Positions 1-32,065 of a stretch of 32,065 nucleotides of DNA are shown one piece after another (within the stretch, counting starts at the first letter, position 1; every line of letters begins with the position of its first letter). The DNA is from an uncultured bacterium (GTDB lineage Bacteria > CSSED10-310 > CAZUFC01): positions 1 through 32,065 of the forward strand of contig CAZUFC010000097.1 of assembly GCA_964619725.1 (NCBI GenBank). The letters are read 5' to 3'. Below the pieces are notes generated by a model, which did not search any database, was not told where the DNA came from, and was given only the letters and a program-made list of their open reading frames with translations. The translations under genes and the position numbers were made by a program.

Positions 1-141
1 TTCGATTAATCAACGCTCTTCCACCGGATATAGGGGGGGCTAAAAACTTCACAATTATTATGCCGAGTTGCAATGCAAGAAAATAACACTTTTTCAATAG
101 TTTGTGACATTCTTGTCAGGAGTTCAGAAGTTTCTTCGTAG

Positions 142-231
142 TTATTTGTTCCGATTTCGATACCGATACCGATTGCGACCCCGATCCCGATACCGATACC
201 GATTAGGATCCCGATTACTGAAACAGGCTGT
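142..231. repeat. Degenerate hexamer (NNGATN, mostly CCGATH) tandem repeat with conserved flanks, copy 1
   Basis: 11 units at 151-216 (ccgatt tcgata ccgata ccgatt gcgacc ccgatc ccgata ccgata ccgatt aggatc ccgatt). The flanks TTATTTGTT and GAAACAGGCTGT recur near-identically at 31082-31164. Confidence 0.8.
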
Positions 232-275
232 CAAGAGTTTTGAAAGACGTTTAACCCCGGTTTGATCATCATTTT

Positions 276-1037
276 TTATATTTTTATATGCTTTGAAATA
301 TCCACGTTGGTCAGCCACCCCTCAACCGGTTCTGTACTTCTGCCGTTTTTCGTTATGAAAACGTCCTGAGCTTTTGACTTCTGCTCCATTGCTTTTTTCG
401 CATCGGCTAAGGTGCCGTCAATGGAGACGAAAGCCATGGTATCACTGACTATTCTCTTCATGTCTTTGTATTCCAGAAAGTCTTTAAGGGAAGCTGATTC
501 CACCTCGAAGCCGGAGTTCTGTTTTTCTTCAATCGTTTTTTCCGTTACAAATTTGTAAATGTAGCTTTGATGGATAATATATCTGGCTGATCCTGCGTTG
601 TCTAAAACCGGCATCCTCGTTATGGGGCCTTCAAACTTTTCTATGACGTCTCTTTGCAGATTAACTTTTTCGCCCATGTCGTCGTTTTCTTCCAGGGTGA
701 TCTTTTTCATGGATATTTTATCGATCATAACGTCGCTGACCATTATGGAGCGAAGTTTTTGCTCCGTGACCCGGGCGACTATGGAGCTCATACTCTGGCT
801 TGCCGCTTCGAAGTTTTCCCGAGAAAAGTAGTATGCGATGACGGTACCAATCCAGGTGCCGAGCATGGGAACAAGCATGGAAAAAGCCAGTTCTGCCGAA
901 TCCTTATCCCCTCCAATAGATAAAAAGGTGATAGTAACCGCGACCAGACTCAGTACAGAACCTCCCACAACCCATTTAGCAATTGTAGTCCTGTGTTCGG
1001 AGGGAAGGGAATAATTTTGCCTGTCATTTTCAGCCAT
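276..1037 (-). CDS. Membrane protein with two N-terminal TM helices and a C-terminal CBS-pair-like domain
   Basis: 253 aa with an AGAGGAGG SD upstream. Two hydrophobic helices (WVVGGSVLSLVAVTITFLSIG; LAFSMLVPMLGTWIGTVIAYYF) and CBS-like motifs (VSDVM, ITRMPVLD, TLADAKKAM, VEGWLTNVDI). Confidence 0.75.
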   Translation of the reverse strand: MAENDRQNYSLPSEHRTTIAKWVVGGSVLSLVAVTITFLSIGGDKDSAELAFSMLVPMLGTWIGTVIAYYFSRENFEAASQSMSSIVARVTEQKLRSIMVSDVMIDKISMKKITLEENDDMGEKVNLQRDVIEKFEGPITRMPVLDNAGSARYIIHQSYIYKFVTEKTIEEKQNSGFEVESASLKDFLEYKDMKRIVSDTMAFVSIDGTLADAKKAMEQKSKAQDVFITKNGRSTEPVEGWLTNVDISKHIKI

Positions 1038-1106
1038 ATTGTCCTCCTCTGGATTAAATTCGAATCAAACGTTAATGAAGATATAGCAAAAATAGGCAGC
1101 TCATGT

Positions 1107-1157
1107 AAACAAAAAACAGGGCTTTCAACCGTGGGTTGACGGCTGAAAGCCCTGTTT
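1107..1157 (-). terminator. Intrinsic terminator of the cohesin/dockerin operon
   Basis: 19-bp stem (1114-1132 / 1139-1157, one G-U pair on the minus strand), 6-nt loop, then a T-run on the minus strand. It begins about 35 nt after the stop at 1193. Confidence 0.85.
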
Positions 1158-1192
1158 GGGTTTACAAGTCGTCTGAACGTAATATCAGGCGA

Positions 1193-4100
1193 TCAGTTTC
1201 TTTTTCTGTTCAAGAGCAGTATACCTCCGAGGATTACCATGACTGCGATAATTCCTGAATTAGTCAAAGCGGGAACGGGGGCTGGAGTAGGAGAGAAAGC
1301 AGGCGTTCGGGTTATATCCGGAGTAGCGGTGAAGGGAGAAGTCGGTTCGACAGTGGGGGCTTCAGTGGGTTCGCCGGTAGGGGCGGTTGTAGGTTCAATT
1401 GTGGGAGCTTGAGTGGGTATTTCGGTTGGAATTGAAGTCGGTTCGGCTGTTGGAGTCAGAGTTGGCGGCAGTGTGGGTCCTTCTGTAGGGGTAAGAGTCG
1501 AAGTTGGGGAGGCAGTCGAAGTCGGGGTAAGGGTAGGAGTATTGGTCGGCGGCGGCGTCGGCGTCAGGGTCGGTGTATCGGTAGGGGTGAACGTAGGCGT
1601 ATGCGTAGGGGTTAATGTCGGACCGAATGTAGGGGAGTCGGTGGGATAAGGCGAAGGCGTGACGGGAGCCGAGCCGCACATTTCCATGTTGTCGATAATG
1701 ACAGAAGCATTGCCGTCCCAATTGTCGGGAATATCGTACATTCTGATTTGGATGTTGCATTGAACGGCGCCTGACGGAGCCGTTTGATCGAGTCTTTCGA
1801 ACACCTGCCATTCATCCGATTCCGTAGAATACCCGCCGTCGACAATGCCGATCATAAAACCGAGGCTGTCTTCCCATCGAATCCAGAGCCGTATTCGTCC
1901 TGCATCGTCATTATCGTAGAAGCGCAGTCTGAAATCGTAGGCTTCGCCGGCGTATACGGGGACTATCTGATAGAGCTCCTGAGTAAGGGGATTGGTCCAG
2001 GTCAGATTACAGGAAGAGTCTCCATAATAGACGTTATCTGTTTCCTGTGAGGCGGAGAAGCCGGTTATCTGGCTGAGCGCCCATCCATCCGGGGGTCCGT
2101 CAGAGCCGTTTTCAAACCATCTTTCAAAACCGGGATTGACGGGAAGATTATCGTAACACATTCCGGGGATCATGGTAGCGGTAGGAGCCAGAGTTGGAAC
2201 TTCAGTGGGAGTGGGCGGACCGGGGGTTTCAGTGAAGAAAGGCGTCGGCGTGAGTCCTGCGAGGCCGCAAGCTTCAATGTTGTCGATAGTAACGGATGCG
2301 TTTCCGTCCCAGAGTTCCGGATCGTCGTACATTCTGATTTGCAGATTGCAGAAAACGGCGCCGGCTGGAGCTGTTTCGTCGAGGGCTTCCAGGTATTGCC
2401 AGGCGAAGGCATCCGTAGAATATCCTCCGTCAGAGGAATCGATGAATCCGCCCTGGCTGTCTTCCCAACGAATCCAGAGCCGTATTCTGCCGGCTGGATC
2501 GTCGTCGTAGTACCGAAGTCTGAAATCATACGTTTCACCGGCTGTGACGACGAACTTCTGATAGAGTTCCTGGGTGACCGTGCTGCTCCAGTTAAGCTTG
2601 CATGAGTATGCTCCGTCAAAGACGAAGAAGATGTCCCGGGAAGCGGAGTATCCCAGGTACTGGCTGAGTTTCCAGCCGTCCGGAGGTCCATAGGGGCCGT
2701 TTTCATCCCAATCTTCGAAACCTGGATTCACGGGGAGATTATCGGCGCACATAGTGGGAATCGGCGTTCCAGTAGAGGTATTTGTGGGTGTTGTCGTAGG
2801 CGAATTGGTTGATGTGGGTGAAGGTGAGCGAGTAGGAGTGTAGGTTACCGTCGGCGTTGGGGTAAGCGTAGGGGTATTTGTTGGAGAAAAAGTCGGAGAT
2901 TGAGTAACGGTAGGAGTGAGCGTCGGTGTCGGCGAAGGCGTGGCCGTGCCGCAATAGTAATTGAACATACCCGTTTCAAGCGCCCAGCCGATCAGGTCGT
3001 CCGTCGGGTTGGAGAAGTGCAGTTCGCATTGATCGCCGTTTTGACAGGTTGGACATACAACCTTGAAAGTCAAGGTAACGAGGCTGCCGTTATTTCCGGC
3101 CGGGATATTTTCGGGATAGGAGAAACCGGCCAGAACGATCTGCCCAACGGTCGGTTCGTTGCATCCGAACATCTGCCATCCCGGATCAAGCGTTCCTTCT
3201 GAGCAAGAGACGTATTGCAGCATGTCCGTGCAATAGTTGAGGGTTATCCCGAACGAGTCCACAGGAGTATCCTGGTTGTCTATCATCACGGTCGTTTCTA
3301 CCATGCTTCCGTGGCATTCCGTGAAATCTTCCAGCCAGATCACATCATTCGTCACAGGAGTAGGAACCGGCGTGGGTTCACAGTAATAAGCGAAGGCGCC
3401 GGATTGATTGGGCCATCCCGTGAAGTCTCCTGAGAGGTTGGTGAAGTTGAGAACGCATTCATCATCGTTTTCGCAGGCAGGACAAGCAACCATGAACGTC
3501 AAAGTAACAATGCTGCCTGTGTTTCCGGCAGGAATTGTATTCGGGTAGGCGAATGCTGCGACCCTTATTTCGCCTGATTCAGGTTCGTAACAGTCGAACA
3601 TTTCCCATCCCGGATCGAGTGTTCCCTCGGAGCAAGAGACGTATTGCAGCATGTCCGTGCAATACTCCATGTAGAACCCGAAAGAATCGACCGCCGTATC
3701 CCCGTTTGAGATCATGACGTCCACGTTGACGGTTTGCCCTGTGCAGCCGGAAAAGTCTTCGAGCCATACAAGGTCAGCCGGCGTAGGAGAAGGCGTTGGC
3801 GTAGGAGGGCAGGAATAGGTGAACAGTCCTGTTTGAACGTCCCATCCGTTGAGGTCGTCTGTGAGATTGTAGAGGAAGAGAGTGTTCTGATCGCCGTTGG
3901 AGCAGATATCGCATTTGACCAGGAATGTAAGTTTGACGAGCGTCCCGTTACTGCCGGCCGGGATGGAGCCCGGATAAGCGAATCCTGCGGCCCTGACTTC
4001 CCCGGGTGCTGGGGCATTGCAATCGAACATCTGCCAATCGGGGTCCAGATCGCCCGATTCACAGCCGACATATTCGATCATGTCCGGTCTGTATCCGAGG

Positions 4101-4756
4101 TAGAACCCGAAGGAATCCACCGGGGTTTCCGGATTTGAGATCATGACGTCGACCTGAATCGTATCGCCGGTGCAGCCGGAAGAGTCTCCGATCCAGATGG
4201 AATCCGCGGCGGCAGGAGTAGGAACCGGCGTCGGTGACGGGCACGAATAAGTGAATGTCCCGCTCTGCGGATTCCAGCCTTCAAGATCACCCGAAAGCTG
4301 GGAAAATTCAAGCAGGCATGTATCGCCGTTATTACAGGATTGGCATACAACCTGAAACGTCAGCTTCACAAGGCTGCCTGAGCTTCCGGCGGGAACGCCG
4401 CCGGGTACGATGAAACCGGCGGCTCTGATTTCTCCGGCGACCGAATCATTGCAGCCGAACATGGTCCAGCCGGGATCGAGATCGCCGGGAGCGCAACCGA
4501 CAAATGCGAGCTTGTCGGCGCAATAGCTTATATAGAATCCGAACGCATCAACGGGCGTATCCGGGTTGGAAATCATGACATCGACTTCAATCGTTTCGCC
4601 GCCGCATCCGGCGAAATCTTCCAGCCAAATGTCATTGCCCCGGGATAAGCCGGCGCCGAACGCGTTCACGGCTGTCACACCTCCAGTAAATGCTGCTGCA
4701 AATGCTGCACAGCCGATCAAAATACTGACCAGAAGGCCTTGTTTTTTCATTTTCAA
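1193..4756 (-). CDS. Scaffoldin-like surface protein: signal peptide, 4 cohesin-like domains, 2 CBM4/9-like (galactose-binding fold) domains, Pro/Thr linkers, IPTL-CTERM-like anchor
   Basis: Four ~131-aa repeats (4241-4633, 3809-4204, 3380-3775, 2951-3346) with the cohesin pattern G.T..VDVMI.N...VD.FG....Y....L..V.C..G.L.....F.....G.I......G.LV.LTF.V. Two NPGFE...IDN.E domains (2267-2749, 1676-2158). C-terminus VPALTNSG + TM helix + RKR. AAGGAG SD. Confidence 0.85.
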   Translation of the reverse strand: MKMKKQGLLVSILIGCAAFAAAFTGGVTAVNAFGAGLSRGNDIWLEDFAGCGGETIEVDVMISNPDTPVDAFGFYISYCADKLAFVGCAPGDLDPGWTMFGCNDSVAGEIRAAGFIVPGGVPAGSSGSLVKLTFQVVCQSCNNGDTCLLEFSQLSGDLEGWNPQSGTFTYSCPSPTPVPTPAAADSIWIGDSSGCTGDTIQVDVMISNPETPVDSFGFYLGYRPDMIEYVGCESGDLDPDWQMFDCNAPAPGEVRAAGFAYPGSIPAGSNGTLVKLTFLVKCDICSNGDQNTLFLYNLTDDLNGWDVQTGLFTYSCPPTPTPSPTPADLVWLEDFSGCTGQTVNVDVMISNGDTAVDSFGFYMEYCTDMLQYVSCSEGTLDPGWEMFDCYEPESGEIRVAAFAYPNTIPAGNTGSIVTLTFMVACPACENDDECVLNFTNLSGDFTGWPNQSGAFAYYCEPTPVPTPVTNDVIWLEDFTECHGSMVETTVMIDNQDTPVDSFGITLNYCTDMLQYVSCSEGTLDPGWQMFGCNEPTVGQIVLAGFSYPENIPAGNNGSLVTLTFKVVCPTCQNGDQCELHFSNPTDDLIGWALETGMFNYYCGTATPSPTPTLTPTVTQSPTFSPTNTPTLTPTPTVTYTPTRSPSPTSTNSPTTTPTNTSTGTPIPTMCADNLPVNPGFEDWDENGPYGPPDGWKLSQYLGYSASRDIFFVFDGAYSCKLNWSSTVTQELYQKFVVTAGETYDFRLRYYDDDPAGRIRLWIRWEDSQGGFIDSSDGGYSTDAFAWQYLEALDETAPAGAVFCNLQIRMYDDPELWDGNASVTIDNIEACGLAGLTPTPFFTETPGPPTPTEVPTLAPTATMIPGMCYDNLPVNPGFERWFENGSDGPPDGWALSQITGFSASQETDNVYYGDSSCNLTWTNPLTQELYQIVPVYAGEAYDFRLRFYDNDDAGRIRLWIRWEDSLGFMIGIVDGGYSTESDEWQVFERLDQTAPSGAVQCNIQIRMYDIPDNWDGNASVIIDNMEMCGSAPVTPSPYPTDSPTFGPTLTPTHTPTFTPTDTPTLTPTPPPTNTPTLTPTSTASPTSTLTPTEGPTLPPTLTPTAEPTSIPTEIPTQAPTIEPTTAPTGEPTEAPTVEPTSPFTATPDITRTPAFSPTPAPVPALTNSGIIAVMVILGGILLLNRKRN

Positions 4757-4786
4757 ATCGGTCTCCTTTCCTAATGGTCAAGAATT

Positions 4787-7700
4787 TCAATACAGCTGAT
4801 CGTCTTGCAGTTCATCTACCGGCGTCCATAGCGTCTTGCCTTCCAGATAGTTATGAGTTTCTGCGGGCATCAGTTCACAGAATGTAAATGTCCCGCTGAG
4901 ACCGTTCCAATCCCCGATATCATCGGTAAGATGGGAGAATCCAATGTCGCTCCGTTCGCCGATCCGGCAGCCGTCGCAGGTTACTTTGAACGTAAGAACA
5001 GCCAGAATCTCATTGTTTTCCGCAGGGATGCCCTCTTCAGGATCAGTGAATCCGGCTATTCTGATTTCACCGGCGTTCGGTTCGTTGGCTCCGAACATCA
5101 GCCAGTCGACATCAGGATTACCCTGACGGCATTCAACGAATTCAAGCATGTCGGTTGAGTAATCCAGGGTGACCCCGAATGAATCTAATTGAGCGTCAGG
5201 ATTGGAAATTCTAACTGCAATTTCGACGATCTCGTTTTCACAGCCGGAGGCGTCGTCGATCCATATCATATCATCTTGAGCGAGGGCTTTCAGTAAGGCG
5301 TCAGTTGATTGTGAAATAGGTCCGATCGTTTTCACGTTTTCATTCAATTCATTCTGCGGTGCGGCCGGGAGACCTTTGGACAGAGGGTCGGCGCATTCGC
5401 AATCCATTCCCAGGTAATACATGAACATGCATTGCGCATCGGCTATGGTTACATTGGCGTCGCCGTTACAGTTCGCCGAGCATTCTTCTTCGAATGTAGG
5501 CGTAAAGTATCCCAGAACAATCATGAAGGTGAGCTGGGCGTCGGTGACGGTTATTTGGCCGTCATTATCCACGTCGCCGTCGTTCAAACAGATAAATGTC
5601 GGAGTCACTGTAGGTTCGGCTGTGGGAACCATGGTAGGAATGGGCGTAGTTGTTGCAGAGGGGACAGGCGTAGGCGTGAAATCGTCATTCGTCCAGTTGC
5701 CGTAATCAACGTCATCACTGACCCGTTCAGCGCCTATGTTGTTGTTTCCGTCGTCCATGCAATCATCGACTCCGTACTCGACATCCAGCGGCCCGCCGTA
5801 CATTCCCCAGTAATTGTATTGCGCATTGATGCACGTGGTGGGGTCAGCATTGTATACGGCATAGTTTATGTGACTCGAGAATGAATTGTAATCCATGGCT
5901 GATCCGCCGATGACAGGAAGAGCGGCTGATTCGACGTAAATGCCGTAACCGGCTGAACCGTCGTTATTGGAGTGCAATTCGCAGTTTTTGAATACTGGCG
6001 TTGAATTAGCTCCGGTAACGAAAGCGCCGTATCCGTAATTATCGCGGATTTTCGCGGCATTTACAATTGTGCTTGGAATTCCGCCGACGGCTTCTGAGAC
6101 GTAGATACCGTACTGACTGTTATTTTCTATCTGACCTCCCGTAATTTGCACGGTGCCCGGAGCCGCGTATACGCCGGAGGATGTGTTGTGATGGACGCGG
6201 CAATTGATGAGGGTTGGATTAGCGCTGTTCGTATGGGCTCTGACTCCGTTGCCGGCTCCGAATCCTATCTCACAATCCTGCAAAACCGGTGAACTCTCAT
6301 AACAAAGGACATTTTCGTAAGGATCGCCGGCTCCGCCGTACTCGATGACGCAGTGTTTCAAAGAGGTCACTGCATCGTCGCAGTAATTGGAGAAGTAGAT
6401 GCCCCTCCAATGTCCCGGACTGGGACTGGAAGAATGTGAGGTGAAAACGATGGGATTCGATGGTGATCCTTCAGCTACCAGTGCGCCGGGCAACAGATTA
6501 TTCGAATCATGACCGATAAACATTCCAATTCCGTTGAACAGCAGTTCGCATCCGGGTTCGAGAGTTAAAGTGGTGAGATGATCCGCTCCTGCTTGTCCCC
6601 TGACGTAGACGTCGCCGCTGTGCACATAATACGGTATTCCGTGATCTTCCCAGTAGCTGTCCAGTGAAATGGTGTCGCCGAGAACGTAAAAACGCTGGGT
6701 ATAATTGTACAGGAAGGAGCAGTCCGTAACGCCGCGCACCTTGGAAGCATACATCCTTATGGGGTATGTATAATTAAACAAGAAAGTGCAGCCGTCTACG
6801 AATGCTGAATCCTCCGACCCGTTGCAGTAGAGTCCTGTGCTTCCGTTTTCTTCTATGGTTGAATCCGAGATGTGGATCGTCGCTGTATTGTTGATATAAA
6901 TGCCATAGGTTGAGTTATGCCGGATGGTTGAATCGGATATTTGCATGTCGCTGCCGGTATCGCAATAAATACCATGGCTGCTGGAGTTTCTGATCTCACA
7001 GTATTCGACGACGGGATTTGAATTCTGATAGGAGTAAATGCCCGTTCCGCCGGCATACTCGATCAGACAATGTCTGAGCGTAGGAGATGCATCGATGCAA
7101 TGTACAGCCTCCCAGTTGGAGTAACCGCCGGACATTATTTTACAATGTTCCATCAGGCACAACGAGTCTTCTGAATATTTCTGGAAGATTATGCCGTCCC
7201 AAAAGCCGTGGCTGGGATTCTCCTGTCTTCCAGTGAAAAGGATCGGCTCAGAAGCCGTTCCGACGGCCATTAACCCGCCTGGTTCCGTAACCGTGTCGTC
7301 GTCGCCGATGTATAATCCATCCGTGGACTCAAAATGCAGTTCAGCGCCTTCCTCGATATATAAAGTCGTAACGCTGTCGGCGCCGTCCTGCCCTTTCACG
7401 TACACGTCTCCTGTTATCCAGTAGGGTTCCTTGTCGTGGTTTTCCCAATAGCTGTCCTGGGTGATCGTATCAGGCACTACGTGAAACGCTTCATAATTGT
7501 TACCCTCGAAGGTACAATTGCTGAAGTATCCCATCTGTCGGGCATAAGCGTAAACGGGATAGCCGTTATTGTAAGAGAAGTGACAATTATTAACGGAGAA
7601 GACGTGGGCTGGACTGTCGCTGTAAAATCCGTAGGTGTAATTGCCGGAAATGGTCGTGTTGTCCAGATGGATTCGCGCATTGCTGCTCAAGTAGACGCCG

Positions 7701-10700
7701 TAACTGGTGTTGTCTCTGATGGTTGAATTCGAGATGTGCGCATCGCCGTAATTGTTGGTGTATATGCCATAACTCCGATTTCCTGCTACAATGCAGTCCG
7801 TCATATTTATGTCGCCGTAATTATCGCAGTAAATCCCGTAACTTGTCGCCGCCAGTATATTGCAATGTTCGAATGTCGGATTAGCATGATCGTGGCTGCG
7901 TATATTATACCCGCCGCCGTACTGTATATTGCAATACCTGAAAGTAGGAGCAGAATCGATACAGTAAATCTGTTCGTGAGAGCTGTATCCTCCGAATTCG
8001 ACATCACAGTACTCCATCAGGCAGGCATTATCGTCGGAATATCTGTAATAATAAATTCCCGCCCAGTCATCCTGGCTGGGCGAATCGGACCTGGAGGTAA
8101 ACGTGATCCGCTGTTCGGCCGTACCGACTGCAACAAGCGCTCCGGGATAAAGCGGATCGCTGTTATGACCGATATAGAATCCCACGTTATCATTGATGTA
8201 GAACTCGACTCCGGGAGCCAGCGTCCAGGTGGTTACTTCGTCCGGGCCGTCTTTTCCCTGAACCGTTATCCAACCTTCAATGCAGTAGGGAATCGATCTT
8301 TTTTCCCAGTAGGTGTCCTCGGTAAGAGTATCGCTGCCGGCGGTTATGTATTCCCACCTGTTTCCGCTGAAGGTGCAGGGGCCTATACCGGCGATGTGCC
8401 TGGCTCTCATTCTTATGGGATAACCCTGGTTATCGATGAAAGAGCAGTTCGATATGACGGCGTAATCAGTCGTGTCGTTAGCGTTAATGCCGTAATAATT
8501 CCTGGTGAAAGTCGAGTCTGATACAACGGCAAATGAAGTGCCTGAGGCGTAAATACCATGACTGGCGTTATCATGTATATCCAATCCTGTACCGTTAATG
8601 CTGGAATTGCTGCTGCAATAAATGCCGTAAGATGTGCCGTAAGCTATTTCACAATCTTCGAGAATGGGATTCGACCAGTAATAAGAATAAAAATTGTATC
8701 CCTGCCCTCGCAAGATTCTGCAATGCCTGAAAGTCGGGGATGCGGAATAACAGTAAATATTTTCGTTGGAGCTGTAGCCACCGAACATTACATCGCAATA
8801 TTCCATCAGGCAGATGGAATCGTCTGAAAAATCGTAGAAGTAAATTCCATCCCAGTATCCGTGTGAATTCTCAAAACCTGTAAAGGTAATGCGTTGTCCT
8901 GCCGTTCCCACTGCGTAAATACCGCCGGGTTCGCCCGGGTTATTGGAACCGATCCATAAGCCTTGTTGATGATCAAAAACCAGTTCAGCGCCGGGTTCAA
9001 TAGTGATAGTGGTAACGAAATCAGCGCCATCTGTTCCCTTGACGTAGATATCTCCGGCTATCCGGTAAGGTATGTGTTGATTAATCCAGATGCAGTCTGT
9101 TCCGATGGTATCGCCGACGACATAGATCATGTTGGGCACGTCAGGCGTGATGGGCATCATGAATGTATTCGGAGGCAGGCCGATGTTTTTGACGTGTTTG
9201 GCATAGATATAAATCGGTCCGTTAAGGTTGTTGAAGAAGACGTTGTCGGTGATCACCGGCGAGATGGCGTCCGTGTTGCAGTAAATGCCGTAACCGCCGC
9301 TGTCGGCTATCAGGTTGCCGCTGATTACTGTTTCTCCTTCCACCGTCAGGTAAATCGCATGATATCCGTTCGCGGAATCTGAAAGAGTGCAGTCGGTTAT
9401 GCTGCCGTAAGAATTGTCGAAGTGTATGTTGTATTCGCCCGTTTCAATAACCGTACAACCATTGATGACAGGAGCTGAATCAAGGGCATAAATTCCGCTG
9501 TCGAAGGCATACCTGATCGTGCAGTTGGTCAGTGTCGGACTGGCGGAATTGCACGAAACGGGATAATACTTAACGCTGGAGACATACTGTCCGCCGTATT
9601 CGATAACGGTATGATTCAGTTCGCAGAGAGCATCATCCGAGTATTGCGCAAAATACACATCTCTCCAGGAGCCCGGTACCGGGACATCGCTCGTCGACGT
9701 TATAACCACAGGATTCATGTCGGTTCCCGATGTGATCAAAGCTCCGGGATAATTCGAGTTCGAATCATGACCGATGATTATACGCGCCTGGTCAGGCAAT
9801 TTGACGACTGTTCCGGCGAGAAGCGTAAGGGTCGTGACGTTGTCGGCCCCTGATTGCCCCTGAACGGTGAATCCGTTCGTCATGTAGAAAGCGGCTCCCG
9901 GGTCTTCCCAGACGGCATCAATGGACAGAGTTTCCGCTATGACATAAACATCTTTATCGACTGTGCTTCCCGTGATGTTCTGGCATTTTCCGCCGTAAGT
10001 ATAGATGCTGTAGTCGGCAGCATTGTTGGAAATCACAGCATTGGTGATGAAAGGACCGCAGGAACTGTCGTTGCAATAGATGCCGTATCCGCCGTTACTG
10101 TCTATCAGGCAATCGCTGACTGTCGGTTCTGCCGGTCCGCCGGTTACGTATAAGCCATGATCGGCGCTGTCGGTAATATCGCAGCCGATAAATGTGGGAG
10201 AACATGAATTACTGTGAATGCCGTAAGAACTGGAATATTCGACGACGCAATTATTCATCAAGGAATCGTCGTCAGCATAATTCAGGAATTGAATGCCCTC
10301 CCAGGTTCCCATTGCGTCGATGCCGGTGAAGAAAATCCGGTCTCCGCCGGAACCGTCGGCTATTAATTCGCCGGGCAGATTTGAATCCGTGTCGTGCCCG
10401 ACCGTCAATCCCACCGCAGAATCAAATTCGAATTCCGCTCCCGGTTGAATCGTGACCGTGGTTACGGCATCCGGTCCGGCCTGACCCATAATGGATACAT
10501 CGCCCAATATGCGATAGGGAATGCCCTGGTCGTGCCAGATACCATCAAGAGCCACTGTGGCTCCTGCGCATTCAATAAAGGAATTTCCGTTGCCGGAAAA
10601 AATATTCCCCGCGGTGAATCCTATCCGGTTGGCGCCAAGCCGCAAAGGCGTGCCTGTATTGTTGGTGAACAGGGAATCGGTCAGGGATATCAGACATGTC

Positions 10701-11425
10701 CCGTCGACTGTGTAGATTCCGTATCCGCCGTTACTGGAAAAATTCCCGTCGCTGATATCGAGAGAACCAGTTGTAGCCCCGTATACGCCATGATCCCCAT
10801 TATTCTGTGAAGAAGAATCCGTTACGACAAGCATCGAGGAACCTTCCGCAGCGATTCCGTACGTCCCGTTATCAGAAAAATCCGTGAACGAAAACGACGG
10901 TGAACTGCCCGCTACCGCCCTAACTCCGGATGTAATGCTGTATTGGATGTTGCAATGGCTGAAGGATGCTTCCGAATCTTCCAGATACACCATACCGCTG
11001 TTGGCTCCGCCTCCGTAGGAAATGTCCGTATACGTCAGCATACTGTCGTCGGAATTGTCCCTGAAATACAAGGTTTGCCAGTCGCCCGCCGCCGGCGTTG
11101 TCTGGGCTGAAGTGAAAATTACGGGGGTTCCCGATGTTCCCTGGGACAATAAACATCCGTATTCCCCGCTTGCACCGCCGACATAAAAGTTCATGTCCTG
11201 GTTGAATAAAACCTGAACGCCTGCCTCGATCTCTAATGTAGCTCCGTCCGTTATCGTTATGTCGCCCGTTACTATATAAACTCCGTCAGGCGACGGGTCG
11301 CTCGTTCCCCACGTCGTGTCCGAGGTTATAGCGCCCGAAACGTTTATTGATCCATAAACGGACGAACTGCACGCGAGCATCAGAAAAACGATTACTGTTA
11401 ATTGATACTTAATTGAATTCGACAA
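4787..11425 (-). CDS. Giant secreted right-handed parallel beta-helix repeat protein with C-terminal dockerin and cohesin domains
   Basis: TTG start with a GGAGGAGG SD and a signal peptide. Seven large modules (..PY.I.GD..V.G..G.D.VTT.TI.PG...W.GI.F) with many N..YGIY beta-helix coils. After a PT linker come a dockerin (DGDVDNDGQITVTDAQ / ANCNGDANVTIADAQ, ~5385-5590) and a cohesin (~4877-5275) homologous to those of the downstream gene. Confidence 0.85.
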   Translation of the reverse strand: MSNSIKYQLTVIVFLMLACSSSVYGSINVSGAITSDTTWGTSDPSPDGVYIVTGDITITDGATLEIEAGVQVLFNQDMNFYVGGASGEYGCLLSQGTSGTPVIFTSAQTTPAAGDWQTLYFRDNSDDSMLTYTDISYGGGANSGMVYLEDSEASFSHCNIQYSITSGVRAVAGSSPSFSFTDFSDNGTYGIAAEGSSMLVVTDSSSQNNGDHGVYGATTGSLDISDGNFSSNGGYGIYTVDGTCLISLTDSLFTNNTGTPLRLGANRIGFTAGNIFSGNGNSFIECAGATVALDGIWHDQGIPYRILGDVSIMGQAGPDAVTTVTIQPGAEFEFDSAVGLTVGHDTDSNLPGELIADGSGGDRIFFTGIDAMGTWEGIQFLNYADDDSLMNNCVVEYSSSYGIHSNSCSPTFIGCDITDSADHGLYVTGGPAEPTVSDCLIDSNGGYGIYCNDSSCGPFITNAVISNNAADYSIYTYGGKCQNITGSTVDKDVYVIAETLSIDAVWEDPGAAFYMTNGFTVQGQSGADNVTTLTLLAGTVVKLPDQARIIIGHDSNSNYPGALITSGTDMNPVVITSTSDVPVPGSWRDVYFAQYSDDALCELNHTVIEYGGQYVSSVKYYPVSCNSASPTLTNCTIRYAFDSGIYALDSAPVINGCTVIETGEYNIHFDNSYGSITDCTLSDSANGYHAIYLTVEGETVISGNLIADSGGYGIYCNTDAISPVITDNVFFNNLNGPIYIYAKHVKNIGLPPNTFMMPITPDVPNMIYVVGDTIGTDCIWINQHIPYRIAGDIYVKGTDGADFVTTITIEPGAELVFDHQQGLWIGSNNPGEPGGIYAVGTAGQRITFTGFENSHGYWDGIYFYDFSDDSICLMEYCDVMFGGYSSNENIYCYSASPTFRHCRILRGQGYNFYSYYWSNPILEDCEIAYGTSYGIYCSSNSSINGTGLDIHDNASHGIYASGTSFAVVSDSTFTRNYYGINANDTTDYAVISNCSFIDNQGYPIRMRARHIAGIGPCTFSGNRWEYITAGSDTLTEDTYWEKRSIPYCIEGWITVQGKDGPDEVTTWTLAPGVEFYINDNVGFYIGHNSDPLYPGALVAVGTAEQRITFTSRSDSPSQDDWAGIYYYRYSDDNACLMEYCDVEFGGYSSHEQIYCIDSAPTFRYCNIQYGGGYNIRSHDHANPTFEHCNILAATSYGIYCDNYGDINMTDCIVAGNRSYGIYTNNYGDAHISNSTIRDNTSYGVYLSSNARIHLDNTTISGNYTYGFYSDSPAHVFSVNNCHFSYNNGYPVYAYARQMGYFSNCTFEGNNYEAFHVVPDTITQDSYWENHDKEPYWITGDVYVKGQDGADSVTTLYIEEGAELHFESTDGLYIGDDDTVTEPGGLMAVGTASEPILFTGRQENPSHGFWDGIIFQKYSEDSLCLMEHCKIMSGGYSNWEAVHCIDASPTLRHCLIEYAGGTGIYSYQNSNPVVEYCEIRNSSSHGIYCDTGSDMQISDSTIRHNSTYGIYINNTATIHISDSTIEENGSTGLYCNGSEDSAFVDGCTFLFNYTYPIRMYASKVRGVTDCSFLYNYTQRFYVLGDTISLDSYWEDHGIPYYVHSGDVYVRGQAGADHLTTLTLEPGCELLFNGIGMFIGHDSNNLLPGALVAEGSPSNPIVFTSHSSSPSPGHWRGIYFSNYCDDAVTSLKHCVIEYGGAGDPYENVLCYESSPVLQDCEIGFGAGNGVRAHTNSANPTLINCRVHHNTSSGVYAAPGTVQITGGQIENNSQYGIYVSEAVGGIPSTIVNAAKIRDNYGYGAFVTGANSTPVFKNCELHSNNDGSAGYGIYVESAALPVIGGSAMDYNSFSSHINYAVYNADPTTCINAQYNYWGMYGGPLDVEYGVDDCMDDGNNNIGAERVSDDVDYGNWTNDDFTPTPVPSATTTPIPTMVPTAEPTVTPTFICLNDGDVDNDGQITVTDAQLTFMIVLGYFTPTFEEECSANCNGDANVTIADAQCMFMYYLGMDCECADPLSKGLPAAPQNELNENVKTIGPISQSTDALLKALAQDDMIWIDDASGCENEIVEIAVRISNPDAQLDSFGVTLDYSTDMLEFVECRQGNPDVDWLMFGANEPNAGEIRIAGFTDPEEGIPAENNEILAVLTFKVTCDGCRIGERSDIGFSHLTDDIGDWNGLSGTFTFCELMPAETHNYLEGKTLWTPVDELQDDQLY

Positions 11426-11988
11426 TTTTTTCCCTCCTCCTCAGTTGACCGTCCTTTAAAACATTTAGACGGTTGTAATTCGTAAATTTTTTATAGCTAT
11501 TCCTGAAACATTACCCGGAAGTCCGTTTCAACCTTATTTTGTCTGTCGTAAACTCCGAATGCTTTTCATTACAAAAAATAGGTCTGCACGAATCCTCCGT
11601 TTCCGATGAGAATTACTCCATACGCTCCTCCTTCCTCCCAACTAAAGGGCAAAATCTGTCAGAATTTTAATATTATATCAGTCGACTTTTTTGCAGCAGG
11701 ATTGTCTCGATTTTATCTGATCGTTCTTTATTAACGAATCGAAAAAATAAAGTCAAATTTCTGAACGAAAAATATTAAAAAAATTTTGAGTTGGAGGAAA
11801 CTCAATACCAATAAGCATTATCGCTGTAAATATGAAAAACTGAAATTATTTCTGTACGGAAAAAACCCTGATCCCCGCGGCAGTTTCCGTGCAGCATTCG
11901 GCAGGCCGGTCAATAGACCCGCTACCCGATTGAAATATAGATTCTGTTTTGGTTCTGTATGCAGTAGTGGTCAGTATATGAGAAATTT

Positions 11989-13107
11989 TTATTCGGGGCG
12001 TCCGAAGGAGGTTCCTATGGCTTGGGCGGTTCTGATGAGCGAATGTTCGGGATCGACTTTTTTAATTTTGCGGACTGCATCGGCGAGTTTCACATCTTTA
12101 ATTTCGTTGCCCTTGAGGCAAACCATACGGCCGAAGCGTTTTCGTTTAACAAGTTGAATGGCGTGGTATCCGAATCTTGAAGATAATATTCGATCGAAAG
12201 CAGTTGGGGTGCCTCCTCTTTGAAGATGTCCCAGAACGGTGACCCGTGATTCCAGATCAGTATTTTGGTCAAGGATTTTCTTGACGGCTTGTCCTATGCC
12301 GCCGAGTCTTATGGGATCGGGGCTGTCTTCTATCACAGATTTGACGGTCATTTCTCCTTTTTCAGGAAAAGCGCCTTCGGCAGCCGTTATGATGCTGAAT
12401 CTTTTCCCTTGAATTTCGCGTTTTCTGACTATGCTGATAATTTCATCAAATTGAAAGGGAATTTCAGGAATAAGGATTATATCGCCTCCGCCTGCCAGCC
12501 CGCCGTATAAAGCGAGCCAGCCGGCGTAACGTCCCATAACTTCAATGATCATAATTCTGTGATGGGACTGGGCAGTCCAGTGCAGGTCGTCCAAGGCATT
12601 GCTTATGCAATTGACGGCTGAATCGAAGCCGAAAGTGAAATCGGTTTCCATGAGGTCATTATCGATTGTTTTGGGGATTCCTACGACGGGGAGTCTTTTT
12701 TCCTGGTATAGTTTAGTAGCTGTGGTGAGAGTTCCGTCTCCTCCTATGAGAGCCACGGCATCAAGGTCCCATTTTTCATAATTTTCAACCAGTTTATGGG
12801 AAACATCGGCAGGTTTTTTGCTTCCTTTGCGGTAATAGGCGTAGGGATTAGCTTTGTTGGAAGTTCCCAAAATAGTGCCTCCCCAGGTCAGTATTCCCGA
12901 AACGTCTCTGTAAGAAAGGAACTTGCCCCGCCCTTCAATCCATCCCTCATATCCGTCTGAAATGCCGAATATTTCCCAGTTTTCATCTGTGATGGCCGTT
13001 TTAGCGACGGCTCTGATTACAGCATTGAGACCCGGACAATCGCCTCCTCCGGTCATTATCCCCAATCGGAATTTTTCTTTTGGTTTGTCGATTTCATGAT
13101 TGGTCAT
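11989..13107 (-). CDS. pfkA: 6-phosphofructokinase, mixed-substrate group III type, probably ATP-dependent
   Basis: Motifs TGGGDCPGLN, GGTILGTS, GGDGT (Gly at the ATP/PPi discriminating position), PKTIDND, EVMGR, LGHLQRGG. Confidence 0.93.
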   Translation of the reverse strand: MTNHEIDKPKEKFRLGIMTGGGDCPGLNAVIRAVAKTAITDENWEIFGISDGYEGWIEGRGKFLSYRDVSGILTWGGTILGTSNKANPYAYYRKGSKKPADVSHKLVENYEKWDLDAVALIGGDGTLTTATKLYQEKRLPVVGIPKTIDNDLMETDFTFGFDSAVNCISNALDDLHWTAQSHHRIMIIEVMGRYAGWLALYGGLAGGGDIILIPEIPFQFDEIISIVRKREIQGKRFSIITAAEGAFPEKGEMTVKSVIEDSPDPIRLGGIGQAVKKILDQNTDLESRVTVLGHLQRGGTPTAFDRILSSRFGYHAIQLVKRKRFGRMVCLKGNEIKDVKLADAVRKIKKVDPEHSLIRTAQAIGTSFGRPE

Positions 13108-13469
13108 ATCGTTACAACCTTCTCTGCAAGCATAAATGCTTCAGTAATGTCTCGCATGTTCGAAACGACGCCGACTGCTGTTTTATCTTTCAAGCCGTAA
13201 TATTCCAGGCATGTCCCGCAAGCCAGTATTACTATCCCTCTGTCGCTGAGCTTCTCAAGCGATTCCAGAACCTTTGAATTTTGAACCACAAGATTGACTC
13301 CGGAATTCATGAATATAATTCCATTAGGGATCATTTCGGCTTCCGAAAGATTATTCAGGAAACTTCTCATCAGCGCGTCGCCCAATTCATCGGACCCGTG
13401 TCCCAATTTGTCGGAATTAATAAAAACAATTGCCGCATCTTCCAGCAAATCCCTGGTATGCCTGTCCAT
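13104..13469 (-). CDS. YedF-like sulfurtransferase / selenium metabolism protein, DsrE domain only
   Basis: Motifs LGHGSDELGDALMRSF, FMNSGV, ACGTCLEYYGL, VGVVSNM. AGGAGG SD. ATGA overlap with pfkA. Confidence 0.8.
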   Translation of the reverse strand: MDRHTRDLLEDAAIVFINSDKLGHGSDELGDALMRSFLNNLSEAEMIPNGIIFMNSGVNLVVQNSKVLESLEKLSDRGIVILACGTCLEYYGLKDKTAVGVVSNMRDITEAFMLAEKVVTI

Positions 13470-13569
13470 AATTTCCTCCTTTTTTTAATTTTCTGCAGCG
13501 CCTTTTCCTGCATTTAAAACAACTTTGCAGCCGTTTCTAAAACAGAAAGTTACGTAACGGTACGAAATT

Positions 13570-14379
13570 TTAGATAGGGCCTTCCTCCAGCCCGTTGATA
13601 AACTGATAAACATATTCATTTCGGGAAGCCTGTATTTCTTCCGGAGTTCCCATTTCAATTATTTTTCCGTCGTACAGCATGCCGATTCTCTTTCCGATTT
13701 TATAGGCCGTCGGCATGTCGTTGGAGATGGCCAGGCAGGTTACCTGCCTTTCACTGTTCATTCTCAGGATCATCTGGTTGATCATGTCGGCGGATACAGG
13801 GTCCAGACCATCCGTAGGCGAATCATACAATACGATTTCCGGATCATGGATCAATGCCCTGGCGATGCCGACGCGCCGTTGCATTCCTCCGCTTAGCTCA
13901 ACAGGTTTAAGCGAATTCGTGCCGTTGAGGTCCACCTTGCTCAATTCTTCATTAACCTGTTCTTTTACCTTTTCATAGGGTAATTTTGTGTGATTCTTCA
14001 GAAAGAACCCGATATTCTCTTCGACCGTCATGGAATCAAAAAGGGCATAATACTGAAACGTCATGCCGATATTTCGCCTGATAGCCATCAGTTTTTTTTC
14101 TGATATTTCCGTTATATTGGCGCCTTTGATCAACACAGCGCCCTTATCGGGTTTCAGCAGTCCGACGCAAAGCTGAAGAACCGTTGATTTCCCGCATCCT
14201 CCCGGTCCGAAAAGCACGACTGTTTCACCCTTGTATACCTTCAGATTGAACCCCTTGATCACTTCTTCATCGCCGAAAGATTTATAAACGTCCCTCAGTT
14301 CGATCATGGGTGTATTCTGAGACTTATTGTCCGAATTGTCTTTCATCAGCCGCTGATAACCGAGGTCAAACGGTTCCAT
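13570..14379 (-). CDS. MlaF/Mkl(Ttg2A)-like ABC transporter ATP-binding protein with degenerate catalytic residues
   Basis: Walker A GPGGCGKS, Q-loop FQYYALFDSMTV, signature LSGGMQRR, C-terminal QFINGLEEGPI. Walker B is LYDSPT (E->S) and the H-switch is ISND (H->N). The start may be a downstream Met. Confidence 0.85.
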   Translation of the reverse strand: MEPFDLGYQRLMKDNSDNKSQNTPMIELRDVYKSFGDEEVIKGFNLKVYKGETVVLFGPGGCGKSTVLQLCVGLLKPDKGAVLIKGANITEISEKKLMAIRRNIGMTFQYYALFDSMTVEENIGFFLKNHTKLPYEKVKEQVNEELSKVDLNGTNSLKPVELSGGMQRRVGIARALIHDPEIVLYDSPTDGLDPVSADMINQMILRMNSERQVTCLAISNDMPTAYKIGKRIGMLYDGKIIEMGTPEEIQASRNEYVYQFINGLEEGPI

Positions 14380-14449
14380 CGATTTTTTGAATTTTTTAAG
14401 ATGATGAACATACCATCAAAGAAACATTAAATTCCGTGAGTCAATCAAA

Positions 14450-14719
14450 TCATTCATGGCTGCCGTCGGCGTCAGGCGTCTCATCACCATTATCGCTATC
14501 TCTGTTTCTCACGGCATCAAGCAATTCGAGGATATCATCTTCGTATTGCTCAGGCGCGTAAACGGCTCCCCAGCCTTTCTGCTGCTGATACAGGCCATCC
14601 ATGGCCGTGTCGTGATATGATCTGATCATAAAAGGAATCTCGTTTTGTTTAAGAGAGGCTTCCATTAATTGAGCTTCAATTTCGTTATCCAATATTGTGA
14701 TTTTAATATAACCGGTCAT
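14450..14719 (-). CDS. DUF2007-like putative signal transducing protein
   Basis: NEIEAQLMEASLKQNEIP...GWGAVYAPE pattern. Start moved to ATG 14719 because it has an AGAGGA SD and avoids overlapping the upstream gene. Confidence 0.7.
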   Translation of the reverse strand: MTGYIKITILDNEIEAQLMEASLKQNEIPFMIRSYHDTAMDGLYQQQKGWGAVYAPEQYEDDILELLDAVRNRDSDNGDETPDADGSHE

Positions 14720-14780
14720 TGTGTCAATCCTCTTTGGAGGTGATTGGGTTGTCAGGCAATTTCGGGCGACGTGATGAAAA

Positions 14781-15122
14781 TCAGGGGATGCCCGGAAAAG
14801 CGTCAACGAATTTTATCGTAAAATCGGGAAAAGAATCCACGATTTTTATTTTAAGATCGGGGAACGAGTCCACGATTTTCCATTTTCCGCAGGAATCGGG
14901 AAAGGAGTCGACGATTTGAACCTTGAGATCGGGGAAGGATTCGACGACCTGAACTTTAAAATCAGGAAACGAATCGACGAACTGGACTTTTCCATAGAGT
15001 TTTTTACTGTTGAGGGAGCAAGACTCTTCAGAGATATTTTCGGCATAGAGGCTGATTGAGGCAAGAATTAAAAAAATTACTGCGCCGGTTTTTATTATGT
15101 TCATTATTTTCTCTCTTTCCAT
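14781..15122 (-). CDS. Small secreted protein with six (V/I)(D/E)SFPD repeats, resembling the 7_1 septoil-knot family
   Basis: Signal peptide, then LYGKVQFVDSFPD FKVQVVESFPD LKVQIVDSFPDSCG KWKIVDSFPD LKIKIVDSFPD FTIKFVDAFPG. Alternative start at 15104. Confidence 0.7.
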   Translation of the reverse strand: MEREKIMNIIKTGAVIFLILASISLYAENISEESCSLNSKKLYGKVQFVDSFPDFKVQVVESFPDLKVQIVDSFPDSCGKWKIVDSFPDLKIKIVDSFPDFTIKFVDAFPGIP

Positions 15123-15138
15123 ATTTCATGGCCGTTTT

Positions 15139-15972
15139 TTAATTTTGGGGTTCAGGTTTTTCATGTCTGGGATTTTTCAAAGAAACGATTTTATCCATAA
15201 AAAGTGCGACCCTGGACTCATCAACGAGGTTTTCAGAGATTCCTTTCTTTTTAAAGAATGTTCCGACGATGAAGCCATCAGCGAGGGGGTAAAAATGGTG
15301 CAGATTATCCGGCGCTGTACCGCTTCCCGTGAATACCGGGAGACCAGTATTGTTTTTGATCGTTTTGAGGTTTTCGACGTTAAGTGGAGCGCCGGTCCTT
15401 TCGCCGGAGACGATGAGGGCATCGCCCAAACCTCGTTTTTCAATATCCATAGTTTCCATAATGAGACCTCTGTCGGCGATGGGAGCAGCATGTTTCACAT
15501 TCACATCGGCGAAGATGAGGATATCGGATTTCAGCGAACTTCTAAGGCGCAACGTTTTATGGCTCTGTCCTTCGATAATGCCCTGGTCAGTAAGATATGC
15601 GTTCATATGGACATTGACTCTTATGAATTGAGCTTCCGCTGCCGCAGCGATGCACAGGGCTGATTCGGCATCGTTACGAAGGGCATTAATTCCTACGGGC
15701 AGATCGACTATCCTGACTATCTCCCTCGCAACGGCCGACATGGCGGCCACGGTTTCAGCCGGGATTCTTGAGGGATAAAAGGGAATATCCCGGAAATTTT
15801 CTATAATCAAGCCGTCCAATCCATGGTTACAGAGAATATCGGCTTCCTGCAGAGCCGTACGATAAATTTTCGACATATCGCCGTCATAAAGAGGAGCTCC
15901 GGGAAGAGGCAATAGATGTATGCAACCGATAACGGGTTTTTTTTGAGAAAACAAATCACTCACTGCCCTCAT
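15139..15972 (-). CDS. BtpA/SgcQ family TIM-barrel protein
   Basis: Motifs IGCIHLLPLPGAP, IENFRDIPF, GINALRND, ADVNVKHA, DALIVSGERTG, DGFIVGT. Start moved to ATG 15972 (AGGAG SD). Confidence 0.9.
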   Translation of the reverse strand: MRAVSDLFSQKKPVIGCIHLLPLPGAPLYDGDMSKIYRTALQEADILCNHGLDGLIIENFRDIPFYPSRIPAETVAAMSAVAREIVRIVDLPVGINALRNDAESALCIAAAAEAQFIRVNVHMNAYLTDQGIIEGQSHKTLRLRSSLKSDILIFADVNVKHAAPIADRGLIMETMDIEKRGLGDALIVSGERTGAPLNVENLKTIKNNTGLPVFTGSGTAPDNLHHFYPLADGFIVGTFFKKKGISENLVDESRVALFMDKIVSLKNPRHEKPEPQN

Positions 15973-16768
15973 CTGATTGTTTCTCCTTTTCTGCAGAGTG
16001 AGTTTTTTCAGAAATAAAAACATAACTGTCATAGATGCAATATTTCTTTTGATCGTTCAATCCTGCAGGACTAATTTCAGTTTTATACCCGAACTCATCA
16101 ATCAATTCGGCGATATCTGTTCCGAAATTCGTATAAACAAGTCCGTCTCGGATTGAGTCCTGGTGATATTCCTTCGGTAATGTGTAAATATCTTTGTCTC
16201 CGTTGATCTCAATCCGGCGGAATGTTTTGCCGGAGGGATTGAAGGGGACGGTGAAAATATGAAAGCCCCCTGGTTTAAGTATTCGATTAATCTCGCGCCA
16301 GGCAGCTTCGGGGATTCTGACATGTTCCAGCACATCCTGCGATATAACGATGTCGAAGATTTCATCATCGAATGTCAAATTTTGTACGTCCTGACAGAGG
16401 ATGCCCTTGTCGGACTTTTCCCCTGGCGGGACATCATCCAAATATTCTGAGCCGGCGTAGTTTTTCATGGGTTTCAGGCGTCTGTGGAGGGGACCGGAAG
16501 ATTGCGTTTCATAGATGCGAAGGCCCGGTTTTTCCAGGCGCATTTTTCTCAGGGAGAAGGGAGGCAATATTCCCAGTTTTTGACACAGCGCTTTAGCCAG
16601 GTGCCTGTTGCGGGAGATAGAGAAGCAGAAAAGACATTTGAAATTTTCGCGATCCCTGTCGTTGACATGGAAAAAGAGAGAATATTTTCCGCATACAGGG
16701 CAAAAGCCGAACAGGGGTTTTTTGACGGCGTTTTTCCGAATGATTTGCGTGATGCCGGTAAAGTTCAT
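15956..16768 (-). CDS. Class I SAM-dependent methyltransferase with N-terminal Zn-ribbon
   Basis: CPVC...CLFC, then QDVQNLTFDDEIFDIVISQDVLEHV and RILKPGG (Methyltransf_11-like). Confidence 0.85.
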   Translation of the reverse strand: MNFTGITQIIRKNAVKKPLFGFCPVCGKYSLFFHVNDRDRENFKCLFCFSISRNRHLAKALCQKLGILPPFSLRKMRLEKPGLRIYETQSSGPLHRRLKPMKNYAGSEYLDDVPPGEKSDKGILCQDVQNLTFDDEIFDIVISQDVLEHVRIPEAAWREINRILKPGGFHIFTVPFNPSGKTFRRIEINGDKDIYTLPKEYHQDSIRDGLVYTNFGTDIAELIDEFGYKTEISPAGLNDQKKYCIYDSYVFISEKTHSAEKEKQSDEGSE

Positions 16769-16827
16769 GGCAGTTTATAATTCATAATGGCGAAGATTAT
16801 TCATCAGCAGTATTGAGGATTTATAGT

Positions 16828-18921
16828 TCAAGGTCCGTAACCCCATTCCGCGGAATCGGATTCTCCTAATATTTGACTCATTTCCTCATTGAGCATAGCG
16901 CCGAAGAAGAGGAGTCCGTTCATGGAGTCATCGCCGGTATCCGGCCAGGTAAAGGGAGAAACGGCATAGATGGAGCGTGATCCGACAGGGACGTTAACGT
17001 TCATATAATCGATGTCCCCGGAATAGGGAGGGTTCCAGCATGCCCAGGAGGGCCAGAAATAGTATGCTTCAAAGACTTCAAGAAGAAAAAACAGGGGTAC
17101 GTGATTCAATGGTTCGGGGCCGGGATTATTGAGATGCCCCCTAACCCAGAATTCTTCCTGAGGGCTGATTCTGGATGCGGCGAGTTCCAAACGAACGCCT
17201 AATTCAACGACGGGCGTGTTGGTAGGTTGGGGATAAGGTGTGGGTATAACGGTAGGAGTAGGCGTAAAGTAGAGATTGGTGACGGGAAGCATCAGGCAGG
17301 ATGGATGTTCGGCATCGGAATGAATGGTATTTTCCGCGATTCTTGTTTCATCGTCAAATCGGAAAGGCTTGCCGGTATTCGGATTAGGATCGAAACGGGG
17401 ATGATTGGAGGAGGAGACGGCTAGGCGAATGCGATGACCTGCATTAAAGGCGATGGCTGTCGACCAGAGATCGATTTGACATTCGACGATTTCTCCCGGC
17501 GTTAAAAAATCTTCCCGGTCCATTCCGATACGGCGCCGAACACGAAGGATGCCGTCCAAAACCAGCATGGAACGACCGTCCGGATATACGTCGGTCAGCT
17601 TGGCGGTAAGGTCCGTATCAGGGCAATCCGAAGACAGATATAATCGGCAGATCAAAGGACCGACTATTTCAACGGATTCCTCAAGTATTTCCGTTTCATA
17701 AATCAGCACGTCCTGACGAGTTTCGATGGACCTCTGATCGTATGGTCCGGCAGGTAGAATAAGATTGGCGCCTCCCAGGGTCGGAACAGGGTTTTCAGGA
17801 TCATAGACAAAAGTCCGTGCCGGTTCGTTCGACGAGGGATACAGCCAGTCAAGACTTCCATCGCCGTGGAGATATAACGGATAAATTCGAGCATCCGCGG
17901 GCCAGTTCTCTGAAGTCCTCCATTCGTTACCGGGAGCATCAGGATCATCCACATCGCCCATGACGTAAAAATGCACGGGAGGTCTGTCCATTATCCCTGT
18001 ATTCTCATCTTTAAGCCAGTATTCAACCCACTCCCCGAAATATTCTGAAAATTCATCATTGAACCTGGACCCTTCGGGATAGGTTAATTCGCCTTGAGCA
18101 AGACTGCTGAAACCTCCATGAGTCCAAGGTCCGATCAGGAGCATCTGGTTTCCTCGAGCGCCGTCGCCGCCGTTATATTGTCGGCCGGTGAACGCGTTGA
18201 TGGTTCCCTGTGTGAAAATGTCGTACCAGCCCCCGATATGAACGCCCGGCGCTTGAATGAAAGGTTCTCTCCTTTCTGCGTTAACCGGATGCCAGTAAGG
18301 ACCGTAATCAGGATGAGCTTCGATTTCGGGAAGTTTAAAACTGCTTCCCTGCCCTTTAAGCCATCCCTCGACCATGGCTTTACGAAAAGAACCGCCTTGA
18401 AACATGGCTTGCGAATACAAATCGGTAGCGGCAACCTGTATCCATTGACAGGTCAGATGCGGCGGAACAGCGCCGGCCATCATTATTTGAGTGATCCCCA
18501 GCGCAGAGCCGCCGAGGGTCGCAATTCTTCCTTCGGCCCATTCCTGGGCGGCAACCCATTCCACGGTATCATATCCGTCTCTATTTCCGGACCATCCGTC
18601 GTCGAAAAATATGCCGTCGATCCCTTCGGAATCAAAACGTCCACGGCAATCCTGAACCACCAGCGAGTACCCGTACTCGGTTACATAAGCCTGATCCTGG
18701 CAACCGGATTTGCCGTAAACCGTTCGTATCAGCATAGTCGGCCATGGACCCTCTTCTTCATCAGGAATATAAACATCCGTCGCCAATCGCGTTCCATCGG
18801 TCATGGGTACCATCTCCGTCCAATGCTGATATGCCGATGCCGGCCGTATTTGTCCAATAACGTGAAAAAACAATAAGGACAGTATTGAAAGGAATTCAAG
18901 ATAACCAATTTTCCTTCTCAT
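16828..18921 (-). CDS. Secreted CocE/NonD (peptidase S15 / PepX-C) family serine hydrolase with PT linker and conserved C-terminal domain
   Basis: Motifs MTDGTRLATDVY, QDCRGRFDSEG, GGSALG (nucleophile), GGWYD, GPWTH, FVYDPENPVPT, RLAVSSSNHPRF. Signal peptide and AGAGGAGG SD. CTD at ~16828-17210. Confidence 0.92.
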   Translation of the reverse strand: MRRKIGYLEFLSILSLLFFHVIGQIRPASAYQHWTEMVPMTDGTRLATDVYIPDEEEGPWPTMLIRTVYGKSGCQDQAYVTEYGYSLVVQDCRGRFDSEGIDGIFFDDGWSGNRDGYDTVEWVAAQEWAEGRIATLGGSALGITQIMMAGAVPPHLTCQWIQVAATDLYSQAMFQGGSFRKAMVEGWLKGQGSSFKLPEIEAHPDYGPYWHPVNAERREPFIQAPGVHIGGWYDIFTQGTINAFTGRQYNGGDGARGNQMLLIGPWTHGGFSSLAQGELTYPEGSRFNDEFSEYFGEWVEYWLKDENTGIMDRPPVHFYVMGDVDDPDAPGNEWRTSENWPADARIYPLYLHGDGSLDWLYPSSNEPARTFVYDPENPVPTLGGANLILPAGPYDQRSIETRQDVLIYETEILEESVEIVGPLICRLYLSSDCPDTDLTAKLTDVYPDGRSMLVLDGILRVRRRIGMDREDFLTPGEIVECQIDLWSTAIAFNAGHRIRLAVSSSNHPRFDPNPNTGKPFRFDDETRIAENTIHSDAEHPSCLMLPVTNLYFTPTPTVIPTPYPQPTNTPVVELGVRLELAASRISPQEEFWVRGHLNNPGPEPLNHVPLFFLLEVFEAYYFWPSWACWNPPYSGDIDYMNVNVPVGSRSIYAVSPFTWPDTGDDSMNGLLFFGAMLNEEMSQILGESDSAEWGYGP

Positions 18922-19218
18922 CTTCCGGCATCCTCCTCTCTGTTCGCATTTGATCCAATAACCCGACCGATTAACTTAACAATAACGGTTTCAGGTGAAT
19001 TATCCCAAGCTCCGATGACAAAAACGGAAAATCTCCTATGCTCACATTCCTGTTTCAAAATATTCACCGATTGCCGTGGAATTCAGTTGAACATCATGAT
19101 CCGCCTGCTCATCAGAACGGTAAGCAAATCTAATCATAGCAGCGGCAGTGTTGTTTTTCCAGTTTTAAGATAAAATCAGCGACTGACGGAGGTTGCCGCT
19201 GCGCAGCCTGCAGGCGGT

Positions 19219-19244
19219 TGCCGGGGGTCAGAGTCCTTTGCCGG
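19219..19244. repeat. REP-like palindromic element, degenerate copy
   Basis: Reverse complement ccggcaaaggactctgacccccggc shares the core aagg(a/g)ctctgacccc with the hairpin at 28121-28145. Confidence 0.45.
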
Positions 19245-19271
19245 TTTGTCCTCCGTTCAACGCAGTATGGG

Positions 19272-19299
19272 TTGACGAAACATTTTGTTGTGATAATAT
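19272..19299 (+). promoter_or_regulatory. Sigma70-type promoter for the GH57 operon
   Basis: TTGACG, 16-nt spacer, TAATAT, with an extended -10 TG at 19291-19292. It ends 67 nt before the ATG at 19367. Confidence 0.65.
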
Positions 19300-19366
19300 C
19301 TTTTCAAAGATGGAAGCGGTTTTTGTATGTTTCCATCATAAGGAAGGACGAAACTGAGAGGGGCGC

Positions 19367-22111
19367 ATGAAAAAGATATTGACCTATTTTTTTGTTTTTA
19401 TTGTAACCGGGTCGATGTTTGCAGATTCTGCGAATGCTGATCCGCCTATTTACATTTCTTTTTTATGGCATATGCATCAGCCTATTTACGTGCCTTATGA
19501 CGAACCGTATCAGACGATACAATGGAACGGTCCCCAGGGCGGCCCTTCGTTTTCTTACAGTCTTCATGAGATGTGGTCCAGCAAGACAGGGCCTTACAAG
19601 GGATGGTCGGTTGATGCGGTGGAGACGGCGATGAATGCGGGATTGGGGCACGCCGGCGCGCAGATCGATTTATCGGGGAGTCTGATAGAGAGTCTCAACA
19701 ACCTGGATTTTCATGACTGGAATTGGGACACTTATGGGGGCTGGAAGGATCGTTTTTCCCAGGGACTATCCTGGCAGACGGATTTGGGGAACCCGCGATT
19801 AGACGTCATAGCCTTTCCTTATCATCATCCCATTATCGGTTTGTTGAATCACAAGGCCTTAAGGATGCAGTTTCTGACTCACCGCAAACTGTTCACGGAC
19901 AATTTTTCCTGTGGGTATTCGCAGGGGTTGTTTCCGCCCGAGACGGCATTCACGGAGCGAGCGATACCTGTTTTAGCATCGTTGGGTATTGAGTGGGTGA
20001 TTATCGACAATATCCATTTAAGCCGGACATTAAGCGATTATCCCTGGACGGGCAGTTCAGGGGTTGTTGAGCCTAATGTTTCAGATCAGCGCAACGGAAC
20101 GCTGTCTCAGGTTGATCCGGATTCAGCCTGGATTCAATTGAACGGTGTGTGGGCGCCTGAGAAGGTATGTTCCTGGGCCTACAGGCCGCATTACATCAGT
20201 TGGACGAGTCCGGAAACGGGAATGGAGGAGAGAATCGTAGCAGTCCCCGGCGCCTGTTACATGGGCAATGAAGATGCAAGAGGCGGTTTCGGAGCGTTGC
20301 AGTATGAAACGGTGATGGGACAACTGGAGAGTTACAACACTGATCCTGAGCATCCAATATTAATTGTGCTGCATCATGATGGAGAAAATTACGGCGCCGG
20401 CGTGGAATCGTATTATCATTCAAATTTTCAGAATTTTGTAAACTGGTGTCTGGCGAATCCTGACCGCTTTGTGCCCACGACGATTCAGGACTATCTGGAG
20501 ATGTTTCCTCCTGATCCTTCTGACGTAGTTCATATTGAGAATGGGGGTTGGATAGGGGCCGGCTGTCTTTCTCCGGAATTCCATCATTGGCTGGGGGACC
20601 CGGAAGACGGTTACAGTCCTGATTGGAACAGTTGGGCAGTTATGACGGCTGCCGAGAACTGGGTCATGACTGCCGATGATGTTTCTCCCTGGAGCGACCT
20701 GGGTCATATAGTTTATGGAAACGGTACTGAGACGGAGAAAGCCTGGCGGTATTTTCTGTGCGCCCAGGCGAGTTGTTACGAATACTGGGAAGGGGGCGCT
20801 GACCAGGATATATGGAATTCCAATCCGACCAGGGCCTGCAATGCAGCGGTACAGCATGCGGAAAACGCCGTCGGCGGCAGCGCAGACAATGTCGGACCCA
20901 CCATTTTTCCGCCTCAGAGGGAGCCTTACAATCCCGGAGGACTCGAATGGGGAGTAACGCAGCCTTCGGAATTCGAAGTCTGGAGCTTTATCTACGACGT
21001 GAGCGGAGTGGAATCGGCTTATGTCTATTACAGAACAGACCATGACGGAGAAGTGGACAGCGGTAATATGACGTATGCCGGAGGCGACTGGCATGCGGCA
21101 TCGATGAGCTCTGAAGCTTTTTCTTCTCAGACGATAATCGATCCGATTTACAAGGCTGAGCGATATTACGCTGCGGTTGACGGCGGCGAGGCGAATATTT
21201 TGATCGATTATTACATCGAGGCTTCGGATACGCAAGGCAATATTGCAAAAAGTCACATCGAGCATGTTTTCGTAGGGGCTTCAGAATTTAACCAGGATGT
21301 ATATTGGAAACCTTCGCATCCTCATAAAAATCAGGCTGTTACGGTTTATATTCAGAACTATCCGACATCGGGCAAGTTGCATTGGGCCGTCAACGGATGG
21401 TCCGAACCTGAAGATTTTTACTGGCCTGAAGGGTCTCAATTTTACGATGGAGGACCGGCAGTGGAGAGTCCGCTGCTGGGTCCGGACCAGGAAGACCGTC
21501 TTTACATTGAGCTAGGTCCTTTCGATAATCCCGGACAAAGCGTGGAATGGGTCGACTTCGTCATTCATTTCGACAATAACGAATGGTGGAACAACGACGG
21601 GAACGATTATCACATATACATTGATCAGAATACCCCTACTCCGACATTTACTCAGAATCCGCAATCCACTCGCACTCCGACTTGCACACCGACTTGCACA
21701 CCGACTTGCACTCCGACGGGTTTTTATACTTTTGCTCCCACGGTCACCCCTCCTCCTTCACTGATTGAAATAGAATGTCTTTTGTCCCGCACGGAATTCA
21801 GGGCCGGCAACACGTTCGATTACGTCGTTTCAATGCAGAATGAGGGGACGGACAGGCTGGTTAACCTGGTCGTTATGCTGGAAGCCTACGGCGAATTCTA
21901 CTTCTGGCCTTCCTGGATCAATAATGACATCGATTGGGAACAGCGATATTTGTACGCTTCATCAACCCTGAGAGAATCGATTCTGTCCTTTGAATGGCCG
22001 GAGAACGCCGGAAGCGGTAATGCTTTATTATGGTCCGCCGTCTTTTCCCCCGAAGAATTTACCGCTTATTTCCTGTTGGATTTTTGTTCTGCAGGATTCT
22101 CCTGGCATTGA
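19367..22111 (+). CDS. Secreted glycoside hydrolase family 57 (alpha-glucan active) with putative starch-binding module, PT linker and conserved C-terminal domain
   Basis: Signal peptide. Motifs WHMHQPIY, YHHPI, FPPETAF (catalytic Glu) and HHDGENYG (catalytic Asp). CBM-like segment LHWAVNGW...WWNNDGNDYHI. CTD at ~21761-22111. Confidence 0.85.
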   Translation: MKKILTYFFVFIVTGSMFADSANADPPIYISFLWHMHQPIYVPYDEPYQTIQWNGPQGGPSFSYSLHEMWSSKTGPYKGWSVDAVETAMNAGLGHAGAQIDLSGSLIESLNNLDFHDWNWDTYGGWKDRFSQGLSWQTDLGNPRLDVIAFPYHHPIIGLLNHKALRMQFLTHRKLFTDNFSCGYSQGLFPPETAFTERAIPVLASLGIEWVIIDNIHLSRTLSDYPWTGSSGVVEPNVSDQRNGTLSQVDPDSAWIQLNGVWAPEKVCSWAYRPHYISWTSPETGMEERIVAVPGACYMGNEDARGGFGALQYETVMGQLESYNTDPEHPILIVLHHDGENYGAGVESYYHSNFQNFVNWCLANPDRFVPTTIQDYLEMFPPDPSDVVHIENGGWIGAGCLSPEFHHWLGDPEDGYSPDWNSWAVMTAAENWVMTADDVSPWSDLGHIVYGNGTETEKAWRYFLCAQASCYEYWEGGADQDIWNSNPTRACNAAVQHAENAVGGSADNVGPTIFPPQREPYNPGGLEWGVTQPSEFEVWSFIYDVSGVESAYVYYRTDHDGEVDSGNMTYAGGDWHAASMSSEAFSSQTIIDPIYKAERYYAAVDGGEANILIDYYIEASDTQGNIAKSHIEHVFVGASEFNQDVYWKPSHPHKNQAVTVYIQNYPTSGKLHWAVNGWSEPEDFYWPEGSQFYDGGPAVESPLLGPDQEDRLYIELGPFDNPGQSVEWVDFVIHFDNNEWWNNDGNDYHIYIDQNTPTPTFTQNPQSTRTPTCTPTCTPTCTPTGFYTFAPTVTPPPSLIEIECLLSRTEFRAGNTFDYVVSMQNEGTDRLVNLVVMLEAYGEFYFWPSWINNDIDWEQRYLYASSTLRESILSFEWPENAGSGNALLWSAVFSPEEFTAYFLLDFCSAGFSWH
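21677..21712 (+). repeat. 12-bp tandem repeat x3 encoding PTCT in the GH57 linker
   Basis: ccgacttgcaca ccgacttgcaca ccgacttgcact. Confidence 0.9.
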
Positions 22112-22126
22112 CCCTGGCGTTTGTAA

Positions 22127-23341
22127 ATGAGGTTTAAAATGTATTTTTTTTCGTATTTTCGTTTGTGCCGCAGACTTATATTCCTTGTATTCATAAACTG
22201 TTGTTTGTTCTGTTTGGATACTCACGACAGCGCTTATGCTGCAGGATTTAATTTCATGAATGCGAAGGCTATGGGCATGGGAGGAGCTTATTGTGCGCTG
22301 GCCGAAAGCGCAGGTGCGCCTTACTGGAATCCCGCCGGCCTCGCGTTCAGAAAAAGTTATGGACTCACTTTTGAGACTTCTGAATTCCAGCGCACTCAAC
22401 CTCATATTGAATCCAGGCTGGAAGATGCCTATTCCTTGCCGCCCATGGATGAAACCGTGTATGACGATGCGGAAGCGACGGAAACTCTGGTCAGACGACT
22501 TAAAGACCTGAATGACATAGACATCGGCGCTGTAAGGAGTAAAACGATGACCTTTTCGATATTGAGCGCCGGCGGAGCCATGATCGTTCGTGAGATAGAC
22601 GAACTCTGGTTCAGACCGATAATCGACCTGGAAAATATTGAATCAGCCCCTCCTGAAGAAGAAAACTCCATTGCTGACAATGATTCCAGGATAGAATTCA
22701 CCGGCATTAAAGGAACTGAATTCGACATATCTTTTTCCAATTTGCATCCTGAAGCGAAAGCGGCCTGGGGAGTAACGGTAAAATATGTAACCGGCAAAAC
22801 TTACAGACATTCCAGGTCGATCTGGAATCTGGATTCAGAAAACGATTCTGATGAGTTGCTGGACAGAGTCGACAGGTATGAAGAGCAGCAGGATGAGTAT
22901 TGGAGTGCGGATATGGGACTGATATTGTTTATGGGTAACGGCAGATTGGGTTTCGTCGGACATGATGTGTTTCGTCCCAAACTTGAAAGAAAAAATGAGG
23001 AGGCGATTGAAATAGCGCCTTCCTACAGGATCGGTTTTTCGCAGAGTTTTTCCAGGAATTTTCTGATGGCGGTGGATTACGATTTAACGAAAAACAAATA
23101 TGAAAACGAATATGCCGGGAAAAAGCATATTAGTTTCGGTTTGCAGAAGTGGTTTGGAAACAGGAAGAAGTTCGGATTGAGAGCCGGTCTGTTGCGGGAT
23201 TTTGAGGCGGATGAGAATGAAATTGTATACACGACGGGTTTGGGAATAATGACGAAAATCGTCGAAGGAAATGTCGGAATTGCTTTTGATAATGAAAAGA
23301 ATCAATTCGGTTGGTCGTTCGATTTAAAAATAGATTTTTAA
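22127..23341 (+). CDS. Outer-membrane beta-barrel of the FadL/PorV/TraF-like superfamily
   Basis: N-terminal hatch motif AKAMGMGGAY....A.YWNPAGLA, amphipathic strands and terminal Phe (FDLKIDF). Start codon uncertain. Confidence 0.75.
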   Translation: MRFKMYFFSYFRLCRRLIFLVFINCCLFCLDTHDSAYAAGFNFMNAKAMGMGGAYCALAESAGAPYWNPAGLAFRKSYGLTFETSEFQRTQPHIESRLEDAYSLPPMDETVYDDAEATETLVRRLKDLNDIDIGAVRSKTMTFSILSAGGAMIVREIDELWFRPIIDLENIESAPPEEENSIADNDSRIEFTGIKGTEFDISFSNLHPEAKAAWGVTVKYVTGKTYRHSRSIWNLDSENDSDELLDRVDRYEEQQDEYWSADMGLILFMGNGRLGFVGHDVFRPKLERKNEEAIEIAPSYRIGFSQSFSRNFLMAVDYDLTKNKYENEYAGKKHISFGLQKWFGNRKKFGLRAGLLRDFEADENEIVYTTGLGIMTKIVEGNVGIAFDNEKNQFGWSFDLKIDF

Positions 23342-23346
23342 TTTAA

Positions 23347-25818
23347 GTGAGTGATTATGTGAGTGAATCGATGGATAAATTAAGGGCGATAAAGAAGAAA
23401 ATAAAAAAGAGTTTTCTTTTTTTCGACGGAGGAATGGGGACATATCTTCAGAAAATGGGATTGGCTTCAGGAGCATGCCCGGATGAGTGGAACCTGGTGC
23501 AACCTGAAAAGGTATTGGAGGCTCACAAGAGTTACATAGGCGCGGGTTCTGATTTCATTACGACCAACACTTTTGGGGGCAACAGGATAAAGTTGTCCGA
23601 ATACGGTCTGGAAGACAAGATAAGGGAAATTAACGGAGCAGGAACAGCGTTGGGGATGAGAGCGGCTGAGGGAACAGGGGTATTGGTTGCAGGGGATATA
23701 GGCCCGACGGGAAAAATTTTTGAACCTCATGGTAAATTGACGTTCGACGAGGCGGCGGAGGTTTTCGGCGAACAGGCGCGAATACTGGAGTCAGCCGGCG
23801 CGGATATCATAATAATAGAGACAATGAGCGATCTGGCAGAATTGAGGGCAGCCGTCATAGGGGTGAAGGAATATACGAAATTGCCGTTTATTGCTCAGAT
23901 GTCGTTTTCCGAATCGGGGATGAGTTTGCACGGAGACAGTCCGGCGGCGACTGCGGCAACATTGAGCGCTTTTGAACCTTTTGCTTTGGGCGTGAATTGC
24001 GGGATGGGGCCGGACAGGATGGGGGGCATTGTGGAACAATTCGCACTCCATACCGATCATCCGGTAATCCTGCAACCGAATGCCGGCGTTCCGGAGCTGA
24101 TAAATAATCAAACGGTTTTTCGTTTGAGGGCGGACAAGTTTGCCGAGCAGACGGTTGAAGCAGCTTTAAGAGGCGCATGTATTGTCGGCGGCTGTTGCGG
24201 TTCAACGCCGGAGCACATACGGAGGCTGAGGAACGGGCTGGATGGAAAAACGCCGGTTCAATTTCAAGTAGAGAAAGGTTTAAGGCTCTCCTCCAGGAGC
24301 CTGGTCCGAACGATAACGCCTGAATCGCCGTTGACCGTTATTGGGGAAAGAATAAATCCGACCGGGAAAAAAAGACTCACTCTCGAATTGAAAGCAAAGA
24401 AAACGGGATGGATGCAAACTTCAGCAAGAAGACAAAAAGCCGCCGGCGCTCATGTGCTGGACGTCAATGTCGCCGTTCCGGGAATTAATGAGCCTGAAGC
24501 AATGAAATTGGCCGTGGAGGCGTTGCAATCAGCCGTCAACGTTCCGCTGGCGCTGGATTCGAACGATCCGCAGGTCCTGGAAAACGGGTTGAAATATTAT
24601 ACGGGGCGAGCCCTGGTAAATTCGGTTTCTGCAGAATCTGTACGGATGCAGGAAATTTTGCCGTTGATGAAAAAATACGGCGCAGCAGGCGTGGGTTTGG
24701 CCATGTCGGAAAAAGGAACGCCGGAAACCGCCCGGGAGAGGATAAGTTCGATAGAAAAAATTATGCGATGCGCCTCAGATCATAATTTGGACATATACGA
24801 TTTCTTGTTTGACTGCCTGGTATTTACTGCGGGCGCTCAACCCGAACAACCCAACGAATGCCTGAAAGCTCTGGAAATTATTACCGCCAAAATGAAAGCT
24901 TTATCCCTTCTGGGAATAAGCAATGTCGCCCATGGTTTACCCAGGCGGGAATGGATCGTCGCTTCATTTCTGTCAATGGCGCTTCAAAAAGGACTCAATG
25001 CAGCCATAACGAACATTCTTCAGCCGGAGATAGCCGCTGCGGTTAAGGCGGGAAACCTGTTAATGAACAGAGACACCGGCGCGGCAGAATATATTCGTTA
25101 TGCCTCGCAAATGATGCCTGCCCACGGCGCAATCGCTGAAAAAGCGATACCTGAGCGAAAAGCGATATCCGATGCTTCTAATTTGTTTACTCTTATGAAA
25201 AACGGAGTGATAAACGGGGATAAGGACAAAATAGAGGAATTGTTGAACAGGGTCTTGATGCAGGGCGTAAAGCCTTTTCGCGTCATTGATGAAATAATTG
25301 TTCCTGCGCTGGAGGAGGTAGGACGTTTGTTTGAAAACGGGACTTATTTTCTGCCGCAGTTGATAATGGCGGGCGAAACGGCCCAGAAGGCCTTCAATAT
25401 TCTGAAAAACAGCATGGACAGCACGGAACAGGCCGCAAAAAAATACGGCAAAATTATCCTGGCAAGCGTCCAGGGAGACGTGCATGATATTGGAAAGCGT
25501 ATAGTAGCCACCGTCCTGCAAAATCACGGCTACGACATTGTAGACCTGGGAAAAAGCGTGCCCACGAATACAATCATCGAGACGGTTCTCAATGAAAAAC
25601 CCCAGGCCGTAGGATTAAGCGCGCTGATGACCACCACTTTGTCGGCCATGGAGGACGCTGTGCTTATGCTGCGGGAACATTGCCCCGAAGTTAAAATAAT
25701 GGTCGGAGGAGCCGTGGTTACTCAGCAGTATGCGGATAAAATCGGAGCTCATCTCTACGGCGAGGATGCCGTTCAGGCGGCAAGAAAAATAGGCATTCTT
25801 CTGAAAACCAGGGCATAA
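23347..25818 (+). CDS. metH: Cobalamin-dependent methionine synthase lacking the C-terminal AdoMet reactivation domain
   Basis: Hcy domain (FDGGMGT, TNTFG, GVNC, GGCCG), pterin domain (IGERINPTGK), cap (YFLPQL) and B12 domain (GDVHDIGK, SALMTTT, VGGA). The protein ends there. Start may be ATG 23371. Confidence 0.9.
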   Translation: MSDYVSESMDKLRAIKKKIKKSFLFFDGGMGTYLQKMGLASGACPDEWNLVQPEKVLEAHKSYIGAGSDFITTNTFGGNRIKLSEYGLEDKIREINGAGTALGMRAAEGTGVLVAGDIGPTGKIFEPHGKLTFDEAAEVFGEQARILESAGADIIIIETMSDLAELRAAVIGVKEYTKLPFIAQMSFSESGMSLHGDSPAATAATLSAFEPFALGVNCGMGPDRMGGIVEQFALHTDHPVILQPNAGVPELINNQTVFRLRADKFAEQTVEAALRGACIVGGCCGSTPEHIRRLRNGLDGKTPVQFQVEKGLRLSSRSLVRTITPESPLTVIGERINPTGKKRLTLELKAKKTGWMQTSARRQKAAGAHVLDVNVAVPGINEPEAMKLAVEALQSAVNVPLALDSNDPQVLENGLKYYTGRALVNSVSAESVRMQEILPLMKKYGAAGVGLAMSEKGTPETARERISSIEKIMRCASDHNLDIYDFLFDCLVFTAGAQPEQPNECLKALEIITAKMKALSLLGISNVAHGLPRREWIVASFLSMALQKGLNAAITNILQPEIAAAVKAGNLLMNRDTGAAEYIRYASQMMPAHGAIAEKAIPERKAISDASNLFTLMKNGVINGDKDKIEELLNRVLMQGVKPFRVIDEIIVPALEEVGRLFENGTYFLPQLIMAGETAQKAFNILKNSMDSTEQAAKKYGKIILASVQGDVHDIGKRIVATVLQNHGYDIVDLGKSVPTNTIIETVLNEKPQAVGLSALMTTTLSAMEDAVLMLREHCPEVKIMVGGAVVTQQYADKIGAHLYGEDAVQAARKIGILLKTRA

Positions 25819-26051
25819 ACCTAATCGGATTAATTCTCCTCCATGATTCGTCTGACGCGTTGAAACCGGGGGATTGACAGGCGAGAATTTACCGGTTTGA
25901 TCAAACAGAAGCGTTTTTCATGAGAGTGATTCGCCTTGATTTGATCTGTCCCCTGATGAGTTCAATACGGTGTATTGCAGCCAAAAAGGATTCCGACTGT
26001 TATCCGAACATTTTCGCATAATCCACTGAACGATGCTTTTCCGTTTGGCGA

Positions 26052-27509
26052 TCATGACGATTGGAAACCTGGTTTTTCAAGTCGGCGTATTACTTCCTCA
26101 ACCAGTCGATCATCAGTCCATTCCGTTTTATCGGGAACTGCAAGGATGTGAACGGGCGCCGGAGAGCAGGGCGTCCATTTTATTCGAAAAATATCGCTCT
26201 GGTAACCCGTAAAAACCACAATCAGCGGTTTTCTCAGGGCAGCCGCCAGATGCTGGCCCATCGAATCGTAACCGATATAAGCATCAGAAGCTTTTATCAT
26301 GGCCGCTAATTCTCCCGTATTGCCCTGAAAGGCGTATATATTCGAATCGCAGCCTTTTTTAGCGAATGAGACATCCAGGCCTTCGATGATCGGCAATTCA
26401 GGGTTTATACTTTTCAGCAGCGCCCGAAATTCCTCCATTTCCTCTGCAGCTCCCAGGTCGAAGATAATCCTGAAGCCTCTTCCCGAAAGCGTTTGAACTA
26501 AACTCGATTCGAAACCGGGGCCTATTCTTTTCTTTATGTTGCCTCCCACGCCGAAATTCATAACGATGATTTTTCTTTCGTCAGTTTTTAAACTCTTGAT
26601 GATAGTTTCAGCAGCATCTATACCGGAAGCGCCCGGAGATAGGTGAGGAGAAAGATCATGAAGAGATTTTTCGGGAAAAAGCGTTTGCAGCCAGTTTTTC
26701 ATCTTTTCGCAAAGGGGAACAGGCCCAGAACTGTCATTATCCTCGCAACCCTGAAACAGCAGGTGGTTTTCCGGCTTCTGATGCATGGGAAGCATTCCGA
26801 GCTGGCTTATCCTGGAATCGGGATCAATGACCAGGTAATCATCATTTTGTTTGTTTAACAGATCGAAAAAATCCGCCCATACGTTCAATCTGTCTGTCAA
26901 ATTCCCCCTCCGGGGATAAAAGATATTCTGAAATTTCAACTCTTTGCGGCCCTGAAAAAGTTCTTTCAGCTTTTCTGTATTGCCTGCGAGGATTACTTCC
27001 GCTTCACGAAATATCCTTGAGGTTGCATCAATCACCTGGCTCGTAAGCAGCGCATCGGCTCCCAGCGTGACGCGAGATAAGATGTAAATGCGTCCGGGGT
27101 AAGAATTTACGGAAAAAGGCGAACGAGATAATTTCTTCACTTTTTCGACACGGCGGAACATATCCTGTTCACGGATTAATCCGGTTGAAGTCAAAGCCTG
27201 GTCTATTTTTTTTCCCTGATCGAGGTGACGGATATAGCGGAGCAGATGCGCAAAAATGATTTCGTAGCTTTTTCTGTTGCTGCAGGTGAAGGAATCATTA
27301 AGAGGTTCTATGATTTTACTGAAAAGTGCAGCGGAGGCGGATCGAGCCGTATCCGCGTTATCGGAAAAGGATAGCTTGAGAATATCGTCCAGAATTTTTA
27401 AATCAATTTGCTGTCCGGCAAAATCAGAGGACTGATGAAATTTTGTGATGAGATTTTCGACGGGTGCGCTCATTCGGACTATTGCCGGCCGATAATGCAG
27501 TATTATCAC
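26052..27509 (-). CDS. Glycosyltransferase family 9 (heptosyltransferase-like) with N-terminal extension
   Basis: Motifs SRVTLGAD and YIGYDSMGQHLAAALRKP. Confidence 0.75.
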   Translation of the reverse strand: MIILHYRPAIVRMSAPVENLITKFHQSSDFAGQQIDLKILDDILKLSFSDNADTARSASAALFSKIIEPLNDSFTCSNRKSYEIIFAHLLRYIRHLDQGKKIDQALTSTGLIREQDMFRRVEKVKKLSRSPFSVNSYPGRIYILSRVTLGADALLTSQVIDATSRIFREAEVILAGNTEKLKELFQGRKELKFQNIFYPRRGNLTDRLNVWADFFDLLNKQNDDYLVIDPDSRISQLGMLPMHQKPENHLLFQGCEDNDSSGPVPLCEKMKNWLQTLFPEKSLHDLSPHLSPGASGIDAAETIIKSLKTDERKIIVMNFGVGGNIKKRIGPGFESSLVQTLSGRGFRIIFDLGAAEEMEEFRALLKSINPELPIIEGLDVSFAKKGCDSNIYAFQGNTGELAAMIKASDAYIGYDSMGQHLAAALRKPLIVVFTGYQSDIFRIKWTPCSPAPVHILAVPDKTEWTDDRLVEEVIRRLEKPGFQSS

Positions 27510-27518
27510 GAGGAATTG

Positions 27519-27965
27519 TCAGATTCTCTTGAGTAATTCGGCGACATCCCTTTCATAACCGGTTTCGTTGAATTGTTCAAGATTCTTCAGGCTGTAAACG
27601 ATTCTTTTTCTCAAGAGTTCCGCCAACTTGTGCTCAGCTTCATGTCTGCTGAATCCCTTTTTAATCAGAATTTGAATGGCTTTTTTGACCGCGGGCGGAT
27701 TTCCCTTCTTTTCCTGCTCTCTGATGACGGCATGAATATGAATGTGAAAAAACGGATTAGTTCCGTCAATCGTCATTTCCTTCATTCTTGGTGCATCAGC
27801 GCGATTCCAGACGATTTTGTACTCCTCATGCTCACTCATAATTTCCCCGAATAACCTATCCTGAGCTTCCATAAGTTTTTCCGGAGAATCCTGATAAGTC
27901 CTCCAGATTTTTTTCAAGCGTGTTCCGGCCAGCATCTTAAAGCCGTCTTCCAATAATTTTTTCAT
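27519..27965 (-). CDS. DUF1841-like protein
   Basis: Motifs EHEEY, NPFFHIHIHAVIREQ, RHEAEH. Confidence 0.7.
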   Translation of the reverse strand: MKKLLEDGFKMLAGTRLKKIWRTYQDSPEKLMEAQDRLFGEIMSEHEEYKIVWNRADAPRMKEMTIDGTNPFFHIHIHAVIREQEKKGNPPAVKKAIQILIKKGFSRHEAEHKLAELLRKRIVYSLKNLEQFNETGYERDVAELLKRI

Positions 27966-28120
27966 CCTTCAAGCCTCGATATTTTAATTTCCTTCCAGAA
28001 AACAGAACCGCGATAAATATAGAAAGATTCGGAAGCCATTGCAACAAAAAACAGAGGACTGAAGAAGACCGGGGGCATGCGGGTGAATAAGGTCAAAGGA
28101 AGAACGTGTTTTCAGGGGTT

Positions 28121-28145
28121 TGCGAAGGGCTCTGACCCCTTCGCA
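28121..28145. repeat. REP-like hairpin
   Basis: Perfect 9-bp stem tgcgaaggg-ctctgac-cccttcgca in a divergent intergenic region, related to 19219-19244. Confidence 0.55.
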
Positions 28146-28420
28146 GGTCCAATAGCGTCAAGGGCAGAGGGCGGAGCGAATGGACATTTTGAATGATTAA
28201 TGAGATGCTGTAGATGTTCAGGAGATCAGATGTCGGGTAAGCGAATAGTGTTTCAGTCTGATGGAAGCGGGTATGGCGAGAAGATTGAAAATCTTGAAAA
28301 AATGAAGTTGTATGAAATCATTTTAGATGGGGAGATCAGAATTTTGAGTTCATAGTGGGATGAAATAAGGCGACTGTTTTTACGGGAGTCGCCGGTTTAA
28401 CCTCAAAGACCGGAGAGATA

Positions 28421-29215
28421 ATGATGAAAATCGATCTGAAAGGAAAAAGAGCGTTGATCACGGCTTCGAGTCGTGGTTTGGGTTATGCGGCGGCACGAGA
28501 ATTGGGAGCCGTCGGCGCTGATTTGGTGATATGTTCGAGGAATCAAAAGAATATAGAAGATGCCGCCTCGCTAATAATGGAGGAGACGGGTGCGAGCGTT
28601 CTGCCGGTTCAGGCGGACATTTCGTTGAAGCAAGACATAGAGCGTATAGTGAAGATTTGTACAGATAAATTCGAATCGATAGATGTACTGGTAAACAATG
28701 CCGGCGGCCCTCCTTCTACAAGTCTGGGCGATACTACGGAGAAACAGTGGAAAGATGCATTCGAGTCTCTTTTGATGAGCGTCGTTCGATTGACGACGTC
28801 GTTTGTGCCGGTGATGAAACGGAGGGGATGGGGACGAATAATCAATATAACTTCCGTTTCGGTGAAGCAGCCATTACCGGGTTTACTGCTTTCAAATACG
28901 TTAAGGGCGGGAATAGCGGGATTTGCGAAAAGTGCGGCGCTGGAGACGGCTGCTTACGGAGTGACCATAAATAACGTATGTCCGGGAATGACTAAGACAG
29001 AGAGGTTGAAAGAGCTGGCGGAAACGATTTCAAAGATGGAAAACAAGGAGGCTGCGGATGTATACCGTCAGTGGGAAGAAGACATTCCGGCAGGACGGTT
29101 GGGGAAACCTGAAGAATTAGCTTCACTGATCGCGTTTCTGGCGAGTGATGCGGCTGCATACATAAATGGTTCGACTCTCTGCGTTGATGGAGGATTCGTG
29201 CGCTCGCTTTTATGA
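28421..29215 (+). CDS. Short-chain dehydrogenase/reductase, 3-oxoacyl-ACP reductase-like (SNxxR subtype)
   Basis: Motifs TASSRGLG, VNNAGGP, LSNTLRAG in place of YxxxK, NNVCPG, IPAGRLG, VDGG. Confidence 0.9.
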   Translation: MMKIDLKGKRALITASSRGLGYAAARELGAVGADLVICSRNQKNIEDAASLIMEETGASVLPVQADISLKQDIERIVKICTDKFESIDVLVNNAGGPPSTSLGDTTEKQWKDAFESLLMSVVRLTTSFVPVMKRRGWGRIINITSVSVKQPLPGLLLSNTLRAGIAGFAKSAALETAAYGVTINNVCPGMTKTERLKELAETISKMENKEAADVYRQWEEDIPAGRLGKPEELASLIAFLASDAAAYINGSTLCVDGGFVRSLL

Positions 29216-29255
29216 AGATGGCGGATACTGGTTTCTGGAGGACCTGGCTGATGGG

Positions 29256-29302
29256 CCGGATTTCCTCTGCCTGTTCCTGGAGAATAGACAGGGGAAATCC
29301 GG
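29256..29302. terminator. Long hairpin between convergent SDR and FadL genes, probable terminator
   Basis: 21-bp imperfect stem ccggatttcctctgcctgttc / gaatagacaggggaaatccgg with a 5-nt loop. No strong U-tract. Confidence 0.6.
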
Positions 29303-29322
29303 GTTGAAGAAATTCGGATATA

Positions 29323-30585
29323 TTACATTTTATAATTAAACGATAAACCTAAGAGATGAGCTTTGCTTTCGTATGTTGCGGGATAGGGGAAACCGTCCTG
29401 TACCAGGTCCGAGGTTCGTTCGTCAAAGAGCAGATACATGTAGCCGGCATCGATGGTCACGGCGCCGGAGGAAAAGCCGAATCCAAACTGAAAGGAATTT
29501 CTGTCAGCGCCCGGAAGCATCGGGTCCAATGTTTCATCAGGTATCGGACTTTCATCATACAGGTAACCCAACCTGGCTTTTATTTGATCGTTGAAGGCAT
29601 ACTCTGCGCCGAAACGATAGCAGAACACGTCATCCCAGTTTTTTTCGACTACCGTGTCTTCGGGCATACCTTCTGAGTATCTCAAGACAAGTTCATCAAA
29701 AGAGGACCACTGCCACCAGTTGACGTCAAGCTCGATTTCCAGTTTGGGCATGGGGAAGAATGCCATGCCGAGCGTAGCGAAGGATGGAAAAGTCATGGTA
29801 GTTTCCATATCGCCGTCCGGCAGGGCAGCCCTCAGGGCATCATCTATAGCAGGTATTCCGGTTAAAGGCAGATCGAAATCGACTGTCCCTTCAAAATCAA
29901 CATCTACTTCATGACGGTAGGATAAACCGGCCTGAAAGTAATCGCATGGACGATAGAGAGAACCGAAATTGAAAGTATAATTCCCGCTTCCGTTATCGCC
30001 CTCCATGGCAGCATGCGCATCGTCCAATCCCATCTCAAGCAAATTTATGCTGCGTTCCAACTCAACGTCCGCAAGAACATAATCCACGCCCAAAGCCAGG
30101 GAAAGTTCCGGAATAACCTGGAAAGATACGGCAGGATTCAAATAAAAGGACTGCAAGTCAACCTTTTCCACAAGATACCTTCCCGTGTATTCACCGCCCC
30201 AGTCCATTCCCAGTCCGAAGGGTGAAAAGAAACCGAAACCCGCGGAAATGCGGTCGTTGAGTTTGTATGAGGCGTAGATCGTTGTGGGAAAGAATACCTG
30301 TTTCTCCGCTTCGTAATGCTCGCCGCCGTACATGGCGGGTTCGTCCAGTTCTGCGTAAGAAAAAATAGCCGTCGTCCCGACATTGATCTGGAAACCCTCA
30401 AGTTGATTCATGCCCGCAGGATTGTAGAAAAGACAACTTGGGTCATCCGCCCTTCCCACGAAAGCGCCTGCCTGCGAGGTGGCGGCAGCGCCATGCTCAT
30501 AAATCGAAAAACCCGCAGAGAACACGAGGCTTTCAACATTCACTATTAATAACACTAAAGCTAAAAAAATTAATGACTTACCCAC
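29323..30585 (-). CDS. fadL: FadL/OmpP1/TodX family outer-membrane long-chain fatty acid transporter
   Basis: GTG start with AAGGAGG SD and signal peptide. Motifs AGFSIYEHGA...AGAFVGRADDPS..FYNPAG, PFGLG, WWQWSSF, RFGAEY, YDESP, LPGADR. Confidence 0.88.
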   Translation of the reverse strand: MGKSLIFLALVLLIVNVESLVFSAGFSIYEHGAAATSQAGAFVGRADDPSCLFYNPAGMNQLEGFQINVGTTAIFSYAELDEPAMYGGEHYEAEKQVFFPTTIYASYKLNDRISAGFGFFSPFGLGMDWGGEYTGRYLVEKVDLQSFYLNPAVSFQVIPELSLALGVDYVLADVELERSINLLEMGLDDAHAAMEGDNGSGNYTFNFGSLYRPCDYFQAGLSYRHEVDVDFEGTVDFDLPLTGIPAIDDALRAALPDGDMETTMTFPSFATLGMAFFPMPKLEIELDVNWWQWSSFDELVLRYSEGMPEDTVVEKNWDDVFCYRFGAEYAFNDQIKARLGYLYDESPIPDETLDPMLPGADRNSFQFGFGFSSGAVTIDAGYMYLLFDERTSDLVQDGFPYPATYESKAHLLGLSFNYKM

Positions 30586-31081
30586 TATTAACCTCCTTGG
30601 ATTTATGTGGCGTCCTGGTCCTTCTTTTTCCTTGCTCCGAATTTGATTTCCAAATGTTCTGAGGATGAAAAAATTACCACCACCTCCTTTTCTTCCTGAA
30701 TAAAACCGCTTTGTAAATGATTCTATTCTATCTCAGGCCGTAAAACAAGAAATATTCGCGTCATAAGCATATAATCTTTTGCAGTCGGAGCGGAAAACGC
30801 GCAAAATTTTTCACACTTTGCACATGAATTGCCTGAAATTCCTGTTTTTTTCTGATCCATCGAGTAATTAGCGTTTCGTTTAATCATTGGCATTAGATGA
30901 TGTTTTCAATAATGTCCTTTCAATGGCTGTCCGAAGACCAAATAGACATTTTGCAGAATGCAGAATTCATTCCAGAAACGGCATTTATCAAATATCAGTG
31001 TTTCGAAGATACGGTTTTCGCAGCCTTGAATTATTGAGAAGCTTTGAAAATCTGATAAGGATAAAAGATATCACCTCGTCA

Positions 31082-31164
31082 TTATTTATTCCGTTTGCAG
31101 TTCTGATTTTGATTTTGATTTCGATTCCGATCCTGATACTGATCCCGATCCCGAAACAGACAGT
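31082..31164. repeat. Degenerate hexamer (NNGATN) tandem repeat with conserved flanks, copy 2
   Basis: ctgatt ttgatt ttgatt tcgatt ccgatc ctgata ctgatc ccgatc between TTATTTATTCCG and GAAACAGACAGT, in the same orientation as 142-231. Confidence 0.75.
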
Positions 31165-31382
31165 TGTGGGTTGGGATCAGTTTTTTGGGGGGATTTCAAT
31201 CCATCAAATGTTTTATGAAAAAATTTGATCCAGGATTGGTCAGTTCTCCGGAAATATACCGGCAGAGCTTCCGGGAGGGACATGAAGAGGAGCAGAATGG
31301 CGTATAAAGTTGACAAGAGGTATGAGTTTGTGGTAGCGATTTTCGATGGTTTGTTATTAATTAACGTTGGAATGGGTGAAAA

Positions 31383-31649
31383 ATGGAACAGAATGATCGT
31401 GAAAAACTTCAAAACGACGTAAAGGCATTAATCATAGAAAGACTGAACCTGGATATCGACGCATCTGAGATAAAAGTAGATGAGCCGCTTTTCGGCAATG
31501 GTCTGGGGCTTGATTCTATTGATGCGCTGGAGCTTGTCGTAGGTTTGGAGCAAAAGTACGGCATAAGCATTCCCGACGAAGACGTCGGCCGTGAGGCGTT
31601 TGCATCTGTGAGCGCTTTGGTGGATTATATAATCAAAAACACGCAGTAG
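31383..31649 (+). CDS. Acyl carrier protein
   Basis: 88 aa, acidic, with the phosphopantetheine site in LFGNGLGLDSIDALEL. Confidence 0.92.
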   Translation: MEQNDREKLQNDVKALIIERLNLDIDASEIKVDEPLFGNGLGLDSIDALELVVGLEQKYGISIPDEDVGREAFASVSALVDYIIKNTQ

Positions 31650-31743
31650 GCATTCGAGACCGATTCCTGTTTTCGAAGGAGATTTTGTCCGGATCAGGAG
31701 AGGGTATCTGGTGCGTATGACTTTCAGTTGCGGAAACGTCAGC

Positions 31744-31918
31744 CCGGATTTCTCATACGAAACCTGTTATGAAGGTCCATATCCCGGTGGCTTCAAGCGC
31801 TGCCCCCTGCGGACTTGCTCAAGATAGCGCCGCAATGCTTCCGAAGTCCACCGGACCGCCACGCATGAATCTGCAGGAATCTGAATGCTTTCACTATGAT
31901 TGAGTATGAGAAATCCGG
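31744..31918. mobile_element. MITE-like element, 175 bp with 15-bp perfect terminal inverted repeats
   Basis: ccggatttctcatac (31744-31758) and gtatgagaaatccgg (31904-31918). Non-coding, self-complementary interior. No clear target-site duplication. Confidence 0.65.
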
Positions 31919-31995
31919 ATTAGGCCTGAAGAAGATGTTGGGCAGGATTTCCGTGGTTTCACTGAACCGATAAGGTGGGGATATGGAAGCTTATT

Positions 31996-32050
31996 AGTGA
32001 CTGTCCACATACTCGATTGTCGATTCAAAATTTAATGCTGGACAGTCACT
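31996..32050. repeat. 55-bp element with 12-bp perfect inverted ends (IS-end or mini-MITE-like)
   Basis: agtgactgtcca (31996-32007) and tggacagtcact (32039-32050). Confidence 0.55.
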
Positions 32051-32065
32051 GCGGTTTTTGATCCA

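Follow-up and report, generated by a model that had tools for sequence, protein, structure and literature searches.

The window, meaning the whole 32,065-nucleotide stretch of DNA analyzed here, carries two co-oriented genes on the minus strand, A and B, which the ORF calls place 30 nt apart (4757-4786; Table 1). Shine-Dalgarno sites precede both. B starts with TTG at 11425, with GAGGAGGAGGG 7 nt upstream; A starts with TTG at 4756, with GGAAAGGAG 6 nt ahead and the next ATG at 4750. The database gene call for B (P0003, 2197 aa) begins 15 codons later and lacks the signal peptide. A stem followed by a T-run (1157->1114, minus strand) lies 36 nt past the stop of A, and a scan for terminator-like sites listed none in the gap between the genes. 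The scan returned 13 such sites in total, which is no excess over shuffled sequences (10.5 ± 4.1); the stem downstream of A is by far the longest among them. Judged from the sequence, B and A constitute a unit of two genes with one predicted terminator at its end, as the preliminary description of this DNA had proposed, and the ORFs, the gap, and the 19-bp stem agree on this point.

Table 1. Features of the two-gene unit and its predicted terminator
Feature	Position	Strand	Basis
Gene A, scaffoldin, 1187 aa	1193..4756	-	ORF and translation
Cohesin 1 of A (S-type)	4232..4645	-	Pfam Cohesin, alignment A1
Cohesin 2 of A	3803..4213	-	Pfam Cohesin, alignment A1
Cohesin 3 of A	3374..3784	-	Pfam Cohesin, alignment A1
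Cohesin 4 of A	2945..3355	-	Pfam Cohesin, alignment A1
CBM-like beta-sandwich module X1	2261..2755	-	65% identical to X2
CBM-like beta-sandwich module X2	1670..2164	-	AF2 pLDDT 95.6, pTM 0.90; Foldseek
Pro/Thr-rich linker, ~125 aa	1292..1669	-	Read off translation
C-terminal sorting signal of A	1196..1285	-	PVPALTNSG, hydrophobic helix, NRKRN
Intrinsic terminator (predicted)	1114..1157	-	19-bp stem, 9 G-C pairs, loop of 6, then TTTTGTTT
Gene B, predicted secreted giant, 2212 aa	4787..11425	-	ORF, translation, Pfam
Predicted signal peptide of B (MSNSIKYQLTVIVFLMLAC SSSVYG)	11348..11425	-	Inferred from translation
Right-handed parallel beta-helix region, ~1,870 aa	5726..11347	-	PF13229, NosD
Dockerin of B	5384..5590	-	Two Ca-type loops and helices, PF00404 below cutoff
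Fifth cohesin (G-type), C-terminal module of B	4856..5275	-	PF00963, 28.7 bits versus 24.1

The locus belongs to a 9.2-Mb metagenome-assembled genome that is 90.9% complete, and the runs containing it are labeled microbial mat metagenome and come from one study. The contamination of 6.5%, the 344 contigs, and the low read depth (∼4 to 9×) would fit a unit that does not work, with ORFs open by chance, genes in decay, or a chimeric assembly behind it. This is very improbable given that the two reading frames run uninterrupted for 3.6 and 6.6 kb and score strongly for their domains, and that the architecture is kept in paralogues and orthologues. In addition, contigs from two further runs match the locus without differences, and one of them, assembled from a second run within the study, spans the gene junction (4161-5227).

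Gene A encodes, in order, a signal peptide, four cohesins, a Pro/Thr linker, two CBM-like modules, a long Pro/Thr linker, and a sorting signal. The four cohesin-like repeats noted previously were recovered with Pfam Cohesin (94.4 bits in all over four stretches; cutoff, 24.1). They share 53 to 59% mutual identity, and a PDB search with a profile built from 33 cohesins hit cohesins of cellulosomes (6kgc_A, E 1.4e-7). Modules X1 and X2 (∼165 aa each) matched no Pfam family. In Foldseek searches, the X2 model matched CBM4-2, CBM16, CBM22, CBM61, and a hyaluronan-binding module (TM 0.6 to 0.7, 12 to 20% identity), as well as phage tailspike C-terminal domains. The beta-sandwich fold of X2, which resembles CBMs, and the similarity of X1 to it agree with the earlier description of two CBM-like domains.

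The C terminus of A had been described as an anchor. Its hydrophobic element is present; however, it is part of an exosortase/archaeosortase-type sorting signal, with a pattern ([IV]P[AS]xxxxG, a membrane helix, and then K/R) common to 214 of the 17,915 genome ORFs of at least 100 aa. Because signals of this type are thought to be cleaved off, that of A need not persist as a membrane anchor. Its matches to NCBIfam models (midcut_by_XrtH, IPTL_CTERM, PEP_CTERM, and VPxxxP_CTERM) are weak and below threshold. The sole exosortase-family gene of the genome scores 65.7 bits against TIGR04178 (cutoff, 23) and falls under the cutoffs of the named classes closest to it (ArtB, 78.2 versus 150; XrtH, 76.6 versus 86). 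No sortase was found in the 90.9% complete genome. An exosortase homologue is present in 14/14 genomes of the phylum, and the sorting signal was detected by regular expression in 11 of the 12 cohesin-only genes of the genome, with the motif visible by eye in the twelfth (C154).

The product of gene B consists of a signal peptide, which may include a lipobox-like LMLAC motif, followed by beta-helix repeats, a Pro/Thr linker, a dockerin, a second linker, and a cohesin. Matches to PF13229 (Beta_helix; 344.4 bits over nine stretches) and NosD (167.1 bits) cover a region that includes six aligned units of ∼210 to 290 aa, which are 30 to 47% identical to the first unit. B matched no Pfam family of glycoside hydrolases, polysaccharide lyases, or peptidases, in line with the earlier account of a beta-helix cargo with no recognizable cellulase. 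A PDB sequence search with B returned no relative at E ≤ 0.01; the weak PDB matches of a B profile were a phage tail fiber and the AlgE4 epimerase, the latter aligned over ∼60 residues with an E value of 6.5e-4, and the phage tailspike family phrog_7458 was also matched weakly.

The earlier layout of B, ∼1,900 aa of beta-helix and then a two-loop dockerin, holds up to that point but misses the cohesin that follows the dockerin. The dockerin contains two 12-residue Ca-type loops, DVDNDGQITVTD and NCNGDANVTIAD. Position 1 of loop 2 is N, where D51 stands in ≥90% of the 18 rows of alignment A2, and position 6 is A, where most dockerin copies of the genome have G. Six cysteines (C12, C48, C52, C65, C75, and C77) are invariant in the family according to the same alignment. 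Both genes have cohesins over the Pfam cutoff; the B dockerin falls short of the PF00404 cutoff of 22.9 bits (21.4 isolated, 14.9 to 17.7 in context), and three paralogues (C20, C64, and C276) exceed it. The B dockerin is 63 to 68% identical to paralogous dockerins and scores 100.1 bits against an HMM made from the genome's own Pfam dockerin matches, the B copy included. Its AF2 model has three helices, with pLDDT >90 for residues 11 to 80, and among type I cohesins the model of the fifth cohesin resembles 5nrm_A (TMt 0.74, E 3.3e-11) and 2xdh (TMt 0.76). With this terminal dockerin-cohesin cassette, B is not cargo only but is built like an adaptor.

The locus is not an isolated case. The genome contains 11 gene pairs of similar kind, this locus (C97) included. 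Of its 12 cohesin-only genes, 11 have a gene with a dockerin immediately upstream, a pairing that is not due to chance. Synteny extends to a genome from another family of the phylum (G003), in which a beta-helix giant with a dockerin-cohesin cassette is followed by a three-cohesin gene (G003:C25); this orthologue of A has three cohesins plus a C-terminal dockerin. Of the 14 genomes of this small phylum, 10 have both the cohesin type and the dockerin type, and the other 4 have neither. The locus is thus part of a genome-wide and phylum-wide cohesin-dockerin repertoire. Two cohesin classes are distinguished by the tree: one clade (98/94) unites the terminal cohesins of four giants (C97, C20, C64, and C276), and its sister group (100/98) comprises the scaffoldin cohesins from C97, C20, C64, and C5. 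Within the scaffoldin class, the cohesins of C97, C20, and C64 do not group by locus, so adjacency is no proof of a private A-B partnership.

The cassette itself could be read in another way, in which the B dockerin clasps its own terminal cohesin intramolecularly, stabilizing or masking the C terminus, and the cohesins of A serve other dockerin proteins, with the adjacency of A and B reflecting co-regulation or shared ancestry only. The AF2 model of the cassette (278 residues; pLDDT 83.9) reaches a pTM of 0.81 despite a low-confidence linker, which suggests that AF2 fixes the dockerin against B's own cohesin; if that contact is intramolecular, it would leave the dockerin unavailable to A. Nineteen ORFs of the genome have both domains, 17 of them in dockerin-then-cohesin order with a linker of ∼33 to 72 aa; the same 'DC' architecture is found in 31 of 151 metagenome representatives, and the terminal cohesins are a conserved class of their own. 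A high pTM cannot separate binding in cis from binding in trans, however, because AF2 also joins intermolecular partners given as one chain. The position of 11/12 cohesin-only genes behind a dockerin gene is hard to explain if the neighboring products never meet, and the genome has few dockerin proteins lacking a detected cohesin to fill the 32 S-type cohesin rows. Self-clasping is therefore considered unlikely.

To survey the possible cargo, dockerin ORFs were counted across the genome (n = 36), and 20 of them were scanned with Pfam over the whole protein; C34, outside these 20, was scanned over its first 5,000 residues. Beta_helix was matched in 14/20, and no glycoside hydrolase or peptidase family was matched in the 20 at E ≤ 1e-5. 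These results bear on the possibility of an enzymatic complex, in which the beta-helix units of B would be enzymes of the CASH/pectate-lyase kind, acting as polysaccharide lyases, epimerases, or hydrolases, and the CBM-like modules of A would target a glycan, such as mat exopolysaccharide, yielding a polymer-degrading or -modifying machine. PF13229 and NosD-type beta-helices are found in carbohydrate-active enzymes, and the CBM-like modules, the microbial mat label of the source runs, and the weak matches to AlgE4 (a mannuronan C5-epimerase) and phrog_7458 would fit such a machine. So would the presence of the same dockerin or cassette on Astacin, Amidase_3, FGE-sulfatase-like, Peptidase_C25, and S8 proteins among relatives and metagenome proteins. 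Against it, glycoside hydrolase, polysaccharide lyase, and peptidase families are absent from B and the 20 scanned dockerin ORFs, B has no PDB sequence relative at the threshold used, and six tandem units resemble a rod more than an active site. The AlgE4 match corresponds to ∼60 residues of generic beta-helix coil and speaks neither for nor against catalysis in B. An enzymatic complex is thus improbable. A nonenzymatic role is no more than probable, since lyases, epimerases, and hydrolases also contain Beta_helix (CASH-type) domains.

On balance, the reading favored here, and held to be somewhat probable, is that a multivalent scaffoldin, sorted by an exosortase, displays beta-helix giants bound to it by Ca-dependent cohesin-dockerin contacts. 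The host is an outer-membrane organism, as previously described, with a FadL-family outer-membrane protein in the window (225.8 bits) and six Omp85 and seven secretin matches in the genome. A and B would be exported by Sec via their N-terminal signal peptides, and passage across the outer membrane would have to follow. A would act as the scaffoldin, with its four cohesins, two CBM-like modules, and long Pro/Thr spacer, and its sorting signal would pass it to the single exosortase-family enzyme, which is expected to remove the helix and leave A attached to the envelope or matrix. B would be a rod whose Ca-binding, presumably disulfide-rich dockerin plugs into the cohesins of A, so that up to four B could sit on each A. 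The terminal cohesin of B may offer an extra socket that receives another dockerin protein or lets the chain grow. The outcome would be a nonenzymatic adhesin, coat, or polymer-capture layer facing a putative ligand, not a cellulase complex.

The clostridial cellulosome (Clostridium/Acetivibrio thermocellus CipA and anchoring scaffoldins) likewise combines a multi-cohesin scaffoldin bearing carbohydrate-binding-type modules with two-loop Ca-type dockerins on the cargo, Pro/Thr linkers, and a type I-like cohesin fold (TMt ∼0.7 to 1ohz_A, 1aoh_B, and 2ccl_A). The present locus differs in its diderm host, its exosortase-type C-terminal signal in place of SLH or sortase, its giant beta-helix cargo without a glycoside hydrolase, its CBM-like modules outside the Pfam CBM families, and its dockerin with six invariant cysteines. 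The sorting signal resembles those of the PEP-CTERM/exosortase and archaeosortase systems, reportedly described by Haft et al., in its tripartite form (short motif, membrane helix, and basic cluster) and in having one exosortase-family gene for many substrates. It differs from PEP-CTERM in its motif, [IV]P[AS]xxxxG instead of PEP, and in matching the signal models weakly.

Known adaptors are mostly cohesin arrays with a terminal dockerin, whereas in B a single cohesin follows the dockerin and ends a 1,900-aa non-cohesin body. Adaptor scaffoldins with cohesin and dockerin in one protein include Ruminococcus flavefaciens ScaA and Acetivibrio cellulolyticus ScaB, according to the accessible text of PMC4959524. 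B has both domains as well and may thus be bound and bind in turn. Peer et al. (2009) are said to have described non-cellulosomal cohesin and dockerin modules, which, like those here, lie outside cellulose degradation and are sometimes found in one protein; an Archaeoglobus fulgidus cohesin (2xdh) is among the best structural matches of the B cohesin. The present genome stands apart in having true scaffoldins with several cohesins as well as 11 dedicated pairs of genes; according to the accessible text of PMC9012536, the archaeal survey of Peer et al. did not find such scaffoldins.

The term 'undescribed system', used in the preliminary description, is an overstatement, because diderm cohesin-dockerin assemblies, non-cellulosomal or cellulosome-like, are already in print. 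Ca. Stygibacter (Cloacimonadota) is itself a diderm. In the accessible text of PMC8542988, a cellulosome-like extracellular complex is proposed for this candidate-phylum host, with a cohesin scaffoldin carrying CBM domains on the cell's own surface and dockerins on peptidases, as in relatives within the phylum studied here. Its cargo consists of enzymes (GH18, GH57, S8, and C25), whereas the local cargo here is a beta-helix rod and gene A has an exosortase-type signal. For ANME archaea and their syntrophic, diderm sulfate-reducing partners, cohesin-dockerin adhesion complexes have been proposed (PMC9012536, PMC10553843), with a surface or matrix role instead of cellulolysis and up to five cohesins per scaffoldin-like protein. 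Their cargo comprises substrate-binding proteins, S-layer domains, and Ig-like adhesins; neither a cassette on beta-helix giants nor exosortase signals are reported in the accessible text of these papers, supplementary tables aside. In a Chlorobiota epibiont (bioRxiv 10.64898/2026.03.19.712371), the accessible text describes Cag_2037/Cag_2038 as having a single cohesin and a single dockerin with type I secretion and RTX, and, unlike A/B, without a multivalent scaffoldin, cassette, or exosortase signal. These are likewise adjoining genes for giant surface proteins of a diderm, one cohesin bearing and one dockerin bearing, and their products are proposed to bind each other, holding a beta-helix (alginate epimerase/lyase-like) domain at the cell surface.

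Genes A and B lie on the minus strand, the beta-helix giant (B) preceding the scaffoldin (A). The sequence GAGGAGGAGGG stands 7 nt upstream of B's TTG start, and GGAAAGGAG stands 6 nt upstream of the TTG of A, where an ATG follows two codons further on. Judged by its strong Shine-Dalgarno site, the TTG at 11425 is a better start for B than the database start; the database copy of B (P0003, 2197 aa) begins 15 codons inside the ORF (window 11381-11425) and therefore carries no signal peptide. The gap between the genes was scanned for terminator-like sites and contained none, while a hairpin with a T-run lies beyond A. On the 5′ side of B, an A+T-rich spacer of ~560 nt is followed by a phosphofructokinase gene, and the flanks of the pair hold housekeeping genes and a FadL-type outer-membrane protein. 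The G+C content is 0.48 to 0.54 in A and B (window 1001-11000) versus 0.43 to 0.47 in the flanks, a rise for which horizontal transfer was considered and which may be caused by the Pro/Thr/Gly/Ala-rich composition of the two proteins. Elsewhere in the window, at 19367-23341, GH57 and an alpha-glucan water dikinase-type Ig domain occur together in a 914-aa protein, and a 404-aa TraF_2-like beta-barrel protein comes directly after it; both are unrelated to A and B. The genome is a metagenome-assembled genome (MAG) of 9.17 Mb in 344 contigs (90.9% completeness, 6.5% contamination). The stretch was found in four sequencing runs, all DNA and all from one study, one of which is possibly its source. 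A second run of this study yielded a contig that spans 4161-5227, including the gene junction, with zero differences, and it is exceedingly improbable that the gene pair is an artefact.

Coordinates of the gene pair, its terminator-like hairpin and three signal-bearing giants (window positions unless another contig of the genome, G000, is named)
Feature	Position	Strand	Description
Gene B	4787..11425	minus	ORF, 2212 aa
Gene A	1193..4756	minus	ORF, 1187 aa; 30 nt from B
Hairpin	1157->1114	minus	19-bp, then T-run; 3′ of A's stop
Signal-bearing giant	G000:C34:1691-37966		12,092 aa
Signal-bearing giant	G000:C39:32530-57975		8,482 aa
Signal-bearing giant	G000:C8:95371-114582		6,404 aa

Gene A encodes four stretches of Pfam Cohesin (PF00963; 94.4 bits in all, cut-off 24.1), which are 53 to 59% identical to one another and 39 to 45% identical to the cohesin of B. 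A profile of 33 cohesin modules from the phylum matched solved cellulosomal cohesins in the PDB (6kgc_A, E = 1.4e-7). After a Pro/Thr linker come two modules of ~165 aa each, X1 and X2, that are 65% identical. X2 had no Pfam family at E ≤ 10 and only chance-level matches among PDB sequences, and X1 had only weak PA14 and LtfC matches. The AlphaFold2 model of an X module (pLDDT 95.6) is a beta-sandwich, with fold matches to CBM4-2, CBM16, CBM22, CBM61, a hyaluronan-binding module and phage tailspike C-terminal domains (TM 0.60 to 0.70 at 12 to 20% identity; 2y64_A, 3oeb_A, 2xon_L, 1h6y_A, 4d0q). Because the modelled sandwich matches CBMs at TM 0.6 to 0.7, the term CBM-like, which the preliminary description had used for these domains, is correct for the fold, with no defined CBM family assigned by sequence. 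A PHROGs search with A returned one family of unknown function.

The X modules are followed by a ~125-aa Pro/Thr linker and a tripartite C terminus, in which PVPALTNSG is succeeded by a hydrophobic helix (IIAVMVILGGILLL) and then by NRKRN. Ends of this kind ([IV]P[AS...]x(1-7), hydrophobic helix, K/R) were found in 214 of the genome's 17,915 ORFs with 100 aa or more, a few evident false matches included; 16 cohesin ORFs are among them, as are several giants of 6,000 to 12,000 aa. The genome has a single exosortase/archaeosortase-family gene, on contig C134, whose 190-aa product scored 35.5 bits against PF09721 and 65.7 bits against TIGR04178 (cut-off 23). The enzyme is nearest to archaeosortase B (ArtB, 78.2 versus 150) and exosortase H (XrtH, 76.6 versus 86), both below cut-off, and it lies under the cut-offs of every named exosortase class. 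When 10 tails were typed with signal models, IPTL_CTERM reached 13.4 and 15.8 (versus 20.5), VPxxxP reached 14.5 (versus 30), midcut_by_XrtH matched six tails with every score far under 45, and PEP_CTERM passed its cut-off in one (18.6 versus 16). The signal on ~200 ORFs and the C134 enzyme look, by sequence, like an unnamed PEP-CTERM-like sorting system that serves a very large number of clients. A sortase-type LPXTG anchor was considered and rejected, as the genome (90.9% complete) gave no match to sortase families; the LPXTG_anchor model exceeded its cut-off in 2 of the 10 tails (16.6 and 17.6 versus 15.9 bits), but the LPXTG motif was unmatched and the matches were confined to the model's generic portion, its membrane helix and basic tail (positions 11-34 and 17-33 of 34). 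No SLH match was found in A. In PEP-CTERM-like systems, the C-terminal helix is probably removed, as reportedly described by Haft and colleagues. The C-terminal anchor first described for A is therefore to be read as a sorting signal: a signal is present there, of the exosortase type, and its helix is probably cleaved away.

Gene B encodes a putative signal peptide and then a right-handed beta-helix region of ~1,870 aa (9 stretches of PF13229, 344.4 bits), within which six units of ~210 to 290 aa were aligned, with 30 to 47% identity to the first unit. The signal peptides of the locus might conceivably be of the lipoprotein type. PF28492 is annotated on P0003. The whole of B had no match among PDB sequences at E ≤ 0.01. 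A profile of the units gave short, weak matches to beta-helix proteins, namely AlgE4 (E = 6.5e-4), a phage tail fibre and Vag8, and a PHROGs search with B gave one generic tailspike beta-helix match. Were the units catalytic, A and B would constitute a true polymer-degrading complex, a reading that we consider unlikely.

Behind a Pro/Thr linker, B continues with a dockerin, in which two 12-residue Ca-type loops, DVDNDGQITVTD and NCNGDANVTIAD, each lead into a DAQ-x-x-F-M helix; the model places helices at 26-37, 44-50 and 60-70 with pLDDT >90. This is the duplicated-segment architecture of type I dockerins (PF00404), with putative Ca loops. The helices are nearly symmetric, which suggests that a dual binding mode may exist. 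Six cysteines are invariant across 18 of 18 aligned members of the dockerin family, and these cysteine-rich modules may be disulfide-stapled. Against PF00404, the dockerin scored 21.4 bits as a piece and 14.9 to 17.7 in context (cut-off 22.9), the paralogues on contigs C20, C64 and C276, which are 63 to 66% identical to it, scored 26.2 to 35.6 bits, above the cut-off, and 11 of the genome's 17 matches were over it. The dockerin of B is thus a family member by architecture and marginal by Pfam score.

A fifth cohesin (28.7 bits, cut-off 24.1) ends B, ~40 residues past the dockerin. The beta-helix and the two-loop dockerin of the preliminary description are both real, but its account of B ended at the dockerin and missed this terminal cohesin. 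For the dockerin-cohesin cassette, which makes up the last 278 residues, AlphaFold2 gave a model with a pLDDT of 83.9 and a pTM of 0.81. The modelled cohesin (pLDDT >90 over the domain) adopts the nine-stranded jelly-roll beta-sandwich typical of type I cohesins and matched the type I cohesin 5nrm_A (Foldseek E = 3.3e-11, TMt 0.74) and the non-cellulosomal Archaeoglobus cohesin 2xdh (TMt 0.76). The modules of A and B are cohesin family members by sequence and by predicted fold, the latter from the model of B's cohesin. The pTM hints that AlphaFold2 fixes the dockerin against B's own cohesin; the cassette might then be a closed intramolecular clasp, with A serving other clients, which strikes us as improbable. 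A complex prediction without controls, pairing a scaffoldin-type cohesin with the dockerin (residues 1-85 of the dockerin alignment), scored 0.30 versus a mark of 0.32, a value with no weight on either side of the binding question.

HMMs built from the window's cohesins and the genome's Pfam dockerin matches were run on the ORFs of the genome. They detected 53 cohesin domains in 31 ORFs, 36 dockerin ORFs and 19 ORFs with both, counts of loci and domains that are slightly inflated because the near-identical cohesin-dockerin loci on contigs C86/C122 and C276/C277 are probably duplicates, perhaps of strains, in a MAG with 6.5% contamination. The dockerin lies ahead of a terminal cohesin in 17 of the 19 dual-domain ORFs. 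Twelve ORFs bear only cohesins, from 1 to 5 each; eleven of them immediately follow a dockerin-bearing gene in the same orientation, and the C-terminal signal seen in A was recognized in 11 by regular expression and in the twelfth by eye. Among 20 scanned dockerin ORFs (36 in the genome), 14 contained Beta_helix, one was without a further family, and the others carried PKD/NHL/MAM, FG-GAP/CARDB, Laminin_G or PLD-like domains. No glycoside hydrolase or peptidase family was found at E ≤ 1e-5 in these 20 of 36; a scan of the C34 giant that covered its first 5,000 aa gave GH43 below threshold (28.4 versus 32.2 bits). A tree built from 45 cohesins united the terminal cohesins that the giants on C97 (the window), C20, C64 and C276 carry in one clade (98/94). 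Its sister group (100/98) consists of the scaffoldin cohesins from C97, C20, C64 and C5, which did not group by locus. Therefore, the two classes are older than the duplication of these loci.

Two further observations concern contig C12. At G000:C12:40036-40775, a 116-aa dockerin ORF lies beside a cohesin frame that contains a single in-frame TAG; the two make up a stop-interrupted dockerin-cohesin gene, which is either a pseudogene or the product of a sequencing error. At G000:C12:72037-74577 lies an 847-aa secretin (PF00263, 121 bits, with Secretin_N), whose C-terminal ~110 aa scored 25.6 bits against Pfam Cohesin in the genome scan; this match was missed by our own cohesin HMM and did not appear at E ≤ 1e-5 in a later Pfam scan. 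The secretin's C terminus could give an outer-membrane channel a socket for dockerins.

Matches to Omp85 (6), secretins (7) and FadL show that the organism is a diderm, in agreement with the outer membrane ascribed to it at first. The GTDB set used contains 14 species of its phylum, with no second member in the family of the window's genome. Cohesins of this type occur in 10 of the 14 genomes and dockerins in the same 10, neither occurring in the other 4, a pattern rather than a statistic because kin are not independent; an exosortase homologue is present in all 14. In a genome from another family (G003), the gene of a cassette-bearing Beta_helix giant precedes a gene with three cohesins, at the end of which a dockerin takes the place of the sorting signal. 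The genomes of family f3 (G003 to G008; 2.6 to 4.6 Mb) each encode 21 to 70 cysteine-rich dockerins, mostly on proteins of 300 to 1,300 aa. Four of eight ORFs scanned from relatives (e.g., L165, L167 and L168) had a further Pfam family: Astacin, Amidase_3, FGE-sulfatase-like or LTD, the last in an ORF of family f4 (G009).

A homologue search with residues 1935-2212 of B gave 3 matches among 1,433 candidates of 1,216 to 3,871 aa, which reflects a sensitivity limit and not rarity, because an exhaustive search of 1.84 billion representatives with the cassette profile gave 3,860 proteins at E ≤ 1e-3 (299 at E ≤ 1e-30). The best 150 of the 3,860 and one further protein, P0005, were surveyed for architecture; cohesins (C) and dockerins (D) mix freely among the 151 (CDC 34, DC 31, CCD 18, CDCC 11, and others). 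By lengths and domain tables, some of these representatives appear to be the genome's own proteins. A long N-terminal body is present in 23 of them, and cargo was scanned in 21, the two left out being the protein of the window itself and the C64 paralogue. Beta_helix was found in 6, Peptidase_C25 (gingipain-like) in 3, and Peptidase_S8, Laminin_G_3 and FG-GAP/CARDB in 1 each; 9 had no cargo family. A protein atlas search returned cohesin/dockerin clusters only. The sequences of the dockerin proteins with Astacin and Amidase_3, and of the cassettes on C25 and S8 peptidases, suggest a protein- or cell-wall-degrading complex in relatives.

The anatomy of the two proteins, their conservation and the co-occurrence of their modules are the basis on which we read A and B as an assembly. 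Gene A's product would be exported and then sorted by the exosortase, presumably with processing and passage of the outer membrane, and would display four sockets (cohesins) and two glycan-binding-type modules, whose ligand is conjectural, on a long spacer. The product of B would dock through its dockerin, projecting the beta-helix rod, and its own cohesin would offer one extra socket; the binding, its stoichiometry, its Ca dependence and the disulfides of the dockerin are inferred features of this reading. On balance, B is probably mounted on exosortase-sorted A via cohesin and dockerin, a cellulosome-like logic without cellulases. If each giant fills one socket and brings another, daisy-chaining of the rods can be proposed. 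The cassette would then be a self-propagating connector, with rods extending outwards from a glycan-binding scaffoldin that is fixed by the exosortase and offers four sockets and, together with the 11 paralogous gene pairs, building an open-ended branched matrix or sheath round the diderm cell. The phylum-wide disulfide-stapled set (up to 70 dockerins per genome), carrying peptidases and cell-wall amidases, would be an exosortase-linked "surface Lego" rather than a cellulosome offshoot. We regard this wider scheme as doubtful.

For programmable protein assembly outside the cell, cohesin-dockerin pairs serve as the standard example, and synthetic biology makes wide use of them. The locus, which is useful to both the cohesin-dockerin and the exosortase fields, reveals an extensive natural repertoire of such pairs in a bacterium with an outer membrane. 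If binding is true, it would offer a concrete example of how diderms mount very large surface proteins, would tie the poorly understood exosortase pathway to defined client complexes, and would add new orthogonal, possibly more robust, pairs to the toolbox. For mat ecology, the locus suggests a matrix or adhesion layer made of protein in a phylum about which very little has been learned. Non-cellulosomal cohesin and dockerin modules were reportedly catalogued by Peer et al. in 2009.

The idea that a diderm builds a surface assembly from cohesins and dockerins has precedents. A cellulosome-like complex with a scaffoldin attached through a conserved C-terminal domain is proposed for Ca. Stygibacter (Cloacimonadota; PMC8542988), expressed cohesin/dockerin proteins of syntrophic sulfate reducers and ANME archaea are interpreted as adhesins (PMC10553843, PMC9012536), and cohesin-dockerin binding is modelled between the products of two adjacent giant genes in a Chlorobiota epibiont (bioRxiv 10.64898/2026.03.19.712371); among the papers searched, cohesin, dockerin and exosortase appear together only in PMC5244752. 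The preliminary observation of a cohesin-dockerin locus is confirmed and extended by a fifth cohesin and 11 gene pairs, and its interpretation finds partial support, but its suggestion of an undescribed system gives way to the diderm assemblies already published. Our literature searches gave no description of a dockerin-cohesin cassette carried by beta-helix giants, the six-cysteine dockerin, an exosortase-type signal on scaffoldins or the conserved giant-plus-scaffoldin gene pair, on each of which the ANME/sulfate-reducer supplements may bear. The assembly is not a cellulosome by definition, because it is without glycoside hydrolase cargo and without SLH or sortase anchoring. Cellulosomes carry glycoside hydrolases, whereas B has none, nor do the 20 scanned dockerin ORFs (of 36) at E ≤ 1e-5, and SLH or sortase anchoring is replaced here by the exosortase-type signal on A. 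The enzyme and signals, apart from the one tail above the PEP_CTERM mark, do not reach the class-specific cut-offs of XrtH/IPTL-CTERM, ArtB/VPXXXP-CTERM and XrtA/PEP-CTERM; the tripartite signal and family enzyme of PEP-CTERM/exosortase sorting are present in this genome.

Follow-up and report, generated by a model that had tools for sequence, protein, structure and literature searches.

A dockerin-cohesin tandem at the end of a giant beta-helix protein of candidate division CSSED10-310: a possible self-closing connector in a putative non-cellulosomal surface system

The window, a 32,065-nt stretch of DNA from an uncultured bacterium of the CSSED10-310 lineage, carries on its reverse strand the neighboring genes of a giant protein, P0001, and of a scaffoldin-like protein, P0002 (Table 1). 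P0001 is laid out as a probable signal peptide, about five right-handed beta-helix units, a Pro/Thr-rich (PT) linker, a dockerin, a spacer and a cohesin, and its body is recognized by the Pfam families Beta_helix (344.4 bits in 9 stretches) and NosD (167.1 bits). The order of PT linker, dockerin, spacer and cohesin had been proposed in the original prediction, with a spacer put at about 35 aa; it is borne out by the open reading frame, the translation and Pfam scans of isolated pieces, and the spacer measures 38 aa. Given the TTG start, the N-terminal 25 aa are a probable signal peptide with a lysine-containing N-region, a hydrophobic core and the residues SSSVYG. A database copy of the protein (P0003, 2197 aa) starts 15 aa later and would be without this peptide. 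The host is a diderm according to its genes (FadL-type, heptosyltransferase), with a genome of 9.2 Mb; P0001 would be located outside the cell, and its 2212-aa chain would need passage through the outer membrane. The region occurs in four DNA sequencing runs from one study, a microbial mat metagenome, and no RNA run with it is listed. One 11,637-nt contig spans it and is possibly the source of the window; two other runs yield pieces that match the window exactly, and as none of them bridges positions 5228-5431, the spacer is without an independent bridge.

A dockerin calcium loop has 12 residues, with Asp or Asn at positions 1, 3, 5 and 12. The P0001 dockerin has two F-hand-like repeats of about 22 residues, DVDNDGQITVTD and NCNGDANVTIAD, and according to both the sequence and the AlphaFold2 (AF2) model (helices at tandem residues 21-32, 39-45 and 55-65) each repeat consists of such a 12-residue loop and then a helix. 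The module would be of the calcium type, and its sequence suggests that it binds Ca2+. Its six cysteines are conserved in the paralogues of the same genome. Pfam Dockerin_1 (PF00404) matches an isolated 117-aa piece in two stretches with 23.4 bits against a cut-off of 22.9, and scores below it in longer pieces (14.9-18.3 bits) and in the genome scan (17.7 bits); a lineage-specific hidden Markov model (HMM) built here matches the dockerin with an E-value of 1.6e-31.

The C-terminal ("T") cohesin, as an isolated piece, scores 27.9-29.3 bits with Pfam Cohesin (PF00963; cut-off 24.1), whereas a scan of the full-length 2212-aa protein at E 0.1 does not pick the family up. Using the model of the P0001 tail, Foldseek shows a beta-sandwich resembling that of solved cohesins, with matches to type I cohesins such as 6kgf_A (E 4.3e-11, TMt 0.72) and 1ohz_A, and further matches to 2xdh and 2vn6_A. 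VIA-align of the model of a short-linker relative gives Z 12.0-13.4 for type I cohesins and about 10 for type II, in fold-search lists filled by the cohesin part (model residues 83-218 spanned). The cohesin 2xdh, one of the best fold matches, belongs to the cohesin/dockerin proteins of Archaeoglobus fulgidus, which are likewise non-cellulosomal; that system is archaeal, has few copies and, to our knowledge, includes no multi-cohesin scaffoldin. At the level of sequence, P0001 has 0 matches in the Protein Data Bank (PDB), NCBIfam gives sub-threshold matches only, and a word-indexed protein search returned 3 matches only among 1311 candidates in the length band of 1216-3871 aa.

Besides its signal peptide and four cohesins, P0002 has PT linkers, a 163-aa domain that occurs twice, and a C-terminal anchor. 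Its cohesins score 94.4 bits in 4 stretches with Pfam, and all four are also found by our own HMM, in keeping with the four anchor sites originally proposed. The repeated domains match no family over threshold (PA14 16.3 bits, LtfC 15.6 bits, NTTRR-F1 27.1 against 70) and are possibly ligand-binding beta-sandwiches. Tails combining [IV]P[AS], a hydrophobic run and a K/R cluster are found in most multi-cohesin neighbors of tandem genes, as well as in five tandem proteins. No SLH or CBM family is listed for P0002 by Pfam, and a sequence search of the PDB gives weak cohesin matches only (6kgc_A, E 0.042).

Table 1. Features of the P0001-P0002 locus, in positions of the window
Feature	Positions	Strand	Basis or remark
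P0001 gene (2212-aa giant protein, putatively secreted)	4787..11425	(-)	ORF list and translation
P0001 probable signal peptide, 25 aa, if the TTG start is used	11351..11425	(-)	sequence read directly
P0001 Pro/Thr-rich (PT) linker, 26 aa	5597..5674	(-)	translation
P0001 Cys-rich dockerin, 69 aa	5384..5590	(-)	Pfam Dockerin_1, own HMM, AF2 helices
P0001 dockerin-to-cohesin spacer, 38 aa	5270..5383	(-)	variable in family
P0001 C-terminal (T) cohesin, 132 aa	4874..5269	(-)	Pfam, BLASTP, Foldseek
P0001 C-terminal tail after cohesin, 28 aa, without membrane anchor	4790..4873	(-)	translation
P0002 gene (1187-aa scaffoldin-like protein)	1193..4756	(-)	30 nt downstream of P0001, same strand
P0002 scaffoldin cohesin 1	4241..4630	(-)	own HMM E 1e-50, translation
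P0002 scaffoldin cohesin 2	3809..4198	(-)	own HMM E 3e-53; best Pfam stretch
P0002 scaffoldin cohesin 3	3380..3769	(-)	own HMM E 4e-52
P0002 scaffoldin cohesin 4, 47% identical to T cohesin	2951..3343	(-)	own HMM E 5e-53, BLASTP
P0002 two repeated 163-aa domains	1673..2752 (2264-2752, 1673-2161)	(-)	repeat found by motif
P0002 C-terminal anchor/sorting-signal-like tail	1196..1279	(-)	PVPA motif, hydrophobic stretch, then RKRN

Aligned with P0002 by BLASTP, the P0001 tail gives four cohesin alignments with 47%, 40%, 46% and 41% identity (E 2e-36 to 5e-32). This likeness is far beyond chance, and the homology of the T cohesin to the scaffoldin cohesins, proposed earlier from the sequence, stands. 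In a phylogenetic tree, the P0001 T cohesin shares one clade (support 100/99) with the scaffoldin cohesins encoded at this locus and at sister loci, and it retains 40 of the 52 columns that are conserved in scaffoldin cohesins. T cohesins generally have longer branches than scaffoldin cohesins and keep fewer of the conserved columns (0.35-0.71 vs. 0.91-0.92), which agrees with a less constrained site operating at a high effective concentration. The branch of the P0001 T cohesin is 0.43, meaning that it evolves as slowly as the scaffoldin cohesins do, and a high-affinity trans site would suit this slow evolution equally well. From the clade, the 40 conserved columns and the packing predicted by AF2, we infer the dockerin/cohesin specificity, and they lend indirect support to a match between the P0001 dockerin and its T cohesin.

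This packing was predicted with an AF2 monomer model, in which the query was the 273-aa tail of P0001 and the alignment consisted of 50 rows of natural tandems. The tail model has a pLDDT of 87.1 and a pTM of 0.82; by our arithmetic, so high a pTM requires a confident placement of the 69-aa dockerin against the cohesin. In the relative whose linker is shortest (about 16 aa), the pLDDT is 92.4 and the pTM 0.89, with a linker pLDDT of 86-90. The dockerin is thus predicted to pack on its own cohesin within one chain, in a single-chain model that would draw a trans contact in the same way as a cis one. Whether the spacer permits cis binding had been singled out for modeling, and in these models even the linker of about 16 aa does. 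In P0001, the pLDDT falls to 54-55 in the middle of the spacer, a short helix is predicted just before the cohesin (tandem residues 102-111), and the 28-aa end tail has a mean pLDDT of 44-61 per 10-residue block, with values below 50 at tandem residues 250-261 and 271-273. Among the 50 tandems, dockerin columns 21, 25, 55, 60 and 65 co-vary with cohesin columns 142 and 145 (z 5-6); strong covariation also links these dockerin columns to one another, as subfamily signatures that dominate the covariation signal. A mirror-tree comparison of 40 cohesin-dockerin-cohesin proteins gives correlations with the dockerin that do not differ between the downstream and the upstream cohesin (Spearman 0.469 vs. 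0.467; partial correlations 0.39 vs. 0.31).

The lengths of the linkers differ by the order of the modules. Dockerin-to-cohesin spacers shorter than 10 aa are absent from 97 representatives (median 27 aa), from the 20 tandems of the genome (median 39 aa) and from 31 loci of the phylum (median 24 aa). Cohesin-to-dockerin junctions, on the other hand, have a median of 0 aa, with 56 of 65 under 10. This asymmetry is expected if only dockerin-to-cohesin linkers must reach round, and it suggests, at the level of sequence, that the spacer is kept long enough for cis closure; a need for mere flexibility would also suit such a minimum.

The tandem is not confined to P0001. By our own HMMs, the genome encodes 56 cohesins and 25 dockerins, and 20 of the 25 dockerin ORFs of this type have a cohesin after the dockerin in the same frame, at a gap of 26-62 aa. 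Two further ORFs break off at a contig end or a stop, which brings the count to 20-22 of 25; three proteins only have this dockerin without a cohesin. The tandem profile matches 10 of the 14 genomes of the phylum, whose named relatives belong to the candidate division CSSED10-310. Of 33 loci taken from nine other genomes of the phylum, 31 have the tandem in one frame (spacers 21-55 aa), and the tandem is also frequent among metagenomic protein clusters. An assembly artefact was rejected because 20 paralogues and nine other genomes repeat this order. Each giant gene of groups 1 and 3 adjoins a gene for an anchored protein with 1-5 cohesins. Tandem proteins of the second group (on contigs C7, C19 and C34, and both on C182) bear a membrane anchor of their own, and no family-type scaffoldin lies alongside them on C7, C19 or C34.

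Beta_helix is the Pfam cargo in 10 of 15 other tandem giants, and FG-GAP, CARDB, Laminin_G_3 or TSP_3 in the rest. No glycoside hydrolase family exceeds its cut-off in P0001 or in these 15 proteins (GH43 28.4 vs. 32.2). A cellulosome proper was rejected for its lack of enzyme cargo, P0001 having Beta_helix and NosD only: a multi-cohesin scaffoldin is present, whereas enzyme-borne dockerins, an SLH or sortase anchor and a CBM were not found. The beta-helix and adhesin-like cargo without glycoside hydrolases points to a non-cellulosomal system, and we tentatively assign the P0001 tail to a surface-assembly system of this kind that has expanded in the lineage.

A matched pair joined by a permissive linker would favor closure in cis through its effective concentration. 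The reading that we prefer, while holding it with less than even confidence, treats the P0001 tail as self-complementary: at rest the pair would probably be closed in cis, with handover to the scaffoldin cohesins. P0001 would be a secreted beta-helix protein with a calcium-type dockerin followed, after a gap of 38 aa, by a cohesin of its scaffoldin's specificity clade, and P0002 would be the co-transcribed, membrane-anchored scaffoldin with four cohesins. In the free subunit, the spacer would allow the dockerin to fold back on its own cohesin, and this closed latch would occupy both sites. At the cell surface, the dockerin would be handed to a scaffoldin cohesin, fixing the rod at one of four sites; the vacated T cohesin could then accept the dockerin of a further subunit, so that short chains may form. 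As every added link would pay for the opening of a cis pair, long bottle-brushes are not expected.

The cis pair might instead be a permanent clasp, always closed, forming an inert globular end-domain such as a stabilizing cap, with attachment to the neighbor through another contact. The compact, high-confidence models, the ordered linker of the short-linker form and the minimum in linker length would all agree with this, but 34 scaffoldin-type cohesins (32 in scaffoldins and 2 N-terminal) would be left almost ligand-free, and the pairing of every group-1 and group-3 giant gene with a multi-cohesin gene would be left unexplained. With 56 cohesins to 25 dockerins and anchored proteins encoded next door, the scaffoldin sites need the tandem dockerins as ligands, which argues against such a clasp. 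In the relative G003, moreover, 57 of 85 matches are dockerin-only proteins and 13 are tandems, and other relatives are similar; dockerins of this family hence work without a cis cohesin, and the module acts as a trans connector. We consider a permanent clasp very unlikely.

A head-to-tail polymer, in which the dockerin binds the T cohesin of another subunit in trans and chains of rods extend from the four scaffoldin cohesins, was the main idea of the original prediction, as a bottle-brush array that could form if the specificities match; an adaptor and an intramolecular clasp were named there as alternatives, and both are still live. The T cohesin lies in the scaffoldin-cohesin clade, the models predict that the dockerin and T cohesin fit each other, and almost every dockerin protein of the genome also offers a cohesin; since only three do not, T cohesins have few other clients. 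The dockerins on C7, C19 and C34, without a scaffoldin on the contig, have only T cohesins to bind, and chains of these self-anchored paralogues would lie side by side on the membrane. However, AF2 closes even the linker of about 16 aa, which is ordered, and the absence of short dockerin-to-cohesin linkers is the opposite of what would force binding in trans. Cis closure competes directly with head-to-tail growth, so an open-ended bottle-brush polymer is not the best-supported outcome, and we rate head-to-tail chaining as possible but unlikely.

The precedent for a polymer is Amy4 of the Ruminococcus bromii amylosome, whose cohesin, according to the available part of the report, binds Amy4's own dockerin in vitro, with multimerization proposed, and which also docks on the anchored scaffoldin Sca2 (PMC4611034). 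Like Amy4, as described there, P0001 unites cargo, cohesin and dockerin in one polypeptide. In Amy4, however, the cohesin precedes a C-terminal dockerin, the reverse of the order in P0001, and Amy4 is a single case with GH13 cargo in a Gram-positive starch degrader, whereas the tandem occurs in 20-22 of 25 dockerin proteins of a diderm, with beta-helix or adhesin-like cargo and a self-binding that is predicted from models.

A further scenario, which we regard as improbable, makes the tail a self-capped connector operating through partner exchange. Closed in cis, the free subunits would be inert, a scaffoldin cohesin would initiate assembly by taking a dockerin, and the cohesin thereby exposed would open the next subunit. 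If true, this would be a protein analogue of the hairpin chain reaction or of donor-strand exchange: megadalton beta-helix rods would grow step by step, in dependence on an initiator, at the surface of a diderm bacterium from a candidate phylum.

The T cohesin could also be an adaptor, with a specificity unlike that of its own dockerin, recruiting other dockerin proteins onto the docked rod. Relatives such as G003 are rich in dockerin-only proteins, so that T cohesins there could be adaptor sites, and mixed architectures (CDC, CDCC, CCD and others, with C for cohesin and D for dockerin) are common among the best 150 representatives. The two cohesins of cohesin-dockerin-cohesin proteins are only 14-38% identical, which indicates different classes, and the genome has a second, Pfam-typical set of dockerins at the N-termini of proteins of about 3000 aa. 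A dockerin-X-cohesin adaptor has been proposed for the planctomycete "planctosome" in the available text of that report (PMC6461901). Against an adaptor, three cohesin-free proteins with this dockerin type face about 22 C-terminal cohesins in the genome, the P0001 T cohesin is nested in the tree within the expected binding partners of its own dockerin, and AF2 pairs it with that dockerin. An adaptor role of the P0001 T cohesin is, in our judgment, not likely.

Adaptor scaffoldins are established in Acetivibrio cellulolyticus (PMC3413522); as far as the available text of the reports goes, ScaB of this organism and ScaC and ScaH of R. flavefaciens carry one or more cohesins and a dockerin in one chain (PMC3413522, PMC12484212). 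They resemble the present system in extending an anchored scaffoldin by a further layer. Unlike in P0001, the cohesins described there precede the dockerin and bind a dockerin type other than their own, no large non-scaffold cargo appears in those accounts, and anchoring is by SLH or sortase in Gram-positives. Non-cellulosomal cohesin/dockerin proteins have also been described for the planctosome of freshwater Planctomycetes and for ANME archaea and their sulfate-reducing partners, including, in the available text, a dockerin-HYR-cohesin adaptor, dockerin and multi-cohesin proteins and adhesin-type cargo such as CARDB (PMC6461901, PMC9012536, PMC10553843). These systems, like ours, belong to uncultured diderm or archaeal lineages; they are genome-annotation hypotheses, and the available text neither describes a direct dockerin-spacer-cohesin module nor claims self-matching, and makes no connection with CSSED10-310. 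Our searches of article text found no paper on a dockerin-spacer-cohesin module, on an intramolecular cohesin-dockerin pair or on cohesins or dockerins in CSSED10-310; the supplements of the ANME, sulfate-reducer and planctomycete papers may list similar architectures. The article text of the CSSED10-310 announcement mentions neither cohesins nor dockerins (PMC8248873).

As nature's standard plug and socket, cohesin-dockerin pairs are in wide use for building designer enzyme complexes. Proteins with both modules are already known, as is self-recognition in R. bromii Amy4. The present finding would add a natural module that fuses plug and socket, always in one order and without short linkers, and that is used by nearly all dockerin proteins of a single genome and throughout a phylum that has hardly been studied. 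It would also carry the system over to giant rods that are not enzymes, in a cell of Gram-negative type. Should the tandem close in cis and be opened by the scaffoldin, this would be a principle of regulated or self-limiting assembly undescribed for these modules, and would offer a ready-made switchable connector for protein engineering. The surface of CSSED10-310 in microbial mats is probably built largely from such assemblies.

The 2212-aa protein P0001 is encoded by a minus-strand open reading frame at 4787-11425 and contains right-handed beta-helix (nine stretches, 344 bits, together with NosD-like stretches in Pfam). The original prediction had placed a dockerin and then a cohesin at its end, and this observation holds: as isolated pieces of the C-terminus, both modules exceed their Pfam cut-offs, Dockerin_1 with 23.4 bits (cut-off 22.9) and Cohesin with 27.9-29.3 bits (cut-off 24.1). 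Within longer contexts the dockerin scores 14.9-18.3 bits (17.7 in one scan), under the Dockerin_1 threshold, and it is therefore regarded as a divergent member of that family. It consists of two closely similar loop-helix repeats, DVDNDGQITVTD... and NCNGDANVTIAD..., with DAQ..FM..LG common to both. Conserved cysteines (C7, C43, C47, C60, C70, and C72 in tandem numbering) flank and cross this dockerin and those of its paralogues, and fewer of them are kept in relatives of family f3. A putative disulfide linking the dockerin's ends would amount to a covalent counterpart of the 'clasp' known from the ScaA dockerin. Gene starts in the window are inferred; that of the public copy of P0001 (P0003, 2197 aa), which begins 15 aa downstream of the TTG (11381-11425, minus strand) and would be missing the signal peptide, is probably mis-called.

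Parts of P0001 and of the adjoining scaffoldin-like protein P0002
Feature	Coordinates	Strand	Basis or remark
P0001 signal-peptide-like start		-	present only with TTG start
P0001 PT linker	5597-5674	-	translation
P0001 dockerin	5384-5590	-	translation and Pfam
P0001 spacer, 38 aa	5270-5383	-	translation
P0001 cohesin	4874-5269	-	translation and Pfam
P0001 tail, 28 aa	after cohesin	-	translation
P0002: signal peptide, four cohesins, PT linkers, two 163-aa repeats, C-terminal hydrophobic stretch ending RKRN		-	

The P0002 gene lies 30 nt downstream of the P0001 gene on the same strand. The cohesin of P0001 shares 40-47% identity with every one of the four P0002 cohesins (E 2e-36 to 5e-32), which bears out the homology to scaffoldin cohesins proposed earlier. 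The two 163-aa repeats of P0002 (1673-2752, minus strand), which start with MC[AY]DNLPVNPGFE and end with IDN.E.CG, have no family match above threshold (PA14, 16.3 bits; LtfC, 15.6 bits; NTTRR-F1, 27.1 vs. 70), and may form the part of the assembly that binds ligands.

The window comprises all 32,065 nt of contig C97. The genome bin to which it belongs, G000 (9.17 Mb, 344 contigs), is that of a diderm and has a completeness of 90.9% and a contamination of 6.5%, and strains may be mixed in it. A search of sequencing runs for this DNA yielded no RNA data. Lineage HMMs, based for the cohesin on the five copies in the window and for the dockerin on its motif, detect 56 cohesin domains in 34 frames and 25 dockerins, 20 of which are followed in the same frame, 26-62 aa on, by a cohesin. 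The dockerin of contig C265 is cut by the contig end just where its cohesin begins, and three dockerins only (C101, C116, and C131) lack a cohesin. A small tandem on C12 (G000:C12:40015-40775, minus strand) is broken into three frames, by a TAG and a frameshift, and represents either a copy in decay or an error of sequencing. The tandem genes of C276/C277 are identical and those of C86/C122 nearly so; strain variation or assembly redundancy may account for this and make the paralogue counts slightly too high, so that distinct dockerin loci number about 23. Tandem-bearing proteins span 578 to 12,092 aa. Beta_helix domains occur in 10 of the 15 other tandem proteins scanned, FG-GAP, CARDB, CarboxypepD_reg, Laminin_G_3, or TSP_3 in the remainder, and a glycoside hydrolase over cut-off in none of the 15. 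The 12,092-aa protein, a single open frame (G000:C34:1691-37966, plus strand) with Laminin_G_3, TSP_3, and FG-GAP_3 within its first 5000 aa, ends in a tandem and a membrane anchor. G000 also has a second cohesin-dockerin set, missed by the lineage HMMs, with Pfam-typical dockerins (up to 36 bits) near the N-termini of proteins of approximately 3000 aa (C9, C45, C206, C102, and C323) and separate Pfam cohesins on C106, C59, C12:72037-74577, and C19:50901-56393.

The tandem genes fall into three groups: (i) those with a PT linker and a cohesin resembling the scaffoldin cohesins (the window, C20, C64, C276/7); (ii) those with no PT linker (C7, C18, C19, C25, C34, C182); and (iii) those whose C-terminal cohesins are strongly diverged and Cys-free (C2, C8, C15, C86, C122, C154). 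Each group-1 and group-3 gene adjoins one that encodes 1-5 cohesins and an anchor-like tail. In group 2, the tandem proteins of C7, C19, and C34 and both of those on C182 have a C-terminal membrane anchor of their own, and no family-type scaffoldin was found on these four contigs, save that C182 has two tandem proteins. Five tandem proteins share with the scaffoldin-like proteins a tail of [IV]P[AS], about 20 hydrophobic residues, and a K/R cluster (window 1196-1279, minus strand; contigs C2, C5, C7, C8, C15, C19, C20, C34, C64, C131, C182), which looks more like a PEP-CTERM-type sorting signal than a plain anchor. G000 has one Exosortase_EpsH-family frame (G000:C134:13003-13455, 35.5 bits), and a link between this gene and the tails is a guess.

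In the tree, the group-1 cohesins of tandems (T cohesins) form a clade (98/85) within a 100/99 clade that includes the scaffoldin cohesins of the C97 (window), C20, C64, and C5 loci. The latter are intermixed, so that 12 docking sites may be open to a group-1 subunit. Homology, adjacency, and this clade suggest that P0001 most likely docks on its neighbor P0002. Of the 52 columns conserved in group-1 scaffoldin cohesins, 40 are kept in the window's T cohesin. Across all groups, T cohesins keep 0.35-0.71 of 32 conserved scaffoldin-cohesin columns, vs. 0.91-0.92 for scaffoldin cohesins, and their branches are longer.

Among named records, MAGs of candidate division CSSED10-310 and one unclassified MAG come closest (5 of 591 pattern matches confirmed). 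Within the window's phylum, the tandem profile matches 10 of 14 genomes, in 4 of 7 families; dockerin and cohesin share one frame at 31 of 33 loci (from nine of the 10 genomes), separated by 21-55 aa, and in most cases the protein stops within 10 aa of the cohesin. The 85 matches in G003 (4.6 Mb), classed by profile range, comprise 13 tandems, 15 cohesin-only, and 57 dockerin-only matches, many of the last at protein C-termini, and G005, G007, G001, and G009 are similar in make-up. These counts indicate that the phylum has a classical system of many dockerins and few scaffoldins with tandems in the minority, whereas the window's genome, where the tandem is the rule, is unusual. A role of the T cohesin as an adaptor for other dockerin proteins is accordingly better supported in the relatives than in the window's genome; we consider it improbable for the tandem. 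Against 1.84 billion metagenomic cluster representatives, a 50-row tandem profile matched 10,157 proteins at E<=1e-3, of which 375 reach E<=1e-30. Dockerin is followed by cohesin in 97 of the best 150 representatives, a ranking that favors tandems by construction, and 81 end that way. ESM Atlas clusters with both Pfam families (proteins of approximately 200-280 aa) are labeled Hydrogenedentota, Bacillota, and Planctomycetota from few members, and serve as leads only.

After correction to the full ends of the models, dockerin-to-cohesin spacers shorter than 10 aa number 0 of 97 in the representatives, 0 of 20 in G000, and 0 of 31 at the phylum loci. Cohesin-to-dockerin junctions, on the other hand, have a median of 0 aa (under 10 aa in 56 of 65), and cohesin-to-cohesin spacers lie in between (median 19, representatives). 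In zero-linker junctions (P0006-P0154; G000:C86:30048-33221, C122:13814-17083) a single Cys both ends the cohesin's set and begins the dockerin's, giving a rigid dyad followed by a spacer and a second cohesin. Identity between the two cohesins of one such protein is only 14-38%. A length minimum confined to the fold-back junction fits closure in cis and would be unexpected if forced trans binding were favored, as in the open polymer of the original prediction, which we hold to be unlikely.

The packing of the two domains was modeled with the AlphaFold2 monomer ptm model, without templates, on a 50-tandem alignment. The window's 273-aa tail reached a pLDDT of 87.1 and a pTM of 0.82, with values above 90 for the three dockerin helices and the cohesin strands, and low values only in mid-spacer and the last 25 residues. 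As the cohesin and its preceding helix make up approximately 146 of the 273 residues, a free-floating dockerin would by our arithmetic limit pTM to about 0.55; the model thus places the domains against each other. The relative with the shortest linker (approximately 16 aa from C.EP to the first strand) gave a pLDDT of 92.4, a pTM of 0.89, and a linker pLDDT of 86-90, so that cis binding, which the original prediction had proposed to model, is sterically feasible even there. The cohesin part of the models matches solved type I cohesins. The AlphaFold2 monomer network was trained on single chains, and the packing is therefore read as coming from the alignment and general physics, not from remembered complexes. 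The predicted packing shows that the two domains are complementary and that closing in cis is sterically feasible; the contact itself may be made in cis or in trans, by whichever face.

We tentatively favor the reading that the tandem is a self-complementary pair: at rest the dockerin would be closed in cis on its own T cohesin, handover to a scaffoldin cohesin would open it, and the freed T cohesin could take another subunit. Each new link would swap a cis bond for a like trans bond, which on general principles would cost energy unless the local concentration is very high, suggesting short chains at most. A permanent clasp, never opened by handover, appears quite remote; the 56 cohesins vs. 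25 dockerins hint that 34 scaffoldin-type cohesins would find hardly any ligand unless dockerins of the tandem proteins are released. What probability these four readings leave falls to loss of binding or something unforeseen.

Proteins with both modules are already established in A. cellulolyticus scaffoldins (PMC3413522), adaptor scaffoldins (PMC12484212), and R. bromii Amy4 (PMC4611034). The cohesin of Amy4 binds the C-terminal dockerin of the same protein, and that source proposes multimerisation and cites further pairs of this kind. Proteins with both modules are likewise established in non-cellulosomal systems of uncultured lineages, as described for ANME archaea (PMC9012536), their sulfate-reducing partners (PMC10553843), and the planctomycete 'planctosome' with its dockerin-HYR-cohesin adaptor (PMC6461901). 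The published literature searched yielded no fixed dockerin-spacer-cohesin module, predicted intramolecular cohesin-dockerin closure, asymmetry between dockerin-to-cohesin and cohesin-to-dockerin linkers, or Cys-rich dockerin, and no account of a cohesin-dockerin system in CSSED10-310, on which the article text of PMC8248873 is silent. The data agree with the tandem system being a real cohesin-dockerin connector system of a non-cellulosomal kind.

Follow-up and report, generated by a model that had tools for sequence, protein, structure and literature searches.

Two unrelated, putatively secreted hydrolases encoded in the window (the whole 32,065-nucleotide stretch of DNA that was analysed) end in homologous copies of an unnamed domain, some 105-120 residues long and predicted by structural models to fold on its own as an Ig-like beta sandwich. 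The same domain is present in 222 copies in the source genome and forms the end of roughly 2-3% of all genes in the majority of genomes from candidate division CSSED10-310, a barely studied, uncultured phylum; seemingly it is a lineage-specific tag, an "address" shared by the secreted proteins throughout most of this group. Among the possible meanings of such an address we favour a cell-surface anchoring or docking module, a reading whose probability we would place a little short of even. The features concerned are the following:

16828..18921, minus strand: open reading frame of a CocE/NonD-family (S15) hydrolase precursor, 697 aa, with the tail
18832..18921, minus strand: signal-peptide-like N-terminus of the CocE/NonD protein (aa 1-30, ...PASA/YQ), predicted from the translation, which reads MRRKIGYLEFLSILSLLFFHVIGQIRPASA/YQ
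17212..17268, minus strand: Pro/Thr linker of the CocE/NonD protein, FTPTPTVIPTPYPQPTNTP (translation)
16831..17211, minus strand: C-terminal domain copy 1, ending ...EWGYGP and then the stop (profile envelope 16831-17214, AlphaFold2)
19367..22111, plus strand: open reading frame of a GH57-like protein precursor, 914 aa, with the tail
19367..19438, plus strand: signal-peptide-like N-terminus of the GH57-like protein (aa 1-24, ...SANA/DP), predicted from the translation, which reads MKKILTYFFVFIVTGSMFADSANA/DP
21629..21760, plus strand: Pro/Thr(/Cys) linker of the GH57-like protein, NTPTPTFTQNPQSTRTPTCTPTCTPTCTPT...TVTPPPS (translation)
21761..22108, plus strand: C-terminal domain copy 2 (alignment, profile envelope 21743-22108, AlphaFold2)
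22127..23341, plus strand: outer-membrane beta-barrel gene (TraF_2/FadL/PorV-like), separated from the upstream GH57 gene by 15 bases (Pfam/NCBIfam)

The minus-strand protein is recognized by TIGR00976 CocE_NonD (377 bits) and by the Pfam models Peptidase_S15 and PepX_C, the plus-strand protein by Pfam Glyco_hydro_57 (46.6 bits, over residues 144-224 only) and by Ig_N_CWD1 (36.1 bits). A first-pass annotation of the sequence had proposed that both carry a signal peptide, a Pro/Thr linker and a shared tail, and all three elements are recognizable: signal-peptide-like N-termini and linkers can be read from the two translations, and the profile envelopes bear out the domain limits given at the time (about 16828-17210 and 21761-22111). 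The tails are 28% identical over 120 columns (BLASTP E 5e-8 in a single comparison), and the motifs noticed earlier, YFWPSW, DIDY/DIDW, FTWPD/FEWPE and LLFFGA/LLWSA, do occupy identical columns of the alignment; the GH57 copy is of a short subtype, without the insert of some six residues that follows FWPSW. This similarity is not a matter of chance, since the same genome holds a large family of such tails: a profile built from the two found at least 150 further places (E 7e-35 to 1e-9), and the iterated HMM converged at 222 copies, spread over 221 reading frames, in this genome of 9.2 Mb (G000). The proposed homology is thereby borne out. The broader suggestion of a lineage-specific export, attachment or docking domain, according to which an HMM scan should return many C-terminal copies confined to one lineage and outside any named family, is likewise supported by what the scan returned, the function itself being something that we infer.

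The usual order in these proteins is signal peptide, cargo, Pro/Thr linker and finally the domain, and its terminal position is strongly conserved. A stop codon lies within five residues of the domain in 207 of the 222 copies of the source genome and in 96 of the 101 evaluable copies at loci of other genomes, while among public proteins 141 of 152 domain matches (in the best 150 representatives) are no more than eight residues from the end. The expectation that the domain would always be C-terminal is thus right for the great majority of the copies but not for all: eight of the 222 are more than 20 residues from the stop, including conserved N-terminal copies on FGE-sulfatase proteins, where the domain is directly behind the signal peptide or internal (C153, of 914 aa, and C179, with the public proteins P0062 and P0073). 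Internal copies were an outcome that the first-pass annotation had named as speaking against its proposal. Apparent stand-alone proteins consisting of a signal peptide and the domain were set aside; these short frames start inside linkers and look broken or split.

The linker is a common feature too: at least 40% Pro+Thr is found in the 30 residues upstream of 136 of 213 copies, versus 3.4% of background windows. A crude signal-peptide rule is passed by 174 of 208 domain-bearing frames and by 349 of 800 control frames, an unspecific rule in that 44% of the controls pass. In a random sample of 40 of the 194 eligible frames, Pfam matches were obtained in 23, all of exoenzyme or surface type (S8 and M14 peptidases, three of each, C25 with its propeptide, PAD_porph, alpha-amylase, 5'-nucleotidase, EEP nuclease, LVIVD, FG-GAP and BNR/Sortilin), so that the cargo is a mixture of S8/M14/C25 peptidases, arginine deiminase, amylase, nucleotidases and repeat proteins. 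The domain itself is strongly acidic, with a median net charge of -13, and rich in aromatic residues (17.6%); its K+R content is 2.7%, against 4.7% in the cargo part and 12.1% in control frames. Acidity was rejected as a domain-specific property, the cargo part being acidic too.

The AlphaFold2 models (pLDDT 95.7 and nine strands for copy 1, pLDDT 81.2 and the same strand order for copy 2) have no helix, and the nearly invariant Trp-Pro sits in the loop after strand 7. Eight positions are 83-97% conserved despite a median pairwise identity of just 28%, whereas the residues past the final strand show no conservation and the last residue is variable (E in 61 copies, P in 35, Y in 19, others in the rest). 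The AlphaFold and Foldseek check proposed in the first-pass annotation gave an Ig-like sandwich whose neighbours are generic CARDB-like ones alone: the top Foldseek match is CARDB (PDB 3idu, E 5.5e-4, TM 0.50-0.58), for which the VIA comparison gave Z 8.5, within the commonly seen range, and an rmsd of 3.2 over 101 residues; the best Z overall was 9.3, and ESM Atlas leads score 0.80-0.82. Such generic fold matches, with Foldseek TM values near 0.5, are uninformative on the ligand. Pfam and NCBIfam models match neither tail, none of 36 domain members matches Pfam at E <= 0.1, the best match among PDB sequences is not significant (E 0.052), nor is the one match to Gram_pos_anchor (E 0.29), and the Pfam and PDB sequence searches gave no match to a characterised CBM family; the earlier view that the tail belongs to no named family therefore stands. 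CARDB and DUF11 (PF07705, PF01345) are the best structural neighbours and have in common with the tail an N-x-G turn after strand 2, but CARDB is usually found as internal repeats and the tail is a single terminal module, unmatched in all 36 members by these or any other Pfam models.

With respect to its distribution, the domain is present in 10 of the 13 other genomes of CSSED10-310 (the name being that of the record titles) and in none of 27 genomes of other phyla, in keeping with the lineage restriction suggested earlier. Individual genomes carry between 57 and over 100 copies, even one of just 2.6 Mb; genomes G006 and G009 have 57 and 81. A genome labelled Saccharibacteria also holds a protein with a signal peptide, a Pro/Thr linker and the domain. 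In public data, 2,409 clusters at 50% identity carry the domain (E <= 1e-3), a clean family for a new Pfam or NCBIfam model, and the records call its bearers "hypothetical protein". A search with the tail can list in one step a secreted or surface proteome of proteases, amylases, nucleotidases and adhesin-like repeat proteins. Titles and abstract openings of the literature on C-terminal sorting domains in candidate phyla held nothing relevant. The accessible parts of the paper devoted to CSSED10-310 (PMC8248873) make no mention of the domain and predict Gram-negative cells for the phylum. The FadL and TraF_2 barrels and the GT9 heptosyltransferase encoded in the window, along with the secretins found in all five genomes searched, can also be counted for a diderm envelope.

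In the anchoring explanation that we favour, Sec would carry the precursor across the inner membrane by means of its N-terminal signal peptide, and the outer membrane would then be crossed, possibly by a type II-like route, because secretins are present. The terminal module would hold the enzyme non-covalently at the surface, on an abundant envelope component for which a surface glycan or LPS, or else a surface protein, is a candidate, and the Pro/Thr linker would form an extended stalk between this anchor and the catalytic part. Pro/Thr-rich stalks before the anchor are typical of LPXTG and PGF-CTERM proteins. The extracytoplasmic nature of the cargo, the linkers and the confident beta-sandwich models are all consistent with such an arrangement, and the N-terminal and internal copies on FGE-sulfatases fit a binding module and not a signal that needs a free C-terminus. 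Judged by analogy, the usage of the tail resembles that of a dockerin or SLH-type anchor more than that of a cleaved leader. While 12 of the 20 C25-like frames of the source genome end in the domain, four of the six in the related genome G006 have a dockerin within the same frame; if a known docking module can replace the tail on homologous cargo, this would speak for a similar role. On the other side, the terminal position in 93-95% of the copies is stricter than is usual for binding modules and like that shown by sorting signals, the cargo appears to mirror that of type IX secretion (T9SS), and neither a receptor nor any family that tracks the domain was found.

The likeness to dockerins (PF00404) extends to their being terminal modules behind a linker on diverse exoenzymes, and the choice between the two modules on C25-like cargo varies by genome. 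The tail differs from them in being all-beta, without a calcium-binding helical pair and without a Pfam match, and in having no repeated receptor that could be found. Moreover, canonical dockerins and cohesins co-occur with the tail and persist where it is absent: models of both find matches in each of the 14 phylum genomes, three of which have no copy of the domain. The suggestion that the domain itself docks on cohesins accordingly finds no support. Cohesins were also rejected as a specific partner; among the matches listed for the source genome, the domain is carried by none of the six dockerin frames and by none of the 16 cohesin frames.

Genes in the neighbourhood of the domain were examined in the source genome (613 neighbours, 5,775 crude genes). 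Two large repeat-protein families are enriched (uncorrected p about 1e-4), and in one small TonB-dependent receptor family four of the six members are no more than two genes away from a gene with the domain (uncorrected p 1.6e-3), a surface logic that we count for the anchor; no other families stood out in this analysis. The barrel gene next to the GH57 gene (TraF_2 45.7 bits; PorV_fam 33.5 bits, below the cut-off of 90) is reported as context only. It was considered as a shuttle and rejected: only one of its two paralogues in the genome adjoins a domain gene, and homologues are encoded by each of the 14 phylum genomes, the three domain-free ones included. Neither this barrel nor the cohesins track the domain across genomes, and no other receptor or machinery was found. 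The tail poses a defined question, namely which receptor or machinery recognizes it in a diderm group in which the searches detected no type IX translocon. Should the module prove to be a portable surface anchor, it might serve as a display tag.

The main rival to anchoring is that the tail is a secretion or sorting signal of an undescribed pathway of outer-membrane translocation and attachment, parallel to T9SS but with unrelated machinery, in which the outer membrane would be the site where the tail is read and perhaps also cut off; we regard this as possible, with the balance tilted against it. The C-terminal domain (CTD) of T9SS substrates acts as a secretion signal and is removed by cleavage, the cargo being attached to anionic LPS; this cargo includes C25, PAD_porph, M14 and S8 proteins. 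There are several parallels with the present tails: both are Ig-like sandwiches at the extreme C-terminus of unrelated, Sec-exported cargo, a single genome can hold tens to hundreds of copies of either, the cargo is similar in kind (the four classes just named), and a lineage-restricted range is common to other sorting systems as well. LPXTG, PEP-CTERM, GlyGly-CTERM and PGF-CTERM, for example, are also lineage-specific C-terminal tags on many secreted proteins. Those tags, however, combine a motif with a transmembrane helix and a basic tail, unlike the globular, acidic beta domain described here. Against a sorting signal there is the lack of any candidate machinery, the conserved FGE-sulfatases with their N-terminal or internal copies, the variable end residues and the long Pro/Thr stalks before most copies, which would suit a retained tether.

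A more elaborate version would have the domain mark the substrates of an undescribed secretion-and-attachment pathway peculiar to CSSED10-310, a counterpart of T9SS assembled from unrelated parts, whose receptor is also exploited by the Saccharibacteria-labelled organism, an epibiont that would dock on such hosts with its acquired domain protein. This scenario we consider rather unlikely.

It is quite unlikely, in our estimation, that the tail serves adhesion or substrate binding, directed at environmental particles, polymers or other cells and not at the envelope of its producer. Such a function would accord with the CARDB, CBM-like and glycosidase accessory sandwiches among the fold neighbours, with the abundance of aromatic residues and with the domain protein of the Saccharibacteria-labelled genome. 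Nevertheless, the cargo, with its peptidases, nucleotidases and nucleases, is far wider than the carbohydrate-active enzymes, in which respect, as in the lack of a family match, the tail differs from characterised CBMs; and a single module on so large a share of the genes suggests a cellular address instead of a substrate.

A highly diverged T9SS CTD, served by a cryptic and diverged T9SS, is very improbable, and at the level of sequence largely refuted. A C-terminal Ig-like domain on signal-peptide cargo is indeed what these proteins have, but that feature alone is not specific to T9SS, even when the cargo is T9SS-like. There is also a short stretch, F-x-W-P-D-T-G...G-L-x-F-Y-G, that locally resembles the T9SS motif W-D-x-x-x-x-G-V-Y-F-Y, and sub-cut-off PorV-like barrels and PorU-like C25 peptidases are present. 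Nonetheless, the type A model (TIGR04183/PF18962) differs from the tail in length (72 positions versus about 113), and the tail is mostly preceded by a long Pro/Thr linker and is also found N-terminally. TIGR04183 has no match in the source genome and none in 12 of the 14 genomes of the phylum, compared with matches in 42 of 107 genomes outside it, and an hhalign comparison of 36 tails with 19 T9SS CTDs of the control genome G077 gave a probability of 1.9% over 18 aligned columns, so the early remark that the tail is not of type A was correct. As for the machinery, SprA (TIGR04189) is unmatched in G000, G003, G005, G006, G007 and G009 (control G077, 568 bits), and SprA_N (PF14349) is unmatched in all 14 phylum genomes, which are 60-96% complete (control, 153 bits). 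The best PorU score (NF033707) is 230 bits, below the cut-off of 420 (control, 738 bits), with much lower scores in G006 and G009 despite their many copies of the domain; for PorV (NF033709) the best is 43 bits, below the cut-off of 90 (control, 265 bits). The GldM and PorP/SprF models find no match in the T9SS-positive control genome itself. The tail-less, PorU-like C25 peptidase that gives the 230-bit score (C69 of G000) was tried as a sortase and rejected; its neighbourhood is not conserved, and G006 and G009 have no comparable match.

Finally, an inert structural or stabilising Ig domain without an addressing role is hardly credible: secreted enzymes often contain Ig-like spacers, and the fold resemblances are of a general kind, but mere spacers do not stay at the very end of the chain, after a flexible linker, in over 90% of some 220 unrelated proteins, nor would they be expected to hold eight positions so constant in such divergent sequences.

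Two genes, recognised by their open frames and family matches, are divergently placed in the window:

16828-18921, minus strand: CocE/NonD (S15) hydrolase gene, 697 aa
19367-22111, plus strand: GH57-like protein gene, 914 aa

As read from the translations, both proteins have signal-peptide-like N-termini and Pro/Thr linkers ahead of their last ~120 residues. These tails are 28% identical over 120 columns (BLASTP E 5e-8), and the motifs that the first-pass annotation had quoted as common to both do fall in the same alignment columns. No Pfam or NCBIfam model matches either tail.

A profile of the two tails matches at least 150 places in the source genome (G000; 9.17 Mb in 344 contigs, the window being contig C97; completeness 90.9%, contamination 6.5%), and an iterated HMM run on all its stop-to-stop frames of at least 60 aa converged at 222 matches of this domain in 221 frames. 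The domain ends at most 5 residues from the stop codon in 207 copies, 6-20 residues from it in 7 and farther away in 8. The copies are both old and diverged (median pairwise identity 28%, 5-95% range 19-41%). Despite this divergence eight positions are 83-97% conserved: the Asn of an N-P-G turn, a Leu, the P and W of F-W-P-x-W, the F-x-W-P of F-x-W-P-D and the Phe of an F-Y-G-A strand. Residues beyond the last strand show no conservation.

Among 41 genomes searched, the domain was present in 10 of the 13 other genomes of candidate division CSSED10-310 and in no genome of the 27 from other phyla. The positive genomes of the phylum have from 57 (in one of 2.6 Mb) to more than 100 copies each, while G001, G002 and G004 were still negative at E 0.01. 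When the GTDB species genomes were scanned with a pattern, 113 stretches were confirmed; 75 loci were kept, from 12 assemblies by accession prefix, under the titles 'candidate division CSSED10-310', unnamed 'bacterium', one 'Verrucomicrobiota' MAG and one 'Candidatus Saccharibacteria' chromosome. Of the 101 copies in these loci that could be evaluated, 96 have their end no more than 5 aa from the stop. A representative library of 1.84 billion proteins contained 2,409 matching clusters at E <= 1e-3 and 2,040 at E <= 1e-10; for seven matches, the one name given by any source was 'hypothetical protein', on a single match, and the others are unnamed.

The Saccharibacteria chromosome (G121, 0.84 Mb) encodes a 655-aa protein (L062:2426-4393, +) that carries a signal peptide and long Pro/Thr linkers and ends in the domain (E 1.8e-35); elsewhere this genome has a second, weak match (E 9.4e-9). 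The gene sits amid housekeeping genes (pseudouridine synthase, FtsX, PHP) with a local GC of 0.49 against 0.34-0.39 around it; it could have moved from a CSSED10-310 host into an epibiont, or the chromosome could be misassembled here. The one strong copy in the 7.2-Mb Verrucomicrobiota MAG (G122, L053, E 3.9e-43) looks like a binning stray, since it is single and on a short contig of 15 kb.

The AlphaFold2 model of the CocE tail, made with 36 paralogous tails, is a nine-strand beta sandwich (pLDDT 95.7, pTM 0.86), and that of the GH57 tail has the same strand order (pLDDT 81.2). Foldseek against the PDB put the CARDB domain 3idu on top, but weakly (E 5.5e-4, TM 0.50-0.58); a structure search of all PDB representatives gave a GH66 N-domain (Z 9.3) and CARDB and complement MG domains (Z 8.5), values in a common range, and the ESM Atlas leads, towards CARDB and NPCBM_assoc, all stayed under 0.85. 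None of the 36 tails matches Pfam at E <= 0.1, and a profile search of the PDB sequences found nothing significant (best E 0.052). Such generic structural neighbours, together with the lack of a family or PDB sequence match, put the predicted fold in an ordinary class (Ig-like) and leave the sequence family unnamed. As a shared terminal address module the domain belongs to a known kind, of which it is a new family. We found no mention of it in the paper dedicated to CSSED10-310 or among titles on C-terminal sorting domains, and to our knowledge nothing is known about the cell surface of this phylum.

The domain is not detectable as a CTD of type IX secretion (T9SS), and the searches revealed no T9SS translocon. 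That the type A CTD model can find its targets is shown by its matches in 42 of 107 genomes from outside the phylum; it has none in G000-G011. An alignment of the tail profile with a profile of 19 CTDs from a T9SS-positive control genome (G077) gave a probability of 1.9%. Both results agree with the first-pass annotation, which had seen no type A signature here. The model does match G012 at 1 place and G013 at 10; these are among the least complete genomes of the phylum (78% with 5% contamination and 69% with 3%, respectively), neither has a SprA_N match as well, and contaminant contigs may be responsible. SprA_N was found in 0 of the 14 phylum genomes, and SprA, by TIGR04189, in none of G000, G003, G006 and G009; the control scores 568 bits for SprA and 153 for Pfam SprA_N. 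The only matches of the PorU and PorV models, to C25 peptidases and FadL-like barrels of the ordinary sort, fall below the cut-off. Models for GldM and PorP/SprF did not match the control genome and so carry no weight here.

It is quite possible, if still tentative, that the domain is a retained surface anchor, and this is favoured over a cleaved signal. At least 40% Pro+Thr is present in the 30 residues upstream of 136 of 213 copies, against 3.4% of random windows from the same proteins, and tethered modules are built in this way, with a long Pro/Thr stalk ahead of a globular module at the terminus. The non-terminal copies argue likewise, because they are conserved rather than noise: in conserved FGE-sulfatase proteins (C153 and the public P0062 and P0073) the domain directly follows the signal peptide, and in C179 it lies between two FGE domains, so the module would seem to work away from a free C-terminus. 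Finally, homologous C25-like cargo swaps the domain for a dockerin: 12 of 20 such frames in G000 end in the domain and 4 of 6 in G006 have a dockerin, the two never occurring in one frame among those checked. Against an anchor stand the very strict terminal position, the resemblance of the cargo to that of T9SS and the lack of a known receptor; an undescribed secretion signal is the less probable reading. The two readings are not exclusive, since the T9SS CTD does both jobs.

As a receptor for such an anchor, the cohesins of the window, suggested as docking partner in the first-pass annotation, are a poor candidate, because canonical cohesins and dockerins are present in 14 of 14 phylum genomes, with the domain or without it. 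The GH57 gene is followed after 15 bases by a barrel gene, but this has just two paralogues, and domain-less genomes have homologues of it as well. Enrichment among the neighbours of domain-bearing proteins (carriers) was nowhere strong; in a small TonB-dependent receptor family 4 of 6 members are no more than two genes away from a carrier (p 1.6e-3, uncorrected), an arrangement that recalls surface enzyme plus transporter pairs. Secretins occur in 5 of 5 genomes searched, which makes a type II-like route available. Four phylum genomes have secretin and cohesin domains in one open frame (847, 771, 791 and 718 aa), which suggests an outer-membrane secretin displaying a cohesin. The features concerned are:

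1193-4756, minus strand: cohesin protein, 1187 aa, three cohesin stretches, without the tail
4787-11425, minus strand: beta-helix/NosD-repeat protein, 2212 aa, adjoining the cohesin protein, without the tail
G000:C3:29950-32136, plus strand: TonB-dependent receptor, starting 58 bases after a carrier stop
G000:C145:7899-10094, plus strand: another of the four TonB-dependent receptors within two genes of a carrier
G000:C12:73423-74469, plus strand: secretin-cohesin frame (also G009:C26, G006:C16 and G003:C74)

A crude, custom signal-peptide rule passed 174 of 208 carriers and, being unspecific, also 349 of 800 control frames; several of the carriers that failed it have an obvious signal peptide at a more internal position. 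In a Pfam scan of a random 40 of the 194 eligible G000 frames, 23 had matches and the other 17 none. The cargo comprised peptidases (S8 three times, M14 three times, C25 with its propeptide, a C39-like peptidase), other enzymes (PAD_porph, alpha-amylase, 5'-nucleotidase, EEP nuclease, lactonase) and repeats and other modules (beta-helix, LVIVD, FG-GAP, Sortilin/BNR twice, CarboxypepD_reg arrays, CBM30, RskA_C, Ig_N_CWD1). As a set, the carriers differ in composition from the bulk, presumably cytoplasmic, proteome: Lys+Arg makes up 4.7% of their cargo parts and 2.7% of the domain, compared with 12.1% of control frames. The 221 carrier frames of G000 are also acidic (net charge per 100 aa -9.9, against -1.1 in control frames). 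Many C25 (gingipain-like), M14 and PAD_porph enzymes are exported by G000, and the Lys+Arg depletion might either keep the organism's own Arg/Lys-directed enzymes from attacking its exoproteins or mirror its habitat.
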